Shown piece after piece: positions 1 to 56,837 of a stretch of 56,837 nt of DNA; position 1 is the first letter of the stretch, and each line of letters opens with the position of its first letter. The translations under genes and the position numbers were made by a program. Source of the DNA: Patescibacteria group bacterium (GTDB taxonomy: Bacteria; Bacillota; Negativicutes; Sporomusales; Sporomusaceae). Under the pieces are notes generated by a model. The model searched no databases, was not told where the DNA came from, and was given only the letters and a program-made list of their open reading frames with translations. The stretch is taken from assembly GCA_035560935.1 (NCBI GenBank), contig DATMYQ010000069.1, forward strand, positions 1 to 56,837, written 5' to 3'.

Positions 1-1
1 G

Positions 2-616
2 TATTATGATGCCTTTTACTATATTTATGCGGAAAAAAATCAGGATTTGGACAAGCGAACGTCTTATAAAAAAAGAGATTCCGGACGCTTTAACCCGATG
101 CAGCTTTGCATTTCCCGCAGAATATTTCTGCCACAGGACCGGAATTCTATTCCCTTTCGCAGCTATGAAACCGGCCTGCTACAATACGGAGACGCCAATC
201 CGGACCATGAGCAGTATAATTCCCTGACGGATTTTGCCTTTAAGAACGGCAATCTGGAAATCCGTATTCCCTGGCAATTGTTAAATATTATGGATCCCTC
301 CACCAAAACGGCTATGGCAGATTTTTACCGTAACCGAGGAAAGCGGGTGGAAGCGAACTTTCCCCTGGAGGAAACCTTCATGAATTTTGAACGTGATGAC
401 GGAATCAAGGCACAGGGCATTGACGGGATCCATGTGGGCGTCGCGGCTGTGAAACAGGGGGAAGCCCACGATGCGCTCATTGGCATGGGTTATTATACCT
501 GGCCGACCTGGACATTGCCGACCTATCACGAAAGATTGAAAAAATCGTATGATATCTTGCAAAAAACATTGTCGGCGCTGAACGAAAAAGAAAATTCAAG
601 GGAGAAAGCAAAATGA
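2..616 (+). CDS. 3' portion of a CDS that starts left of the window; function unknown (possibly glycan-associated)
   Basis: The reading frame is open from base 2 with no stop (YYDAFYYIYAEKNQDL...). The 'M' at 47 in the ORF track is an internal TTG. The stop overlaps the next start (ATGA at 613-616). Confidence 0.5.
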   Translation, partial: YYDAFYYIYAEKNQDLDKRTSYKKRDSGRFNPMQLCISRRIFLPQDRNSIPFRSYETGLLQYGDANPDHEQYNSLTDFAFKNGNLEIRIPWQLLNIMDPSTKTAMADFYRNRGKRVEANFPLEETFMNFERDDGIKAQGIDGIHVGVAAVKQGEAHDALIGMGYYTWPTWTLPTYHERLKKSYDILQKTLSALNEKENSREKAK

Positions 617-1497
617 AAAAATTTGTAGTGGCCCTTGGTTTGGCGGCGGTCATTCTGCCGGGATTGCCCCCGGCGGCGCAGGCGGAACAGACGCCGGTGA
701 GAATATCCGCTTCTTACAATACGGACAGCGACGGAGTGTCTTTTACTAATTACAGCCTCACCACGGAAAGGAAAAATAATCCCTGGAACTACATGTATAC
801 CAATACCCGCATCCGACAGCGTGATTCAGAGGGGAATGTCATTACTGAAAATCGATTTACGGTGAACTGGCGGCAACCCATTGATGAAGAATCTTCGTTC
901 TCCGTATGGGCCGGGTACGCCAACAGCAATGTCTGGAAGTTTGCTGCGTTTGGCGCTCAGTATCATGGCGTGGTCAATTATACAGATCAGCTGCGATTGA
1001 GCTATGAGCATGACGCAGTACCCACCGTCGCCGCCTACAATGCACATATTTTGGGCGACCGGCTGTCCTGGAGCTATCAGCACGAGATCGACCGGAGACT
1101 CACGCTGGATTTGGCGCTGAAATACGCCAGATTCAGTGATAGTAATTTTCGTAAAACCGTCACGGTGGCGCTGACAAAAACCTTTAGTCCGCGTTACCGG
1201 CTGGGGCTTGAATACGGCTATGACACGTCGGATCTTAACAAAAAATCCGTATTTTATCTGCCCAAAGGAGAACATTCCTTATCCCTTGTTCCGGAAATTG
1301 CCTTGCCGGTTGGCGGCGGCATCCTGGTGATGACGATGAGCAAATCGTTGTTTTCACGCAATGTGAACGGCAATATCAACAGAACAACGTATGGGGCAAG
1401 ATATCGTTTGAAGAACCTTGAGATCGGGATGCAGTATTACCGTGATGATAACTATTGGTCGCGGGATTACTCCTTTTCCTGGAACAATCGGTGGTGA
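613..1497 (+). CDS. secreted protein, putative outer-membrane beta-barrel
   Basis: Signal peptide MKKFVVALGLAAVILPGLPPAAQA|EQ. Aromatic/polar alternating strands rich in Y/W/N/S/T. C-terminal aromatic residue (...SFSWNNRW). Translationally coupled to its neighbours. Confidence 0.55.
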   Translation: MKKFVVALGLAAVILPGLPPAAQAEQTPVRISASYNTDSDGVSFTNYSLTTERKNNPWNYMYTNTRIRQRDSEGNVITENRFTVNWRQPIDEESSFSVWAGYANSNVWKFAAFGAQYHGVVNYTDQLRLSYEHDAVPTVAAYNAHILGDRLSWSYQHEIDRRLTLDLALKYARFSDSNFRKTVTVALTKTFSPRYRLGLEYGYDTSDLNKKSVFYLPKGEHSLSLVPEIALPVGGGILVMTMSKSLFSRNVNGNINRTTYGARYRLKNLEIGMQYYRDDNYWSRDYSFSWNNRW

Positions 1498-2300
1498 TAA
1501 AAACGCTGAAACGAGTACTGACCGGCGGACTGCTTTGCTGCATCGCCGTGTTGCCGGCGTCGGCAGGTTGGGCGGAGAATGAAAAGCACATCTTCTTTTC
1601 CGGCTATGAATGGGAAGTGAAGTCGGGATACTACGGTCCGGGAAAAAACAACTGGTCACCGGACAATGTATGGGTGGACAAAGACGGCTTGCTGCATTTG
1701 AAAATTACCCGTGCCGGTGATCAATGGTATTGCGCCGAGTTGCTGTCGGTGGACCGTTTTGCTTATGGCGGTTATCTGTTTCAGGTCATTGGCGCCATTG
1801 ATCAGTTGGACCCGAATCTTGTGCTGGGCCTTTTCGTGTACCCGGATGACGGGAATCCGGATCCGGACAATGAACTGGACATTGAATTCACCCGCTGGGG
1901 GGAGCCGGAAGGGCCGGTGGGGCATTACACCGTGACGCAAGCCGAGGAGACGCACCGCTTTCCCTTTTCTCTGGCGGGCACGTATACCACTCACCGCTTT
2001 GTCTGGTCAGCCGACAACGTCTTGTTCCAAAGTTTTCACGGGCATACGGACAAAGCGACTTCAGAATTTCAGCGCTGGCTGTACCGGGCTGACGACTATG
2101 AGGAACAAATAACCGTTCCGCCGGTCCGGGTCCATATGAACCTCTGGTTGTTCCGGGGGACTCCGCCGCTGAATGGGGAAGAACAGGAAATTGTCGTTAA
2201 AAAATTCCAGTTTTTAGCGCCCGAAGACGGAAAAAAGAAAACGGCCGCGAATGACAGCCAAGACAGAATGTCCCGCGACGCGTTACCCGCCAGGAAATAA
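1494..2300 (+). CDS. secreted GH16-like (concanavalin-type) glucanase
   Basis: GTG at 1494 overlaps the upstream stop. Signal peptide ...CCIAVLPASAGWA. Carries the GH16 lichenase-type catalytic motif ExDxE in 'NELDIEFTRWG'. Confidence 0.6.
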   Translation: MIKTLKRVLTGGLLCCIAVLPASAGWAENEKHIFFSGYEWEVKSGYYGPGKNNWSPDNVWVDKDGLLHLKITRAGDQWYCAELLSVDRFAYGGYLFQVIGAIDQLDPNLVLGLFVYPDDGNPDPDNELDIEFTRWGEPEGPVGHYTVTQAEETHRFPFSLAGTYTTHRFVWSADNVLFQSFHGHTDKATSEFQRWLYRADDYEEQITVPPVRVHMNLWLFRGTPPLNGEEQEIVVKKFQFLAPEDGKKKTAANDSQDRMSRDALPARK

Positions 2301-2314
2301 TCGGGGTATAGACC

Positions 2315-2352
2315 AAAACGCACCCTTATGCATAAAACAGGGTGCGTTTTTT
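2315..2352. terminator. bidirectional intrinsic terminator between convergent genes
   Basis: Stem AAAACGCACCCT / AGGGTGCGTTTT, with an A-run on the 5' side and a T-run on the 3' side. Confidence 0.8.
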
Positions 2353-2386
2353 AATACAATGAAAATTTTCCGGGTTGCTCGCAGGC

Positions 2387-3257
2387 TCAGATCGCATAAT
2401 AATCGAAGGGCTCGGAAAACCGGACAAAAGCATCCACGGCGTTGATCTCCATCATTTCCTGCCGATAGATCATCCAGGTTTTGCGCGTGAGCGGCGTGCC
2501 GTCTTTATGGGTCAGAACAACCGTGTGGAGCCCGTGGGTATGGTTCAGAATCAGACGGGGCAAAATGGCGTAGCCGTGGCCGTTGAGAACCATTTCCTTG
2601 CAGGTGTCCACCCGGTCCACTTCCATGCTGATCCGGGGCGGGACGGTGAAGTTTTCCCGCCACCAGTTATCCATTTGAAGTTTGGCGAATTCGTCGGGGC
2701 GATAGTGGATGCGCGGCAAATGCGGCAGGTCCTGGAACTGGAAGGGTTCGCTGGATGCCAGGCACATGGTTTCCTCAAACAGCAGCTGCTTTTCATTGGG
2801 CCAGGGATATTCGCCGCGAATAAAACCGATATGGCAGTCCTGATTATGAACCAGATTCAGGATTTCCCGGCTCCAGGTCGTGATGACTTTTAACTCCACC
2901 CGGGGATGTTTTTCTTTGAACAGTTTCAACAATCGGGGCAGCTTGTATTTGGTCATAAAGGTTGACGCGGCAATGCGCAGCGTTCCCTGCACTTCCTCAT
3001 GCATGTTGGTGATCTGGTCTTTGATTTCCCGGATCCGGGCCAGCATGTCTCCGGCACAGCGGGCCAGGTGTTCTCCCTGGGGGGTAAAATGAGTTCCCTT
3101 GCCGGAACGGTAGATCAGCTTGGCTCCCAGTTCTTCTTCGATTTGGTGCAGGCGTGCCGTCAGTGCCGGCTGCGAAATAAATAATGCCTGTCCGGTTTTA
3201 GTGATGTTCCGCTTTATCCGCAAGGACATGGAAGATCAGCCAGTCGCGTTCATCCAT
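2387..3257 (-). pseudogene. LysR-family transcriptional regulator with an apparent 1-nt frameshift in the N-terminal HTH
   Basis: The long ORF 2387..3229 begins 'MSLRIKRNITKTGQALFISQPALTARL', which is mid-HTH. A strong RBS (AAGGAGAG) plus ATG at 3257 opens a different frame, MDERDWLIFHVLADKAEHH*, that stops at 3198. Joining the two frames around 3209-3213 gives a normal LysR N-terminus. Confidence 0.65.
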
Positions 3258-3559
3258 AGTTGCTCTCCTTAGCCGAGGGTGTTGTGAAATCTAACTATAT
3301 AAAAGGATTCGCGGCGACGGCGTTTTTTCCTTCGGGTAGCCCGGGAGTAATCCTGCCGGTGGAATTTGCGCGGGACCGTTTCCACGGCAGGAAGTACCAT
3401 TCAAAATACGGATGGCTGTTCATCGGAACGGTGAATTTTTCTTTCGCAACGGAAATAGGTATAATTTTTGCAAGAGGAGGGATTGCTTTGTGGTCGAATA
3501 TCGGGACGGAACAGTTCTGGATGTTATCCGGCGCCCGGCGATATAGCCAACAACCGCTG

Positions 3560-3606
3560 AAAAACACCTCGTCGCCAGCCGGCTTTGGCTGTTAACGGGG
3601 TGTTTG
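3560..3606 (-). terminator. intrinsic terminator after the LysE-family gene
   Basis: On the minus strand, AAACACC...GGTGTTT with an inner CAGCC/GGCTG stem, followed by TTTTT. Confidence 0.6.
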
Positions 3607-3633
3607 CGATTTAGAGGAATGTTTTTGGACGAT

Positions 3634-4263
3634 CTAGTACTGTTCCGCTAGGGCCAGCTTGACGCCCAGTCCTAGATAAATGACGCCGCAGAAGCGGTTG
3701 AGGCGGTCGGCCATCCGGGGATTAGCCCGCAGAAAGCCGGTCATTCCCGATGAGAACAGCACCAGCAGCAGGCACCAGAGGGTGCCGGTGATGAAAAAGG
3801 TTGTGCCGAGAATCAGAAACGGCAGCAGGCCGTACGGGTTGGACGGTGCGATAAACTGTGGCAGAAAGGAAAGAAAGAACAGGGCCACTTTGGGATTGAG
3901 CACGTTGGTCAGCAGTCCCTGGAGGAAGATTTCCCGGGGCGACAGGCAGCCGCCGGACTGAGGCAGGAGCGGATTGTTCCGGGCGAATAGCGTGGTGATT
4001 CCCAGATAGCCGAGATACAGTGCGCCAAGAAGTTTTACCAGCATAAACGCTTCGGCGGAGGTAGCCAAAATGGCCGATAAACCTAGCGCCGCCAGCAGTG
4101 TGTGGACGGTAATGCCGGAGCTGATGCCCAGTACGGAGTAAATGCCGGCTCGTTTGCCCTGGGAAATGCTGCGTCCCAGAATATAAAGGGTGTCGGAACC
4201 GGGCGTGAGATTGAGTAGAATTCCTGCGGCCAAAAACATTTCAAAATGTTGAATACCAAACAT
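3634..4263 (-). CDS. LysE/RhtB-family amino-acid exporter
   Basis: A 209-aa six-TM protein. The N-terminus 'FLAAGILLNLTPGSDTLYILGRSISQGKRAG' is typical of the LysE family. Confidence 0.85.
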   Translation of the reverse strand: MFGIQHFEMFLAAGILLNLTPGSDTLYILGRSISQGKRAGIYSVLGISSGITVHTLLAALGLSAILATSAEAFMLVKLLGALYLGYLGITTLFARNNPLLPQSGGCLSPREIFLQGLLTNVLNPKVALFFLSFLPQFIAPSNPYGLLPFLILGTTFFITGTLWCLLLVLFSSGMTGFLRANPRMADRLNRFCGVIYLGLGVKLALAEQY

Positions 4264-4473
4264 GGAACTCCTCCTTCACAAAATGATTAATTGCTGATAT
4301 TATAGCATGTTCTGCCGACACCGCCGAATATTTTCTCGATGCATTGCGGGAAAATTATGGTATCGTTTCCCCGAAAGGAGAAGGAGAACACTATGTATGG
4401 CAGAATCATTTTATATTAGAGAGCATTAACGGGGCGCGGACCCGAAACCAATGCAAGGAGAGGAGTGTTTGGG

Positions 4474-6171
4474 GTGAAGATTGGTGCAAAAATTGCGCTG
4501 GGTTTTTTCGTAGTGATTTTGATCATGGCTGTATCGGCGGGGATCAGCTATTACTTAATGGAGCGGATTCAGGAGCAGAGCGAAAATCTGCAGACGCATG
4601 AAGTGGTTCTGGCGACCCAAAGCAACCGCCTCGCTTACAATAGCGCGCTGAAAACGGCGGCGCTACGGGGATATATGATGAACCGGCAGTCGGGGTATCT
4701 GGAAGAATATAACCGGTTAAACCAGGAAGACGACAAATTGCTGCAAGAACTGGAAACCAAAGCAATAAACAACACAGATAAAGAATTGGTGCGTGAGATC
4801 AAAAAACTGGACCTAGCCTACCGGAAGCTTTTCCAGGAAAGAGCGATGCCGTTGATTCAAAGCGGTGACGGGGCGGCGTTGGCGGAGCTGATGAAAAATG
4901 AAGCGGTTCCGGCGGCGGCAGCCTGGAGAAGTAAAATTGAAGAATCAATGAAGTTTCGCGACAACCAGATTTATCAGGGCTTTGAAGCGGAACAGGGTTA
5001 TGCCGAACATGCTCAGACGCTGGTGTTGACGGGGCTGGCACTGGCCTTGGCGGTTGGAATCGCCATTGCCTGGCAGATTAACCGCGTGGTGGCCCGGCCG
5101 CTGGTTTTGGCGACGGGTTACATGGACCGGCTGGCGGAACGGGATTTCAGCGTGGAAATCAGTGAGGCGTCGCTGCGTCGAACGGATGAAATCGGCAGCC
5201 TGGCCCGATCGATGCACACTATGATTGTCAATATGAGAGAAATTCTGCAGACGCTGGCGCGGTCGGCGGAGCAACTGGCCAGTTCCAGCGAAGAACTGAC
5301 GGCCAGTGCCGCTCAGTCAGCCGACGGCGCGGCCAGTGTGGCCGCCTCCACCGACACGGTATCCGCCGGTTTGCAGACGGTGTCGGCATCTACCGAACAG
5401 ATTACCGCTTCAGCGGAAAATGTGGGGGCCAATTTAAGCCAGATTGCCGACAACGCCGCCAATGGCAACCAGACGGCCAGAACCGTCGAGCAGCAGGCCG
5501 TCAGTTTGCAGACCAACGCACAGAGCTCCCGGCGCTCGGCGGTCGATTTATATGAAGGAATCAGTGAACGGGTGGTCCTGGCCATTGCTGATGCCCGGAT
5601 TGTCGAGGAAATTTCCAGCATGGCAGCTTCCATCGCTACCATCGCCGGACAGACGAACCTGCTGGCGTTGAACGCCGCCATTGAGGCGGCCCGGGCCGGC
5701 GAGCAGGGCCGTGGTTTTGCCGTGGTGGCGGAGGAGGTGCGGAAACTGGCGGAAGAATCGTCTCGCTCCGTCGACGGTATTCAGGAATTGACCAAGCGGG
5801 TCCAGGCGGCGATCAGTCTGCTTGTTGACAACAGTAACGAACTCTTGCAGTTTCTTAACGGCACGGTGCGAAGCGATTATGACGCCTTTGTGAATGTGGG
5901 AGAACAGTATAAGAAGGATGCCGAGGATTTCCAGCGGATTACCGGCGATATCGGCGATAAGCTGCAGCAGGTAACGGGAGAAATGAGTGAAATCAACAGG
6001 GCCATTGAATCGGTGGCCGCCACCATGGAGGAAAGCGCCGGCAGCACGCAGCTCATTGCCAAGGGCACCGGTGAAGTGAGCCAGTCCTTGCAGGAAATTA
6101 CCCGGGCTTCCGGTGTTTTGGCGGAGTCAGCGGCGGAAATTAATCAGCTGCTGGTGAAATTTAAGATATAA
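4474..6171 (+). CDS. methyl-accepting chemotaxis protein (4HB-type sensor, HAMP, MA domain)
   Basis: Contains the conserved MCP hairpin '[40 protein letters not shown]'. GTG at 4474 lies 9 nt after GGAGAGGAG; the ORF-track start at 4465 abuts the RBS. Confidence 0.9.
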
Positions 6172-6195
6172 AAGACGATTTGTTAAGTTATTGTA

Positions 6196-6232
6196 ACCCG
6201 CCGGGGTTGGCGGGTTGACTTCCCGGTTTTTT
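6196..6232 (+). terminator. probable terminator after the MCP gene
   Basis: Stem AACCCGCC/GGCGGGTT followed by a T-rich tract. It overlaps the next promoter. Confidence 0.4.
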
Positions 6233-6243
6233 CGGCATACAAT
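6215..6243 (+). promoter_or_regulatory. sigma-70-type promoter for the M-box leader
   Basis: TTGACT (6215-6220), 17-nt spacer, TACAAT (6238-6243). Confidence 0.65.
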
Positions 6244-6261
6244 AGAGGCGATAAGATAATA

Positions 6262-6430
6262 TATTCTCTGTTAGGTGAGGCTCCTGTATGAACACAGGCC
6301 ACTGCCCGGAAACGTCGAAAGACGCCAATGGGTAGAACAGGTATTACCGGCTTAAGGTTTTACCTAAGGTGGCTGAGATGATTCGCTATCTCTACGTCAT
6401 GCAGTGCCAAAGCTGGGACGAGTAGAGAAG
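6262..6430 (+). promoter_or_regulatory. M-box (ykoK-type) Mg2+ riboswitch aptamer
   Basis: Carries the conserved blocks GTTAGGTGAGGCTCCTGTA...ACAGGCCACTGCCCGGAAACGTCGAAAGACGCCAATGGGT...AACAGG...CCTAAGG...CTACGTCATGCAGTGCCAAAGCTGGGACGAG. These match the B. subtilis ykoK leader pattern and lie upstream of Mg-related genes. Confidence 0.9.
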
Positions 6431-6454
6431 GTCGCATATGATGGTTGGACGGAT

Positions 6455-6489
6455 AAAAGACCTTCGTTTTTTGGAGGTCTTTTTATTTT
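6455..6489 (+). terminator. riboswitch expression-platform terminator
   Basis: Stem AAAAGACCT / AGGTCTTTT followed by TTTATTTT. Confidence 0.8.
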
Positions 6490-6659
6490 GCTGTTTTGAC
6501 GATATGTCGTAAGGCAGCGCAGGCTAAGGATAAAAGGAGGTGGGGGGCATGGATTCGGGTCCCGGACGATTATCCAGGGTAGTGAAAAAACAGCACGGAC
6601 GGTGCGGTGGCGAATGGCCGGCGGCTTGGTTCCGTGCGCGAAAGAGGAGGTAAAGGACA

Positions 6660-7961
6660 ATGGCAGCAGTGAAGGTTTTGGGACAGTTTTATTTCAGCCG
6701 CTTGCTGGGGAATCCGGTGTATGACGCCACTGGCGCCAAGGTGGGCCGGATCAAGGATATGGCCATGCGCTGGGAAGGCGGTCACCCGCAGATTACGGGG
6801 ATCAAATATAAAAGCAAGGTGCACAATCTGATTCCGTTGGAGCAGGTGGCCAGCTGCGACGAACAGGCAGTCCGGCTGACTGGAGATTTTTCCGCGGCAC
6901 AGACCCGGCCGCTGCGGACGGATGACATTTACGTCAGTAAATGGCTGCTGGACAAGCAGATTATTGATTTGCAGGGTTCGAAGATTGTCCGGGTGAATGA
7001 CATCACCCTGTCCTGGATCGAACCGGAAGAAGTGCCGGGTGTTCGCCATATGATGCTGATGGCGGTGGATATTGGCGTTCGGGGATTATTCCGGCGGCTG
7101 GGTGTGGAGTTTATGGTCCGGCGGGTGAAGGAAAATTTGCTGGGCTGGCAATACTTCAGTCCGTTGGAAAGCTGGAACTCCAGCTTGCAAATAGTGCGGG
7201 ACAGACAACAGCTGAAAGACTTGCACCCGGCCGATATTGCTGATATGGTCGAGGAAATGGGCTATAAATACCGGGCCGAATTCATGAGTAACCTGGAGGC
7301 CCAGCAGGCCGTGGACGCGTTGGCGGAAATGGATCTGGAAACCCAGGTGGACATCATTGAACAGATGGATAAAGACAGGGCGTCGGATCTGCTGGAAGAG
7401 ATGCCGGCGGACGAAGCGGCGGACATTCTGGGCGAGCTGTCGGTGGACAAATCCGAGGAACTGCTGGAATTGATGGAAGAAGAGGACGCCGAGGACGTCC
7501 GGGAACTGATGCGCTACGAAGAGGGGACCGCGGGAGCGCTGATGACCACGGAATACATTGGCTTACCCAGCTCTCTGACGGTGGAACAGACCATCGTCCG
7601 GCTCCGGGAACTGGCGCCGGCGGCGGAAACCATCTACTACCTGTATGTGGTGGACGATGCGGAACGGTTGCTGGGCGTACTGTCGCTGCGGGAACTGATT
7701 ATCGCTGCGCCGGATAAGCCGCTGGGTGAACTGATGCACACCAAGGTGGCCAGTGTCCGGGATGACGACGATTACGAAACCCTGGCCGAGGTGGTCAATA
7801 AATACGGGCTGCTGGCGGTGCCGGTGGTGGATGCGGACAATGTGATGCGGGGCATCGTGACCGTCGATGATGTTCTGGATCAGATGCTGCCGGAACGCAG
7901 CGAAATGATGAATATTAATTACTGGTCGGTGAAACGGCCCGGGCGGGGGCGGGTACAATGA
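6660..7961 (+). CDS. soluble PRC-barrel + MgtE N-terminal + tandem CBS domain protein (no membrane domain)
   Basis: A PRC-like N-terminus is followed by the acidic MgtE_N helices 'LHPADIADMVEEM...EEMPADEAADILGEL...ELMEEEDAEDVRELM'. A CBS pair follows ('ALMTTEYIGL...YYLYVVDDAERLLGVLSLRELI...LLAVPVVDADNVMRGIVTVDDVLD'). The protein ends without TM helices. The stop overlaps the next start. Confidence 0.85.
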   Translation: MAAVKVLGQFYFSRLLGNPVYDATGAKVGRIKDMAMRWEGGHPQITGIKYKSKVHNLIPLEQVASCDEQAVRLTGDFSAAQTRPLRTDDIYVSKWLLDKQIIDLQGSKIVRVNDITLSWIEPEEVPGVRHMMLMAVDIGVRGLFRRLGVEFMVRRVKENLLGWQYFSPLESWNSSLQIVRDRQQLKDLHPADIADMVEEMGYKYRAEFMSNLEAQQAVDALAEMDLETQVDIIEQMDKDRASDLLEEMPADEAADILGELSVDKSEELLELMEEEDAEDVRELMRYEEGTAGALMTTEYIGLPSSLTVEQTIVRLRELAPAAETIYYLYVVDDAERLLGVLSLRELIIAAPDKPLGELMHTKVASVRDDDDYETLAEVVNKYGLLAVPVVDADNVMRGIVTVDDVLDQMLPERSEMMNINYWSVKRPGRGRVQ

Positions 7962-9226
7962 TTAAAAAAATACGGGGCCGTTTAGGTCTGTTTTTGGCGG
8001 TGATGGGGCCGGGGATTGTCACGGCCTTTGCCGATAATGACGCTGGCGGCATCGCCACTTACGCCGCTGCCGGCGCCAAATACGGCTATGCGCTGCTGTT
8101 CACCATGTTTGTCAGTACCGCCTGCCTGGCGGTGGCGCAGGAAATGTCGGCCCGGACCGGGGCGGTGACCGGGCGGGGGTTGGCGGATCTGATCCGTGAA
8201 CTGTACGGCGTGCGCTGGACATTCTTTGCCATGGTGGTGCTGCTGGTGGCCAATGTGGGCACGACCGCGTCCGAGTTTTCCGGGATTGCCACCAGTTTTG
8301 AGATTTTTGGCGTCAGTAAATATCTTTCCGTTCCCATCGCAGCGACGTTGATCTGGTGGCTGGTGCTGCATGCCAGCTACGAGCGGACCGAAAAAGTATT
8401 TTTGGCGCTCTGCGGCACGTTTATCAGTTACGTTTTGTCCGGCTTTATCGTGGATCCTCCCTGGGCGGAAGTGGCGGTGGCGTCGATAACACCGACCTTT
8501 GCCCGGGACGCGGAATTTCTGCTGATGGCTATCGGTGTTATTGGTACCACGATCACTCCCTGGGGCCAGTTTTACGTACAGGCGTCGATTGTGGACAAAG
8601 GAATCACGGCTAAAGACTATATCTATACCCGCTGGGACGTGTTGATCGGTTCTTTTTTTACCGGGTTTGTGGCTTTTTTCATTATTGTCGCCACAGCGGC
8701 GACGTTATACGTTAATCATGTGAGCATTGAGAGTGCCAAGGACGCGGCGCTGGCGCTGGCGCCGCTGGCCGGACAGTATGCCAGTACGCTGTTTGCGTTT
8801 GGACTGTTGGGCGCCTCGGTTCTGGCGGCCTTTATCCTGCCGCTCAGTACGGCCTACGCCATTTGCGAAGCCTTTGGCTTTGAACACGGCGTCAGCCGGG
8901 ATTACCGGGAAGCGCCGGTGTTTTTCGGCCTGTACACGGTACTGATCGTCATTGGCGCCGGACTGGTGCTGCTGCCGGGAATTTCCCTGTACAGCGTGAT
9001 GTTGATTTCGCAGGTGATCAACGGCGTGCTGCTACCGCCGATTCTGGTCTTTATGGTGCTGATTGCCAGTGACCGCAACATTATGGGAGACTACGCCAAC
9101 ACCCGTTGGTATAATATGGTATCCTGGATCTTTACCGGCGTGCTGATTATGCTGACGCTGCTGCTGCTGGCGGCGACGGTGGCACCGGAACGCACCGACT
9201 GGCTGCTGAAAATGATTGGTTTTTAA
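7958..9226 (+). CDS. Nramp-related divalent-cation transporter with non-canonical metal site (NRMT/NrmT-like, putative Mg2+ transporter)
   Basis: A polytopic 422-aa protein with an Nramp-type TM1 'GPGIVTAFADNDAGGIATYAAAGAKYGYALLF' and TM6 'IGTTITPWGQFYVQAS'. Canonical DPGN is replaced by DAGG, and MPH by TPW. Confidence 0.8.
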   Translation: MIKKIRGRLGLFLAVMGPGIVTAFADNDAGGIATYAAAGAKYGYALLFTMFVSTACLAVAQEMSARTGAVTGRGLADLIRELYGVRWTFFAMVVLLVANVGTTASEFSGIATSFEIFGVSKYLSVPIAATLIWWLVLHASYERTEKVFLALCGTFISYVLSGFIVDPPWAEVAVASITPTFARDAEFLLMAIGVIGTTITPWGQFYVQASIVDKGITAKDYIYTRWDVLIGSFFTGFVAFFIIVATAATLYVNHVSIESAKDAALALAPLAGQYASTLFAFGLLGASVLAAFILPLSTAYAICEAFGFEHGVSRDYREAPVFFGLYTVLIVIGAGLVLLPGISLYSVMLISQVINGVLLPPILVFMVLIASDRNIMGDYANTRWYNMVSWIFTGVLIMLTLLLLAATVAPERTDWLLKMIGF

Positions 9227-9234
9227 ACGTAAAA

Positions 9235-9274
9235 AACACGGCTCCGGCGATTGAATCGGGAGCCGTGTTTTTTT
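9235..9274. terminator. bidirectional intrinsic terminator
   Basis: Stem AACACGGCTCC/GGGAGCCGTGTT, flanked by an A-run and a T-run, between convergent genes. Confidence 0.8.
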
Positions 9275-9302
9275 GATAATTGCCATTGGCATTATCAGCG
9301 TA

Positions 9303-10865
9303 CTACTCGTTGCCGCTTTCGTGCACCACCTGCAGTGCATCCCAAACGTTTTTGTTTTCAAAGCCCCGGCGCCAGGAGGCTGCGCCGGCCAGATTGTATT
9401 TGCCCACCAGACCGGCTTTCAGGCGGATTGAGTTCTCATCTTCCACCCAGATGCGGTAGCGGCGGCCGTCACGGTAATATTCCAGATAATACTGGCCGCT
9501 GTCCGGCAGCCAGACCAACGGTGCGTTGATTTCCTTGATCCGGGCTTCGGTATCGGCCATGGTGAATACCCGGGAACGGATTTTGACGCTGTCCACTTCT
9601 TCCCATTCGCGGGTGTAGAAGGGAATACCCATAACCAGCCGGTCCTTGGGAACGTAGTTTAAGGAATTGGCGACACCCCGTTCCACCCAATTCAGGGAAG
9701 CCACGGAACCGCTGCTGGGACCTGCCTGCCAGTGTTCATCGTAGGTCATAATCATCAGATAGTCCAGCGATTCGCTCAGCGCTTTCCAGTCGTAGCAAGT
9801 GCGGCTCTGGCCGATGGGCACGGTGGTGTCCATGGACAATGTGACTTTTTGTTCTTTCAGAGCGTCGGCCAGACGGGCGGTAAAAGCGGTCAGCCGGTCG
9901 CGGTCGGCAGTGTAGACGTTTTCGAAATCAATATTGACGCCGTCCAGATTGTACAGGCTGGCGTAGACTACCAGCTGGCGGATGACATTATCCTGGGCCT
10001 GGCTGTTTTGCAGCAGGTCACGGGTCAGATCCTCGTCGAAGCTGTTGGTGATCAATGCCCAGACCTTGTAGTTTTTATCATGAGCGTCCTGGACATAACG
10101 GGCATCGGCGTTGCTGGTGACGGTGCCGTCGCTGTCGGTGATGGCAAACCAGGTGGGCGATAAGACATTCAGGCCCTTAATCGGTTCTTCTTTTGCCAGA
10201 TCAGGAGAATGCCGGTGGACATAGTCCCAGGCCAGATTAACCCTGCCGGCCAACCGGGCGCTGGTGCGAGGCTGGTTTAACATCGGCGCGGGAGAACCTT
10301 TGGGCAGCGTCAGCGGTTCCAGAATCAGCCGGGAGGTGGTTTTGCCGGTATTATCCTTGCTGTCTTTGTTTTTATCGCTGCCGGCCGGTACGGCAGACTC
10401 GGAAGTAAAACGCAGTCCCAGTAATGTTTCCAGGCCCCAGACGTTTATGTAGTCCCGGTTGTTAATGGTTTTGGTCAGGAAGTTCAGCTGGATGCCCGGT
10501 TGCAGCCATTCACTGGTTTTTGACGTTTCCAGCCGGAAATCCGGCTGAGAAATGTCCAGATAGGCCCGGCCGGATTCGCGGGTGATCCAGAACCGGGATT
10601 CAGGAGATTGTTCTTTGACGAGTTCTACCGGCAGCAGAATCTGGTAACGGCCGGTAATGGCGGTGCCAATGGAAACCAGCTTGCCGTCCGGCTGCCGCAG
10701 CATCAGTTGTTTTTCTGCCGGGACGGCTTCCGTGACGGTACGGGGGGGAACGGCGACCGGCGCCGTGGCTGGTACCGCCGGAAATTTAGCGGGAGCGGCG
10801 TGGATCGACGTTCCGGAAAACAGGAAGAAAATCAAAGTGAACAGCAGGGCAAATTTTTTGTGCAT
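9303..10865 (-). CDS. secreted GH18 family glycosyl hydrolase (YaaH/YdhD-like peptidoglycan/chitin hydrolase)
   Basis: Signal peptide MHKKFALLFTLIFFLFSGTSIHA. GH18 catalytic motif 'LDGVNIDFEN', plus 'MTYDEHW'. Confidence 0.8.
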   Translation of the reverse strand: MHKKFALLFTLIFFLFSGTSIHAAPAKFPAVPATAPVAVPPRTVTEAVPAEKQLMLRQPDGKLVSIGTAITGRYQILLPVELVKEQSPESRFWITRESGRAYLDISQPDFRLETSKTSEWLQPGIQLNFLTKTINNRDYINVWGLETLLGLRFTSESAVPAGSDKNKDSKDNTGKTTSRLILEPLTLPKGSPAPMLNQPRTSARLAGRVNLAWDYVHRHSPDLAKEEPIKGLNVLSPTWFAITDSDGTVTSNADARYVQDAHDKNYKVWALITNSFDEDLTRDLLQNSQAQDNVIRQLVVYASLYNLDGVNIDFENVYTADRDRLTAFTARLADALKEQKVTLSMDTTVPIGQSRTCYDWKALSESLDYLMIMTYDEHWQAGPSSGSVASLNWVERGVANSLNYVPKDRLVMGIPFYTREWEEVDSVKIRSRVFTMADTEARIKEINAPLVWLPDSGQYYLEYYRDGRRYRIWVEDENSIRLKAGLVGKYNLAGAASWRRGFENKNVWDALQVVHESGNE

Positions 10866-10969
10866 GGCAGCTGGGAAACCTCCTTAAAAAATGATACAGT
10901 TAATTCCCGGTGGAAATAAGAAAGGGTTTTATGACGGAATGGCGAATTATTTGACGCAGTGGTGCGTTG

Positions 10970-11305
10970 TTATTGCCACTCCTGCCAAACTTCCGGACGG
11001 TAGCCGACCGTCGCCTGGCGGCCGTTGCGGACAATCGGGGTCAGCAGCAGCGCCGGTGACTCCAACAGCGTTTTTTCCACATCGTGCAGCAGATATTTCA
11101 GGTTGCGTTTTTCATATTCCCGGCCCTGTTTGTCAATTAGGGCGTCATAGCTGCCGACGGCGGCTTTTACACTGGACAGTTCGCCTTTGCTCAGGCCTTT
11201 TTGTGACAGATCAATCAATTGAAACGGGATGCGGCGTTCTTTGAAATATCGTTCGGCTTTTTTTGTGTCCTGGCACTTTTTGGTACCGAAAATCTGGATG
11301 TTCAT
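10970..11305 (-). CDS. ArsC/Spx-family protein (YffB-like)
   Basis: The 111-aa sequence 'MNIQIFGTKKCQDTKKAERYFKERRIPFQLIDL' is the typical ArsC-family N-terminus with a single Cys. Confidence 0.8.
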   Translation of the reverse strand: MNIQIFGTKKCQDTKKAERYFKERRIPFQLIDLSQKGLSKGELSSVKAAVGSYDALIDKQGREYEKRNLKYLLHDVEKTLLESPALLLTPIVRNGRQATVGYRPEVWQEWQ

Positions 11306-11431
11306 GGTGGTGACAAACCTTCTTTCTCCTGCATGGCAAGGAAGGGCAAACTCAGCATTGTCCTTGCCCGCACGGCGGAAAAACAGCGTTTTAACGAATT
11401 CATTATATCAGGAAATATCGAGGTGGGGAAT

Positions 11432-12379
11432 ATGAATATACGACAAAAGGGCGGAGCGCCGGGGATATTTTCACTGGCCATTCATGGTGGTGCCGGTGCG
11501 TTTGCGGCGTTAAAAGATGAAATGGAAATCGCTGCCTACCATCAGGGCCTGGAAATGGCGCTACGGACGGGACGGGACATTCTGGCGTCTGGCGGCAGCG
11601 CCTTGGACGCGGTGGAAGCCGCGGTGCTCAGCATGGAAGACAACCCGCTGTTCAATTGTGGTAAGGGGTCCGTGTTTAACAGTGAGGGGTTTCATGAAAT
11701 GGACGCATCGATTATGGATGGCAATACGCTGGCCTGTGGCGCCGGCGCCGGACTAAAAACCGTCCGTAATCCCATTCGGTTGGCCCGGCGGGTCATGGAG
11801 CATTCGCCCCATGTATTTCTGGCCGGAGCCGGAGCGGAGGAATTTGCCCGGCTACAGGGGCTGGAACTGGTGGCGCCGGATTATTTTTCCGTGGAGAAAC
11901 GCCGGGCGCAATGGCTGGAAGCCCGCCGCAACGACCAGATTCAGGTGGACCATGATTCGCCGGCGGTTCCGGAGAAAATGGGCACCGTGGGCGCGGTGGC
12001 CCGGGATTGTCAGGGCCGGTTAGCGGCGGCCACTTCCACCGGCGGCGTTACCAATAAAAAATTTGGCCGGGTGGGGGATTCGCCGGTGATCGGCGCCGGT
12101 AACTATGCCGACAGCCGGACCTGCGCTGTTTCCTGTACCGGCAAAGGCGAGGAATTTATCCGGATCGCGGCCGCGTTTGATGTCCATGCCCGGATGTGCT
12201 ATCAAGGCGTGTCGTTACAGCAGGCGGCTGAGACCGTCATTCATGACTGTTTAAAAACAGGGGATGGCGGTTTGATCGCGGTAGGTCACGACGGAACGAT
12301 GGCTTTGTCGTTTAATACCCGGGGAATGCTGCGGGGACAGACCGATCATACGGGACTTTTCCGGACGGATATCTTCTGA
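11432..12379 (+). CDS. isoaspartyl peptidase / L-asparaginase (Ntn hydrolase, asparaginase-2 family)
   Basis: ATG at 11432 follows GAGGTGGGG. Contains 'AIHGGAG' and the autoprocessing nucleophile motif 'GTVGAVARD'. The upstream extension from 11219 overlaps the divergent gene. Confidence 0.85.
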   Translation: MNIRQKGGAPGIFSLAIHGGAGAFAALKDEMEIAAYHQGLEMALRTGRDILASGGSALDAVEAAVLSMEDNPLFNCGKGSVFNSEGFHEMDASIMDGNTLACGAGAGLKTVRNPIRLARRVMEHSPHVFLAGAGAEEFARLQGLELVAPDYFSVEKRRAQWLEARRNDQIQVDHDSPAVPEKMGTVGAVARDCQGRLAAATSTGGVTNKKFGRVGDSPVIGAGNYADSRTCAVSCTGKGEEFIRIAAAFDVHARMCYQGVSLQQAAETVIHDCLKTGDGGLIAVGHDGTMALSFNTRGMLRGQTDHTGLFRTDIF

Positions 12380-12625
12380 CGATTATTTAGTAAGTAATCA
12401 AGATAAAAGAAGGAATCCCGAGAAATATCGGCGAAATAGACCTTGTTGACTTCTGCGCAGGAGAAAGTATGCCATTTTATTTATGGAGTAAGATAGATAG
12501 CCTGGCAAGTTCTAAAAGGCCGCGAATGGTAGCTGGAAGGGATAACCGGGTTTATCGCGGGGGGATGGCCGGAAGTGGTTGATACAGCTTGGGCGAATGG
12601 TTTCGGTTTTGGAGGAGGGCGTTTT

Positions 12626-13084
12626 GTGGATATCTTTTTGACCATCGTACAATTGTTTTGGAGTCTGGGGGTTAAGGAAACCTGGATGATCGTGATCCTA
12701 TTTCTGGTTCCCTGGATTTTCATTATTTGGCAGGCCTATTTTTGGATTAATTACTTTGAAACCTATTCGGCCAACAAATTAAAGAATGAATACCAAGAAA
12801 GCCTGAAAATGCTGGCAGATAATCCGCGGAACAAACTGCTGCGGCAACAGGCGCTGATCGCCGGGCGGATGTACTACGGTTCGTTGCGGTCGGATGGCGT
12901 GCCCAATATGTATGACGAGATCACCGTTGACAAACATATCCGGGCGGCAGCCGGAGCGCCCAGCGCCGAGGAGTTTCAAATGCAGCAAAATTCGGCAGGA
13001 TCGAGCCCCTCGTTTCAGTCCGACATGACGGACGCGGAGCTGGTGCAGGGAGCGCTGAGCTATATTCGCAAAACAGAACTTTAA
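12626..13084 (+). CDS. hypothetical membrane protein
   Basis: GTG at 12626 lies 6 nt after GGAGGAGGG. Two N-terminal hydrophobic segments. No family recognised. Confidence 0.5.
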   Translation: MDIFLTIVQLFWSLGVKETWMIVILFLVPWIFIIWQAYFWINYFETYSANKLKNEYQESLKMLADNPRNKLLRQQALIAGRMYYGSLRSDGVPNMYDEITVDKHIRAAAGAPSAEEFQMQQNSAGSSPSFQSDMTDAELVQGALSYIRKTEL

Positions 13085-13128
13085 TATATGATCGCGCACC
13101 TTAACAGCAAGGTGCGCGATCATATATT
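13083..13128. repeat. perfect 20-bp inverted repeat (hairpin, 6-nt loop) without a U-tract
   Basis: AATATATGATCGCGCACCTT aacagc AAGGTGCGCGATCATATATT; it begins inside the stop codon of the preceding CDS. Confidence 0.9.
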
Positions 13129-13184
13129 CTGGATAACCATCACGGTTTGACCGACCGGCACGGCTCGTTTGCTGAAAATAGTCC

Positions 13185-13213
13185 TTGACTTTAATGAGGC
13201 CAATGAATATAAT
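13185..13213 (+). promoter_or_regulatory. consensus sigma-70 promoter for the tRNA pair
   Basis: TTGACT (13185-13190), 17-nt spacer, TATAAT (13208-13213). Confidence 0.8.
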
Positions 13214-13254
13214 ACTAATTGTTGTGACGGCATCTGCCGGTTCGTGACAAATGC

Positions 13255-13331
13255 GGCCCTGTGGTGTAGCGGTCTAACATGCCGCCCTGTCACGGCGGAG
13301 ATCGACGGTTCAAATCCGTTCAGGGTCGCCA
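13255..13331 (+). tRNA. tRNA-Asp (anticodon GTC)
   Basis: Acceptor GGCCCTG/CAGGGTC. Anticodon arm CCGCC-CTGTCAC-GGCGG. T-arm GACGG-TTCAAAT-CCGTT. Encoded CCA. Confidence 0.9.
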
Positions 13332-13369
13332 TTTTATTATTTTTTTCCCGTGAAGAAACGGGCGCTTAC

Positions 13370-13445
<76 letters not shown>

Positions 13446-13457
13446 TTGTTTTCCCCG

Positions 13458-13487
13458 GATCCGCTGACAATGATAGCGGATCTTTTT
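13458..13487 (+). terminator. intrinsic terminator after the tRNAs
   Basis: Stem GATCCGCT/AGCGGATC followed by TTTTT. Confidence 0.75.
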
Positions 13488-13628
13488 GTCTTTCACAACA
13501 GTTGGTTTCGCAGGAAGAAAATTTTTTTCTGCAGAGCAGGAATTTAAGGAGCTGTGTCGAAATTCCTTCAGAGAAAATCTTTGTGAAAGTTATATCAAGA
13601 CGGGATGAATTGGAGGGAGATGGTTACT

Positions 13629-13742
13629 ATGCCTACTTGCGTTATTGGTCACTACTGTAACTGCCGCTACAATGAAGACGGCAAATGCACTGCTCCGGTA
13701 AAACCAACACCCAACGATGAGTGCGAAAATTATCAGGAATAG
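13629..13742 (+). CDS. 37-aa Cys-rich small protein (DUF1540-like pattern)
   Basis: Not in the ORF track because it is under 60 aa. RBS GGAGGGAGA lies 8 nt upstream of the ATG. Sequence MPTCVIGHYCNCRYNEDGKCTAPVKPTPNDECENYQE*. A good terminator follows directly. Confidence 0.5.
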   Translation: MPTCVIGHYCNCRYNEDGKCTAPVKPTPNDECENYQE

Positions 13743-13757
13743 GCGATGACCCTGGCT

Positions 13758-13788
13758 GCTATTGCCCCATTGGGGCGATGGCTTTTTT
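13758..13788 (+). terminator. intrinsic terminator
   Basis: Stem GCTATTGCCCC/GGGGCGATGGC followed by TTTTTT. Confidence 0.75.
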
Positions 13789-14061
13789 CTTTTTTGTATT
13801 TGCGTGCGGTTTCCTACTAAATGTTGGGATAGCCAGTTTTCATGACTGGGAATGGATCAACATTTTTTAATACTATGGAAAACATTGAACCTGTTTTTCT
13901 TCATAGAGAGTGCGGCATTGCAATGCCGCAGGCGGTATGGCCGATAACGGCAGGATAAGTGTTGCGAAGGCGGGAGCCGGAAGGTATGATAAAAGCGTAG
14001 TGCGCGGGTGATCAGGCAACGTAACGCTGGCGGCGCGGCTGCGGACAGGAGGCACTCTAGG

Positions 14062-15702
14062 ATGGCGTTGGAAAAAGAAAATGACGAACCGCGTCAGTGG
14101 CACTGGCGGATACGCCGGGCGGTATGGGTGCTGCCGGTGCTGCTGGTCCTGTTATTACCGGCACAGGCCTGGGCGGCGCTGATCGTTGTTGCCGAGCCGG
14201 GTACGAACCCGGTTCATCAGGCGATGGTGCAAAAAACGGTAAATCATTTTAATTCTATCTTGGGGCAAGACATGGGCGTTACCTTGGAAAAAGATGTCCG
14301 GATTTTCCTTTGTCCCACTCAGGATAGTTATCGACAGACATTGCAAAAGGAACTGGGACAAAATCCGGAAGCGGCAGCAAGAAATGCCAAAGTGACCGGG
14401 GGCTTTTCCAGCGCCCGGAGCCAGGCGGTGGTGCTAAATCTGGACGGAATTGGCTCCGGAGCCGGTCTGCGGACATACAAAACTGCCGCCCATGAATTGT
14501 TTCATCAGTTGCAGAATCAATTGGCCGGTGCCGATAAATCCCGGGGCTACTATTGGCTCAGCGAAGGAAGCGCCGACCTGATTGGGGCGGTGGTTGCGGA
14601 GCGCGTGGGTTACCAGAGCCTGGAGAAATGGAGTCTGGATCAGGTGAACACGCTGCGAAAATCGCCGGCTTACGCCTCACCCCGGGAAATGATGAATATT
14701 TCTCTGGAGCAGTGGACGACGCTGCTGGAAGGCCAAAAGCATCCCTATGAAGTGGCCGATTTGATGGTGCTTTATCTGCTGAAGCAAACCGGCCCCAGCG
14801 GCTACCGCAGCATTGGCGAGTACTATCGGCGGTTGGGACAGGGAATGGATAACGAGCAGGCATTTTTTCAGAGTTTTGGCTTGAGCTCGGTACAAATGGT
14901 CAATGGGTTTCAGGTTTGGCTGAAAAATCTATCAGCGTTACCGGCATCGGTGAGCATGGTGGAATTCGGTCCGGTAAGCCGGGAACAGGTGGAGGATGGA
15001 AAGTTAGCGGTGGCGTTAACGCGTCAGTTTTTGCAGGAGCAATGGGGCCACGATCTGATCAGTTCGCTGCGCCTGATTTTTACCGCCGATAAAAAATCTT
15101 ATGCGGCGGCCATGGTGCGGGAATTTGGTGTCAGTCCCAATGACGCGGCAGTGAATGCCCAGGGGAGCGTCTGGCGATATAGCGGCGGCAGCATGATTTA
15201 TGATTTGGGGTCGTTGCCGACCCGGGCGGAGCGGGTGTTTTCCGTTGCCGATGCGCTACTGAAAAAGTATTTTGGCGATCGGGTACCCACGGCCAGCGGT
15301 GCGTTGGAACGGCTGCCATGGCTGAAACGGGGGTTGGCGGATGCGACAGCGGTGCAAGTGGTTCAACGGAGCGGCGCCCGTACCGCAGTGAGTTACCAGA
15401 GTGCTTGGCTGGCGACGCTGAGCCGGCAGGCGGCGTATCCGGCGCTGGAACAACTGCAGGACGGCGCAGCCTGGGAACAGGCTCAGCGCCAGTACGGCAC
15501 GGTGGCGGTGAACCGGGTTGCCGGCCTGGCCGGTCTGTATTTAATGGAAAAGTATGGACTGGCGGCGGTCAATCAGTGGTGCGACTGGGCCGCAAAAATT
15601 GGGCCGGAGGCGGCGTTTCAGCAGGTTTTTCGCTTGTCGTTGGCGGAGTTTGAAGCAGAATTCTCCCATTATTTATCGACGTATGCAAAGAAGAGTGCCT
15701 GA
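14062..15702 (+). CDS. secreted HExxH (peptidase MA-like) protein with a degenerate second copy of the domain
   Basis: ATG at 14062 follows AGGAGG. TM/signal segment 'AVWVLPVLLVLLLPAQAWA'. 'AAHELFHQLQ' followed by 'YWLSEGSADLIG' resembles the gluzincin HExxH...E pattern. Confidence 0.6.
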   Translation: MALEKENDEPRQWHWRIRRAVWVLPVLLVLLLPAQAWAALIVVAEPGTNPVHQAMVQKTVNHFNSILGQDMGVTLEKDVRIFLCPTQDSYRQTLQKELGQNPEAAARNAKVTGGFSSARSQAVVLNLDGIGSGAGLRTYKTAAHELFHQLQNQLAGADKSRGYYWLSEGSADLIGAVVAERVGYQSLEKWSLDQVNTLRKSPAYASPREMMNISLEQWTTLLEGQKHPYEVADLMVLYLLKQTGPSGYRSIGEYYRRLGQGMDNEQAFFQSFGLSSVQMVNGFQVWLKNLSALPASVSMVEFGPVSREQVEDGKLAVALTRQFLQEQWGHDLISSLRLIFTADKKSYAAAMVREFGVSPNDAAVNAQGSVWRYSGGSMIYDLGSLPTRAERVFSVADALLKKYFGDRVPTASGALERLPWLKRGLADATAVQVVQRSGARTAVSYQSAWLATLSRQAAYPALEQLQDGAAWEQAQRQYGTVAVNRVAGLAGLYLMEKYGLAAVNQWCDWAAKIGPEAAFQQVFRLSLAEFEAEFSHYLSTYAKKSA

Positions 15703-15735
15703 CCGCTCTGGCTAAATCCGTGCAACGTGGAAAAA

Positions 15736-15769
15736 CGATAAAGCCGCAGCGGCCGCTGCGGCTTTATCG
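15736..15769 (-). terminator. perfect palindromic hairpin, terminator-like on the minus strand
   Basis: CGATAAAGCCGCAGCGGCCGCTGCGGCTTTATCG. On the minus strand it is followed by TTTTTCC. Confidence 0.6.
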
Positions 15770-15814
15770 TAACCGGGGTTCCCGGTTGTCTTCTGTTGTA
15801 AAGACAAACGGCGT

Positions 15815-15919
15815 TTACCGAAATTGTCTTTTGGCCAAAAGTCTGCAGGATTGGTAATACAGCATGCCTGTCCAAGCCAGGGCAAGCAAAACGGTACCCA
15901 ATAATTCCTGTCCGCTCAT
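15815..15919 (-). CDS. possible 34-aa hydrophobic small protein
   Basis: Below the ORF-track size cut-off. RBS GGGAGGTG lies 7 nt upstream of the ATG. Sequence MSGQELLGTVLLALAWTGMLYYQSCRLLAKRQFR*. The terminator hairpin lies downstream. Confidence 0.3.
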   Translation of the reverse strand: MSGQELLGTVLLALAWTGMLYYQSCRLLAKRQFR

Positions 15920-16180
15920 TTCCCAGCACCTCCCAATCAAATATGAGGAAGGCGGGCACCCGTTCAGAATGAACTTCCCGGCGCAGCGGTAGCTGTCACC
16001 GGCCTGACATACCCTCCCATAGTACCAGAGAGCGGTTTGCCGGCATCACCGGGAAATGGTTCTCGTTGGTTGGCCGATTGCATACATTATACCATGGGCA
16101 AAAAAAAACACAATAGGTTGGCAGAAAAAACAGATAATGGTGTCGCGTGTGACGCGGTGGTGCAAAAATTCTGCAAACCG

Positions 16181-16209
16181 TTGAAAGTGGGCGACTAACG
16201 ATATATACT
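16181..16209 (+). promoter_or_regulatory. sigma-70-type promoter of the first kor-type operon
   Basis: TTGAAA (16181-16186), 17-nt spacer, TATACT (16204-16209). Confidence 0.65.
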
Positions 16210-16368
16210 GAAAACAGTGTGAATGGTCGGCGTTGCTTGCGGACACTGTTTCTGCATACAATATGAATACACGCAGCATTGGGAAAGTGCGGACAGCATT
16301 TCCCGACACTGAAACAGGGGGTCACTTTAAACGGTGGGAATGACCCTGGACAGAGAGGAGGAAATAAG

Positions 16369-16572
16369 ATGCCGAAAGTTGTTGTGGCTGCGGATCGCTG
16401 CAAAAGCTGCGGTCTGTGTGTGGATGTTTGTCCGAAGACTATTCTGGCTATTGGGGACAAACCAAATTCCAAAGGCTATTACCCGGTAGCGGTGACGGAT
16501 GAGGAAGAATGCCAGGGCTGCGGTCTTTGCGGACTGGTCTGTCCCGATCTGGTGCTGGAAGTGTACAAATAA
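16369..16572 (+). CDS. 2-oxoacid:ferredoxin oxidoreductase delta subunit (2x[4Fe-4S] ferredoxin)
   Basis: ATG at 16369 follows GAGAGGAGG. Two CxxCxxCxxxCP motifs (CKSCGLCVDVCP, CQGCGLCGLVCP). Confidence 0.85.
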   Translation: MPKVVVAADRCKSCGLCVDVCPKTILAIGDKPNSKGYYPVAVTDEEECQGCGLCGLVCPDLVLEVYK

Positions 16573-16607
16573 GCCGAAACCTGTAATAAGGAGAGGAATG
16601 TGACGCG

Positions 16608-17678
16608 ATGACAAAAGTTCTGATGAAAGGGAACGAATTTATTGCGGAAGCCGCAATCCGGGCGGGCTGTAATTTATTCTTCGGATACCCCATTACTCCG
16701 TCCACCGAAGTGGTGGAGTACCTGGCCAAACACTTTCCCAAGGCCGGCGGTACGGTGCTGCAGGCTGAGTGCGAGGTCAGCGCCATCAATATGTGCTGTG
16801 GGGCTGCCGCGGCCGGAAAACGGGTTATGACCGCTTCCTCCGGCCTGGGCATCAGCCTGAAGCAGGAGGGATTATCGCACGCGGCGGCCAATCAGCTGCC
16901 GATTGTGGTGGTTAATATCAGCCGGGCCGGCCCCGGGCTGGGTGGACTGGGAGCCAGCCAGGCCGACTATTTTCAGTCGACCAAAGGCGGCGGCCACGGG
17001 GATTATCGCCTGATTGTACTGGCGCCTTCCCGGGCCCAGGAAATGTACGATATGACTATGGAAGCTTTTGCCCTGGCGGATAAGCACCGTAATCCGGTGA
17101 TGATCCTGGCGGAAGGATTTCTGGGACAGATGATGGAACCGGCCGAGCTCAAGGATCCGGCGCCGGCGGCGCTGCCGGCCAAGGACTGGACCGTGGGCCA
17201 TTCCGCCGGACGCGCCAAACGTTTTATCGCCAGCTATGGTCTGACCAATGAACAATGTGAGGCCAATTGCCTGGTCTGGGAAGAAAAATACCGCAAGATC
17301 CGGGAGACGGAGCAGCGTTGGGAAGAATTTCATACCGAAGACGCCGAGTACCTGCTGGTGGGTTACGGCACCTGCGGCCGTATCGCCAAAAGCGTGGTGC
17401 TGAAAGCGCGGCAGCAGGGGCTGAAAGTGGGTCTGATCCGGCCGATTACCCTCTGGCCGTTTCCCGAAAAAGCTTTTGTTCCGTTCCGCAATAAGCTGAA
17501 AGGCGTGCTGACGGTGGAACTGAGCGCCGGACAGATGGTGGAGGATGTCAATCTGGCGCTGCAGTGCAGCGTGCCGTCTCATTTCTATGGACGTCAGGGC
17601 GGAGTGCTGCCCAGCGATAACGAACTGTTGGGGCAGATGCTGAAGGCGTTTCAGCTGAAGTTGCCGGAGGGAGTGTAA
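16608..17678 (+). CDS. 2-oxoacid:ferredoxin oxidoreductase alpha subunit (KorA/VorA type)
   Basis: Signature 'FFGYPITPSTE', and operon context with delta, beta and gamma subunits. Confidence 0.9.
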   Translation: MTKVLMKGNEFIAEAAIRAGCNLFFGYPITPSTEVVEYLAKHFPKAGGTVLQAECEVSAINMCCGAAAAGKRVMTASSGLGISLKQEGLSHAAANQLPIVVVNISRAGPGLGGLGASQADYFQSTKGGGHGDYRLIVLAPSRAQEMYDMTMEAFALADKHRNPVMILAEGFLGQMMEPAELKDPAPAALPAKDWTVGHSAGRAKRFIASYGLTNEQCEANCLVWEEKYRKIRETEQRWEEFHTEDAEYLLVGYGTCGRIAKSVVLKARQQGLKVGLIRPITLWPFPEKAFVPFRNKLKGVLTVELSAGQMVEDVNLALQCSVPSHFYGRQGGVLPSDNELLGQMLKAFQLKLPEGV

Positions 17679-17681
17679 AGC

Positions 17682-18434
17682 ATGAAAAAAGTATTTACGA
17701 AAACCAAGGGACTGACGGACCTTCCCTTTCACTATTGCCCCGGCTGTACGCACGGCATCATTCACCGGCTGGTGGGTGAGGTGCTGGAGGAGCTGGATAT
17801 CATGGATACAACGGTGGGTGTCGCCTCCGTCGGCTGCTCGGCGTTTGCGATGGCTTATTTTAACTGTGATTTCGTGCAGGCACTGCATGGCCGGGCGGCA
17901 GCCGTCGCCAGCGGTGTCAAGCGGTCACTGCCGGATCATACAGTATTTACCTATCAGGGAGACGGCGACATGGCGGCCATCGGGACTTCCCATGCTTTTC
18001 ACGCCGCCGCCCGGGGTGAAAAAATTACCGCTATCATGGTTAACAACGCCATTTACGGCATGACCGGCGGCCAGATGGCTCCCACCACGCTGGAAGGACA
18101 AAAAACCAGCACCAGCCCTTACGGGCGGGATTGTTCCCAGATGGGTTATCCCATCGATTTTCCCAAAGCGCTGGCAACCTTGCCGGGAGCCGTCTATGTG
18201 GCGGCGGTGTCCGTGGATTCGCCGAAAAATATCCTGAAGGCGAAACGGGCGCTGAAACGGGCCTTCCAGGTGCAACAGGCCGGGCTGGGATTTTCCCTGG
18301 TCAGTTTCCTGTCCACCTGTCCCACTAACTGGGGTCTGTCGCCGGTAGACAGCCTGCAGTGGTTGCGGGATCACATGATGCCGGTATATGAGATGGGCGA
18401 GATCAAAGTGACGGAAGAGGTGAAGGCGCTATGA
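17682..18434 (+). CDS. 2-oxoacid:ferredoxin oxidoreductase beta subunit (TPP-binding)
   Basis: 'YCPGCTHG' N-terminal Cys motif and TPP motif 'GDGD...NNAIYGMTGGQ'. Confidence 0.9.
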   Translation: MKKVFTKTKGLTDLPFHYCPGCTHGIIHRLVGEVLEELDIMDTTVGVASVGCSAFAMAYFNCDFVQALHGRAAAVASGVKRSLPDHTVFTYQGDGDMAAIGTSHAFHAAARGEKITAIMVNNAIYGMTGGQMAPTTLEGQKTSTSPYGRDCSQMGYPIDFPKALATLPGAVYVAAVSVDSPKNILKAKRALKRAFQVQQAGLGFSLVSFLSTCPTNWGLSPVDSLQWLRDHMMPVYEMGEIKVTEEVKAL

Positions 18435-18964
18435 TGGACAAAATCGTACTGTCCGGTTTTGGCGGGCAGGGAGTGATGTTTGTCGGCAAAGTGCTGGCCT
18501 ACGCCGGCTTGCTGGATGAGCGGGAAGTGTGCTGGATTCCGTCCTATGGACCGGAAATGCGCGGCGGTACTGCCAATTGCGCGGTCATCATCGCCGATGA
18601 GGAAATCTATTCTCCGGTGGTGGAACAGGCGGATTGCGGCATTGTGCTGAACCAGCCTTCCTATGACAAATTTCTGCCGCGGATCAAAGCCGGCGGGGCG
18701 CTGGTGGTCAACAGCTCCATCATTGACATGGCGGTTTCACGGGACGATATCACGATTCTGGCGGTTCCGGCCAGCGAAATTGCCAATTCGCTGGGCGCGC
18801 CCAATATTGCCAACATGGTTTGCCTAGGCGCGTTGCTGAGCAAATTACAACTGACCGATTACCGCAGCATTGAAAAAGCGATGGACGCGGTGGTCGGCAA
18901 GAAAAAGCCGGAATTATACGAAGTCAACCTGGCGGCTGTGAAAAAAGGCGGCGACTGCGCATAG
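18431..18964 (+). CDS. 2-oxoacid:ferredoxin oxidoreductase gamma subunit
   Basis: 'SGFGGQGVMFVGKVLA...SYGPEMRGG' is the typical POR/KOR gamma motif. ATGA overlap with the beta subunit. Confidence 0.9.
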   Translation: MMDKIVLSGFGGQGVMFVGKVLAYAGLLDEREVCWIPSYGPEMRGGTANCAVIIADEEIYSPVVEQADCGIVLNQPSYDKFLPRIKAGGALVVNSSIIDMAVSRDDITILAVPASEIANSLGAPNIANMVCLGALLSKLQLTDYRSIEKAMDAVVGKKKPELYEVNLAAVKKGGDCA

Positions 18965-18996
18965 GCAAAGGGTACGCTTGATTGTAGAAAATAAAG

Positions 18997-19038
18997 AAAA
19001 AACCTTCCGGCGGACATTGTCCGCCGGAAGGTTTTTTG
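18997..19038. terminator. bidirectional intrinsic terminator
   Basis: Stem ACCTTCCGGCGGAC/GTCCGCCGGAAGGT, flanked by an A-run and a T-run, between convergent genes. Confidence 0.85.
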
Positions 19039-19066
19039 CACTTAGGCAGCGGTTTCTTTCGCGCTT

Positions 19067-21109
19067 TTAGCGGATCCGGAAGCGAGCGGCCGACTGATTC
19101 AAACCGGCTGCCGTATCGTTGAGCGCGCCGGTCGCCCGGGAAATCTCGGCCAGCGCCTGGCTGACGTCCACTGTTCCTTTGGAAATGACCTGGGTTCCCG
19201 CCGCGCTTTCCTCGATAGTGGAAGCCACCGATTCGATCGCTTTATTAATTTCGCCCATTTCTTCGGACACCTGCCGCAATTTGTTGCCGATGTCGCCGGT
19301 GATGTTCAGGAAAGCGTCCGCATCTTTTTTGTATTGTTCACCGACGTTGACAAACGCGTCATAATCCTTGCGAACAGTGCCATTGATGAATTGCAGCAGT
19401 TCATTGCTATTTTCCACCAGGACGCCGATGGCTTCCTGGACTTTTTTCGTCAGATCCTGAATGCCGCCGACGGCTTTGGCCGACTCTTCCGCCAGTTTGC
19501 GGACCTCTTCCGCCACCACGGCAAAGCCGCGACCCTGTTCGCCGGCCCGGGCCGCTTCGATGGCGGCGTTCAGCGCCAGTAAATTGGTCTGCCCGGCGAT
19601 GGAGGCAATGGAGGAGGCCATCTGGGAAATTTCATCAACGATCTTGGCGTCGGCAATGGCCTGCAATACCCGTCCGCTGATCTCATCATAGAGGTTTACT
19701 GCCGTTTGACGGGAATGATTGGCGCTTTGCTGCAGACTGAGCGCCTGTTGCTCCACCCCACGGGCCACTTCGTTGCCGGCCGCGGCGTTGTTGGCGATTT
19801 GGCTGAGGTTGGCGCCGACATTTTCCGAGGAGGCGGTAATTTCCTCGGCAGAAGCGGATACGCTTTCCAGGCCGGTGGCGACTTCGCCCGAGGAAAGGGC
19901 CACTTCATTGGACGTTTTCGCCGATCCCGCGGCGCTTTGGTTCAATTGGCCGGCGAACTGGTTGACCTGCTCGGAATTGGTCACAATTTGCCCCACCAGT
20001 TCGCGCAGATTCGCGGTCATTTGGTTGAAAGAGCGGGCCAATTGGCCCAGCTCATCCTGGGAATCGGCATTCAATGGCCGGACGGTTAAATTGCCCTGGG
20101 TGATTTCCGTGGCAAAAGCGGCCATTTCCAGCAACGGGCGGGTCATGCGCCGGGCAGTGATCCATACCACCAGACTGCTGACGAGCATGACCAGAAAAAT
20201 AGCGATGGCAATCGAGGTGACCATTTTGTTGACCGGAGCAAAAAATTCATCTTCATTGATCACAATGGCTACGCCCCAGCCGGTAACCGGCACCGGATCA
20301 TAAAAAGCGATTTTTTTGTCACCGTTGAAAACATAGCGGTAAATGCCCTGTTCACCGGAGAGGAGACGCCGGCCCAGCTCCTTGATGGTCGGATCTTCAA
20401 AGTCTTTGGTAATGTTTTTCTGCATGACAAAATCCTTGTTGGGATGCTGAATAAACGTGCCGTCTTTAGCGACCATCACACCATAACCGGATTTGCCAAA
20501 TTTCAGATTGGCGCAGATCTTTTGCACGGCCTGTAGCGTGACACCGGCGCCAATTAAGCCCTGGGGCCGGTTTTGTTCATCTTTAATGGGCGCCACTAAA
20601 AAAATCGTGGGCAGGTTGGTGGAGCGGGAAATCAGCGGCGGCGTGATTTGCGGCGGGCCGCCATTCATAATCGATTGGAAGTAGTCGCGGTTTTTAATGT
20701 CACCGGCGTTAATGCTGGTGCCGTTGCCAGACTTTATAATAGTGTGAAAGACGCCGTTGCGGTCGGAAGCGTAGATATCGGTGAAGGTTGTCGGGTATTT
20801 TTCCTGCAGGTAGAGGAAGCGGGCGGTGTTCATAGCGTCAGTTGTCGCGTAGTCGGTGTTGACCACCTTGGCCGCCGGAGTGGCGGCGATGGTTTCCGGT
20901 TCGATCAGGTGAGATTGCAGCCAGGTATTGATGCTATTGGCGGTTTCTGAGGTGGTGGCGGCCATGCTGCGGCTCAGTTCCTCTTCGACAATGGCTTTGA
21001 TGCCCAGGTAAGAATACACACCAATGGCCAACAGTCCGGCAATAATTACGGGCATAATGGAAAGCAGCATCTTTTTCTGATAGGAGAGGTTTCTGAACAT
21101 CACAGTCAC
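19067..21109 (-). CDS. methyl-accepting chemotaxis protein (dCache-type sensor, HAMP, MA domain)
   Basis: N-terminal TM segment, then a roughly 270-aa periplasmic Cache-like region, a second TM segment and a HAMP domain. The MCP hairpin is identical in protein sequence to that of the MCP at 4474. Confidence 0.9.
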
Positions 21110-21218
21110 TCCTTTACAAAATTTGATGACTCTAAAGAATAGATTAGCGAAATAATGAAGGAATCCTGCTGAAGAGAGTCGGAAAAATCAATGTATTCAG
21201 AATTTGTTTTGCAAAAAG

Positions 21219-21235
21219 TTCCGATATAATTCCGA
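21219..21235 (+). promoter_or_regulatory. direct repeat TTCCGA-N5-TTCCGA, candidate OmpR-family regulator box
   Basis: Two hexamers with 11-bp periodicity lie 31 nt upstream of a TATACT -10 (21267-21272). An inverted third copy sits within AGAGTCGGAA at 21175-21184. Confidence 0.35.
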
Positions 21236-21301
21236 CTCTGTTCAGACTTTTGTCAAAAAGATAGTTTATACTGAAATCAAATCTAAGGAGGTGCACGAAC
21301 A

Positions 21302-21715
21302 ATGAAAAAAACAATTGCGTTGATTATGGCAGGATTACTGGTACTGGCGGTGGGAACCGCCGTGATTGCAGCGGAGCCGGCCAAGGCCCCAATGGGCATG
21401 AATGGCATGAATTGTCCCGGCGGCCATAAAATGATGCAGCTGACGGATGAGCAGCGCCAGGAAATGTTGCCGTTGATGAATCAAATGATGGAGATTAAAA
21501 AACAAATGCTGGCCAAGCAAGTGGCCTGGGGCAATCTGACCCAGGAACAGGCGGATCAGATGATCGCTCATATGCAGGACCGGATGGCTAAAGGTCCCGG
21601 CGCTGGACCGATGATGGGCGGCCCGGGTAAAATGCATGGTGGTCACGGCGGTTTTGGCGGTCAGGGACAGACCCCGCCCTGCCTGGGACAGCAAGCCCCC
21701 GATAAAACCGAGTAA
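21302..21715 (+). CDS. periplasmic LTxxQ-motif protein (CpxP/Spy/ZraP-like, DUF2680-like) with Met/His/Gly-rich tails
   Basis: Signal peptide MKKTIALIMAGLLVLAVGTAVIAA. Two LTxxQ motifs (LTDEQ, LTQEQ). 'MGMNGMNCPGGHKMM' and 'GPMMGGPGKMHGGHGGFGG'. Confidence 0.7.
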   Translation: MKKTIALIMAGLLVLAVGTAVIAAEPAKAPMGMNGMNCPGGHKMMQLTDEQRQEMLPLMNQMMEIKKQMLAKQVAWGNLTQEQADQMIAHMQDRMAKGPGAGPMMGGPGKMHGGHGGFGGQGQTPPCLGQQAPDKTE

Positions 21716-21851
21716 CCGGTAACGGGAAACGAAAAGGCCAGATTCGGCAAGCGCCGGCTGGCCTTTTCCGTCCGTCAGGGGTACAATGGATATAAATGCA
21801 GTGAGGTTTGGCGTCCGTCACGGTGTTGCGGACCGCGGGCAGGGAGGACGT

Positions 21852-23426
21852 ATGAAACTGAATTTGCAGCGAAAAATGCTGCTCAACTTTATGCTGGTGA
21901 TCGTGCTGGTGTTGGCGGGAGTGCTGACGGGACTGTCGTTTTTGATCCGGGATTATTTTATGCAGAGCAAGCAGCAGGAACTGTTGCAAAAGGGTCAGGA
22001 ATTGTCCCGGACGCTGCAGGCGTATTATGAAGGGCGGATTGACCGGAGTCAGCTGACTGGTTTTCTTGACAGCGTGGATCATTTGTTGGATGCCCGCGTC
22101 TGGGCGCTGGATACTCAGGGACAGTTGCTGGCCATGTCCACTCCGGGGCCCCGTCAGATGATGGGCGGACATGGTCCCGGACATATGGGACATGGCCGTC
22201 GTGGCGGCCCGGTGATGGCGCCGGAAAACGGGAATGGCCCACCAGCTCTGCTGGCCGGAGTTCATCGTATGGCCGGTGAGATGTGTCCGGTGTTTCAAGG
22301 GCAGATCTGGCAGCAGGTGCTGGACCATCCGTATTATGGCGAGAAGATGATGGCGGTGGGGGTGCCGGTGTTTGGCAGTGACGGCAAGGTGCTGGGCGGT
22401 GTTTTACTGAATGCGCCGGTGACCGGCATTGACGACGTCATGGAACGAATTTTTTATCATATCTTGCTGGCGGGAGTGTTGGGTGCTCTGGCGGCAATTT
22501 TTGTGGTTAACCGCCTGGCCGGCGGAATTGTCCGACCGCTGAAAACGATGCAGGAAGCCGCCGGGACTATGGCCCGGGGACAGTATGACGTCCGGGTGCC
22601 GGCCAGCGAGCGCGACGAAGTGGGGCAACTGGGCGGGGCGCTAAATTCTTTGGCCCGCGATCTGGCCGGGTTTGTGGAACGGGCGGAAAAAACCGAAAAA
22701 ATCCGCCGGGATTTTGTGGCCAACGTTTCCCATGAATTGCGCACGCCGATTACCGTAATCCGGGGTTATAGCGAGGCTATGCTGGACGGCATTGTTCAGG
22801 AACCGGAACTGCAGGAAAAATATCATCGGCTGATCGGCGCCGAAACCGTTCGTCTGGAGCGTTTAGTCAAGGATTTGCTGGATTTGAGCCGCCTGCAGTC
22901 ACCGGAAGTGCCGATGGAGATGGAAGAGGTTCCGCTGGGTGAGCTGGCTGCCGGCGTGGTGATGATGCTGCAGCCGCGGGCCCGGGAGAAAGGGTTGGAG
23001 CTGATCTGGACCGGCGAGGAGGATTTGCCACCGGTTTGGGGTAACGGCGACCGTCTGACCCAGCTGTTTTTAATCTTGCTGGATAATGCCATGAATCATA
23101 CCGCCAGTGGTGGGCAGGTAGTTCTGGCGGCGGTGCGGGAACCGCGGCAGGAGAACGGAGAATTGCTGGTCAGCGTCTCCGATACCGGCGACGGCATTCC
23201 GGCAGAAGATTTACCGTATATCTGGGAGCGGTTTTACAAAGTCGACAAGTCCCATGCCCGCACGAAAGCCGGCATGGGGCTGGGGCTTTCGCTGGCCCGG
23301 GAAATTATCGACCGGCATGGCTTCCGGGTGGAGGTGAAGAGTGAACCGGGGCAGGGAACGGTATTTCTGTTGCGGTTTCCCACTGAAAAAAATTCTGCAA
23401 GGCAAGACGGAGGTCAAACATCATGA
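21852..23426 (+). CDS. sensor histidine kinase (HAMP-HisKA-HATPase) with a Met/His/Gly-rich periplasmic loop
   Basis: ATG at 21852 follows GGGAGGA. H-box 'SHELRTPITVIRGY', G-box 'GMGLGLSLAREI'. The periplasmic segment contains 'RQMMGGHGPGHMGHGRRGGPVMAP'. Confidence 0.85.
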   Translation: MKLNLQRKMLLNFMLVIVLVLAGVLTGLSFLIRDYFMQSKQQELLQKGQELSRTLQAYYEGRIDRSQLTGFLDSVDHLLDARVWALDTQGQLLAMSTPGPRQMMGGHGPGHMGHGRRGGPVMAPENGNGPPALLAGVHRMAGEMCPVFQGQIWQQVLDHPYYGEKMMAVGVPVFGSDGKVLGGVLLNAPVTGIDDVMERIFYHILLAGVLGALAAIFVVNRLAGGIVRPLKTMQEAAGTMARGQYDVRVPASERDEVGQLGGALNSLARDLAGFVERAEKTEKIRRDFVANVSHELRTPITVIRGYSEAMLDGIVQEPELQEKYHRLIGAETVRLERLVKDLLDLSRLQSPEVPMEMEEVPLGELAAGVVMMLQPRAREKGLELIWTGEEDLPPVWGNGDRLTQLFLILLDNAMNHTASGGQVVLAAVREPRQENGELLVSVSDTGDGIPAEDLPYIWERFYKVDKSHARTKAGMGLGLSLAREIIDRHGFRVEVKSEPGQGTVFLLRFPTEKNSARQDGGQTS

Positions 23427-24112
23427 GGCAAAAAACAATATTGATAGCCGATGACGATCCGCAAATCCGGGAACTGCTGAATTTGTATTTCAGTAAGGAA
23501 GATTTTGCCGTGATCGAAGCGGCGGATGGCAAAGAGGCGCTGGAAAAAGCGGGGCAGGCCCAGTTGGTGATTCTGGATATTATGATGCCGGTGATGGATG
23601 GTTTGGAAGTGTGTCGCGAATTGCGTCGGACCTCGCAGGTTCCCGTTATTATGCTGACGGCCCGGATGGAGGATGAAGACCGGATTCTCGGGCTGGAACT
23701 GGGGGCCGACGATTACATGGGCAAACCTTTTAATCCCCGGGAACTGGTGGCCCGGGTCAAGGCGGTGCTGCGGCGGACAACGGAAGGTGCGCCAGCCGGC
23801 GGGGAAGTGTTGCGGTTGCCGGAGCTGGTGATTGACATGGCCGGCTATACCGTGACCGCGTTTGGGCAGGAAGTGCTGCTCACTTCGCGGGAAATTGAAC
23901 TGTTCTACCACCTGGCCTCGCATCCGGGCCGGGTATACACACGGGAACAACTGCTGGAATCGGTTTGGGGTTATGATTATTGCGGCGACACCGGTACGGT
24001 GGATACCCATATCAAACGTTTGCGGCAAAAAATCAGCGCCGGCGGCGATGGCGCCTGGAGTATCAAGACCGTCTGGGGAGTGGGTTATAAATTTGAATTA
24101 AAGAAACCATGA
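23423..24112 (+). CDS. OmpR/PhoB-family response regulator
   Basis: REC domain 'ILIADDDPQIREL...LVILDIMMPVMDG' plus a winged-helix C-terminus '...TVWGVGYKF'. ATGA overlap with the kinase. Confidence 0.9.
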   Translation: MRQKTILIADDDPQIRELLNLYFSKEDFAVIEAADGKEALEKAGQAQLVILDIMMPVMDGLEVCRELRRTSQVPVIMLTARMEDEDRILGLELGADDYMGKPFNPRELVARVKAVLRRTTEGAPAGGEVLRLPELVIDMAGYTVTAFGQEVLLTSREIELFYHLASHPGRVYTREQLLESVWGYDYCGDTGTVDTHIKRLRQKISAGGDGAWSIKTVWGVGYKFELKKP

Positions 24113-24215
24113 TTCCGCCAGGCGGTATTTTCGGTTATAATAAAAATAAGCGGCGGCGGACCTTGTTGGTGATCGCCTGCGGCAACTATTCATAAAACCA
24201 TAGGGGAGGCAATTC

Positions 24216-24467
24216 ATGACAACCTATACCACACAAGGCGTTTGTGCCAAAGAAATCAATTTTGACGTTCAGAACGGCCGGCTGAAAAACGTCCGTTTCC
24301 ACGGGGGCTGCCCGGGCAATCTGCAGGCCATCAGTATTTTATTGGAGGATATGCCGGTGGGCGATGTCATCGGCAAGTTTCGCGGCAACATTTGTCAAAA
24401 CGGAACGTCTTGTACCGACCAACTGGCCCGGGCGCTGGAAAAATATCAAAACAATACCAGCGCGTAA
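24216..24467 (+). CDS. TSCPD-domain small protein (TIGR03905-like)
   Basis: 'GVCAKEINFDVQNGRLKNVRFHGGCPGNLQAIS...CQNGTSCTDQLARALE' fits the four-Cys TSCPD pattern. Confidence 0.75.
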   Translation: MTTYTTQGVCAKEINFDVQNGRLKNVRFHGGCPGNLQAISILLEDMPVGDVIGKFRGNICQNGTSCTDQLARALEKYQNNTSA

Positions 24468-24510
24468 AGGAGCCGTGGGCAACATCTCGGCAATAGGGGA
24501 GGGATGAACG

Positions 24511-25581
24511 ATGCGAGCGAGAAAGACAGTGGCAGGATTACTGGCGGCGGGTCTGATGCTGACGGCACCAATGCCGGCGCTGGCCATGGGTGACGTGGAA
24601 AAGACCTTACTGGGCGGACTGATTTATATGACCGTGGCAAAAAGCTATCTGAATGAACAGCACCTGAACGGTCAGGCGGAGACGCTGGCAGAATCCCAAA
24701 AAGCCACCGGCGTTTCCCATGATCCGGCTGCCAATCAGCTGCTGGAGCGGATTTCATCCCGGTTGACGCCGGCAGTGGGGGCGCCGAAGGTGCCCTTTGT
24801 TTTTTATGTCAATCCCCGCAAAGATTTTAATGCATCCTGCGGTTTGAGTAACGTGGTTACCGTCAACATCGGCACCTTCGACGCCATGAACTGGAACGAA
24901 GACGAGTCGGCGATGGTGGTGGCGCACGAAATGGCTCACGGGATGGGCAACCACGTGATGAAAAACTATAATAAGACGCTGGGACTGAATTTACTGTACG
25001 CGCTGTACGCGTCGAAAAACCGCAACGAACTGTCCTGGCTGATGGGACTGTCGGCCACCCGGATGATCACGGCCAAGGCGTATGTTTTACCGGATGAATG
25101 GGAAGCAGATAATAACGGCTACGGCTATTTCGTCGCCGCCGGCTATAATCCCGGCGCACCGGCGGCCTCTTTCATCCGGGTGAAGGCAAAGTACGGCGAT
25201 GCCGGTCGCAACTTTCTCGGCGAGTTGATTCAACCCAATGACCACCCGACCAACAGCCAGCGCATCGAAAATTTCAGTAAAAAGATGACCGAATACAGTG
25301 GCGGCCGGGTCAACGTCGCCGGCGCCGCGGTACGGATCAAAGGCCAGGATTTTTTGACGGCGCAGGCCGGTGACGGGCAACTTCCGGACGAACGGGCTTA
25401 TTTAATCGCCGGTCAGCTGTCACGTTACTTTCATGACCGCCCCGGCGGGAGCGGCAATGCCTGGGTGAATGAAGCCGGCCAGGTGATGATTGAAGACTAT
25501 CCGGTACTGACGCCGGCGTCCGGCGAACCGGCCGCCGGGGAACTGGCGGAGCGCTTGCAGGAATTAATACGGCGTCCGTAG
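24511..25581 (+). CDS. secreted M48-family zinc metallopeptidase
   Basis: Signal peptide '...LMLTAPMPALA'. 'VVAHEMAHGMGNH' HExxH motif in an M48-like context, with a downstream 'EWEADNNG'. Confidence 0.75.
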   Translation: MRARKTVAGLLAAGLMLTAPMPALAMGDVEKTLLGGLIYMTVAKSYLNEQHLNGQAETLAESQKATGVSHDPAANQLLERISSRLTPAVGAPKVPFVFYVNPRKDFNASCGLSNVVTVNIGTFDAMNWNEDESAMVVAHEMAHGMGNHVMKNYNKTLGLNLLYALYASKNRNELSWLMGLSATRMITAKAYVLPDEWEADNNGYGYFVAAGYNPGAPAASFIRVKAKYGDAGRNFLGELIQPNDHPTNSQRIENFSKKMTEYSGGRVNVAGAAVRIKGQDFLTAQAGDGQLPDERAYLIAGQLSRYFHDRPGGSGNAWVNEAGQVMIEDYPVLTPASGEPAAGELAERLQELIRRP

Positions 25582-25757
25582 AAGATCGGATGGACAGTGT
25601 AGAGGATCAGCGTTTGCCGTTTACGGCCAATGCGGGTCCTCTATTTAGAAGCGCTGGAAGCAGGCTGGCCCTAAGTGATTAAGTGTACCGGAAAATATAG
25701 GAACGGCCGGCTCGACAAGCGGAAAATGCAGGGTTAAGGGCCATAGGAGGAAACGGG

Positions 25758-27659
25758 TTGCGCATCGTATTTATATCACCTTACCGGGATTTGTCCCGGT
25801 TGGGGCAAACTATTGCCAAAGAATTGAACATTGACCTGGAAACCTACGAAGGCTCCATGGAACAGGCGGTCACGATCATCAGTAATTTAAAAGGTCCGAA
25901 AGTGGACGCGTTCATCAGCCGGCGGGGAACGGCGGCTTTTATCAGCGCTCACACCGAAGCACCGGTCGTCATGCTCGACACCGGGCCGATGGATATCCTG
26001 GCCAGTTGCCTGGAAGCACGTCATGTGTCCCGCAATATCGTAGTGACTTCCTATGAGCCGGTGGGGAGCTTGGAACTGCTGGAAGCGGCACTGGACGTCT
26101 CCCTTACGAATATTACGGTCAGCAGTCTGCAGGATCTGAAAAAAAAGATCAGCGACATGGGTTTCGACGGTGATTATTGCGTTGTCGGAGGCTGGCCGTC
26201 CGTTTCCTTTGCCCGGGAAGCCGGCCGGGAGGGGATCATTTTGCGGACAAGCCCGGAAAGCGTTCGGGAGGCACTGATCCGGGCCCGTGACATTGCAAAG
26301 CTGCGTCGGGAAGAAAAGGCAAAGGCCTTCCGCCTAAAGGCCATTATGGAATCCGTCTATGACGGAATTTTGGCGGTGGATGAAAATGGCCGGGTGGAAG
26401 TGTTTAACCGTTCAGCGGAGAAAATATTGGGATTCTCGGCGGAGACTGTTGTCGGCAAAGATGCAAACGTAGTCATCCGAGGTTCACGAATGGACCAGGT
26501 GCTCCGGACAATGCAGCCGGAAATTGGTGAAATCCAGGTGATTGGCGATGTAAAAGTACTGACAAACCGTATTCCTGTGCTGGATGGCGATGCGGTGATC
26601 GGTGCGGTGGCGACTTTTCAGGACATGGATGGCGTGGTGCTGGCGGAACGTGCTGTTCGAAAAGAATTAACGGGAGGGCAGTTTCGCGCCAAATTTTTGC
26701 TGGACGACATCGTCAGTGTGTCGCCGGTAATGCAGGAGAGGAAAAGTTTGGCGGAAAGCTTTGCTTCTTCAGAACTGACCGTCCTGATTTATGGTCCGTC
26801 GGGAACCGGCAAAGAACTGTTTGCTCAGGGCATTCACAACGCCAGCCGGCGCGCGTCCCAACCGTTTGTCGCGGTGAATTGCGGCGCCTTGCCGCCGGCG
26901 CTGCTGGAGAGCGAACTGTTCGGTTACGAAGAAGGGGCCTTTACCGGCGCCCGGCGCAAAGGAAAGCATGGTCTGTTTGAATTGGCTCATGGGGGTACGA
27001 TTTTTCTCGATGAGGTGGACAGCCTGCCGCTGGAGCTGCAGGGGCGCCTGCTGCGGGTGCTGCAGGAACGGGAAGTATTGCGGGTTGGCGGCGAATCGAT
27101 TATTGCGGTGGATATCCGGGTCATTTCCGCCACCAATACGCCACCCCGGCAATTACTGAAAGAAAATAGGCTTAGGGCGGATTTGTTTTATCGGTTGAAC
27201 GTGCTGTACATGGAATTGCCACCGTTGGCTGAACGTCTGGAAGATATTCCGGTTTTATGCCGGGCGTTTCTGCCGGAAGGCTTCCTTGACGCGGCGGAAT
27301 GGTTCCAGGATATTCTACCGTTGCTGGAGCGCTACTCCTGGCCGGGAAATGTGCGGGAACTCTACAACTTTGCCCAGCGGATGCTGTTTTATCGCCGTCA
27401 GTACCGGCGGGAAGATGTGCGAACCTTGCTGCAGGTGATAGCACCGAGTATTCTGGAAGAACTTCATGCGCCCCTTTCCCGTCCGGGCAATTTGCGCGGG
27501 GAGCTGGCTTTCGAAGAAATGGAACGGATCACGAACACGATAAAAACCGCTGGCAGCGTAAAAAAAGCGGCTCAATGCCTGGGAATCAGCGAATCTACTT
27601 TGTGGCGTAAAATACGAAAACACCGTGAAGTCCAGCAGGACGTTTTGCTTCCGAAATGA
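25758..27659 (+). CDS. sigma-54-dependent transcriptional activator (PrpR_N - PAS - AAA+ - Fis HTH)
   Basis: TTG start after AGGAGGA. PrpR-type N-terminal domain. Walker A 'GPSGTGKE', 'EGAFTGA' (GAFTGA loop), and a C-terminal HTH 'AAQCLGISESTLWRKI'. Confidence 0.9.
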   Translation: MRIVFISPYRDLSRLGQTIAKELNIDLETYEGSMEQAVTIISNLKGPKVDAFISRRGTAAFISAHTEAPVVMLDTGPMDILASCLEARHVSRNIVVTSYEPVGSLELLEAALDVSLTNITVSSLQDLKKKISDMGFDGDYCVVGGWPSVSFAREAGREGIILRTSPESVREALIRARDIAKLRREEKAKAFRLKAIMESVYDGILAVDENGRVEVFNRSAEKILGFSAETVVGKDANVVIRGSRMDQVLRTMQPEIGEIQVIGDVKVLTNRIPVLDGDAVIGAVATFQDMDGVVLAERAVRKELTGGQFRAKFLLDDIVSVSPVMQERKSLAESFASSELTVLIYGPSGTGKELFAQGIHNASRRASQPFVAVNCGALPPALLESELFGYEEGAFTGARRKGKHGLFELAHGGTIFLDEVDSLPLELQGRLLRVLQEREVLRVGGESIIAVDIRVISATNTPPRQLLKENRLRADLFYRLNVLYMELPPLAERLEDIPVLCRAFLPEGFLDAAEWFQDILPLLERYSWPGNVRELYNFAQRMLFYRRQYRREDVRTLLQVIAPSILEELHAPLSRPGNLRGELAFEEMERITNTIKTAGSVKKAAQCLGISESTLWRKIRKHREVQQDVLLPK

Positions 27660-27662
27660 GAG

Positions 27663-27719
27663 AAAATCCTGTCAATGACTGACAGAATCACTGTCAAAAT
27701 TGACAGGATTTCGTTTTTT
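27663..27719 (+). terminator. terminator hairpin of the activator gene that contains the enhancer palindromes
   Basis: Outer stem AAAATCCTGTCA ... TGACAGGATTT followed by cgTTTTTT. Confidence 0.6.
27669..27706. promoter_or_regulatory. paired palindromic enhancer (UAS) sites, CTGTCA-N4/5-TGACAG
   Basis: CTGTCAATGACTGACAG (27669-27685) and CTGTCAAAATTGACAG (27691-27706). Their centres are about 21 bp apart and lie about 130-160 bp upstream of the -24/-12 promoter. Confidence 0.7.
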
Positions 27720-27835
27720 AAAAGAAAAAAGCAAGAAAAAAACGCCGATCATTTATTTTGCTGATGAGGCGAAACCCTTGATATCACTGGCCGAAGTCGG
27801 ATCGACGCACTGCACTGTATAAAAACATGTATGAT

Positions 27836-27852
27836 TGGCACGAAAGATGCAT
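27836..27852 (+). promoter_or_regulatory. sigma-54 (-24/-12) promoter
   Basis: TGGCACgaaagaTGCAt, with GG and GC separated by exactly 10 nt, about 85 nt upstream of the CDS. Confidence 0.8.
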
Positions 27853-27936
27853 GATATTATTTTTTAGAAGCGTGCTGTTGCCGAAAGGTGCTGTTGTTGG
27901 TACAGCCGGTGAAAATAAGGCGAGTGAGGTAAAAAA

Positions 27937-29253
27937 ATGGTTGCCATGCAGTTGGGAAAAACGGATTTTTTGAGAATTTTACGGGAAGAAGTCAAGCCGG
28001 CAACCGGTTGTACCGAACCGGCAGCGGTCGCTTTTGTTGCGGCGAAGGCTGCCGCACTGGCGGAGGGAACCATTCGGGAAATCGAAGTGACGGTCAGCAA
28101 AAATATCTATAAGAATGCATTTGCGGTAACAATACCGGGTACGAATCTTTGCGGGGTACAAATGTCGGCGGCCATTGGCGCGCGAATCAGGCAGCCGGAA
28201 AAAGGGCTGGAAATTTTTGATGGTGTGGATCCGGCGATTGTCCAGGCGGCGATGGCTTTAGTCAGGGAAAAGAGAGTACAGGTCATTATCGAGGATCAAA
28301 ACCAGTTTCTGATTCGGGTTTGTATTGCCACCGAGCAGGAAACCACCGTGGCGGAGGTGCAGAAATCGCACACCAACATTACCCGGCTGGAACGGGACGG
28401 TCAGGTGCTGTTTCAGGCGGAAGTGGAAAATACGGGCAGCATTGCTGAGCTGCCGGTAGATTTGAAAGAGTGCAGACTGGAAGACTTTTTACAGGTCGTT
28501 GCGCTGCTGCAGGCGGATGAAATTTCTTTCATGTATGATGGTATTGAGATGAACCGGAAAATTGCCGACATTGGGATGGCAAGCATTGCCGGTCTGGATG
28601 TGGGCAAGAATTATAAAATTCTGATGGACAAGGGTATTTTGCAAAACGATATCGTCAATCGAACGAAGATGATGATTGCGGCCGCCTGTGATGCCCGGAT
28701 GGGGGGTATAAAAGTCCCGGTCATGAGTACTACCGGCAGTGGCAATCAAGGAATTGTGGCGATACTGACAGTGGCTATGGTGGCGCAATCCATGCAAACG
28801 GACCGGGTCACGACCTGCCGGGCCGTCGCTCTCAGCCATCTTGTAGCGGCGTATGTGAAGCAGAATATGGGTAAACTGATGCCCATCTGCGGTTGTGCAA
28901 TTGCCGCCGGCATTGGGGCGACCGCGGCGATCACTTGGCTGCTTGGCGGTACGCAGACGCAAATCGAAGGTGCTATCAAAAATATTGTGGGAAATCTTAT
29001 GGGGATGATTTGTGATGGAGCGAAAGGCGGTTGTTCGCTTAAACTGGCGACATCCGCCGGCGAGGCGATTACGGCGGCTTATCTGGCGATGGAAGGGAGC
29101 ATGGTCTCCGACGTGGAAGGAGTGGTCGCCTCGTCTCTTTCCGATATGGTCAGTAATATGCTGCAGGTATGCAACAGCGGTATGACCGGTGTGGACAGCG
29201 CCTTGCTGGAAATCATGAAAGAGAAAAGAATCCACGAGGTTGTACCGGCCTAA
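27937..29253 (+). CDS. UPF0597 / L-cysteine desulfidase family protein (YhaM/CyuA/CdsB-like)
   Basis: N-terminal signature 'ILREEVKPATGCTEPAAVAFVAAKA', plus conserved Cys-containing motifs 'ICGCAIAAG' and 'ICDGAKGGC'. Confidence 0.8.
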   Translation: MVAMQLGKTDFLRILREEVKPATGCTEPAAVAFVAAKAAALAEGTIREIEVTVSKNIYKNAFAVTIPGTNLCGVQMSAAIGARIRQPEKGLEIFDGVDPAIVQAAMALVREKRVQVIIEDQNQFLIRVCIATEQETTVAEVQKSHTNITRLERDGQVLFQAEVENTGSIAELPVDLKECRLEDFLQVVALLQADEISFMYDGIEMNRKIADIGMASIAGLDVGKNYKILMDKGILQNDIVNRTKMMIAAACDARMGGIKVPVMSTTGSGNQGIVAILTVAMVAQSMQTDRVTTCRAVALSHLVAAYVKQNMGKLMPICGCAIAAGIGATAAITWLLGGTQTQIEGAIKNIVGNLMGMICDGAKGGCSLKLATSAGEAITAAYLAMEGSMVSDVEGVVASSLSDMVSNMLQVCNSGMTGVDSALLEIMKEKRIHEVVPA

Positions 29254-29329
29254 CATGGCAACGAGCCAGGCTGAGCTGCCGTGGCCGTTACTTTCTGCGA
29301 AGTTTGGCGGCCTTGTAAACAAAAGAACC

Positions 29330-29366
29330 CTGTCAATGTTGACAGAAACACTATCAAAAGTGAGAG
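29330..29366. promoter_or_regulatory. second pair of enhancer sites of the same motif
   Basis: CTGTCAATGTTGACAG (29330-29345) and a degenerate CTATCAAAAGTGAGAG (29351-29366). Their centres are 21 bp apart and lie about 150-180 bp upstream of the second -24/-12 promoter. Confidence 0.6.
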
Positions 29367-29383
29367 TGTTTCTGTCTTTTTTT
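29343..29383 (+). terminator. intrinsic terminator after the desulfidase-family gene
   Basis: Stem CAGAAACACT/AGTGTTTCTG followed by TCTTTTTTT. It overlaps the enhancer sites. Confidence 0.7.
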
Positions 29384-29513
29384 ATACCAGAGCGGAAACA
29401 GAGACGTGAGGAGCAGGATATTTTTATCAACTCTTCCGTGCCCTGAGAAAAGGGGGGTGGATCCATATAAGGATGGGTTTGAGTGGTATGTTTTCTTTTC
29501 GCCAAGTGTCGTT

Positions 29514-29530
29514 TGGCACGATACGTGCGT
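29514..29530 (+). promoter_or_regulatory. sigma-54 (-24/-12) promoter
   Basis: TGGCACgatacgTGCgt, with GG-N10-GC spacing, about 55 nt upstream of the GTG start at 29583. Confidence 0.8.
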
Positions 29531-29582
29531 ATGAATATTTTGAAATCATACTACTATTCTGATTGGCGGAGGGAGATACACG

Positions 29583-30590
29583 GTGAACAAGACAGAACGA
29601 ATTCAGGCAGCAATTAAAGGAAATGAGGTCGACTCATTGCCCTATGGGTTTTGGACACATTTACCGGGCCTCGATTTAGATCCCGTAAAACTGGCGGACG
29701 CAACGTATGAGTTTTATAATAAGTATGACATTGACTTTGTCAAAACCATGAACAACGGAATGTATCCTGTGGAAAGCTGGGGCTGTGAGGCGGATTTTTC
29801 CGGAATATTGAACGGTGGTGTGGCCAAATTGGTCAGCACGCCCATCAACTGCCTGGAAGACTGGAAGAAGATCCAGCCGGTCGATATTGGAGCGGGCAGC
29901 CACGCCCGGGAACTGACCTCGCTGGGATTGCTGCTGAAAAAGATAAATCAGGAAGCGCCGATACTCTTTACTGTGTTCAGCCCGCTGACGATCGCCGACA
30001 AGCTGTCAAACAACAAAGTAATTGAGCACATCCGGCAAGGTGGCGGCGAATTGATCCATCAGGCCCTGGCAGCCATCACTCAGACTACGGCGAAATTGGC
30101 GGCGCGTGCCGTGGACATGGGCGCCGCGGGAGTCTTCTTTGCCAGCCAGATGAGTTGCTACGACATTATCCCGGACAGCGTATACGGTGAGTATGGAAAA
30201 AAATATGATGTGGCCGTTTTGGAAGCCGCCGGCGCGGGCTGGTTCAATACGATTCACGCCCACGGCAACAACATTATTTTTCAGCTGCTGCGGGACTATC
30301 CGGTGGACGTGTTCAACTGGCACGCCTGGGAAACTTTGCCCGGCATCGAGGAAGCCCGGGATATGACCGGCAAATGCCTGATGGGTGGCCTGAAACGCGG
30401 CGATATCACCGCCGGCAACAAAAATGAAATCAGTGCGCAAATTTATCATTGCGTCAAGTTGCTGATGAAGAAAAAACACATCCTGACGCCGGGCTGTGTG
30501 ATGCGCTATCCACTGGATGAGGCCATGCTGATGTACGTCAAAGAAACCAAGGACATTGTCGAGAAAACATTAAAAGAAAATGGGGAATGA
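29583..30590 (+). CDS. uroporphyrinogen-decarboxylase (URO-D) fold family protein, MtaA/CmuA-like
   Basis: GTG start after GGAGGGAG. N-terminus 'ERIQAAIKGNEVDSLPYGFW', 'DFVKTMNNG', 'NTIHAHGN' and '...ILTPGCVM' follow the URO-D/MT2 layout. The usual HxCG is HAHG here. Confidence 0.6.
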   Translation: MNKTERIQAAIKGNEVDSLPYGFWTHLPGLDLDPVKLADATYEFYNKYDIDFVKTMNNGMYPVESWGCEADFSGILNGGVAKLVSTPINCLEDWKKIQPVDIGAGSHARELTSLGLLLKKINQEAPILFTVFSPLTIADKLSNNKVIEHIRQGGGELIHQALAAITQTTAKLAARAVDMGAAGVFFASQMSCYDIIPDSVYGEYGKKYDVAVLEAAGAGWFNTIHAHGNNIIFQLLRDYPVDVFNWHAWETLPGIEEARDMTGKCLMGGLKRGDITAGNKNEISAQIYHCVKLLMKKKHILTPGCVMRYPLDEAMLMYVKETKDIVEKTLKENGE

Positions 30591-31780
30591 AAGTGTTGGA
30601 AGCTAGGCACTATATCCAGGAACGCTGCCGGAAACTGCAGCGGTTTATGGAGGAGAAACAGCTTGACGTGGTGATCGTGACCCGACCGGAGAATGTGTAT
30701 TATCTTAGCCGCTTTAACCCTATCCTGAACAGTCACCCCGCGTTTGTGGCCGTGTTTCGCGAAGGGGAAAACTGCCTGCTGGTGCACAGCATCCGCTGTG
30801 ATCACGCAAAAACGGAGAGTGCGGCCGGCAATGTCGAATTGTACGGCAAATGGGGCGATCACGCCAGTCTGGCACTGGAGCCGGTGGACGCGCTGAAAAA
30901 AGTGATTTCTTCCCGTGTCGGGGAAAAAATAAATTGGGCGCTTGAAATGGACTATGTGTCCGTCAGCCTGTACAGCAAACTGTGCAAGACACTGGAAACG
31001 CCGGCTATGGCGGATATTGCCCCGTTCCTGAGCCGTCAAAAGCTGGTGAAGGATGAGCTGGAGGTGGAAAAGATTCGTCGGGCGGCGGCGCTGGCCGATG
31101 AAGGAACCCGGACCACCATTGCGCATCTGCGTAAAGGTCGCAGTGAAGCCGAAGCCTGCACGGAAGGCCAGTATGCTATGCGGCAAATGTGGCACCAACA
31201 TTTCCCGGATGAGGAAGTGGCCGGCTTTGGGTCTTCCGAAGGCGGCGTGCTGGACGCACTGCATTGCTGGTGCCTGACCGGACCCCGAATCGCTTACGGC
31301 TGCGATTGCCCCATTCATTATGTGCCGCAGCCCGGAGAACTGGTTTTACCCATGACTTGGGCAAAAATCAGCGGCTATTACGCCGAGAATGAGAGAACCC
31401 TGTACGTCGTCGAGCTGGATGCGTTTAAGCAGCAGGCGTTTGCCACCGTCTTGGAAGCGAGACGCCAGGTGCTGGATGCGCTGAGGCCCGGTGTGAGCTT
31501 TGATCGCCTGTACGCGGCCGCAGCCTCTGTGTTTGACCAAAACGGGTTTGCGGCGTTAAAACCGGGGCGGGTGGGTCACGGGATCGGTTTGTCGGCTCAT
31601 GAATTTCCTTCGCTGGCCCCGGGCAATGAGATGGTGCTGGAGCCGGGAATGGTTTTTACGGTGGAGCCAGGACTGATGTCACGGCAATGGGGCGGGGTAA
31701 GGATTTCGGATACCGTTCTGGTCACCCGGCAGGGTTACGAACAGATTACCCAATCGGAGAGCGGCATGCTCAGAATATAA
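30587..31780 (+). CDS. M24-family metallopeptidase (Xaa-Pro dipeptidase/creatinase-like)
   Basis: Creatinase/prolidase-type N-domain, then the pita-bread motifs 'GRVGHGIGLSAHEFP', 'VFTVEPG' and 'ISDTVLVT'. ATGA overlap with the upstream gene. Confidence 0.8.
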   Translation: MKVLEARHYIQERCRKLQRFMEEKQLDVVIVTRPENVYYLSRFNPILNSHPAFVAVFREGENCLLVHSIRCDHAKTESAAGNVELYGKWGDHASLALEPVDALKKVISSRVGEKINWALEMDYVSVSLYSKLCKTLETPAMADIAPFLSRQKLVKDELEVEKIRRAAALADEGTRTTIAHLRKGRSEAEACTEGQYAMRQMWHQHFPDEEVAGFGSSEGGVLDALHCWCLTGPRIAYGCDCPIHYVPQPGELVLPMTWAKISGYYAENERTLYVVELDAFKQQAFATVLEARRQVLDALRPGVSFDRLYAAAASVFDQNGFAALKPGRVGHGIGLSAHEFPSLAPGNEMVLEPGMVFTVEPGLMSRQWGGVRISDTVLVTRQGYEQITQSESGMLRI

Positions 31781-31907
31781 ACGCTGAATGGCAGATGGAA
31801 ACTACAGGCGGATGGGGGTTTGGAAAAACTGCAGCAATAGCTTTTGAACAGGATTTACGGCCCAGGGATAATGGATGATTACTGTGAAGGAAAGGACGAG
31901 TTGAAAG

Positions 31908-32354
31908 ATGGTAAATAAGGTAGGACTCAGCGGAGCCATTTTTGTATTGATTGTATCATCAGTTTTTGTATATTCATCGCTTGATCTGCCCTATGCGAGT
32001 GAGATCGGACCGGGGCCGGGTTTTTGGCCAATGTGGCTGTCTGGACTGTTGATTCCGTTATCGCTGGCGTATCTGTATTCTGCCGCTAAAGGAACCGATG
32101 CGGCGGAAAAGGCGCCGGACAAAAAGGCGGGAATGGACATGATCTTTATTTTGGGCAGTATGAGCCTGTATGTTATCTTGCTCCCGTTTCTGGGATTTAA
32201 TCTGAGCAGCATCTTCTTTTTGTTTGCGTTTTTGCGGAAGGGTTACAGCTGGCACAAAAGTTTAGGTATTTCCGTGGCGGTGGCAGTGTCATTATTCTTT
32301 TTATTCACCGAAGGATTTACAACACCGCTGCCGGTGAATACCTGGGGATTTTAA
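31908..32354 (+). CDS. tctB: tripartite tricarboxylate transporter small membrane subunit TctB
   Basis: A 148-aa four-TM protein immediately upstream of TctA. Confidence 0.75.
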   Translation: MVNKVGLSGAIFVLIVSSVFVYSSLDLPYASEIGPGPGFWPMWLSGLLIPLSLAYLYSAAKGTDAAEKAPDKKAGMDMIFILGSMSLYVILLPFLGFNLSSIFFLFAFLRKGYSWHKSLGISVAVAVSLFFLFTEGFTTPLPVNTWGF

Positions 32355-32368
32355 AGGAGTGAGATGAT

Positions 32369-33877
32369 ATGGAAAACTTTGGTTTACTGATGCAGGGATT
32401 TGCCGCGGCCCTGACGCCGATGAACTTTCTCTTTTGTCTGCTTGGCGTAACGGTGGGACAATTTGTCGGCGTACTGCCCGGACTTGGCCCGGTGGCAGGG
32501 ACCGCCATGCTGATTCCGCTGACTTATGGTCTGGACCCCATTCCTTCAATCATTCTGCTGTCGGGGATCTTTTACGGGGCCATGTATGGCGGGACCATTA
32601 CCTCGGTTCTGATCAATGTTCCCGGAGAAGGGGCCTCGGTTATCACCTGCATTGACGGCTATCAAATGGCCAAGCAGGGGCGGGCGGGACATGCGCTGGG
32701 TGTAGCCGCTATCGGTTCCTTTGTCGGCGGTATTGTCGCTGTCCTGAGCCTCACTTTTTTAGGACCGTCGCTGGCAAAATATGCGATGCAATTCGGGCCG
32801 CCGGAATTTTTCAGCCTGATGTTGTTTGGTTTGCTGCTGCTGGTGGGGTTGATAGGAAAATCCATTATTAAAGGGATGATTGCGGCCATCATCGGCATGC
32901 TGCTGGCGCTGGTCGGACAGGACCCCGGCACCGGTGCGGAGCGGTTTTTGTTCGGGCAGCTGGAATTGCTGGGCGGGATCGACTTTGTTGTTTTGGCCAT
33001 TGGCCTTTTCGGCCTGTCGGAAATTTTGTCCAACACGGAAGAAAATATGGAACTGAACCGGCCCGAAAAAATTGGCAGTTTGATACCGCCGCGATCGGAA
33101 TGGAAAGCTTCGCTGATGGCCATCCTCCGGGGGACCGGCATCGGCGGCATCTTGGGGCTGATTCCCGGGACCAGTGCGTCCATCGCTTCATTGATGTCCT
33201 ATTCGCTGGAGAGAAAAGTTTCGAAGAGCCCGGACCGTTTTGGTAAAGGGGCCATTGAAGGAGTGGCGGGACCGGAAACCGCCAATAACTCTTACGCCGG
33301 AGCGGCGTTGATTCCATTGTTTACCCTGGGAATTCCCGATTCGCCGACCATTGCCGTGCTGTTGGGAGCGTTCATCATGCATGGCCTGACTCCGGGGCCG
33401 TTGCTGTATCAAAAAAATCCCGATTTTATCTGGGCGGTTATCGCCAGTATGTTTATCGGTAATTTCCTGCTGTTGGTCATGAACATGCCATTGGCGAAAT
33501 ACTGGGCAAGAATTGCGCTGATTCCGTATAAGTTGTTGTTCCCGATTATCCTTTTGGTTTGTATGGTGGGTGTGTATAGCGTAAACATGAGCCTCTGGGA
33601 TATTGGCCTGACCATTGCGTTTGGTGCCATTGGCTATTGTATGAAAAAATGGAAATTACCCAGTGCGGCGCTGATTTTATCCTTTGTACTGGGTAAGAAA
33701 ATCGAATTTGCCCTGGTCCAGACCCTTGCCGGATCGGAAAACGGTATTCTCGTGTTGTTCCAGCGCCCTGTGTCCGCCACCTTGCTAACTCTGTGCGGAA
33801 TTATTCTGGCGTTTGGACTTTACACCACGATCATGAATAAATACCGGGATTATTTGGCCACTGACGAAACGGCCTAA
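32369..33877 (+). CDS. tctA: tripartite tricarboxylate transporter large membrane subunit TctA
   Basis: A 502-aa polytopic protein. 'GVLPGLGPVAGTAMLIPLTYG...' and 'GLIPGTSASIAS' are typical TctA motifs. Confidence 0.85.
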   Translation: MENFGLLMQGFAAALTPMNFLFCLLGVTVGQFVGVLPGLGPVAGTAMLIPLTYGLDPIPSIILLSGIFYGAMYGGTITSVLINVPGEGASVITCIDGYQMAKQGRAGHALGVAAIGSFVGGIVAVLSLTFLGPSLAKYAMQFGPPEFFSLMLFGLLLLVGLIGKSIIKGMIAAIIGMLLALVGQDPGTGAERFLFGQLELLGGIDFVVLAIGLFGLSEILSNTEENMELNRPEKIGSLIPPRSEWKASLMAILRGTGIGGILGLIPGTSASIASLMSYSLERKVSKSPDRFGKGAIEGVAGPETANNSYAGAALIPLFTLGIPDSPTIAVLLGAFIMHGLTPGPLLYQKNPDFIWAVIASMFIGNFLLLVMNMPLAKYWARIALIPYKLLFPIILLVCMVGVYSVNMSLWDIGLTIAFGAIGYCMKKWKLPSAALILSFVLGKKIEFALVQTLAGSENGILVLFQRPVSATLLTLCGIILAFGLYTTIMNKYRDYLATDETA

Positions 33878-33948
33878 AGGAGGAACCGCAAAAACACAAA
33901 TGGGTTCAGTGAAAATCAGTACAAAGCAAAAATAAGGGGGTTACGAAC

Positions 33949-34956
33949 ATGAAGCGCAAATGGACAGCATGGGTTGTTTCGGCATTACTGGTCGCGGGTG
34001 TCGCACTGGCCGGCTGCGGGCAACAGAAAGCAGCCGGTGACAAAGGAGATGGAGAAAAGGCGGTTGCCGGATACCCCAAAAAACCCATTATGGCGATTGT
34101 GGCCTTTCCGGCTGGTGGGGGTACGGACATTGTTGCCCGGTCGATTTTGAAAACGGCGGAAAAATATACCAAACAGGGCTTTGTGGTTGACAATAAACCC
34201 GGCGCCGGCGGTGCTATCGGTTTTACCGCATTGGCCGGAGCGCCCAAGGATGGTTATACCATTGGCTTACTTAACGCGCCGACGCTGGTACTGGCGCCGA
34301 TTCAACTGGGTGATAAAGTAAAATACAAATTGGACGACTTCGTGCCGATTGCCAATTTTGTGACGGATCCCGGTGTGTTTGTCGTGGCGGCGGATAGTCC
34401 GTTTCAAACGTTGAAGGACTTTATTGATTATGCCAAAGCGAATCCTAATAGTGTGAAACTGGGTTATGGCGGACCGGGAACGTCGGAAGCGCTGGCGCTG
34501 CGGTCGCTGGAACAGACCAATGACCTTAAAATTCGCAAAGTGCCTTACGAGGGTACGGGGCCACAGCTGACTTCCCTGATGGGGAAAAATATCGACATCA
34601 TGATCGCCAACGCGTCGGAAATATATCCGCAATATGAGGCCAAACAAATTCGGGTGCTGTCCATTGGTTCCGAGAAACGGATTGATATGTATCCAGAAGT
34701 ACCGACGTATAAAGAATCCGGCTTTGACTATGTGCAGGTGGCGATGCGGGGACTGGGAGCGCCGAAAGGGATGGATCCCCGACAAATACAGGTACTGGCC
34801 GATGCGATGAAAAAAGCATATGACGACCCGGAATTTAAGAAACACGCCCAGGATTTGCATTTGCCGCTGGACTATATGGGTCCGGATGATTTTAAGAAAG
34901 AACTGCAGCGTCAGGATACTTTCTATCGGGCGGAATTTGCCAAAAGCCCCTGGTGA
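33949..34956 (+). CDS. tctC: TctC/Bug-family substrate-binding lipoprotein
   Basis: Lipobox 'VALAGC'. 'YPKKPIMAIVAFPAGGGTDIVARS...VDNKPGAGG' is the Bug-family signature. Confidence 0.85.
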   Translation: MKRKWTAWVVSALLVAGVALAGCGQQKAAGDKGDGEKAVAGYPKKPIMAIVAFPAGGGTDIVARSILKTAEKYTKQGFVVDNKPGAGGAIGFTALAGAPKDGYTIGLLNAPTLVLAPIQLGDKVKYKLDDFVPIANFVTDPGVFVVAADSPFQTLKDFIDYAKANPNSVKLGYGGPGTSEALALRSLEQTNDLKIRKVPYEGTGPQLTSLMGKNIDIMIANASEIYPQYEAKQIRVLSIGSEKRIDMYPEVPTYKESGFDYVQVAMRGLGAPKGMDPRQIQVLADAMKKAYDDPEFKKHAQDLHLPLDYMGPDDFKKELQRQDTFYRAEFAKSPW

Positions 34957-35026
34957 CTGGCGAATAGAAATGAGATCTTTAACGCGGTGTAAGTCATAAA
35001 ATTGCTTCTCTTTAAAGATATAAATC

Positions 35027-35079
35027 GGGGCTGTGTTGAGAAGGGTAAGAATCCTTCAACACAGCCCCTTTTGATTTTT
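35027..35079 (+). terminator. intrinsic terminator
   Basis: Stem GGGGCTGTGTTGA/TCAACACAGCCCC followed by TTTTGATTTTT. Confidence 0.8.
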
Positions 35080-35247
35080 GCCTGGAGGTTTTTTGTCCGG
35101 CATTGCGGCTGCCTGGCGTCGCTTTTTGCATCGCTGGTCGGCAAAGGATGGCAGCGGAGCGCCACCGTCTCTTACAATACAGTCAATATAATGATCCCGT
35201 CAAACGGTTGATCCGGGTGACGGCAAATAAGAGAGGGGCGGATTCGT

Positions 35248-36711
35248 TTGGCCAATGCATTTGAGACCTGGGGGAAGAAATACGGATTATTGCTGGCGAT
35301 ATTGACCGGGGTAGCTGTATGGCTGCTGCCGACGCCGGCGGGCATGACCCTAACCCAGCATAAACTGCTGTCCATTTTTAGCGGCGCTGTGGTGGCCTGG
35401 ATTACCATCGGGATAAATTTTGCCGTCAGTACCTTTGCCATTATTGTACTTTTATATTTCTGGGTGGGGAATCCGGAAGGAAAAATGAATAAAGTCGGGG
35501 AATTGATCCGCAATGCCGATTTCGCGGTGGGCGGCTTTGCGTCTTCGTCTCTGTGGCTGCTGGTGACCGGCTTTGTTATTTCCATTGCCATGACCAAGTC
35601 CGGCGTGGCCCGTAGATTGGCGTTGCACATGATGCGAATTCTGGGGAAAACGCCGGCGGGAGCGATATTTGCCTCGATGCTGGCCAACTTTGTCATTGCA
35701 CCGCTGACTCCCTCCAACACCGCCCGGGCGGCGGCCATGCTGCCGGTTTTGGAAGGAATCGCTGCCGCTTATCGCGCGGAACCGGGAAAAAGCAATTTTG
35801 GCAGGGCGCTGTTTTTAACATCCACCTTTACCACCAACATCACCGGTGCGGCTTTTTTGACCGGTACCATACCCAATCCGGTGGCCGTGGGCATGATCGC
35901 CGCCGCCGCCGGCGCGTCAGTGATGACCACCTGGAGTTATTGGGCGATGGCGGCGCTGCCGACCAATATCATCATTCTGATTGCCGCCGGCTGGCTGACG
36001 CTGAAAATGTATCCGCCGGAAGTCAAAGCCTTGCCGGGCGGTATCGGCTATATCCGGAAAGAACTGGACGCCATGGGGCCGATGAGCCGGCGGGAAATGA
36101 AATCTATCGGTTATTTTGTCCTGGCGCTGGCGTTATGGTCCACCGATGCTCTGCACCATCTGAATTCCACCATGATTGCCTTTCTGGTTTCCCTGCTAAT
36201 TTTTTTACCCCGGGTGGGCGTGTTGGAGTGGAAAGAGACGGAAAAGTCGCTGCCCTGGGAATTATTCGTTTATTTCGGCGGCGTTTTGACGCTGAGCAAT
36301 GCGCTGATGAGCACTAAAGCGTTTGAATGGCTGATCAAAACGACGCTGACCGGACTGGGCCTCGATGGTATGGCCATGATGCCGCTGCTGATCCTGCTGA
36401 TCGGCTTCAGTATCTTTAGTCATGTGATCTGGTCTACGACCACCGCCATGGCTGGGGTGATGATCCCCATTTATATTGGCCTGGCGCAGGCGCTGGGCTT
36501 TAACGTGGTGGGATTTGTGCTGCCGCTGGCCATCATGATGGCGTATGCCCTGTTTTTACCCTTTAACACCATGGGAAATATTATCATGTTCGGCGCCGGT
36601 TATTATACGGTGGCGGAACAGATTCGATCCTCTTTGCTGCTGGGATTGATCGTCTGGATTTTGTGGGTTGTCACTGCCTTTACCTGGTGGAAGGTGATCG
36701 GCCTGCTGTAA
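35248..36711 (+). CDS. DASS/SLC13-family anion (di/tricarboxylate) permease
   Basis: A 487-aa polytopic protein. The general layout and N-terminus '...LPTPAGMTLTQHKLLSIF...' fit DASS/anion-permease families. TTG start. Confidence 0.7.
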   Translation: MANAFETWGKKYGLLLAILTGVAVWLLPTPAGMTLTQHKLLSIFSGAVVAWITIGINFAVSTFAIIVLLYFWVGNPEGKMNKVGELIRNADFAVGGFASSSLWLLVTGFVISIAMTKSGVARRLALHMMRILGKTPAGAIFASMLANFVIAPLTPSNTARAAAMLPVLEGIAAAYRAEPGKSNFGRALFLTSTFTTNITGAAFLTGTIPNPVAVGMIAAAAGASVMTTWSYWAMAALPTNIIILIAAGWLTLKMYPPEVKALPGGIGYIRKELDAMGPMSRREMKSIGYFVLALALWSTDALHHLNSTMIAFLVSLLIFLPRVGVLEWKETEKSLPWELFVYFGGVLTLSNALMSTKAFEWLIKTTLTGLGLDGMAMMPLLILLIGFSIFSHVIWSTTTAMAGVMIPIYIGLAQALGFNVVGFVLPLAIMMAYALFLPFNTMGNIIMFGAGYYTVAEQIRSSLLLGLIVWILWVVTAFTWWKVIGLL

Positions 36712-36748
36712 TCCCGGAATCAATAAACGAAGCGGAGGAGATGGAATC

Positions 36749-38008
36749 ATGTTGCAATTACCGGAAATGTACAGACTGGTGCGGGAGTTTCCCCGGCCCC
36801 GCCTGCAGGATATTGAAACGACGGTGGTTCGGGAGCTGGAACGCCTGCAACTGAGAGAAAAAATAGTGCCGGGGGCCCGTATCGGCATTACCGCCGGCAG
36901 CCGGGGGATACAAAACCTGCCGGAGATACTGCGGCATACGGCAGCGTATATTCGTCAACGGGGCGGTATTCCCTGCCTGTTGGCGGCGATGGGCAGCCAC
37001 GGCGGCGGTACGGCGGCGGGACAGCAGGAAATGCTGGACGGACTGGGGATAACTGCAGCAAGCACCGGCGCGCCGGTTGTCACCTGTGCGGACTGTGAAG
37101 AAATTGGCCGGACCGGGTCCGGATTGCCGGTATACATGGTCAAATCAGCCCGGGAAGTCGATGGGATTCTGGTGGTGAACCGGGTCAAAACCCATACCTC
37201 CTTCAAAGGACTGGTGGAGAGCGGCCTGGTGAAAAAACTGGTGGTCGGACTGGGCGGGCCCAAAGGCGCCCGGCAATTTCACAGTTTCGGCCCGGCAGAG
37301 TTGTCCCGCCTGTTGCTGGAAATGGGTACCGTCATTTTGGAACGTTGCCAGGTTCTGGGCGGTTTGGCCATTCTGGAAAATGCCTACGAAGAGACGGCGG
37401 ATATCCGGGGCGTGACCGCCGCCGGACTGATCGATGAAGAAAGCCGGCTGCTGGAGTACTCCAAGTCGCTGATGCCTTCATTGCCGGTGGAGAATCTCGA
37501 TTTACTGATTATTCAGGAGATGGGTAAAAATTTCAGCGGTACTGGTATCGATACCAACATTGTCGGGCGTTGCCGCATCCAGGGGGTGGCGGAGCCGGAA
37601 AGCCCGGCGATACAGCGAATTGCGGTGCTGGATTTGTCGGAGGAATCTCACGGCAACGCCACCGGCATCGGACTGGCCGATTTTGTGACCCGGCGGCTGG
37701 TGGAGAAAATGGACCGCCATGCCACTTACCTGAATTGCCTGACCAGCACTTTCGTTGTCCGGGCGGCCATCCCGATGTATTTTGACAGCGAGGAAAAACT
37801 GCTGGCCGCGGCATTGTCCAGTCTGGGAGGAATGGCAACGGAAACACTGCGGATTGCCATCATTCCCAATACCCTGTTTTTGGCGGAAAGTTATGTCTCT
37901 GCCGCAGTGGCTGCTCAATTACGGGGCCGGTCGGGCCTGTCCGTGTCTGCGGCGGCGGAAAATATCCGCTTTGACGGGGAGGGAAATATCACGCTGCGCG
38001 TGGAATAA
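36749..38008 (+). CDS. LarA-like (DUF2088) protein, putative nickel-pincer-dependent 2-hydroxyacid racemase/epimerase
   Basis: 'LAAMGSHGG' and 'VKTHTSFKGLVESGLVKKLVVGLGGPKGARQFH' resemble the LarA His/Lys/His region. No larBCE genes are in the window. Confidence 0.45.
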   Translation: MLQLPEMYRLVREFPRPRLQDIETTVVRELERLQLREKIVPGARIGITAGSRGIQNLPEILRHTAAYIRQRGGIPCLLAAMGSHGGGTAAGQQEMLDGLGITAASTGAPVVTCADCEEIGRTGSGLPVYMVKSAREVDGILVVNRVKTHTSFKGLVESGLVKKLVVGLGGPKGARQFHSFGPAELSRLLLEMGTVILERCQVLGGLAILENAYEETADIRGVTAAGLIDEESRLLEYSKSLMPSLPVENLDLLIIQEMGKNFSGTGIDTNIVGRCRIQGVAEPESPAIQRIAVLDLSEESHGNATGIGLADFVTRRLVEKMDRHATYLNCLTSTFVVRAAIPMYFDSEEKLLAAALSSLGGMATETLRIAIIPNTLFLAESYVSAAVAAQLRGRSGLSVSAAAENIRFDGEGNITLRVE

Positions 38009-38017
38009 TGCGGGGAA

Positions 38018-39754
38018 ATGACCATGCCGTTTAATCAGGTGTTATTGTTGGATATTGTTCAAAATGTGGCGCTCATGGGCATACTGGCGTATTTACTGAC
38101 CCGTTTGCCCGCCATTCGCCGGACGCTGCATCATTCGCAATACCGTCTCCGGGACCGTCTGGTCCTGGTGGCGGTATTTGGCGCATTTTCTGCGCTGGGT
38201 AACTGGCTGGGAATTCCGGTACTGGAGTCCATGGCCAATACCCGGATTGTCGGGCCGGTGGCCGGTGGGCTGCTCGGCGGGCCGCTGGTCGGACTGGGAG
38301 CCGGCATTGCCGGGGCCATTCCCCGGTATTTTATGGGCGGGTTCACTATGTGGGCCTCCGTATTGGCCAACGTCATCGCCGGGGCTGTCGCCGGACTCAT
38401 TTATCACCGGCTGGGAGCTCACCGGATCAATGTGCGGGTGGCGCTGCTCACCGGATTGGGCTGTGAAATGTTGCTAAAAGTGTTGGTGCTGGCCCTGTCC
38501 CATCCCTTTGAAAAAGCATGGGCGCTGGAAAAAATCATTGCCGTGCCGACCGTTGTCGCCAATTCGCTGGCGGTGGGACTGTTTGTCTACATTGTCAAAG
38601 ATGTTTTTCTGGAACAGCAGAAAGCCCGGGTGCAGTCGGCACAGCAGGTGCTGGATGTGATTCAGCGGGCCAGCGATCTTTTTCTGTCAGGCTTTAACGA
38701 AAAAAATGCCCGTCAGGTGGCGCAAATTATTTATGAAGAAACCGGCGCCACCGCCGTGGCACTGACGGATGTTGACAAAGTGTTGGCTTTTGTCGGGGAA
38801 GGGGCTGATCACCATATTGCCGGTGCTCCCATCGTGACCGCCGCCACCAAACAGGCGATCAGCGACGGCCGTACGGTGATCGTCAACGACCGGACCGGCA
38901 TCGGCTGTCCTCATCCCGGCTGCCCGCTGGCGGCGGTGGTGGATGCGCCGCTGGTGGTGGGCGGACAATTGGCCGGTACGCTGAAGCTGTACAAAACATC
39001 CCGTGAGATCATCAGCCATTATGAGGCGGAGCTGATTCAGGGCATCGCTGTTTTTCTCAGTTTTCAGCTGTCCCAGCGCAAACTGGAGGAACAGCGGGCT
39101 TTGCTGGCCCGGACGGAATACAGCATGCTGAAGGCCCAGGTAAATCCGCATTTTTTGTTTAACACATTAGGCGCCATCCGGGTGCTGGTGCGTTCCGATC
39201 CGGATCTGGCCCGGGCTCTGATCAAGGATTTGGCCGTGTTTTTGCGCGGGTCTTTGAACCGGGAGCAGGAGATGGCGTCAGTGCAACAGGAGCTGGAGGT
39301 GGCGGAACGATATTTTCGGATTGAAAAAACCCGCTTTGGTGAGCATATCCGGCTGGCGGTTGATATTCCGGAACCCTTGCTGCGTCACCAGACTCCCGCG
39401 TTTACACTGCAGCCGCTGGTGGAAAATGCGGTACGTCATGGCGCCGGCGGCAGCGAAAAACCGGTCATTGTCAGGATAAGCGCCTGGGAAACAGCATTAG
39501 ATGGGTTTTGCCTGGCGGTGGAAGACAACGGGCGGGGAATGGACGAAGAACGGCTGTGGCAGTTGCGGCAGGAGTCAGAAGCCGCGGTGCAATCCGGCGG
39601 GATCGGGATTTATAATGTGGACCGCCGGATCAAAATGTTGTGCGGTCCGGCTTATGGAGTTACACTGGAAAGTAAGCTTGGATCGGGAACACGGGCGCTT
39701 ATCCGCTTGCCGGCAGGGAGGAAACCGTATGCAGATGAAAATTTTGATCGCTGA
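38018..39754 (+). CDS. LytS-type sensor histidine kinase (5TM-LytS, GAF, His_kinase, HATPase)
   Basis: Multi-TM N-terminus, a GAF-like middle region, H-box 'QVNPHFLFNTLGAI', and 'LQPLVENAVRHG'. Confidence 0.9.
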   Translation: MTMPFNQVLLLDIVQNVALMGILAYLLTRLPAIRRTLHHSQYRLRDRLVLVAVFGAFSALGNWLGIPVLESMANTRIVGPVAGGLLGGPLVGLGAGIAGAIPRYFMGGFTMWASVLANVIAGAVAGLIYHRLGAHRINVRVALLTGLGCEMLLKVLVLALSHPFEKAWALEKIIAVPTVVANSLAVGLFVYIVKDVFLEQQKARVQSAQQVLDVIQRASDLFLSGFNEKNARQVAQIIYEETGATAVALTDVDKVLAFVGEGADHHIAGAPIVTAATKQAISDGRTVIVNDRTGIGCPHPGCPLAAVVDAPLVVGGQLAGTLKLYKTSREIISHYEAELIQGIAVFLSFQLSQRKLEEQRALLARTEYSMLKAQVNPHFLFNTLGAIRVLVRSDPDLARALIKDLAVFLRGSLNREQEMASVQQELEVAERYFRIEKTRFGEHIRLAVDIPEPLLRHQTPAFTLQPLVENAVRHGAGGSEKPVIVRISAWETALDGFCLAVEDNGRGMDEERLWQLRQESEAAVQSGGIGIYNVDRRIKMLCGPAYGVTLESKLGSGTRALIRLPAGRKPYADENFDR

Positions 39755-40481
39755 TGATGAGGAACTGATCGGAAATGAACTTAAAGACATTCTGACGGGA
39801 CATTGCCGTCAAGCGGAGGTCGTTTTTTGCCGCAGCGGTGTGGCGGCGTTGCGGGAGCTGGAAAGGGAAAATTTTGATCTGGTGTTTTTGGACATTCAGA
39901 TGCCGGGCGTTACCGGCTTGGATGTGGCCCGGATCTGGGCTGAAAAAAATGAGCCGCCGTTGGTGGTTTTTGTCACGGCGTACAGTGAATTTGCGGTGGA
40001 TGCGTTTGCCGTCAACGCCCTGGATTATGTGTTGAAACCGTTCGATGAGGGAGATATTGAACGGGTGCTGACCAAAGCGGCGCGCCGGCTGGCTGCCCGG
40101 CCGGACCCGTGCGCCGGCGAGACCGCAAAAGTGAAAATGAACTGTGTGCACCGAATCACCGTGGAGGGAAAAGACGGGCTGGAAGTGCTGGAAAGTGCCG
40201 GTATTCTGCTTATCCAGGCCAAAAACCGTCTGGTGTATGTTCATGCCGTTAACGGTGAACAATATCTTTCCCGGCTGTCGCTGCAGGAATATGAGACCCG
40301 CCTGGATCCGGCGGTGTTTTATCGTTGCCACCGGAATTTTATTGTCAACGTCGGCAGAATCCAGCGAATGACCGCCTGGTTTAACCGCGGCTACATTCTG
40401 ATGTTAAAAGACGCCCGGGGTGTGCAGATTCCGGTGAGCCGCCATTATGTCAAAGGACTGAAAGAATACATTGATTTTTAA
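39729..40481 (+). CDS. LytTR-family response regulator
   Basis: ATG at 39729 follows GGGAGGAAACCGT and overlaps the kinase end. REC 'MKILIADDEELI...LVFLDIQMPGVTG' plus a LytTR C-terminus '...FYRCHRNFIVN'. Confidence 0.9.
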   Translation: MQMKILIADDEELIGNELKDILTGHCRQAEVVFCRSGVAALRELERENFDLVFLDIQMPGVTGLDVARIWAEKNEPPLVVFVTAYSEFAVDAFAVNALDYVLKPFDEGDIERVLTKAARRLAARPDPCAGETAKVKMNCVHRITVEGKDGLEVLESAGILLIQAKNRLVYVHAVNGEQYLSRLSLQEYETRLDPAVFYRCHRNFIVNVGRIQRMTAWFNRGYILMLKDARGVQIPVSRHYVKGLKEYIDF

Positions 40482-40640
40482 AAAATGATGGGCGTTGCTA
40501 AATTGTGTACTAGGAGGAATTCGGGGCGTGAACTGCGAAATAAGAGGAACACTCTGAAACTAGGGGAACCAAGAACGGCGTTCTTTTCCGGGTAGCGGAA
40601 ACCCACGCCAGAAGTATGTTTCCGGGAAAGAGGCAGATCT

Positions 40641-42356
40641 TTGACCATTACCGAATTGATAATGGGTATTTTAAACAACGTTGCCATCATCGGTATCGCG
40701 GCCTACCTGGCCACCCGGATACCGGCCATCCGCCGTACCGTGCTCCATTCCCGTTACACACAGAAGGATAAATTGCTGCTGGGAATGCTGTTTGGCGCGT
40801 TTTCGATGCTGGGAAATTATATGAGCATTCCGGTTTTCGGCGCCCTGGCCAATCACCGGATTGCCGGGGCGGTGGCCGGCGGGCTGCTGGGCGGAAGAAT
40901 GGTGGGGGTGTGTGCCGGAATTCTGGGAGCCATTCCCCGTTATTATATGGGTGGATATACCGCGGAAGCGGCGGTGCTGTCCAATGTGGTCGTCGGCTAT
41001 GTCAGCGGCTGGATCGGCGAGCGTTGGGGAGCGGGAAATATCGACTGGAAGCGGGCAATGGGTGCTACAATACTGGGAGAAGCGATTTTAAAGACGATGA
41101 TCCTGACGATGTCCAAACCCTTTGAGGTTGCCTGGCAGTTGGAGAGTTTGATCGCCATACCCACGACGCTGGCCAACTCCTTTGCCGTGGTGCTGTTTGT
41201 CGGCATTATCCGGGATGTGTTCAACGAACAGGAAAAGGCACAGGCGCTGTCGGCTCAGAAATCGCTGCGGATGATCCGGCAGGCCAGTGATTTGTTGCAA
41301 AACGGATTGAATTCCGAATCCGCCAGCGCGGTAGCCCGGGTGATTCTTCGGGAAACCGGGGCGGCAGCGGTGGCGGTAACCGATGCTGACCGGGTACTGG
41401 CGTTTGTGGGCGAGGGTTCGGACCATCATGTGGCCGGGGAACCGATTGTCACCGCCGTGACCCGGCAGGTGCTCCGGGAACGTCAGACGGTGGTGGTCAG
41501 TGACCGCCGTTCGATCGGTTGTCCCTATCCTCATTGCCCGTTGTCGGCGGTGATTGATGCACCGTTGATTGTTGGCAATGAACTGCTAGGAACGGTTAAA
41601 TTGTACAAAATCAATGCGGAGAGCGTTTCCCTGTTTGAGACCGAGCTGATTCAGGGAATCGCCGATTTCTTCAGTCTGCTGTTGGCCCGTCAGAAGCTGG
41701 AAGCGCAGCAGCGCTTGTTGCTGCAGACGGAATACGGAAGGCTGAAAGCGCAGGTGAATCCGCATTTTTTTTTCAATACATTAGGGACCATTCAGGCGCT
41801 GGTCCAGACGGAACCCCAGGTGGCCAGCGCCCTGATCAAGGATATGGCCGGCTTTTTCCGCCGGATTCTAAAGCGGGGCGGAGAATTTATTCCGCTGGGC
41901 GAAGAACTGGAAACGGTGCGCAATTATCTGCGGATTGAACAGGCCCGCTTTGGTGACCGGATCCGGGTGGTGTGGCAGGTTCCGGAGGAAATGCTGACCC
42001 ATCCGGTGCCGACCTTTTCGCTGCAGCCGCTGGTGGAAAATGCCGTGCGCCATGGACTGAGCCTGAAAAAAGGCGGGGGTGAGATCCGTATTCTTGTCTG
42101 GCGGGAGGATGCCGCGTTGCTGATCCGGGTGGAAGATGACGGCGTCGGCATGTCGGCGGAAAAGGTTCGTGAAGTGATGGAGACCGATGACTGCGTTCGT
42201 TCCGCCGGCGCCGGAATTGGATTGGTCAACGTGCGGCAGCGGATCAGAAAAGTCTACGGGGAAACCTTTGGGCTGGTACTGGAAAGCCAGTGGGAAAGAG
42301 GAACGGTGGTGACGCTGCGGCTGCCGTGGCAGCGACTGCGGGAGGGCGTTTTGTGA
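40641..42356 (+). CDS. second LytS-type sensor histidine kinase (paralog)
   Basis: Collinear with the kinase at 38018, for example 'AAYLATRIPAIRRT', 'QVNPHFFFNTLGTI' and 'LQPLVENAVRHG'. Confidence 0.9.
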   Translation: MTITELIMGILNNVAIIGIAAYLATRIPAIRRTVLHSRYTQKDKLLLGMLFGAFSMLGNYMSIPVFGALANHRIAGAVAGGLLGGRMVGVCAGILGAIPRYYMGGYTAEAAVLSNVVVGYVSGWIGERWGAGNIDWKRAMGATILGEAILKTMILTMSKPFEVAWQLESLIAIPTTLANSFAVVLFVGIIRDVFNEQEKAQALSAQKSLRMIRQASDLLQNGLNSESASAVARVILRETGAAAVAVTDADRVLAFVGEGSDHHVAGEPIVTAVTRQVLRERQTVVVSDRRSIGCPYPHCPLSAVIDAPLIVGNELLGTVKLYKINAESVSLFETELIQGIADFFSLLLARQKLEAQQRLLLQTEYGRLKAQVNPHFFFNTLGTIQALVQTEPQVASALIKDMAGFFRRILKRGGEFIPLGEELETVRNYLRIEQARFGDRIRVVWQVPEEMLTHPVPTFSLQPLVENAVRHGLSLKKGGGEIRILVWREDAALLIRVEDDGVGMSAEKVREVMETDDCVRSAGAGIGLVNVRQRIRKVYGETFGLVLESQWERGTVVTLRLPWQRLREGVL

Positions 42357-43123
42357 AAACATTAAAAGCGGTAGTGGTGGATGACGAGCCGGTGATGGCC
42401 CGCTTGCTGGAGCGCTTGTTGGCGAGGCATGCCGATATTTGCGTGGCCGGAACGGCTCATGACGGGGATGAGGCGTTGCAGCTGATCGCGGTGGAAAAAC
42501 CGGATATTGTTTTTTTGGATATTCAGATGCCAGGGAAAAACGGCATGGAGGTGGCGGCGGTACTGGATCGGGACACAGACGGACCGATGGTGGTTTTTGT
42601 CACGGCTCACGATGAATTTGCCATGCGGGCCTTTGCCGTCAATGCGCTGGATTATGTACTGAAGCCCTTTGATGAGGAAGATGTGGACCGGGTGCTGCGC
42701 AAACTTCGTAAAAACCGCCTGCGGGCCGTCCGGGAACTGGCCGGAGAGCCGCCGGCGCCAAAACCGGCAACGGCCGCCAGCCGCTGGCCACGCAAGGTTG
42801 GGATTCCTGTGGAGGATAAGATGGTTATTGTGCCGGTTCAGGAGATTCAGTACATTTGCGCGGAAGACCGGATGGTGTTTGTGCACATGCAGGACGGGGA
42901 ATGTTATCCGGTGAAACAGACGTTGCAGGAATGGGAGCGAAAGTTGAATCCGGATCAGTTTTTGCGCTGTCACCGGAATTTTATCGTGAATATGGAACAG
43001 GTCATGCAAGTGTCTCCCTGGTTCAACCGGGGTTGTCTGCTGACCTTGCATGGTGACGGGCGGGTGGAAATACCGGTCAGTCGCGTGAACGTCAAACGAC
43101 TGGAAGAATATATGGACTTGTAG
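42353..43123 (+). CDS. second LytTR-family response regulator (paralog)
   Basis: GTG at 42353 overlaps the kinase stop (GTGA). 'AVVVDDEPVM...IVFLDIQMPGKNG' and '...FLRCHRNFIVN'. Confidence 0.88.
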   Translation: MKTLKAVVVDDEPVMARLLERLLARHADICVAGTAHDGDEALQLIAVEKPDIVFLDIQMPGKNGMEVAAVLDRDTDGPMVVFVTAHDEFAMRAFAVNALDYVLKPFDEEDVDRVLRKLRKNRLRAVRELAGEPPAPKPATAASRWPRKVGIPVEDKMVIVPVQEIQYICAEDRMVFVHMQDGECYPVKQTLQEWERKLNPDQFLRCHRNFIVNMEQVMQVSPWFNRGCLLTLHGDGRVEIPVSRVNVKRLEEYMDL

Positions 43124-43131
43124 AACCTTTT

Positions 43132-43156
43132 GAACCCTGCCGGGGTTCTTTTTTTT
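43132..43156 (+). terminator. intrinsic terminator
   Basis: Stem GAACCC/GGGTTC followed by TTTTTTTT. Confidence 0.75.
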
Positions 43157-43192
43157 GTCCGCCCGTCCCGGGTTTTGGCGCGCCGGGGGAAA

Positions 43193-43220
43193 GATTTGTG
43201 CGATTGATTCTGATTTGTGC
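43193..43220 (+). repeat. perfect 9-bp direct repeat GATTTGTGC-N10-GATTTGTGC, candidate LytTR operator
   Basis: The repeat ends 21 nt upstream of a TATAAT at 43242-43247, just before the second DASS gene. Confidence 0.5.
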
Positions 43221-43284
43221 AACAACAGGTAAAGGAATGAATATAATCGAAGATAAAGCAAAATAGAATAAAGGAGTGGATGGA

Positions 43285-44688
43285 GTGTCGCTAAAAAAAT
43301 GGCTGTCGTTGGGATTGGCCTGTCTTTGTCTGGCGGCGATTGTCTGGGGTACACCGGAAATAGCAGGGCTGAAGGCGGCGGGAAAAGCTTCGCTGGGGGT
43401 AGCGGTATTTGCCATTATTATTTGGGTGACGCAAGCGGTGGAGGATGCGGTCAGCGGTTTGCTGATTGTTTTTTTGCTGGCGGTTCTCGGTGCAACCAGT
43501 TTGACCAATGCGTTAAACGGGTATGCCAATACCTCACTGTGGTTGATCGTAATCGGATTTATCATGGCCGGCTGTATGGAAAAATCCGGATTGTCCAAAC
43601 GGATTGCGCTGCTGCTGGTGAACGCGGCCAGCGGTTCCGCCGACAAAATTTACTGGGCGGTGGCCGCCGTTATGGCGGTGATGAGTTTTCTGGTGCCGTC
43701 GATTACGGCGCGGACACTGCTGATGCTGCCGATTATCCTGGGTATCGGTCAGGCCTTTAAGGCCCGCTCGGGGGAAAGCAACATTGTTAAAGCCCTGATG
43801 TTCATCGTCGCTATGAGCGGCACCATCATGAGCATCGGTATTTTGACCGCCCATGTCGGTAATCCGATTACGGCGGGATTGATTGAAAGTGCCACTCACC
43901 AAACCATTTCCTGGTCGGAATGGTTCCGGGTCGGTGGTCCGCCGGCGTTTGTGCTGGCGGCAATATCGGTTTTGGTGATTCGCTGGATGTGGCCGCCGGA
44001 GATTAAGGAACTGGGGGAAGGACAGCAATATATTCAGAAGGAATTGACGGCTATGGGCCAGCTGAACCGGGGAGAAATCTACACACTGGCAGTTTTCCTG
44101 CTGACCCTGGCGCTGTGGGCCACCGATTCGCTGCACAAAGTCAACGTGATGCTGGTGGGAATGGTATCGGTCATTTTGTTGCTGTGGCCGGGCTGCGGCG
44201 TGATGTCCTGGAAAGAAGCCCAGCAAAAAGTGCCCTGGAATATTTTCGTACTGTATGGCGCCGGCTTGTCTATGGGAACGGCACTGGTTTCATCGGGCGC
44301 CGCCAAATGGCTGGCGGGCGTGATGCTGGGACCGATTGCCCCGCTGCCTCATACCACCCAGATGATCATGCTGATCTGGGCGGCTACGGCGCTGCAGGTG
44401 TTTTTTACCGGCGGCGGACCGAAAACCACAGCACTGACACCGATTGTCATTGCCCATGCTGTCGCGATTGGCGCGGATCCGCTGACCTTTGCGCTGATCC
44501 TGGGCATGAACATGCAGCATCAGTACCTTTTGCCGGTTAGCAATATGCCCAACGCGGTGGCGATGGGTACCGGTCATATCAGCAGTACGGAGCTGATTCG
44601 GACCGGCGCGGTGATCAGCGTTCTGGCCGCAGGCTTCATGAGCCTGATGGTGCTGACTTACTGGCAATGGATCGGCGTTGTAAAGTGA
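43285..44688 (+). CDS. DASS/SLC13-family anion permease (second copy)
   Basis: GTG at 43285 lies 8 nt after AAAGGAG. A polytopic protein that shares its layout with the permease at 35248. Confidence 0.7.
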   Translation: MSLKKWLSLGLACLCLAAIVWGTPEIAGLKAAGKASLGVAVFAIIIWVTQAVEDAVSGLLIVFLLAVLGATSLTNALNGYANTSLWLIVIGFIMAGCMEKSGLSKRIALLLVNAASGSADKIYWAVAAVMAVMSFLVPSITARTLLMLPIILGIGQAFKARSGESNIVKALMFIVAMSGTIMSIGILTAHVGNPITAGLIESATHQTISWSEWFRVGGPPAFVLAAISVLVIRWMWPPEIKELGEGQQYIQKELTAMGQLNRGEIYTLAVFLLTLALWATDSLHKVNVMLVGMVSVILLLWPGCGVMSWKEAQQKVPWNIFVLYGAGLSMGTALVSSGAAKWLAGVMLGPIAPLPHTTQMIMLIWAATALQVFFTGGGPKTTALTPIVIAHAVAIGADPLTFALILGMNMQHQYLLPVSNMPNAVAMGTGHISSTELIRTGAVISVLAAGFMSLMVLTYWQWIGVVK

Positions 44689-44760
44689 AGACTGGCGGTT
44701 CACACGTCCGAAGGATTGGCGCGCTGGTGGCCGGATTTGATCCCGTTGTCATGAATCGGG

Positions 44761-44788
44761 TTACAGGCTGGAACCGTTTGCGTATAAT
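44761..44788 (+). promoter_or_regulatory. sigma-70-type promoter
   Basis: TTACAG, 16-nt spacer, TATAAT (44783-44788). Confidence 0.5.
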
Positions 44789-44854
44789 TTCCGTAGGTAC
44801 CGGATGAACCCGGTGGATGATAAGGAAACAGGGGTTGGGATAAAGGGAGGGGTT

Positions 44855-46042
44855 TTGTTGGTAACAGAAAGGAATGATGCGGCGGCGGTCACCGCGGCGC
44901 AGCCGGACAATGTGGCGGCGGTGCGGCTGATCGTAAAGCAGTCCGGACAGGCGGGAGAACGGGTGAATCCTTACCGGCTGGTTGCAGGCGGACGCAGAAT
45001 CAGCCTGGCGGCACTGAACCGGATCATAGAAATTGATACGGCCAATCTGGTGGCGCAGGTGGAGCCGGGAGTCACCCTGGGAACATTGAATGAAGCTTTA
45101 AGGCAACAGGGGCTGCGGTTTGTCCCGGGGGATACCCCCGTGTACCGCCATAAAACCCTGGGAGAATTTTTTTACGAAGGCTGCTCTAATTTATCCGGGG
45201 TAAAATACGGCTTTGCCAAGCATTTTCTGATGGGCTCCGAAGTGGTGTTGCCTTCGGGAGAACTGCTGAGCACGGGTGGCAAAACCGTAAAGAACGTTAC
45301 CGGCTATGATTTTACCCGGTTTTTTAACGCGCCTTACGCCGATTTGGGCATCACCGTGAAGTTTTTGCTGAAACTGTTGCCGCTGCCGGAGGCATGCCAC
45401 CGCCGGCTGGTGTCCCTGGCGTTGCCGGCGGATGCCTTTACTCTGGCCGGTCAACTGCGGGCGGAAAAAATCGTGCCATCGGTACTGGTCTGGAGCAGCG
45501 GACAATCCCGGAAACTGACCGGCGATCCGGCGGCAGACAGAGACTGGCTTTGGCTGGAACTGGACGGTGTGGCCGAGGAAGTGGCCGCACTGGAACAGCG
45601 GCTGGATTCCCTGCTGGCGGAAAGGCAGGGCGTCACCGTAGCTGCCGGTAACGCCCTGGAAGCAGTTCTGGGACCATTGATTCAGGGATATTCGGCAGAG
45701 GCCGCGGCGCTGACAGATGAACTGAAATTGCCGTTGACGGCACAGCCGGCCTTTGTGGAAGAAGTAAAAACAATGGCCGAAATCAACCGTGTCAAGATGG
45801 GCGTGTTCGGGCAAATTGGCGAAGGAAAACTTCATCTGGCGCTTTCCGCCTGGGGTGATGACGAACATCGCTTTATCCGGGACGTGTTGGCGGCAACGGT
45901 TCGCCACGGAGGCTGGAGCGCCGGAAAATACCGACGACTGTATTCCGGCGATGAAGCCGGTCCGCTGGACTTCCTGGAAAAACGCCTCAGGAAACTGCTG
46001 GACCCGGATGCGGTGCTGAGCAGCGGCAGGGAGGGACAATAA
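44855..46042 (+). CDS. FAD-binding (PCMH-type) subunit, GlcE-like
   Basis: 'IIEIDTANLVAQVEPGVTLGTLNEALRQQGL' is a typical FAD_binding_4 segment. The start is uncertain (TTG after AGGGAGGGG). Confidence 0.65.
   Translation: MLVTERNDAAAVTAAQPDNVAAVRLIVKQSGQAGERVNPYRLVAGGRRISLAALNRIIEIDTANLVAQVEPGVTLGTLNEALRQQGLRFVPGDTPVYRHKTLGEFFYEGCSNLSGVKYGFAKHFLMGSEVVLPSGELLSTGGKTVKNVTGYDFTRFFNAPYADLGITVKFLLKLLPLPEACHRRLVSLALPADAFTLAGQLRAEKIVPSVLVWSSGQSRKLTGDPAADRDWLWLELDGVAEEVAALEQRLDSLLAERQGVTVAAGNALEAVLGPLIQGYSAEAAALTDELKLPLTAQPAFVEEVKTMAEINRVKMGVFGQIGEGKLHLALSAWGDDEHRFIRDVLAATVRHGGWSAGKYRRLYSGDEAGPLDFLEKRLRKLLDPDAVLSSGREGQ

Positions 46043-56837: not shown

Follow-up and report, generated by a model that had tools for sequence, protein, structure and literature searches.

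A predicted sigma-54 regulon joining a CyuA-type cysteine desulfidase gene and a UroD-like/M24/Tct operon

The 56,837-nucleotide stretch of DNA analysed here (the window) probably carries, between positions 25,758 and 34,956, a sigma-54-dependent catabolic regulon of two transcripts, which would be controlled by the adjacent activator and would feed the breakdown of a cysteine derivative. A sequence-only reading of the same DNA had proposed one activator, two sigma-54 promoters and a single regulon, and phylogenetic footprinting supports the proposal. Nine promoter cassettes, each a pair of palindromic sites upstream of a -24/-12 element, were aligned from five related genomes: two cassettes in the window, and the others on five contigs of four further genomes (two each on L001 and L154, one each on L089, L090 and L115). 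Sigma-54 control of cysteine desulfidases is known; what would be new is its extension to an operon with two uncharacterised enzymes.

The activator, the predicted desulfidase and the two promoters

ORF calls and a Pfam profile search returned the same gene positions and identities as the earlier reading, and the genes and both promoters of the predicted regulon lie on the plus strand. The first gene (25758..27659) encodes a sigma-54 enhancer-binding activator of 633 aa with PrpR_N, PAS, Sigma54_activat (PF00158, 4e-65) and HTH_8 (2e-8) domains. By its sequence it is a bacterial enhancer-binding protein of the NtrC/AAA+ class with all the features of that class, including the Walker A GPSGTGKE, the GAFTGA loop, IFLDEV and a C-terminal Fis-type HTH, and it has orthologues at 75-90% identity in L001, L089, L090 and L154. 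The PrpR_N-(PAS)-AAA+-HTH_8 architecture is common to PrpR and PrdR, but the window activator falls below both equivalog cutoffs and neither prp nor prd genes adjoin it. Its identity as PrpR was rejected on a TIGR02329 score of 375 bits against a cutoff of 499, with no prp genes nearby; PrdR is the best-scoring Firmicute model in NCBIfam, yet it reaches just 349.5 against a cutoff of 795. The TGTCA/TGACA half-sites listed for PrdR resemble those of the window, although the window spacer is N4 and not N5-6. PrpR responds to a tricarboxylate, 2-methylcitrate.

The second gene (27937..29253, 438 aa; SDH_alpha, 4e-48) matches the structure of the Methanococcus maripaludis CyuA, 9FSL, at E = 1.6e-32. 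Its ATGCTEP aligns with ALGCTEV of 9FSL and keeps the catalytic Cys and Glu, which in MmCyuA are the pair Cys23 and Glu25 of the N-terminal GCTE motif (PMC12647591). The three cysteines of the [4Fe-4S] cluster are likewise kept (C(G)C, ICDG and GGC in the window, MCGC, ICDG and VGC in 9FSL), as are the anion-site Arg and Asn (DARM and SGNQG against NTRM and SGNMG). With every one of these residues in place, the gene is a predicted CyuA/CdsB-type [4Fe-4S] L-cysteine desulfidase; its identity to the E. coli CyuA is 34%.

A close precedent is found in Clostridioides difficile and related clostridia, where the dedicated sigma-54 activator CdsR adjoins the desulfidase gene cdsB, and where inverted repeats precede the -24/-12 promoter of the latter (PMC6615313, PMC5767170); the parallel drawn in the sequence-only reading is thus a real one. 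The window shares with it the placing of a sigma-54 activator beside a CyuA/CdsB gene, and relatives of the window CyuA have exactly the same layout. The two systems differ, however, in that the window activator has 633 aa with PrpR_N-PAS, whereas the fetched CdsR-like proteins have 478-479 aa without PrpR_N; in the site, listed as ATTTGCAaaaaTGCAAAA for CdsR1 against CTGTCA-N4-TGACAG in the window; and in the additional operon with two uncharacterised enzymes and an importer. Orthology with CdsR was rejected, since architecture and upstream activating sequence (UAS) differ and the identity of ~41% is confined to the AAA+-HTH part.

The desulfidase gene is preceded by the predicted promoter P1 (TGGCACgaaagaTGCA, 27836..27851), 101 nt before its start, and the UroD-like gene by P2 (TGGCACgatacgTGCg, 29514..29529), 69 nt before its start. 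Against the consensus TGGCAC-N5-TTGCW, with GG at -24, GC at -12 and a fixed spacing, P1 matches 10 of 11 bases and P2 9 of 11; both have the canonical GG/GC spacing, are intergenic and are co-oriented with the downstream gene. The exact motif TGGCAC-N6-TGC occurs three times in the window, with 0.8 expected, but this count alone is weak evidence because 3 of 100 shuffles also reach three; the third copy is at 8724 on the minus strand, within an Nramp gene. The position of P2, 68-70 nt before the UroD-like start, is the same in L001, L089 and L090, and TGGCA…TGC is invariant across the nine aligned cassettes while its flanks diverge. Consensus match, placement and conservation thus all bear out the two -24/-12 promoters read earlier at 27836 and 29514. 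An rpoN gene did not turn up among the scanned ORFs of the window.

The operon behind P2 opens with the gene for a UroD/MT2-fold protein (29583..30590, 335 aa; URO-D, 4.5e-21), whose stop is overlapped by 4 nt (ATGA) by the start of a Creatinase_N plus M24 'pita-bread' hydrolase gene (30587..31780, 397 aa; Pfam). These are followed by the small membrane subunit TctB (31908..32354; PF07331, 1.7e-23), the large membrane subunit TctA (32369..33877; PF01970, 2e-158) and the solute-binding protein TctC (33949..34956; PF03401, 1.5e-52), all co-oriented, which makes up the complete TctBAC importer of the TTT type that had been described. The operon ends in an intrinsic terminator at 35027..35079 (hairpin of -33.2 kcal/mol, z = -4.9, then UUUUGAUUUUU). 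Two more predicted terminators stand upstream, that of the activator gene at 27664..27720 (hairpin 27664-27711 and a U-tract) and that of cyuA at 29341..29384 (hairpin 29341-29376 and a U-tract). On these predictions the two units are separate transcripts, each insulated and reliant on its own promoter, because the promoter-proximal palindromic site at the same time forms part of the intrinsic terminator that closes the gene before it.

Gene linkage across species and a candidate route to cysteine

The UroD-like family is a tight one (55-62% identity), found in 80 species of GTDB, and 39 of its loci in these species have a CyuA-family neighbour. Among the 40 neighbourhoods that extend 5 kb or more to both sides, 25 have a CyuA-family gene within 7 kb, against about 1% by our estimate of chance. 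The CyuA proteins recruited beside UroD-like genes belong to three clades that are mutually ~30% identical, which points to repeated selection of the pairing. Other neighbours in the 80-species survey include the M24 variant (20), Tct (16), Opp (15) and AbgT (10). The regulator in these loci is usually a LysR protein and not the activator of the window, so the recurring linkage to CyuA-family, M24 and importer genes supports the single pathway suggested earlier independently of the regulon. The enzymes and CyuA-family genes recur together in dozens of anaerobes of the gut, the mouth and digesters; gut and oral examples are Oscillospiraceae, Clostridium symbiosum, Pyramidobacter and Solobacterium, and cultured carriers include Oscillibacter valericigenes, C. 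symbiosum, Fusibacter ferrireducens and Fusobacterium species. We found no described pathway with this gene set in the literature, in agreement with the sequence-only reading.

For the window, we infer that the PrpR_N-PAS module would let the activator sense a small organic acid. The protein would bind 16-bp sites arranged in tandem (consensus CTGTCA-N4-TGACAG, ~21 bp from centre to centre), 160-210 bp upstream of each -24/-12 element, and drive open-complex formation at P1, for the cyuA-like gene, and at P2, for the UroD-like, M24 and tctBAC genes. The Tct system would then import the substrate, for which a carboxylated cysteine derivative is our best guess. In an order and by a chemistry that we likewise infer, the variant M24 hydrolase would cleave a C-N bond, while the UroD-fold protein, with a MetE/MT2-type His2-Cys(-Glu) zinc site, would handle the sulfur-bearing moiety; the free cysteine so released would be turned by the CyuA-type [4Fe-4S] desulfidase into pyruvate, ammonia and H2S. 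In line with this, relatives of the window CyuA occur behind sigma-54 promoters as stand-alone units, followed by Amidohydro_1 and ATC_hydrolase, the enzymes that release cysteine from a thiazoline.

It could also be that the regulon is real and its two units are functionally unrelated, with cyuA serving general cysteine detoxification or utilisation, as in E. coli and C. difficile, and the operon degrading a compound that contains no sulfur, either a carboxylated derivative of an amino acid or a small peptide (opine-like, Xaa-Pro-like or amidino). We consider this rather unlikely, although several observations are in its favour: cyuA is dispensable in L154, the loci of Fusobacterium and Dialister have none beside their UroD-like gene, and the window cyuA has the stand-alone sigma-54 relatives just described. 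UroD-like genes of other species, moreover, have opine dehydrogenase, C45 and M20 hydrolases, Opp and AbgT as neighbours, the first three of which hint at peptide-like or opine-like substrates that may be free of sulfur. Against it stand the frequency of CyuA-family genes within 7 kb, the three clades involved, and three genomes in which the cassette of the UroD operon also precedes cyuA.

It is conceivable, though we would not call it probable, that the UroD-fold and variant M24 proteins form an unrecognised two-enzyme route that frees cysteine from an imported carboxylated cysteine derivative, and that the former is the first non-HemE, corrinoid-independent URO-D enzyme, acting on a thiol or thioether by means of a His2-Cys zinc site. 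Examples of substrates for such a route would be S-(2-succino)cysteine, S-carboxyalkyl-cysteines and thiazolidine or thiazoline carboxylates. On this bolder reading the module, together with a CyuA-type desulfidase, would be a widespread and so far overlooked origin of H2S among anaerobes of the gut and mouth, placed under LysR proteins in most species and under a terminator-embedded sigma-54 enhancer in the lineage of the window. Knowledge of the substrate would close a gap in the understanding of sulfur amino-acid catabolism and gut H2S formation, and would show a chemistry new to both the URO-D and the M24 family.

The two uncharacterised enzymes

Both enzymes have well-known folds, yet neither passes the tests that define any of the characterised subfamilies. 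In the UroD-like family the invariant residues are H225-x-H227, E250 and C305, the first pair being part of the motif HAHG in the window. In the alignment with MtaA (4AY7), HICG stands opposite HAHG and PGCG opposite PGCV, so the H-x-C…C zinc motif of MT2 enzymes is replaced by H225-A-H227…C305; the substitution, already noticed in the single sequence, holds for the whole family, with H-x-H in 24 of 24 aligned members. The structure model (pLDDT 94) has MtaA as its top fold match, with a TM of 0.84. The protein is a predicted zinc enzyme with H-x-H…E…C at the zinc positions of MT2. The candidate HemE was rejected: a profile alignment places an invariant K140 at the position of the catalytic Tyr (E. 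coli Y154), the context is not that of a haem pathway, and the N-terminal Arg-rich substrate motif of HemE could not be aligned.

To our knowledge, all characterised non-HemE URO-D members use a corrinoid partner. The protein might be thought an MT2-type corrinoid methyltransferase, which would (de)methylate a thiol compound such as S-methylcysteine, or a methylated amine, with a corrinoid protein encoded elsewhere or with a free cobamide. There is something to be said for this: MtaA is the best match in both sequence and fold, H, H and C occupy the zinc-ligand positions, the spacing of H-x-X…E…C is that of MT2 and MetE enzymes, and NCBIfam returns weak matches to MtaA/CmuA. These matches are, however, far below the threshold (45.6 against 235), the identity to MtaA/MtbA is 17%, and the first cysteine ligand, which defines the group, is a histidine throughout the family. 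The UroD-like genes are also found in non-methanogens, in an amino-acid and carboxylate catabolic context. When the 936 neighbouring ORFs of the window and of 84 other loci were screened with a rough regex test, no genuine corrinoid-binding protein came up, the sole B12-motif match being probably an antisense ORF, and no RamA-like activase is among the recurrent neighbour families. We consider a corrinoid methyltransferase improbable.

The M24 protein has M256, E267, H331, E360 and S374 at the five metal-ligand positions of the Pyrococcus furiosus prolidase 1PV9. All 25 UroD-linked orthologues keep the E/H/E/S part, and none has Asp at the first position (M in 22, V in two, F in one), so M/E/H/E/S is a conserved signature of the group. 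A prolidase was rejected, since the D, D, H, E, E ligands are not there and the PepQ model gives 130 where its cutoff is 630; in NCBIfam, DoeA and DddP likewise fall far short of their cutoffs. Because the di-metal site is missing, the variant resembles creatinase and ectoine hydrolase more than prolidase: it has their Creatinase_N and pita-bread fold, matches DoeA at 8e-12 and, like them, does not keep to the five-ligand di-metal site. It differs from them in its signature and in being closer overall to archaeal prolidases (1e-33). The TctC protein matches the closest solved Bug/TctC proteins at 1e-46 to 1e-27, which give no clue to its ligand, and Tct itself does not recur in every version of the module, as relatives use MFS, Opp or AbgT transporters.

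Palindrome pairs, terminator hairpins and related cassettes

The exact palindrome CTGTCA-N3-6-TGACAG occurs three times in the window, at 27669, 27691 and 29330, with 0.00 expected. The predicted UAS sites, which have no strand, are site 1a (CTGTCAatgacTGACAG, 27669..27685, N5 spacer, aligned with site 1 of the eight other cassettes), site 1b (CTGTCAaaatTGACAG, 27691..27706, at the tip of the activator-gene terminator hairpin), site 2a (CTGTCAatgtTGACAG, 29330..29345, an exact match) and site 2b (CTATCAaaagTGAGAG, 29351..29366, degenerate, at the tip of the cyuA terminator hairpin). Their centres are at -185/-164 and -202/-182 from the predicted starts, 21.5 bp apart in the first pair and 21 bp in the second, which puts the pairs 160-200 bp ahead of the promoters. 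The earlier claim of two pairs at a similar distance from the promoters thus stands, but not that of an N4 spacer throughout, in view of the N5 of site 1a and the two mismatches of the site at 29351.

It is worth pointing out that each pair forms a terminator-like hairpin followed by a U-tract, which had been overlooked. The activator-gene hairpin, in a region that includes both UAS sites, folds at -27.5 kcal/mol (z = -5.7) and no shuffle folds equally well; that of cyuA folds at -20.2 kcal/mol (z = -3.5), equalled by 2 of 200 shuffles. The promoter-proximal site is always at the tip of a strong hairpin before a U-tract. This raises the question of whether the palindromes are only intrinsic terminators or repeated terminator elements, the promoters being served by different activators or other sites and no regulon being shared. 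Such a reading would fit the nine cassette regions, all of which fold as strong hairpins with a U-tract after them, as well as the terminator scan, which flags 27691-27706; the L001 hairpin, moreover, ends the housekeeping gene pgi, and the nearest activator on L115 is CdsR-like and not of the PrpR_N type. Terminators, however, have no need of a fixed sequence, yet here all cassettes keep the 12-base core, and the co-variation is seen in the outer stem (GAAACA/TGTTTC, AGAAGC/GCTTCT, AATC/GATT). Each cassette also has a second copy, often outside any hairpin, 20-21.5 bp upstream, and the half-sites resemble those listed for PrdR, the best Firmicute model albeit below its cutoff. The motif was found with an activator orthologue only, always 160-210 bp upstream of a -24/-12 element: three of the first 90 fetched loci have the exact motif, all three encode the orthologue, and it is absent from those of the 90 that lack one. 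A metagenome-wide scan gave 63 matches, of which the three with a second site all belong to the group of the window. Taken together, these observations make a role in termination alone a poor prospect. A shared enhancer within an intrinsic terminator would be a compact regulatory design.

The nine cassettes align at the two sites and the -24/-12 element only, and the ~120 nt between them diverge; in the six cassettes measured, the sites are 20-21.5 bp apart, with the proximal one at -164 to -190. In the further genomes a cassette precedes the UroD-like/M24 operon four times, a cyuA gene twice and a remnant once, the last being the reduced cyuA of L154, and gene order varies among the genomes. 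No recognisable sigma-54 promoter was found for the L089 cyuA. On L115, a short contig of 2.9 kb, the cassette follows the CdsR-like activator of other architecture, the only activator shown there. L001 has UroD-M24 behind one of its cassettes and, behind the other, a membrane-protein gene placed as co-transcribed with a cyuA of the E. coli type (59% identity to E. coli CyuA). The E. coli cyuPA system, which uses the Lrp-type regulator CyuR/DecR and sigma-70, shares with the predicted regulon the final step to pyruvate, NH3 and H2S and the pairing of a desulfidase with an importer, whereas the L001 membrane protein is not a homologue of CyuP.

The locus and its two control regions

The activator gene (25758-27659; 633 aa) encodes a protein with the Pfam domains PrpR_N, PAS, Sigma54_activat (4e-65), AAA_lid and HTH_8, in which the Walker A motif, the GAFTGA loop and the Walker B motif are all present. 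It is followed by a cyuA-like gene of the SDH_alpha family (27937-29253; 438 aa), CyuA or CdsB being the [4Fe-4S] L-cysteine desulfidase, and by a gene for a URO-D-fold (UroD-like) protein (29583-30590; 335 aa), whose stop codon is overlapped by the ATG of a Creatinase_N/M24 gene (30587-31780; 397 aa). The Pfam-assigned tctB, tctA and tctC genes come next in that order, the last ending at 34956, and a strong hairpin with a U-tract (35027-35079) closes the operon. The sequence-only reading had given the same coordinates and features, and our ORF and Pfam scans found them correct. The stretch upstream of the activator is syntenic between the window and L154, a relative's contig: response regulator and M48 peptidase genes lie 5' of the activator in both (21786-25581 in the window, 1-2747 in L154), with a histidine kinase also in the window and a small TSCPD gene in L154. 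In another relative, L001, a similar response regulator is placed after the M24 gene.

Matches to the sigma-54 promoter, with canonical GG/GC spacing, are TGGCACgaaagaTGCA at 27836 and TGGCACgatacgTGCg at 29514. The window has three exact TGGCAC-N6-TGC matches where 0.8 would be expected, a count that is not decisive alone; it is the position that decides, both promoters being present as first proposed, in intergenic DNA and co-oriented, with the start codons 101 and 69 nt further on. The third match (8724-8738, minus strand) falls within an Nramp coding region with no palindromes near, and was taken as chance. Exact CTGTCA-N3-6-TGACAG is found three times in the window (27669, 27691 and 29330) and not once in 100 shuffles. 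A palindrome pair does precede each promoter, as had been claimed, but the sites are not all CTGTCA-N4-TGACAG: the spacer at 27669 is N5, and the site at 29351 has two mismatches. Each control region has two 16-17-bp sites with centres 21-21.5 bp apart, or about two helical turns, at -185/-164 from the predicted start in the first region and -202/-182 in the second. We refer to such a site pair with its downstream promoter as a cassette.

The palindrome regions have a hairpin and terminator nature as well, which was absent from the earlier reading and is new here. The RNA hairpin of the first control region reaches -27.5 kcal/mol (z = -5.7), that of the second -20.2 kcal/mol (z = -3.5), and each runs into a U-tract. 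As predicted from these features, both are intrinsic terminators, the first ending the activator gene and the second the cyuA-like gene, so that there would be two separate transcripts, each needing its own promoter.

Linkage of the UroD-like gene to cysteine desulfidase

The UroD-like family is a tight one, its top 120 database clusters being 57-79% identical. Scanning a single genome for each species gave 80 loci, and all ORFs within 7 kb were clustered. The hosts include Oscillospiraceae, Lachnospiraceae, Clostridium symbiosum, Pyramidobacter and other Synergistetes, Fusobacterium, Dialister, Erysipelotrichaceae/Solobacterium, Fusibacter and a spirochaete. A LysR regulator is a neighbour in 53 of the 80; its best NCBIfam score is to the 'selenium metabolism-associated LysR' model, below the cutoff. 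The proposal that one pathway joins the UroD-like/M24 pair to cyuA drew support from these relatives: a CyuA-family gene is present at 39 loci, and at 25 of the 40 that are flanked by 5 kb or more on each side. The same M24 subfamily recurs at 20 loci and TctCBA at 16, and the commonest layout is TctA-TctB-TctC (minus), UroD-like (plus), LysR (minus) and CyuA-like (plus). In L004 and L030 (Fusibacter), too, the UroD-like gene is preceded by a sigma-54 promoter, the activators there being different ones. In Pyramidobacter piscolens (L005, 4246-9062), two successive M24-variant/opine-dehydrogenase gene pairs lie upstream of the UroD-like gene.

The two operons may of course form a real regulon and still serve unrelated functions, the second dealing with a sulfur-free amino-acid derivative. 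Such a reading, which we consider unlikely, draws on the other neighbours, namely an Opp-type ABC system (15 of the 80 loci), opine dehydrogenase (12), AbgT (10), C45 hydrolase (9) and M20, and on the loss of cyuA in L154 (ENA ERZ15185989; activator 90% identical). There both cassettes are kept (4757-5370) and only a short 3' remnant of cyuA is left, so that the first promoter now reads into the second cassette; the coverage of this contig is about 1x, and an assembly artefact is possible. Against it stands the variety of the linked desulfidases. The CyuA proteins of the UroD-like loci form their own clade, for which NCBIfam has no model and whose members share no more than about 30% identity with the window's CyuA-like protein; L001 has a CyuA of the E. 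coli type, and the protein of the window represents a third clade. That three CyuA clades stand beside the same UroD-like neighbour is better explained by functional coupling than by inheritance, and we lean towards the view that the UroD-like/M24 pair is coupled to cysteine desulfidation.

The window's CyuA-like protein matches the structure of M. maripaludis CyuA at 1.6e-32, and the catalytic Cys and Glu, the anion-site Arg and Asn, and the three cluster cysteines are all preserved in it (for the roles of these residues, see PMC12647591). Its closest relatives (45-50% identity) lie behind canonical sigma-54 promoters in all three loci, L085 (2906-7710), L086 (6262-9287) and L087 (8001-11112), beside CdsR-like activators of about 478 aa in L085 and L086. 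Their upstream palindromes read TTCTCA-N4-TGAGAA, noted as one base per half-site off CTGTCA-N4-TGACAG. Downstream of cyuA, L085 and L087 have Amidohydro_1 and ATC_hydrolase genes, for enzymes of a kind that releases cysteine from a thiazoline carboxylate. A polytopic membrane protein without Pfam or NCBIfam match is co-transcribed with E. coli-type cyuA in two other relatives, its gene preceding cyuA in the first and following it in the second (L001 332-1630, 432 aa; L089 10054-11361, 435 aa; 82% identical), and is a candidate for a new cysteine-related transporter family.

The cassette in relatives and the activator

Protein look-up found relatives of the activator at 75-90% identity on four contigs (L001, L089, L090 and L154); scanning the metagenome collection for the DNA pattern brought in L115 as well, and a stretch overlapping L001. 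The cassette lies between the activator and the UroD-like/M24 pair in L089 and L090. L001 has one cassette upstream of UroD-like/M24 and another directly after the pgi terminator, upstream of the 432-aa membrane protein and a cyuA whose product shares 59% identity with E. coli CyuA. In L115 (625-960, minus strand) an entire cassette stands before E. coli-type cyuA, directly after a CdsR-like activator gene; it is homologous over its full length to the L089/L090 cassette heading the UroD-like operon, which implies that the cassette moves as a unit.

When nine cassettes are aligned, conservation is confined to the two sites and the -24/-12 element, and the roughly 120 nt between them diverge. 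The outer stems co-vary (GAAACA/TGTTTC, AGAAGC/GCTTCT, AATC/GATT), as a terminator needs, around a constant 12-base core, which is the need of a protein-binding site. As to whether the palindromes are common elsewhere, none of the other 87 loci in the first 90 fetched has the exact motif. A metagenome-wide scan for the motif plus promoter gave 63 matches and no new regulon members; the 60 outside the activator group have no second site and are probably chance matches. From this conservation and this rarity, the paired-site element is probably the activator's enhancer, embedded in terminators, and it is likewise probable that the two operons are a regulon of the shared activator. That the palindromes are terminators only, with no shared enhancer, would account for the stems and leave the constant core unexplained, and is improbable.

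Only relatives at 75% identity or above were counted as orthologues; hundreds of similar activators (about 50% identity) are present in Sporomusaceae and related Negativicutes. The L155 activator (65% identity) adjoins and controls other genes (DASS carrier, CoA-transferase, HMGL-like lyase) and was rejected as an orthologue, and architecture, scores and binding site ruled out CdsR, PrpR and PrdR. Among known systems, CdsR/CdsB of C. difficile and other clostridia comes closest (PMC6615313, PMC5767170). It shares promoter class and end enzyme with the window, whereas activator architecture, regulon content and binding site differ, the CdsR site being listed in the paper's supplement as ATTTGCA-N4-TGCAAA.

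The enzyme pair, a possible route and other features of the window

The predicted UroD-like model (pLDDT 94) has its best fold match in the corrinoid:CoM methyltransferase MtaA (TM 0.84, 17% identity), with HemE and MetE ranking lower; PDB searches by sequence and fold matched these three alone. MtaA is the sole sequence match, HAHG aligning with HICG and PGCV with PGCG, positions which we take to be the MT2 zinc ligands. Within the family H225, H227 and C305 never vary and E250 hardly does, and the spacing H-x-H-x22-E-x54-C is like that of MetE and MT2. In a profile alignment with E. coli HemE, covering the central third only, a Lys occupies the position of the catalytic Tyr. These likenesses would suit a corrinoid-dependent MT2-type methyltransferase with its partner gene elsewhere, to which we give little credence: the protein failed the MT2 motif test and the NCBIfam cutoffs, and no corrinoid partner was found in any neighbourhood searched.

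The M24 protein aligns best with archaeal prolidases (1e-33). Its five metal-ligand positions read M, E, H, E and S. The last four do not vary in any of the 25 linked orthologues; at the first, 22 have M, two have V, one has F and none has Asp. This conserved pattern suggests a non-peptidase hydrolase like creatinase or ectoine hydrolase. The PDB matches of TctC carry no ligand clue. Creatine or ectoine catabolism, methionine synthase-like function, opine metallophore uptake and glutathione breakdown were each set aside for want of a supporting neighbour gene.

In the route that we propose, the PrpR_N-PAS module would sense an organic-acid inducer, and the activator would bind the paired sites and switch on both promoters. 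The M24 variant would cleave a C-N bond of the imported compound, and the UroD-fold protein, as a zinc enzyme, would act on its sulfur-bearing part; the cysteine set free would be turned by CyuA into pyruvate, ammonia and H2S. Any named substrate would be a long shot. In the literature searched, no work unites the UroD-like, M24, Tct and CyuA/UPF0597 families, in agreement with the initial statement that no characterised pathway has this gene set. Regulation along these lines is known already; what has no earlier description is the enzyme pair and how widely it is linked to CyuA.

Elsewhere in the window, an M-box magnesium riboswitch (6260-6433, plus strand; Rfam RF00380, 165 bits) lies upstream of genes for an MgtE_N/CBS-domain protein and an Nramp transporter (6660-7961 and 7958-9226). 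The region 35248-48710 holds two paralogous modules resembling hydroxy-acid utilisation units. The first combines a DASS carrier with a LarA 'group 22' nickel-pincer isomerase (488 bits, above cutoff), and a LytS/LytTR pair follows; in the second, another LytS/LytTR pair is accompanied by a further DASS carrier (30% identical) and a GlcD/GlcF-like FAD/Fe-S trio.
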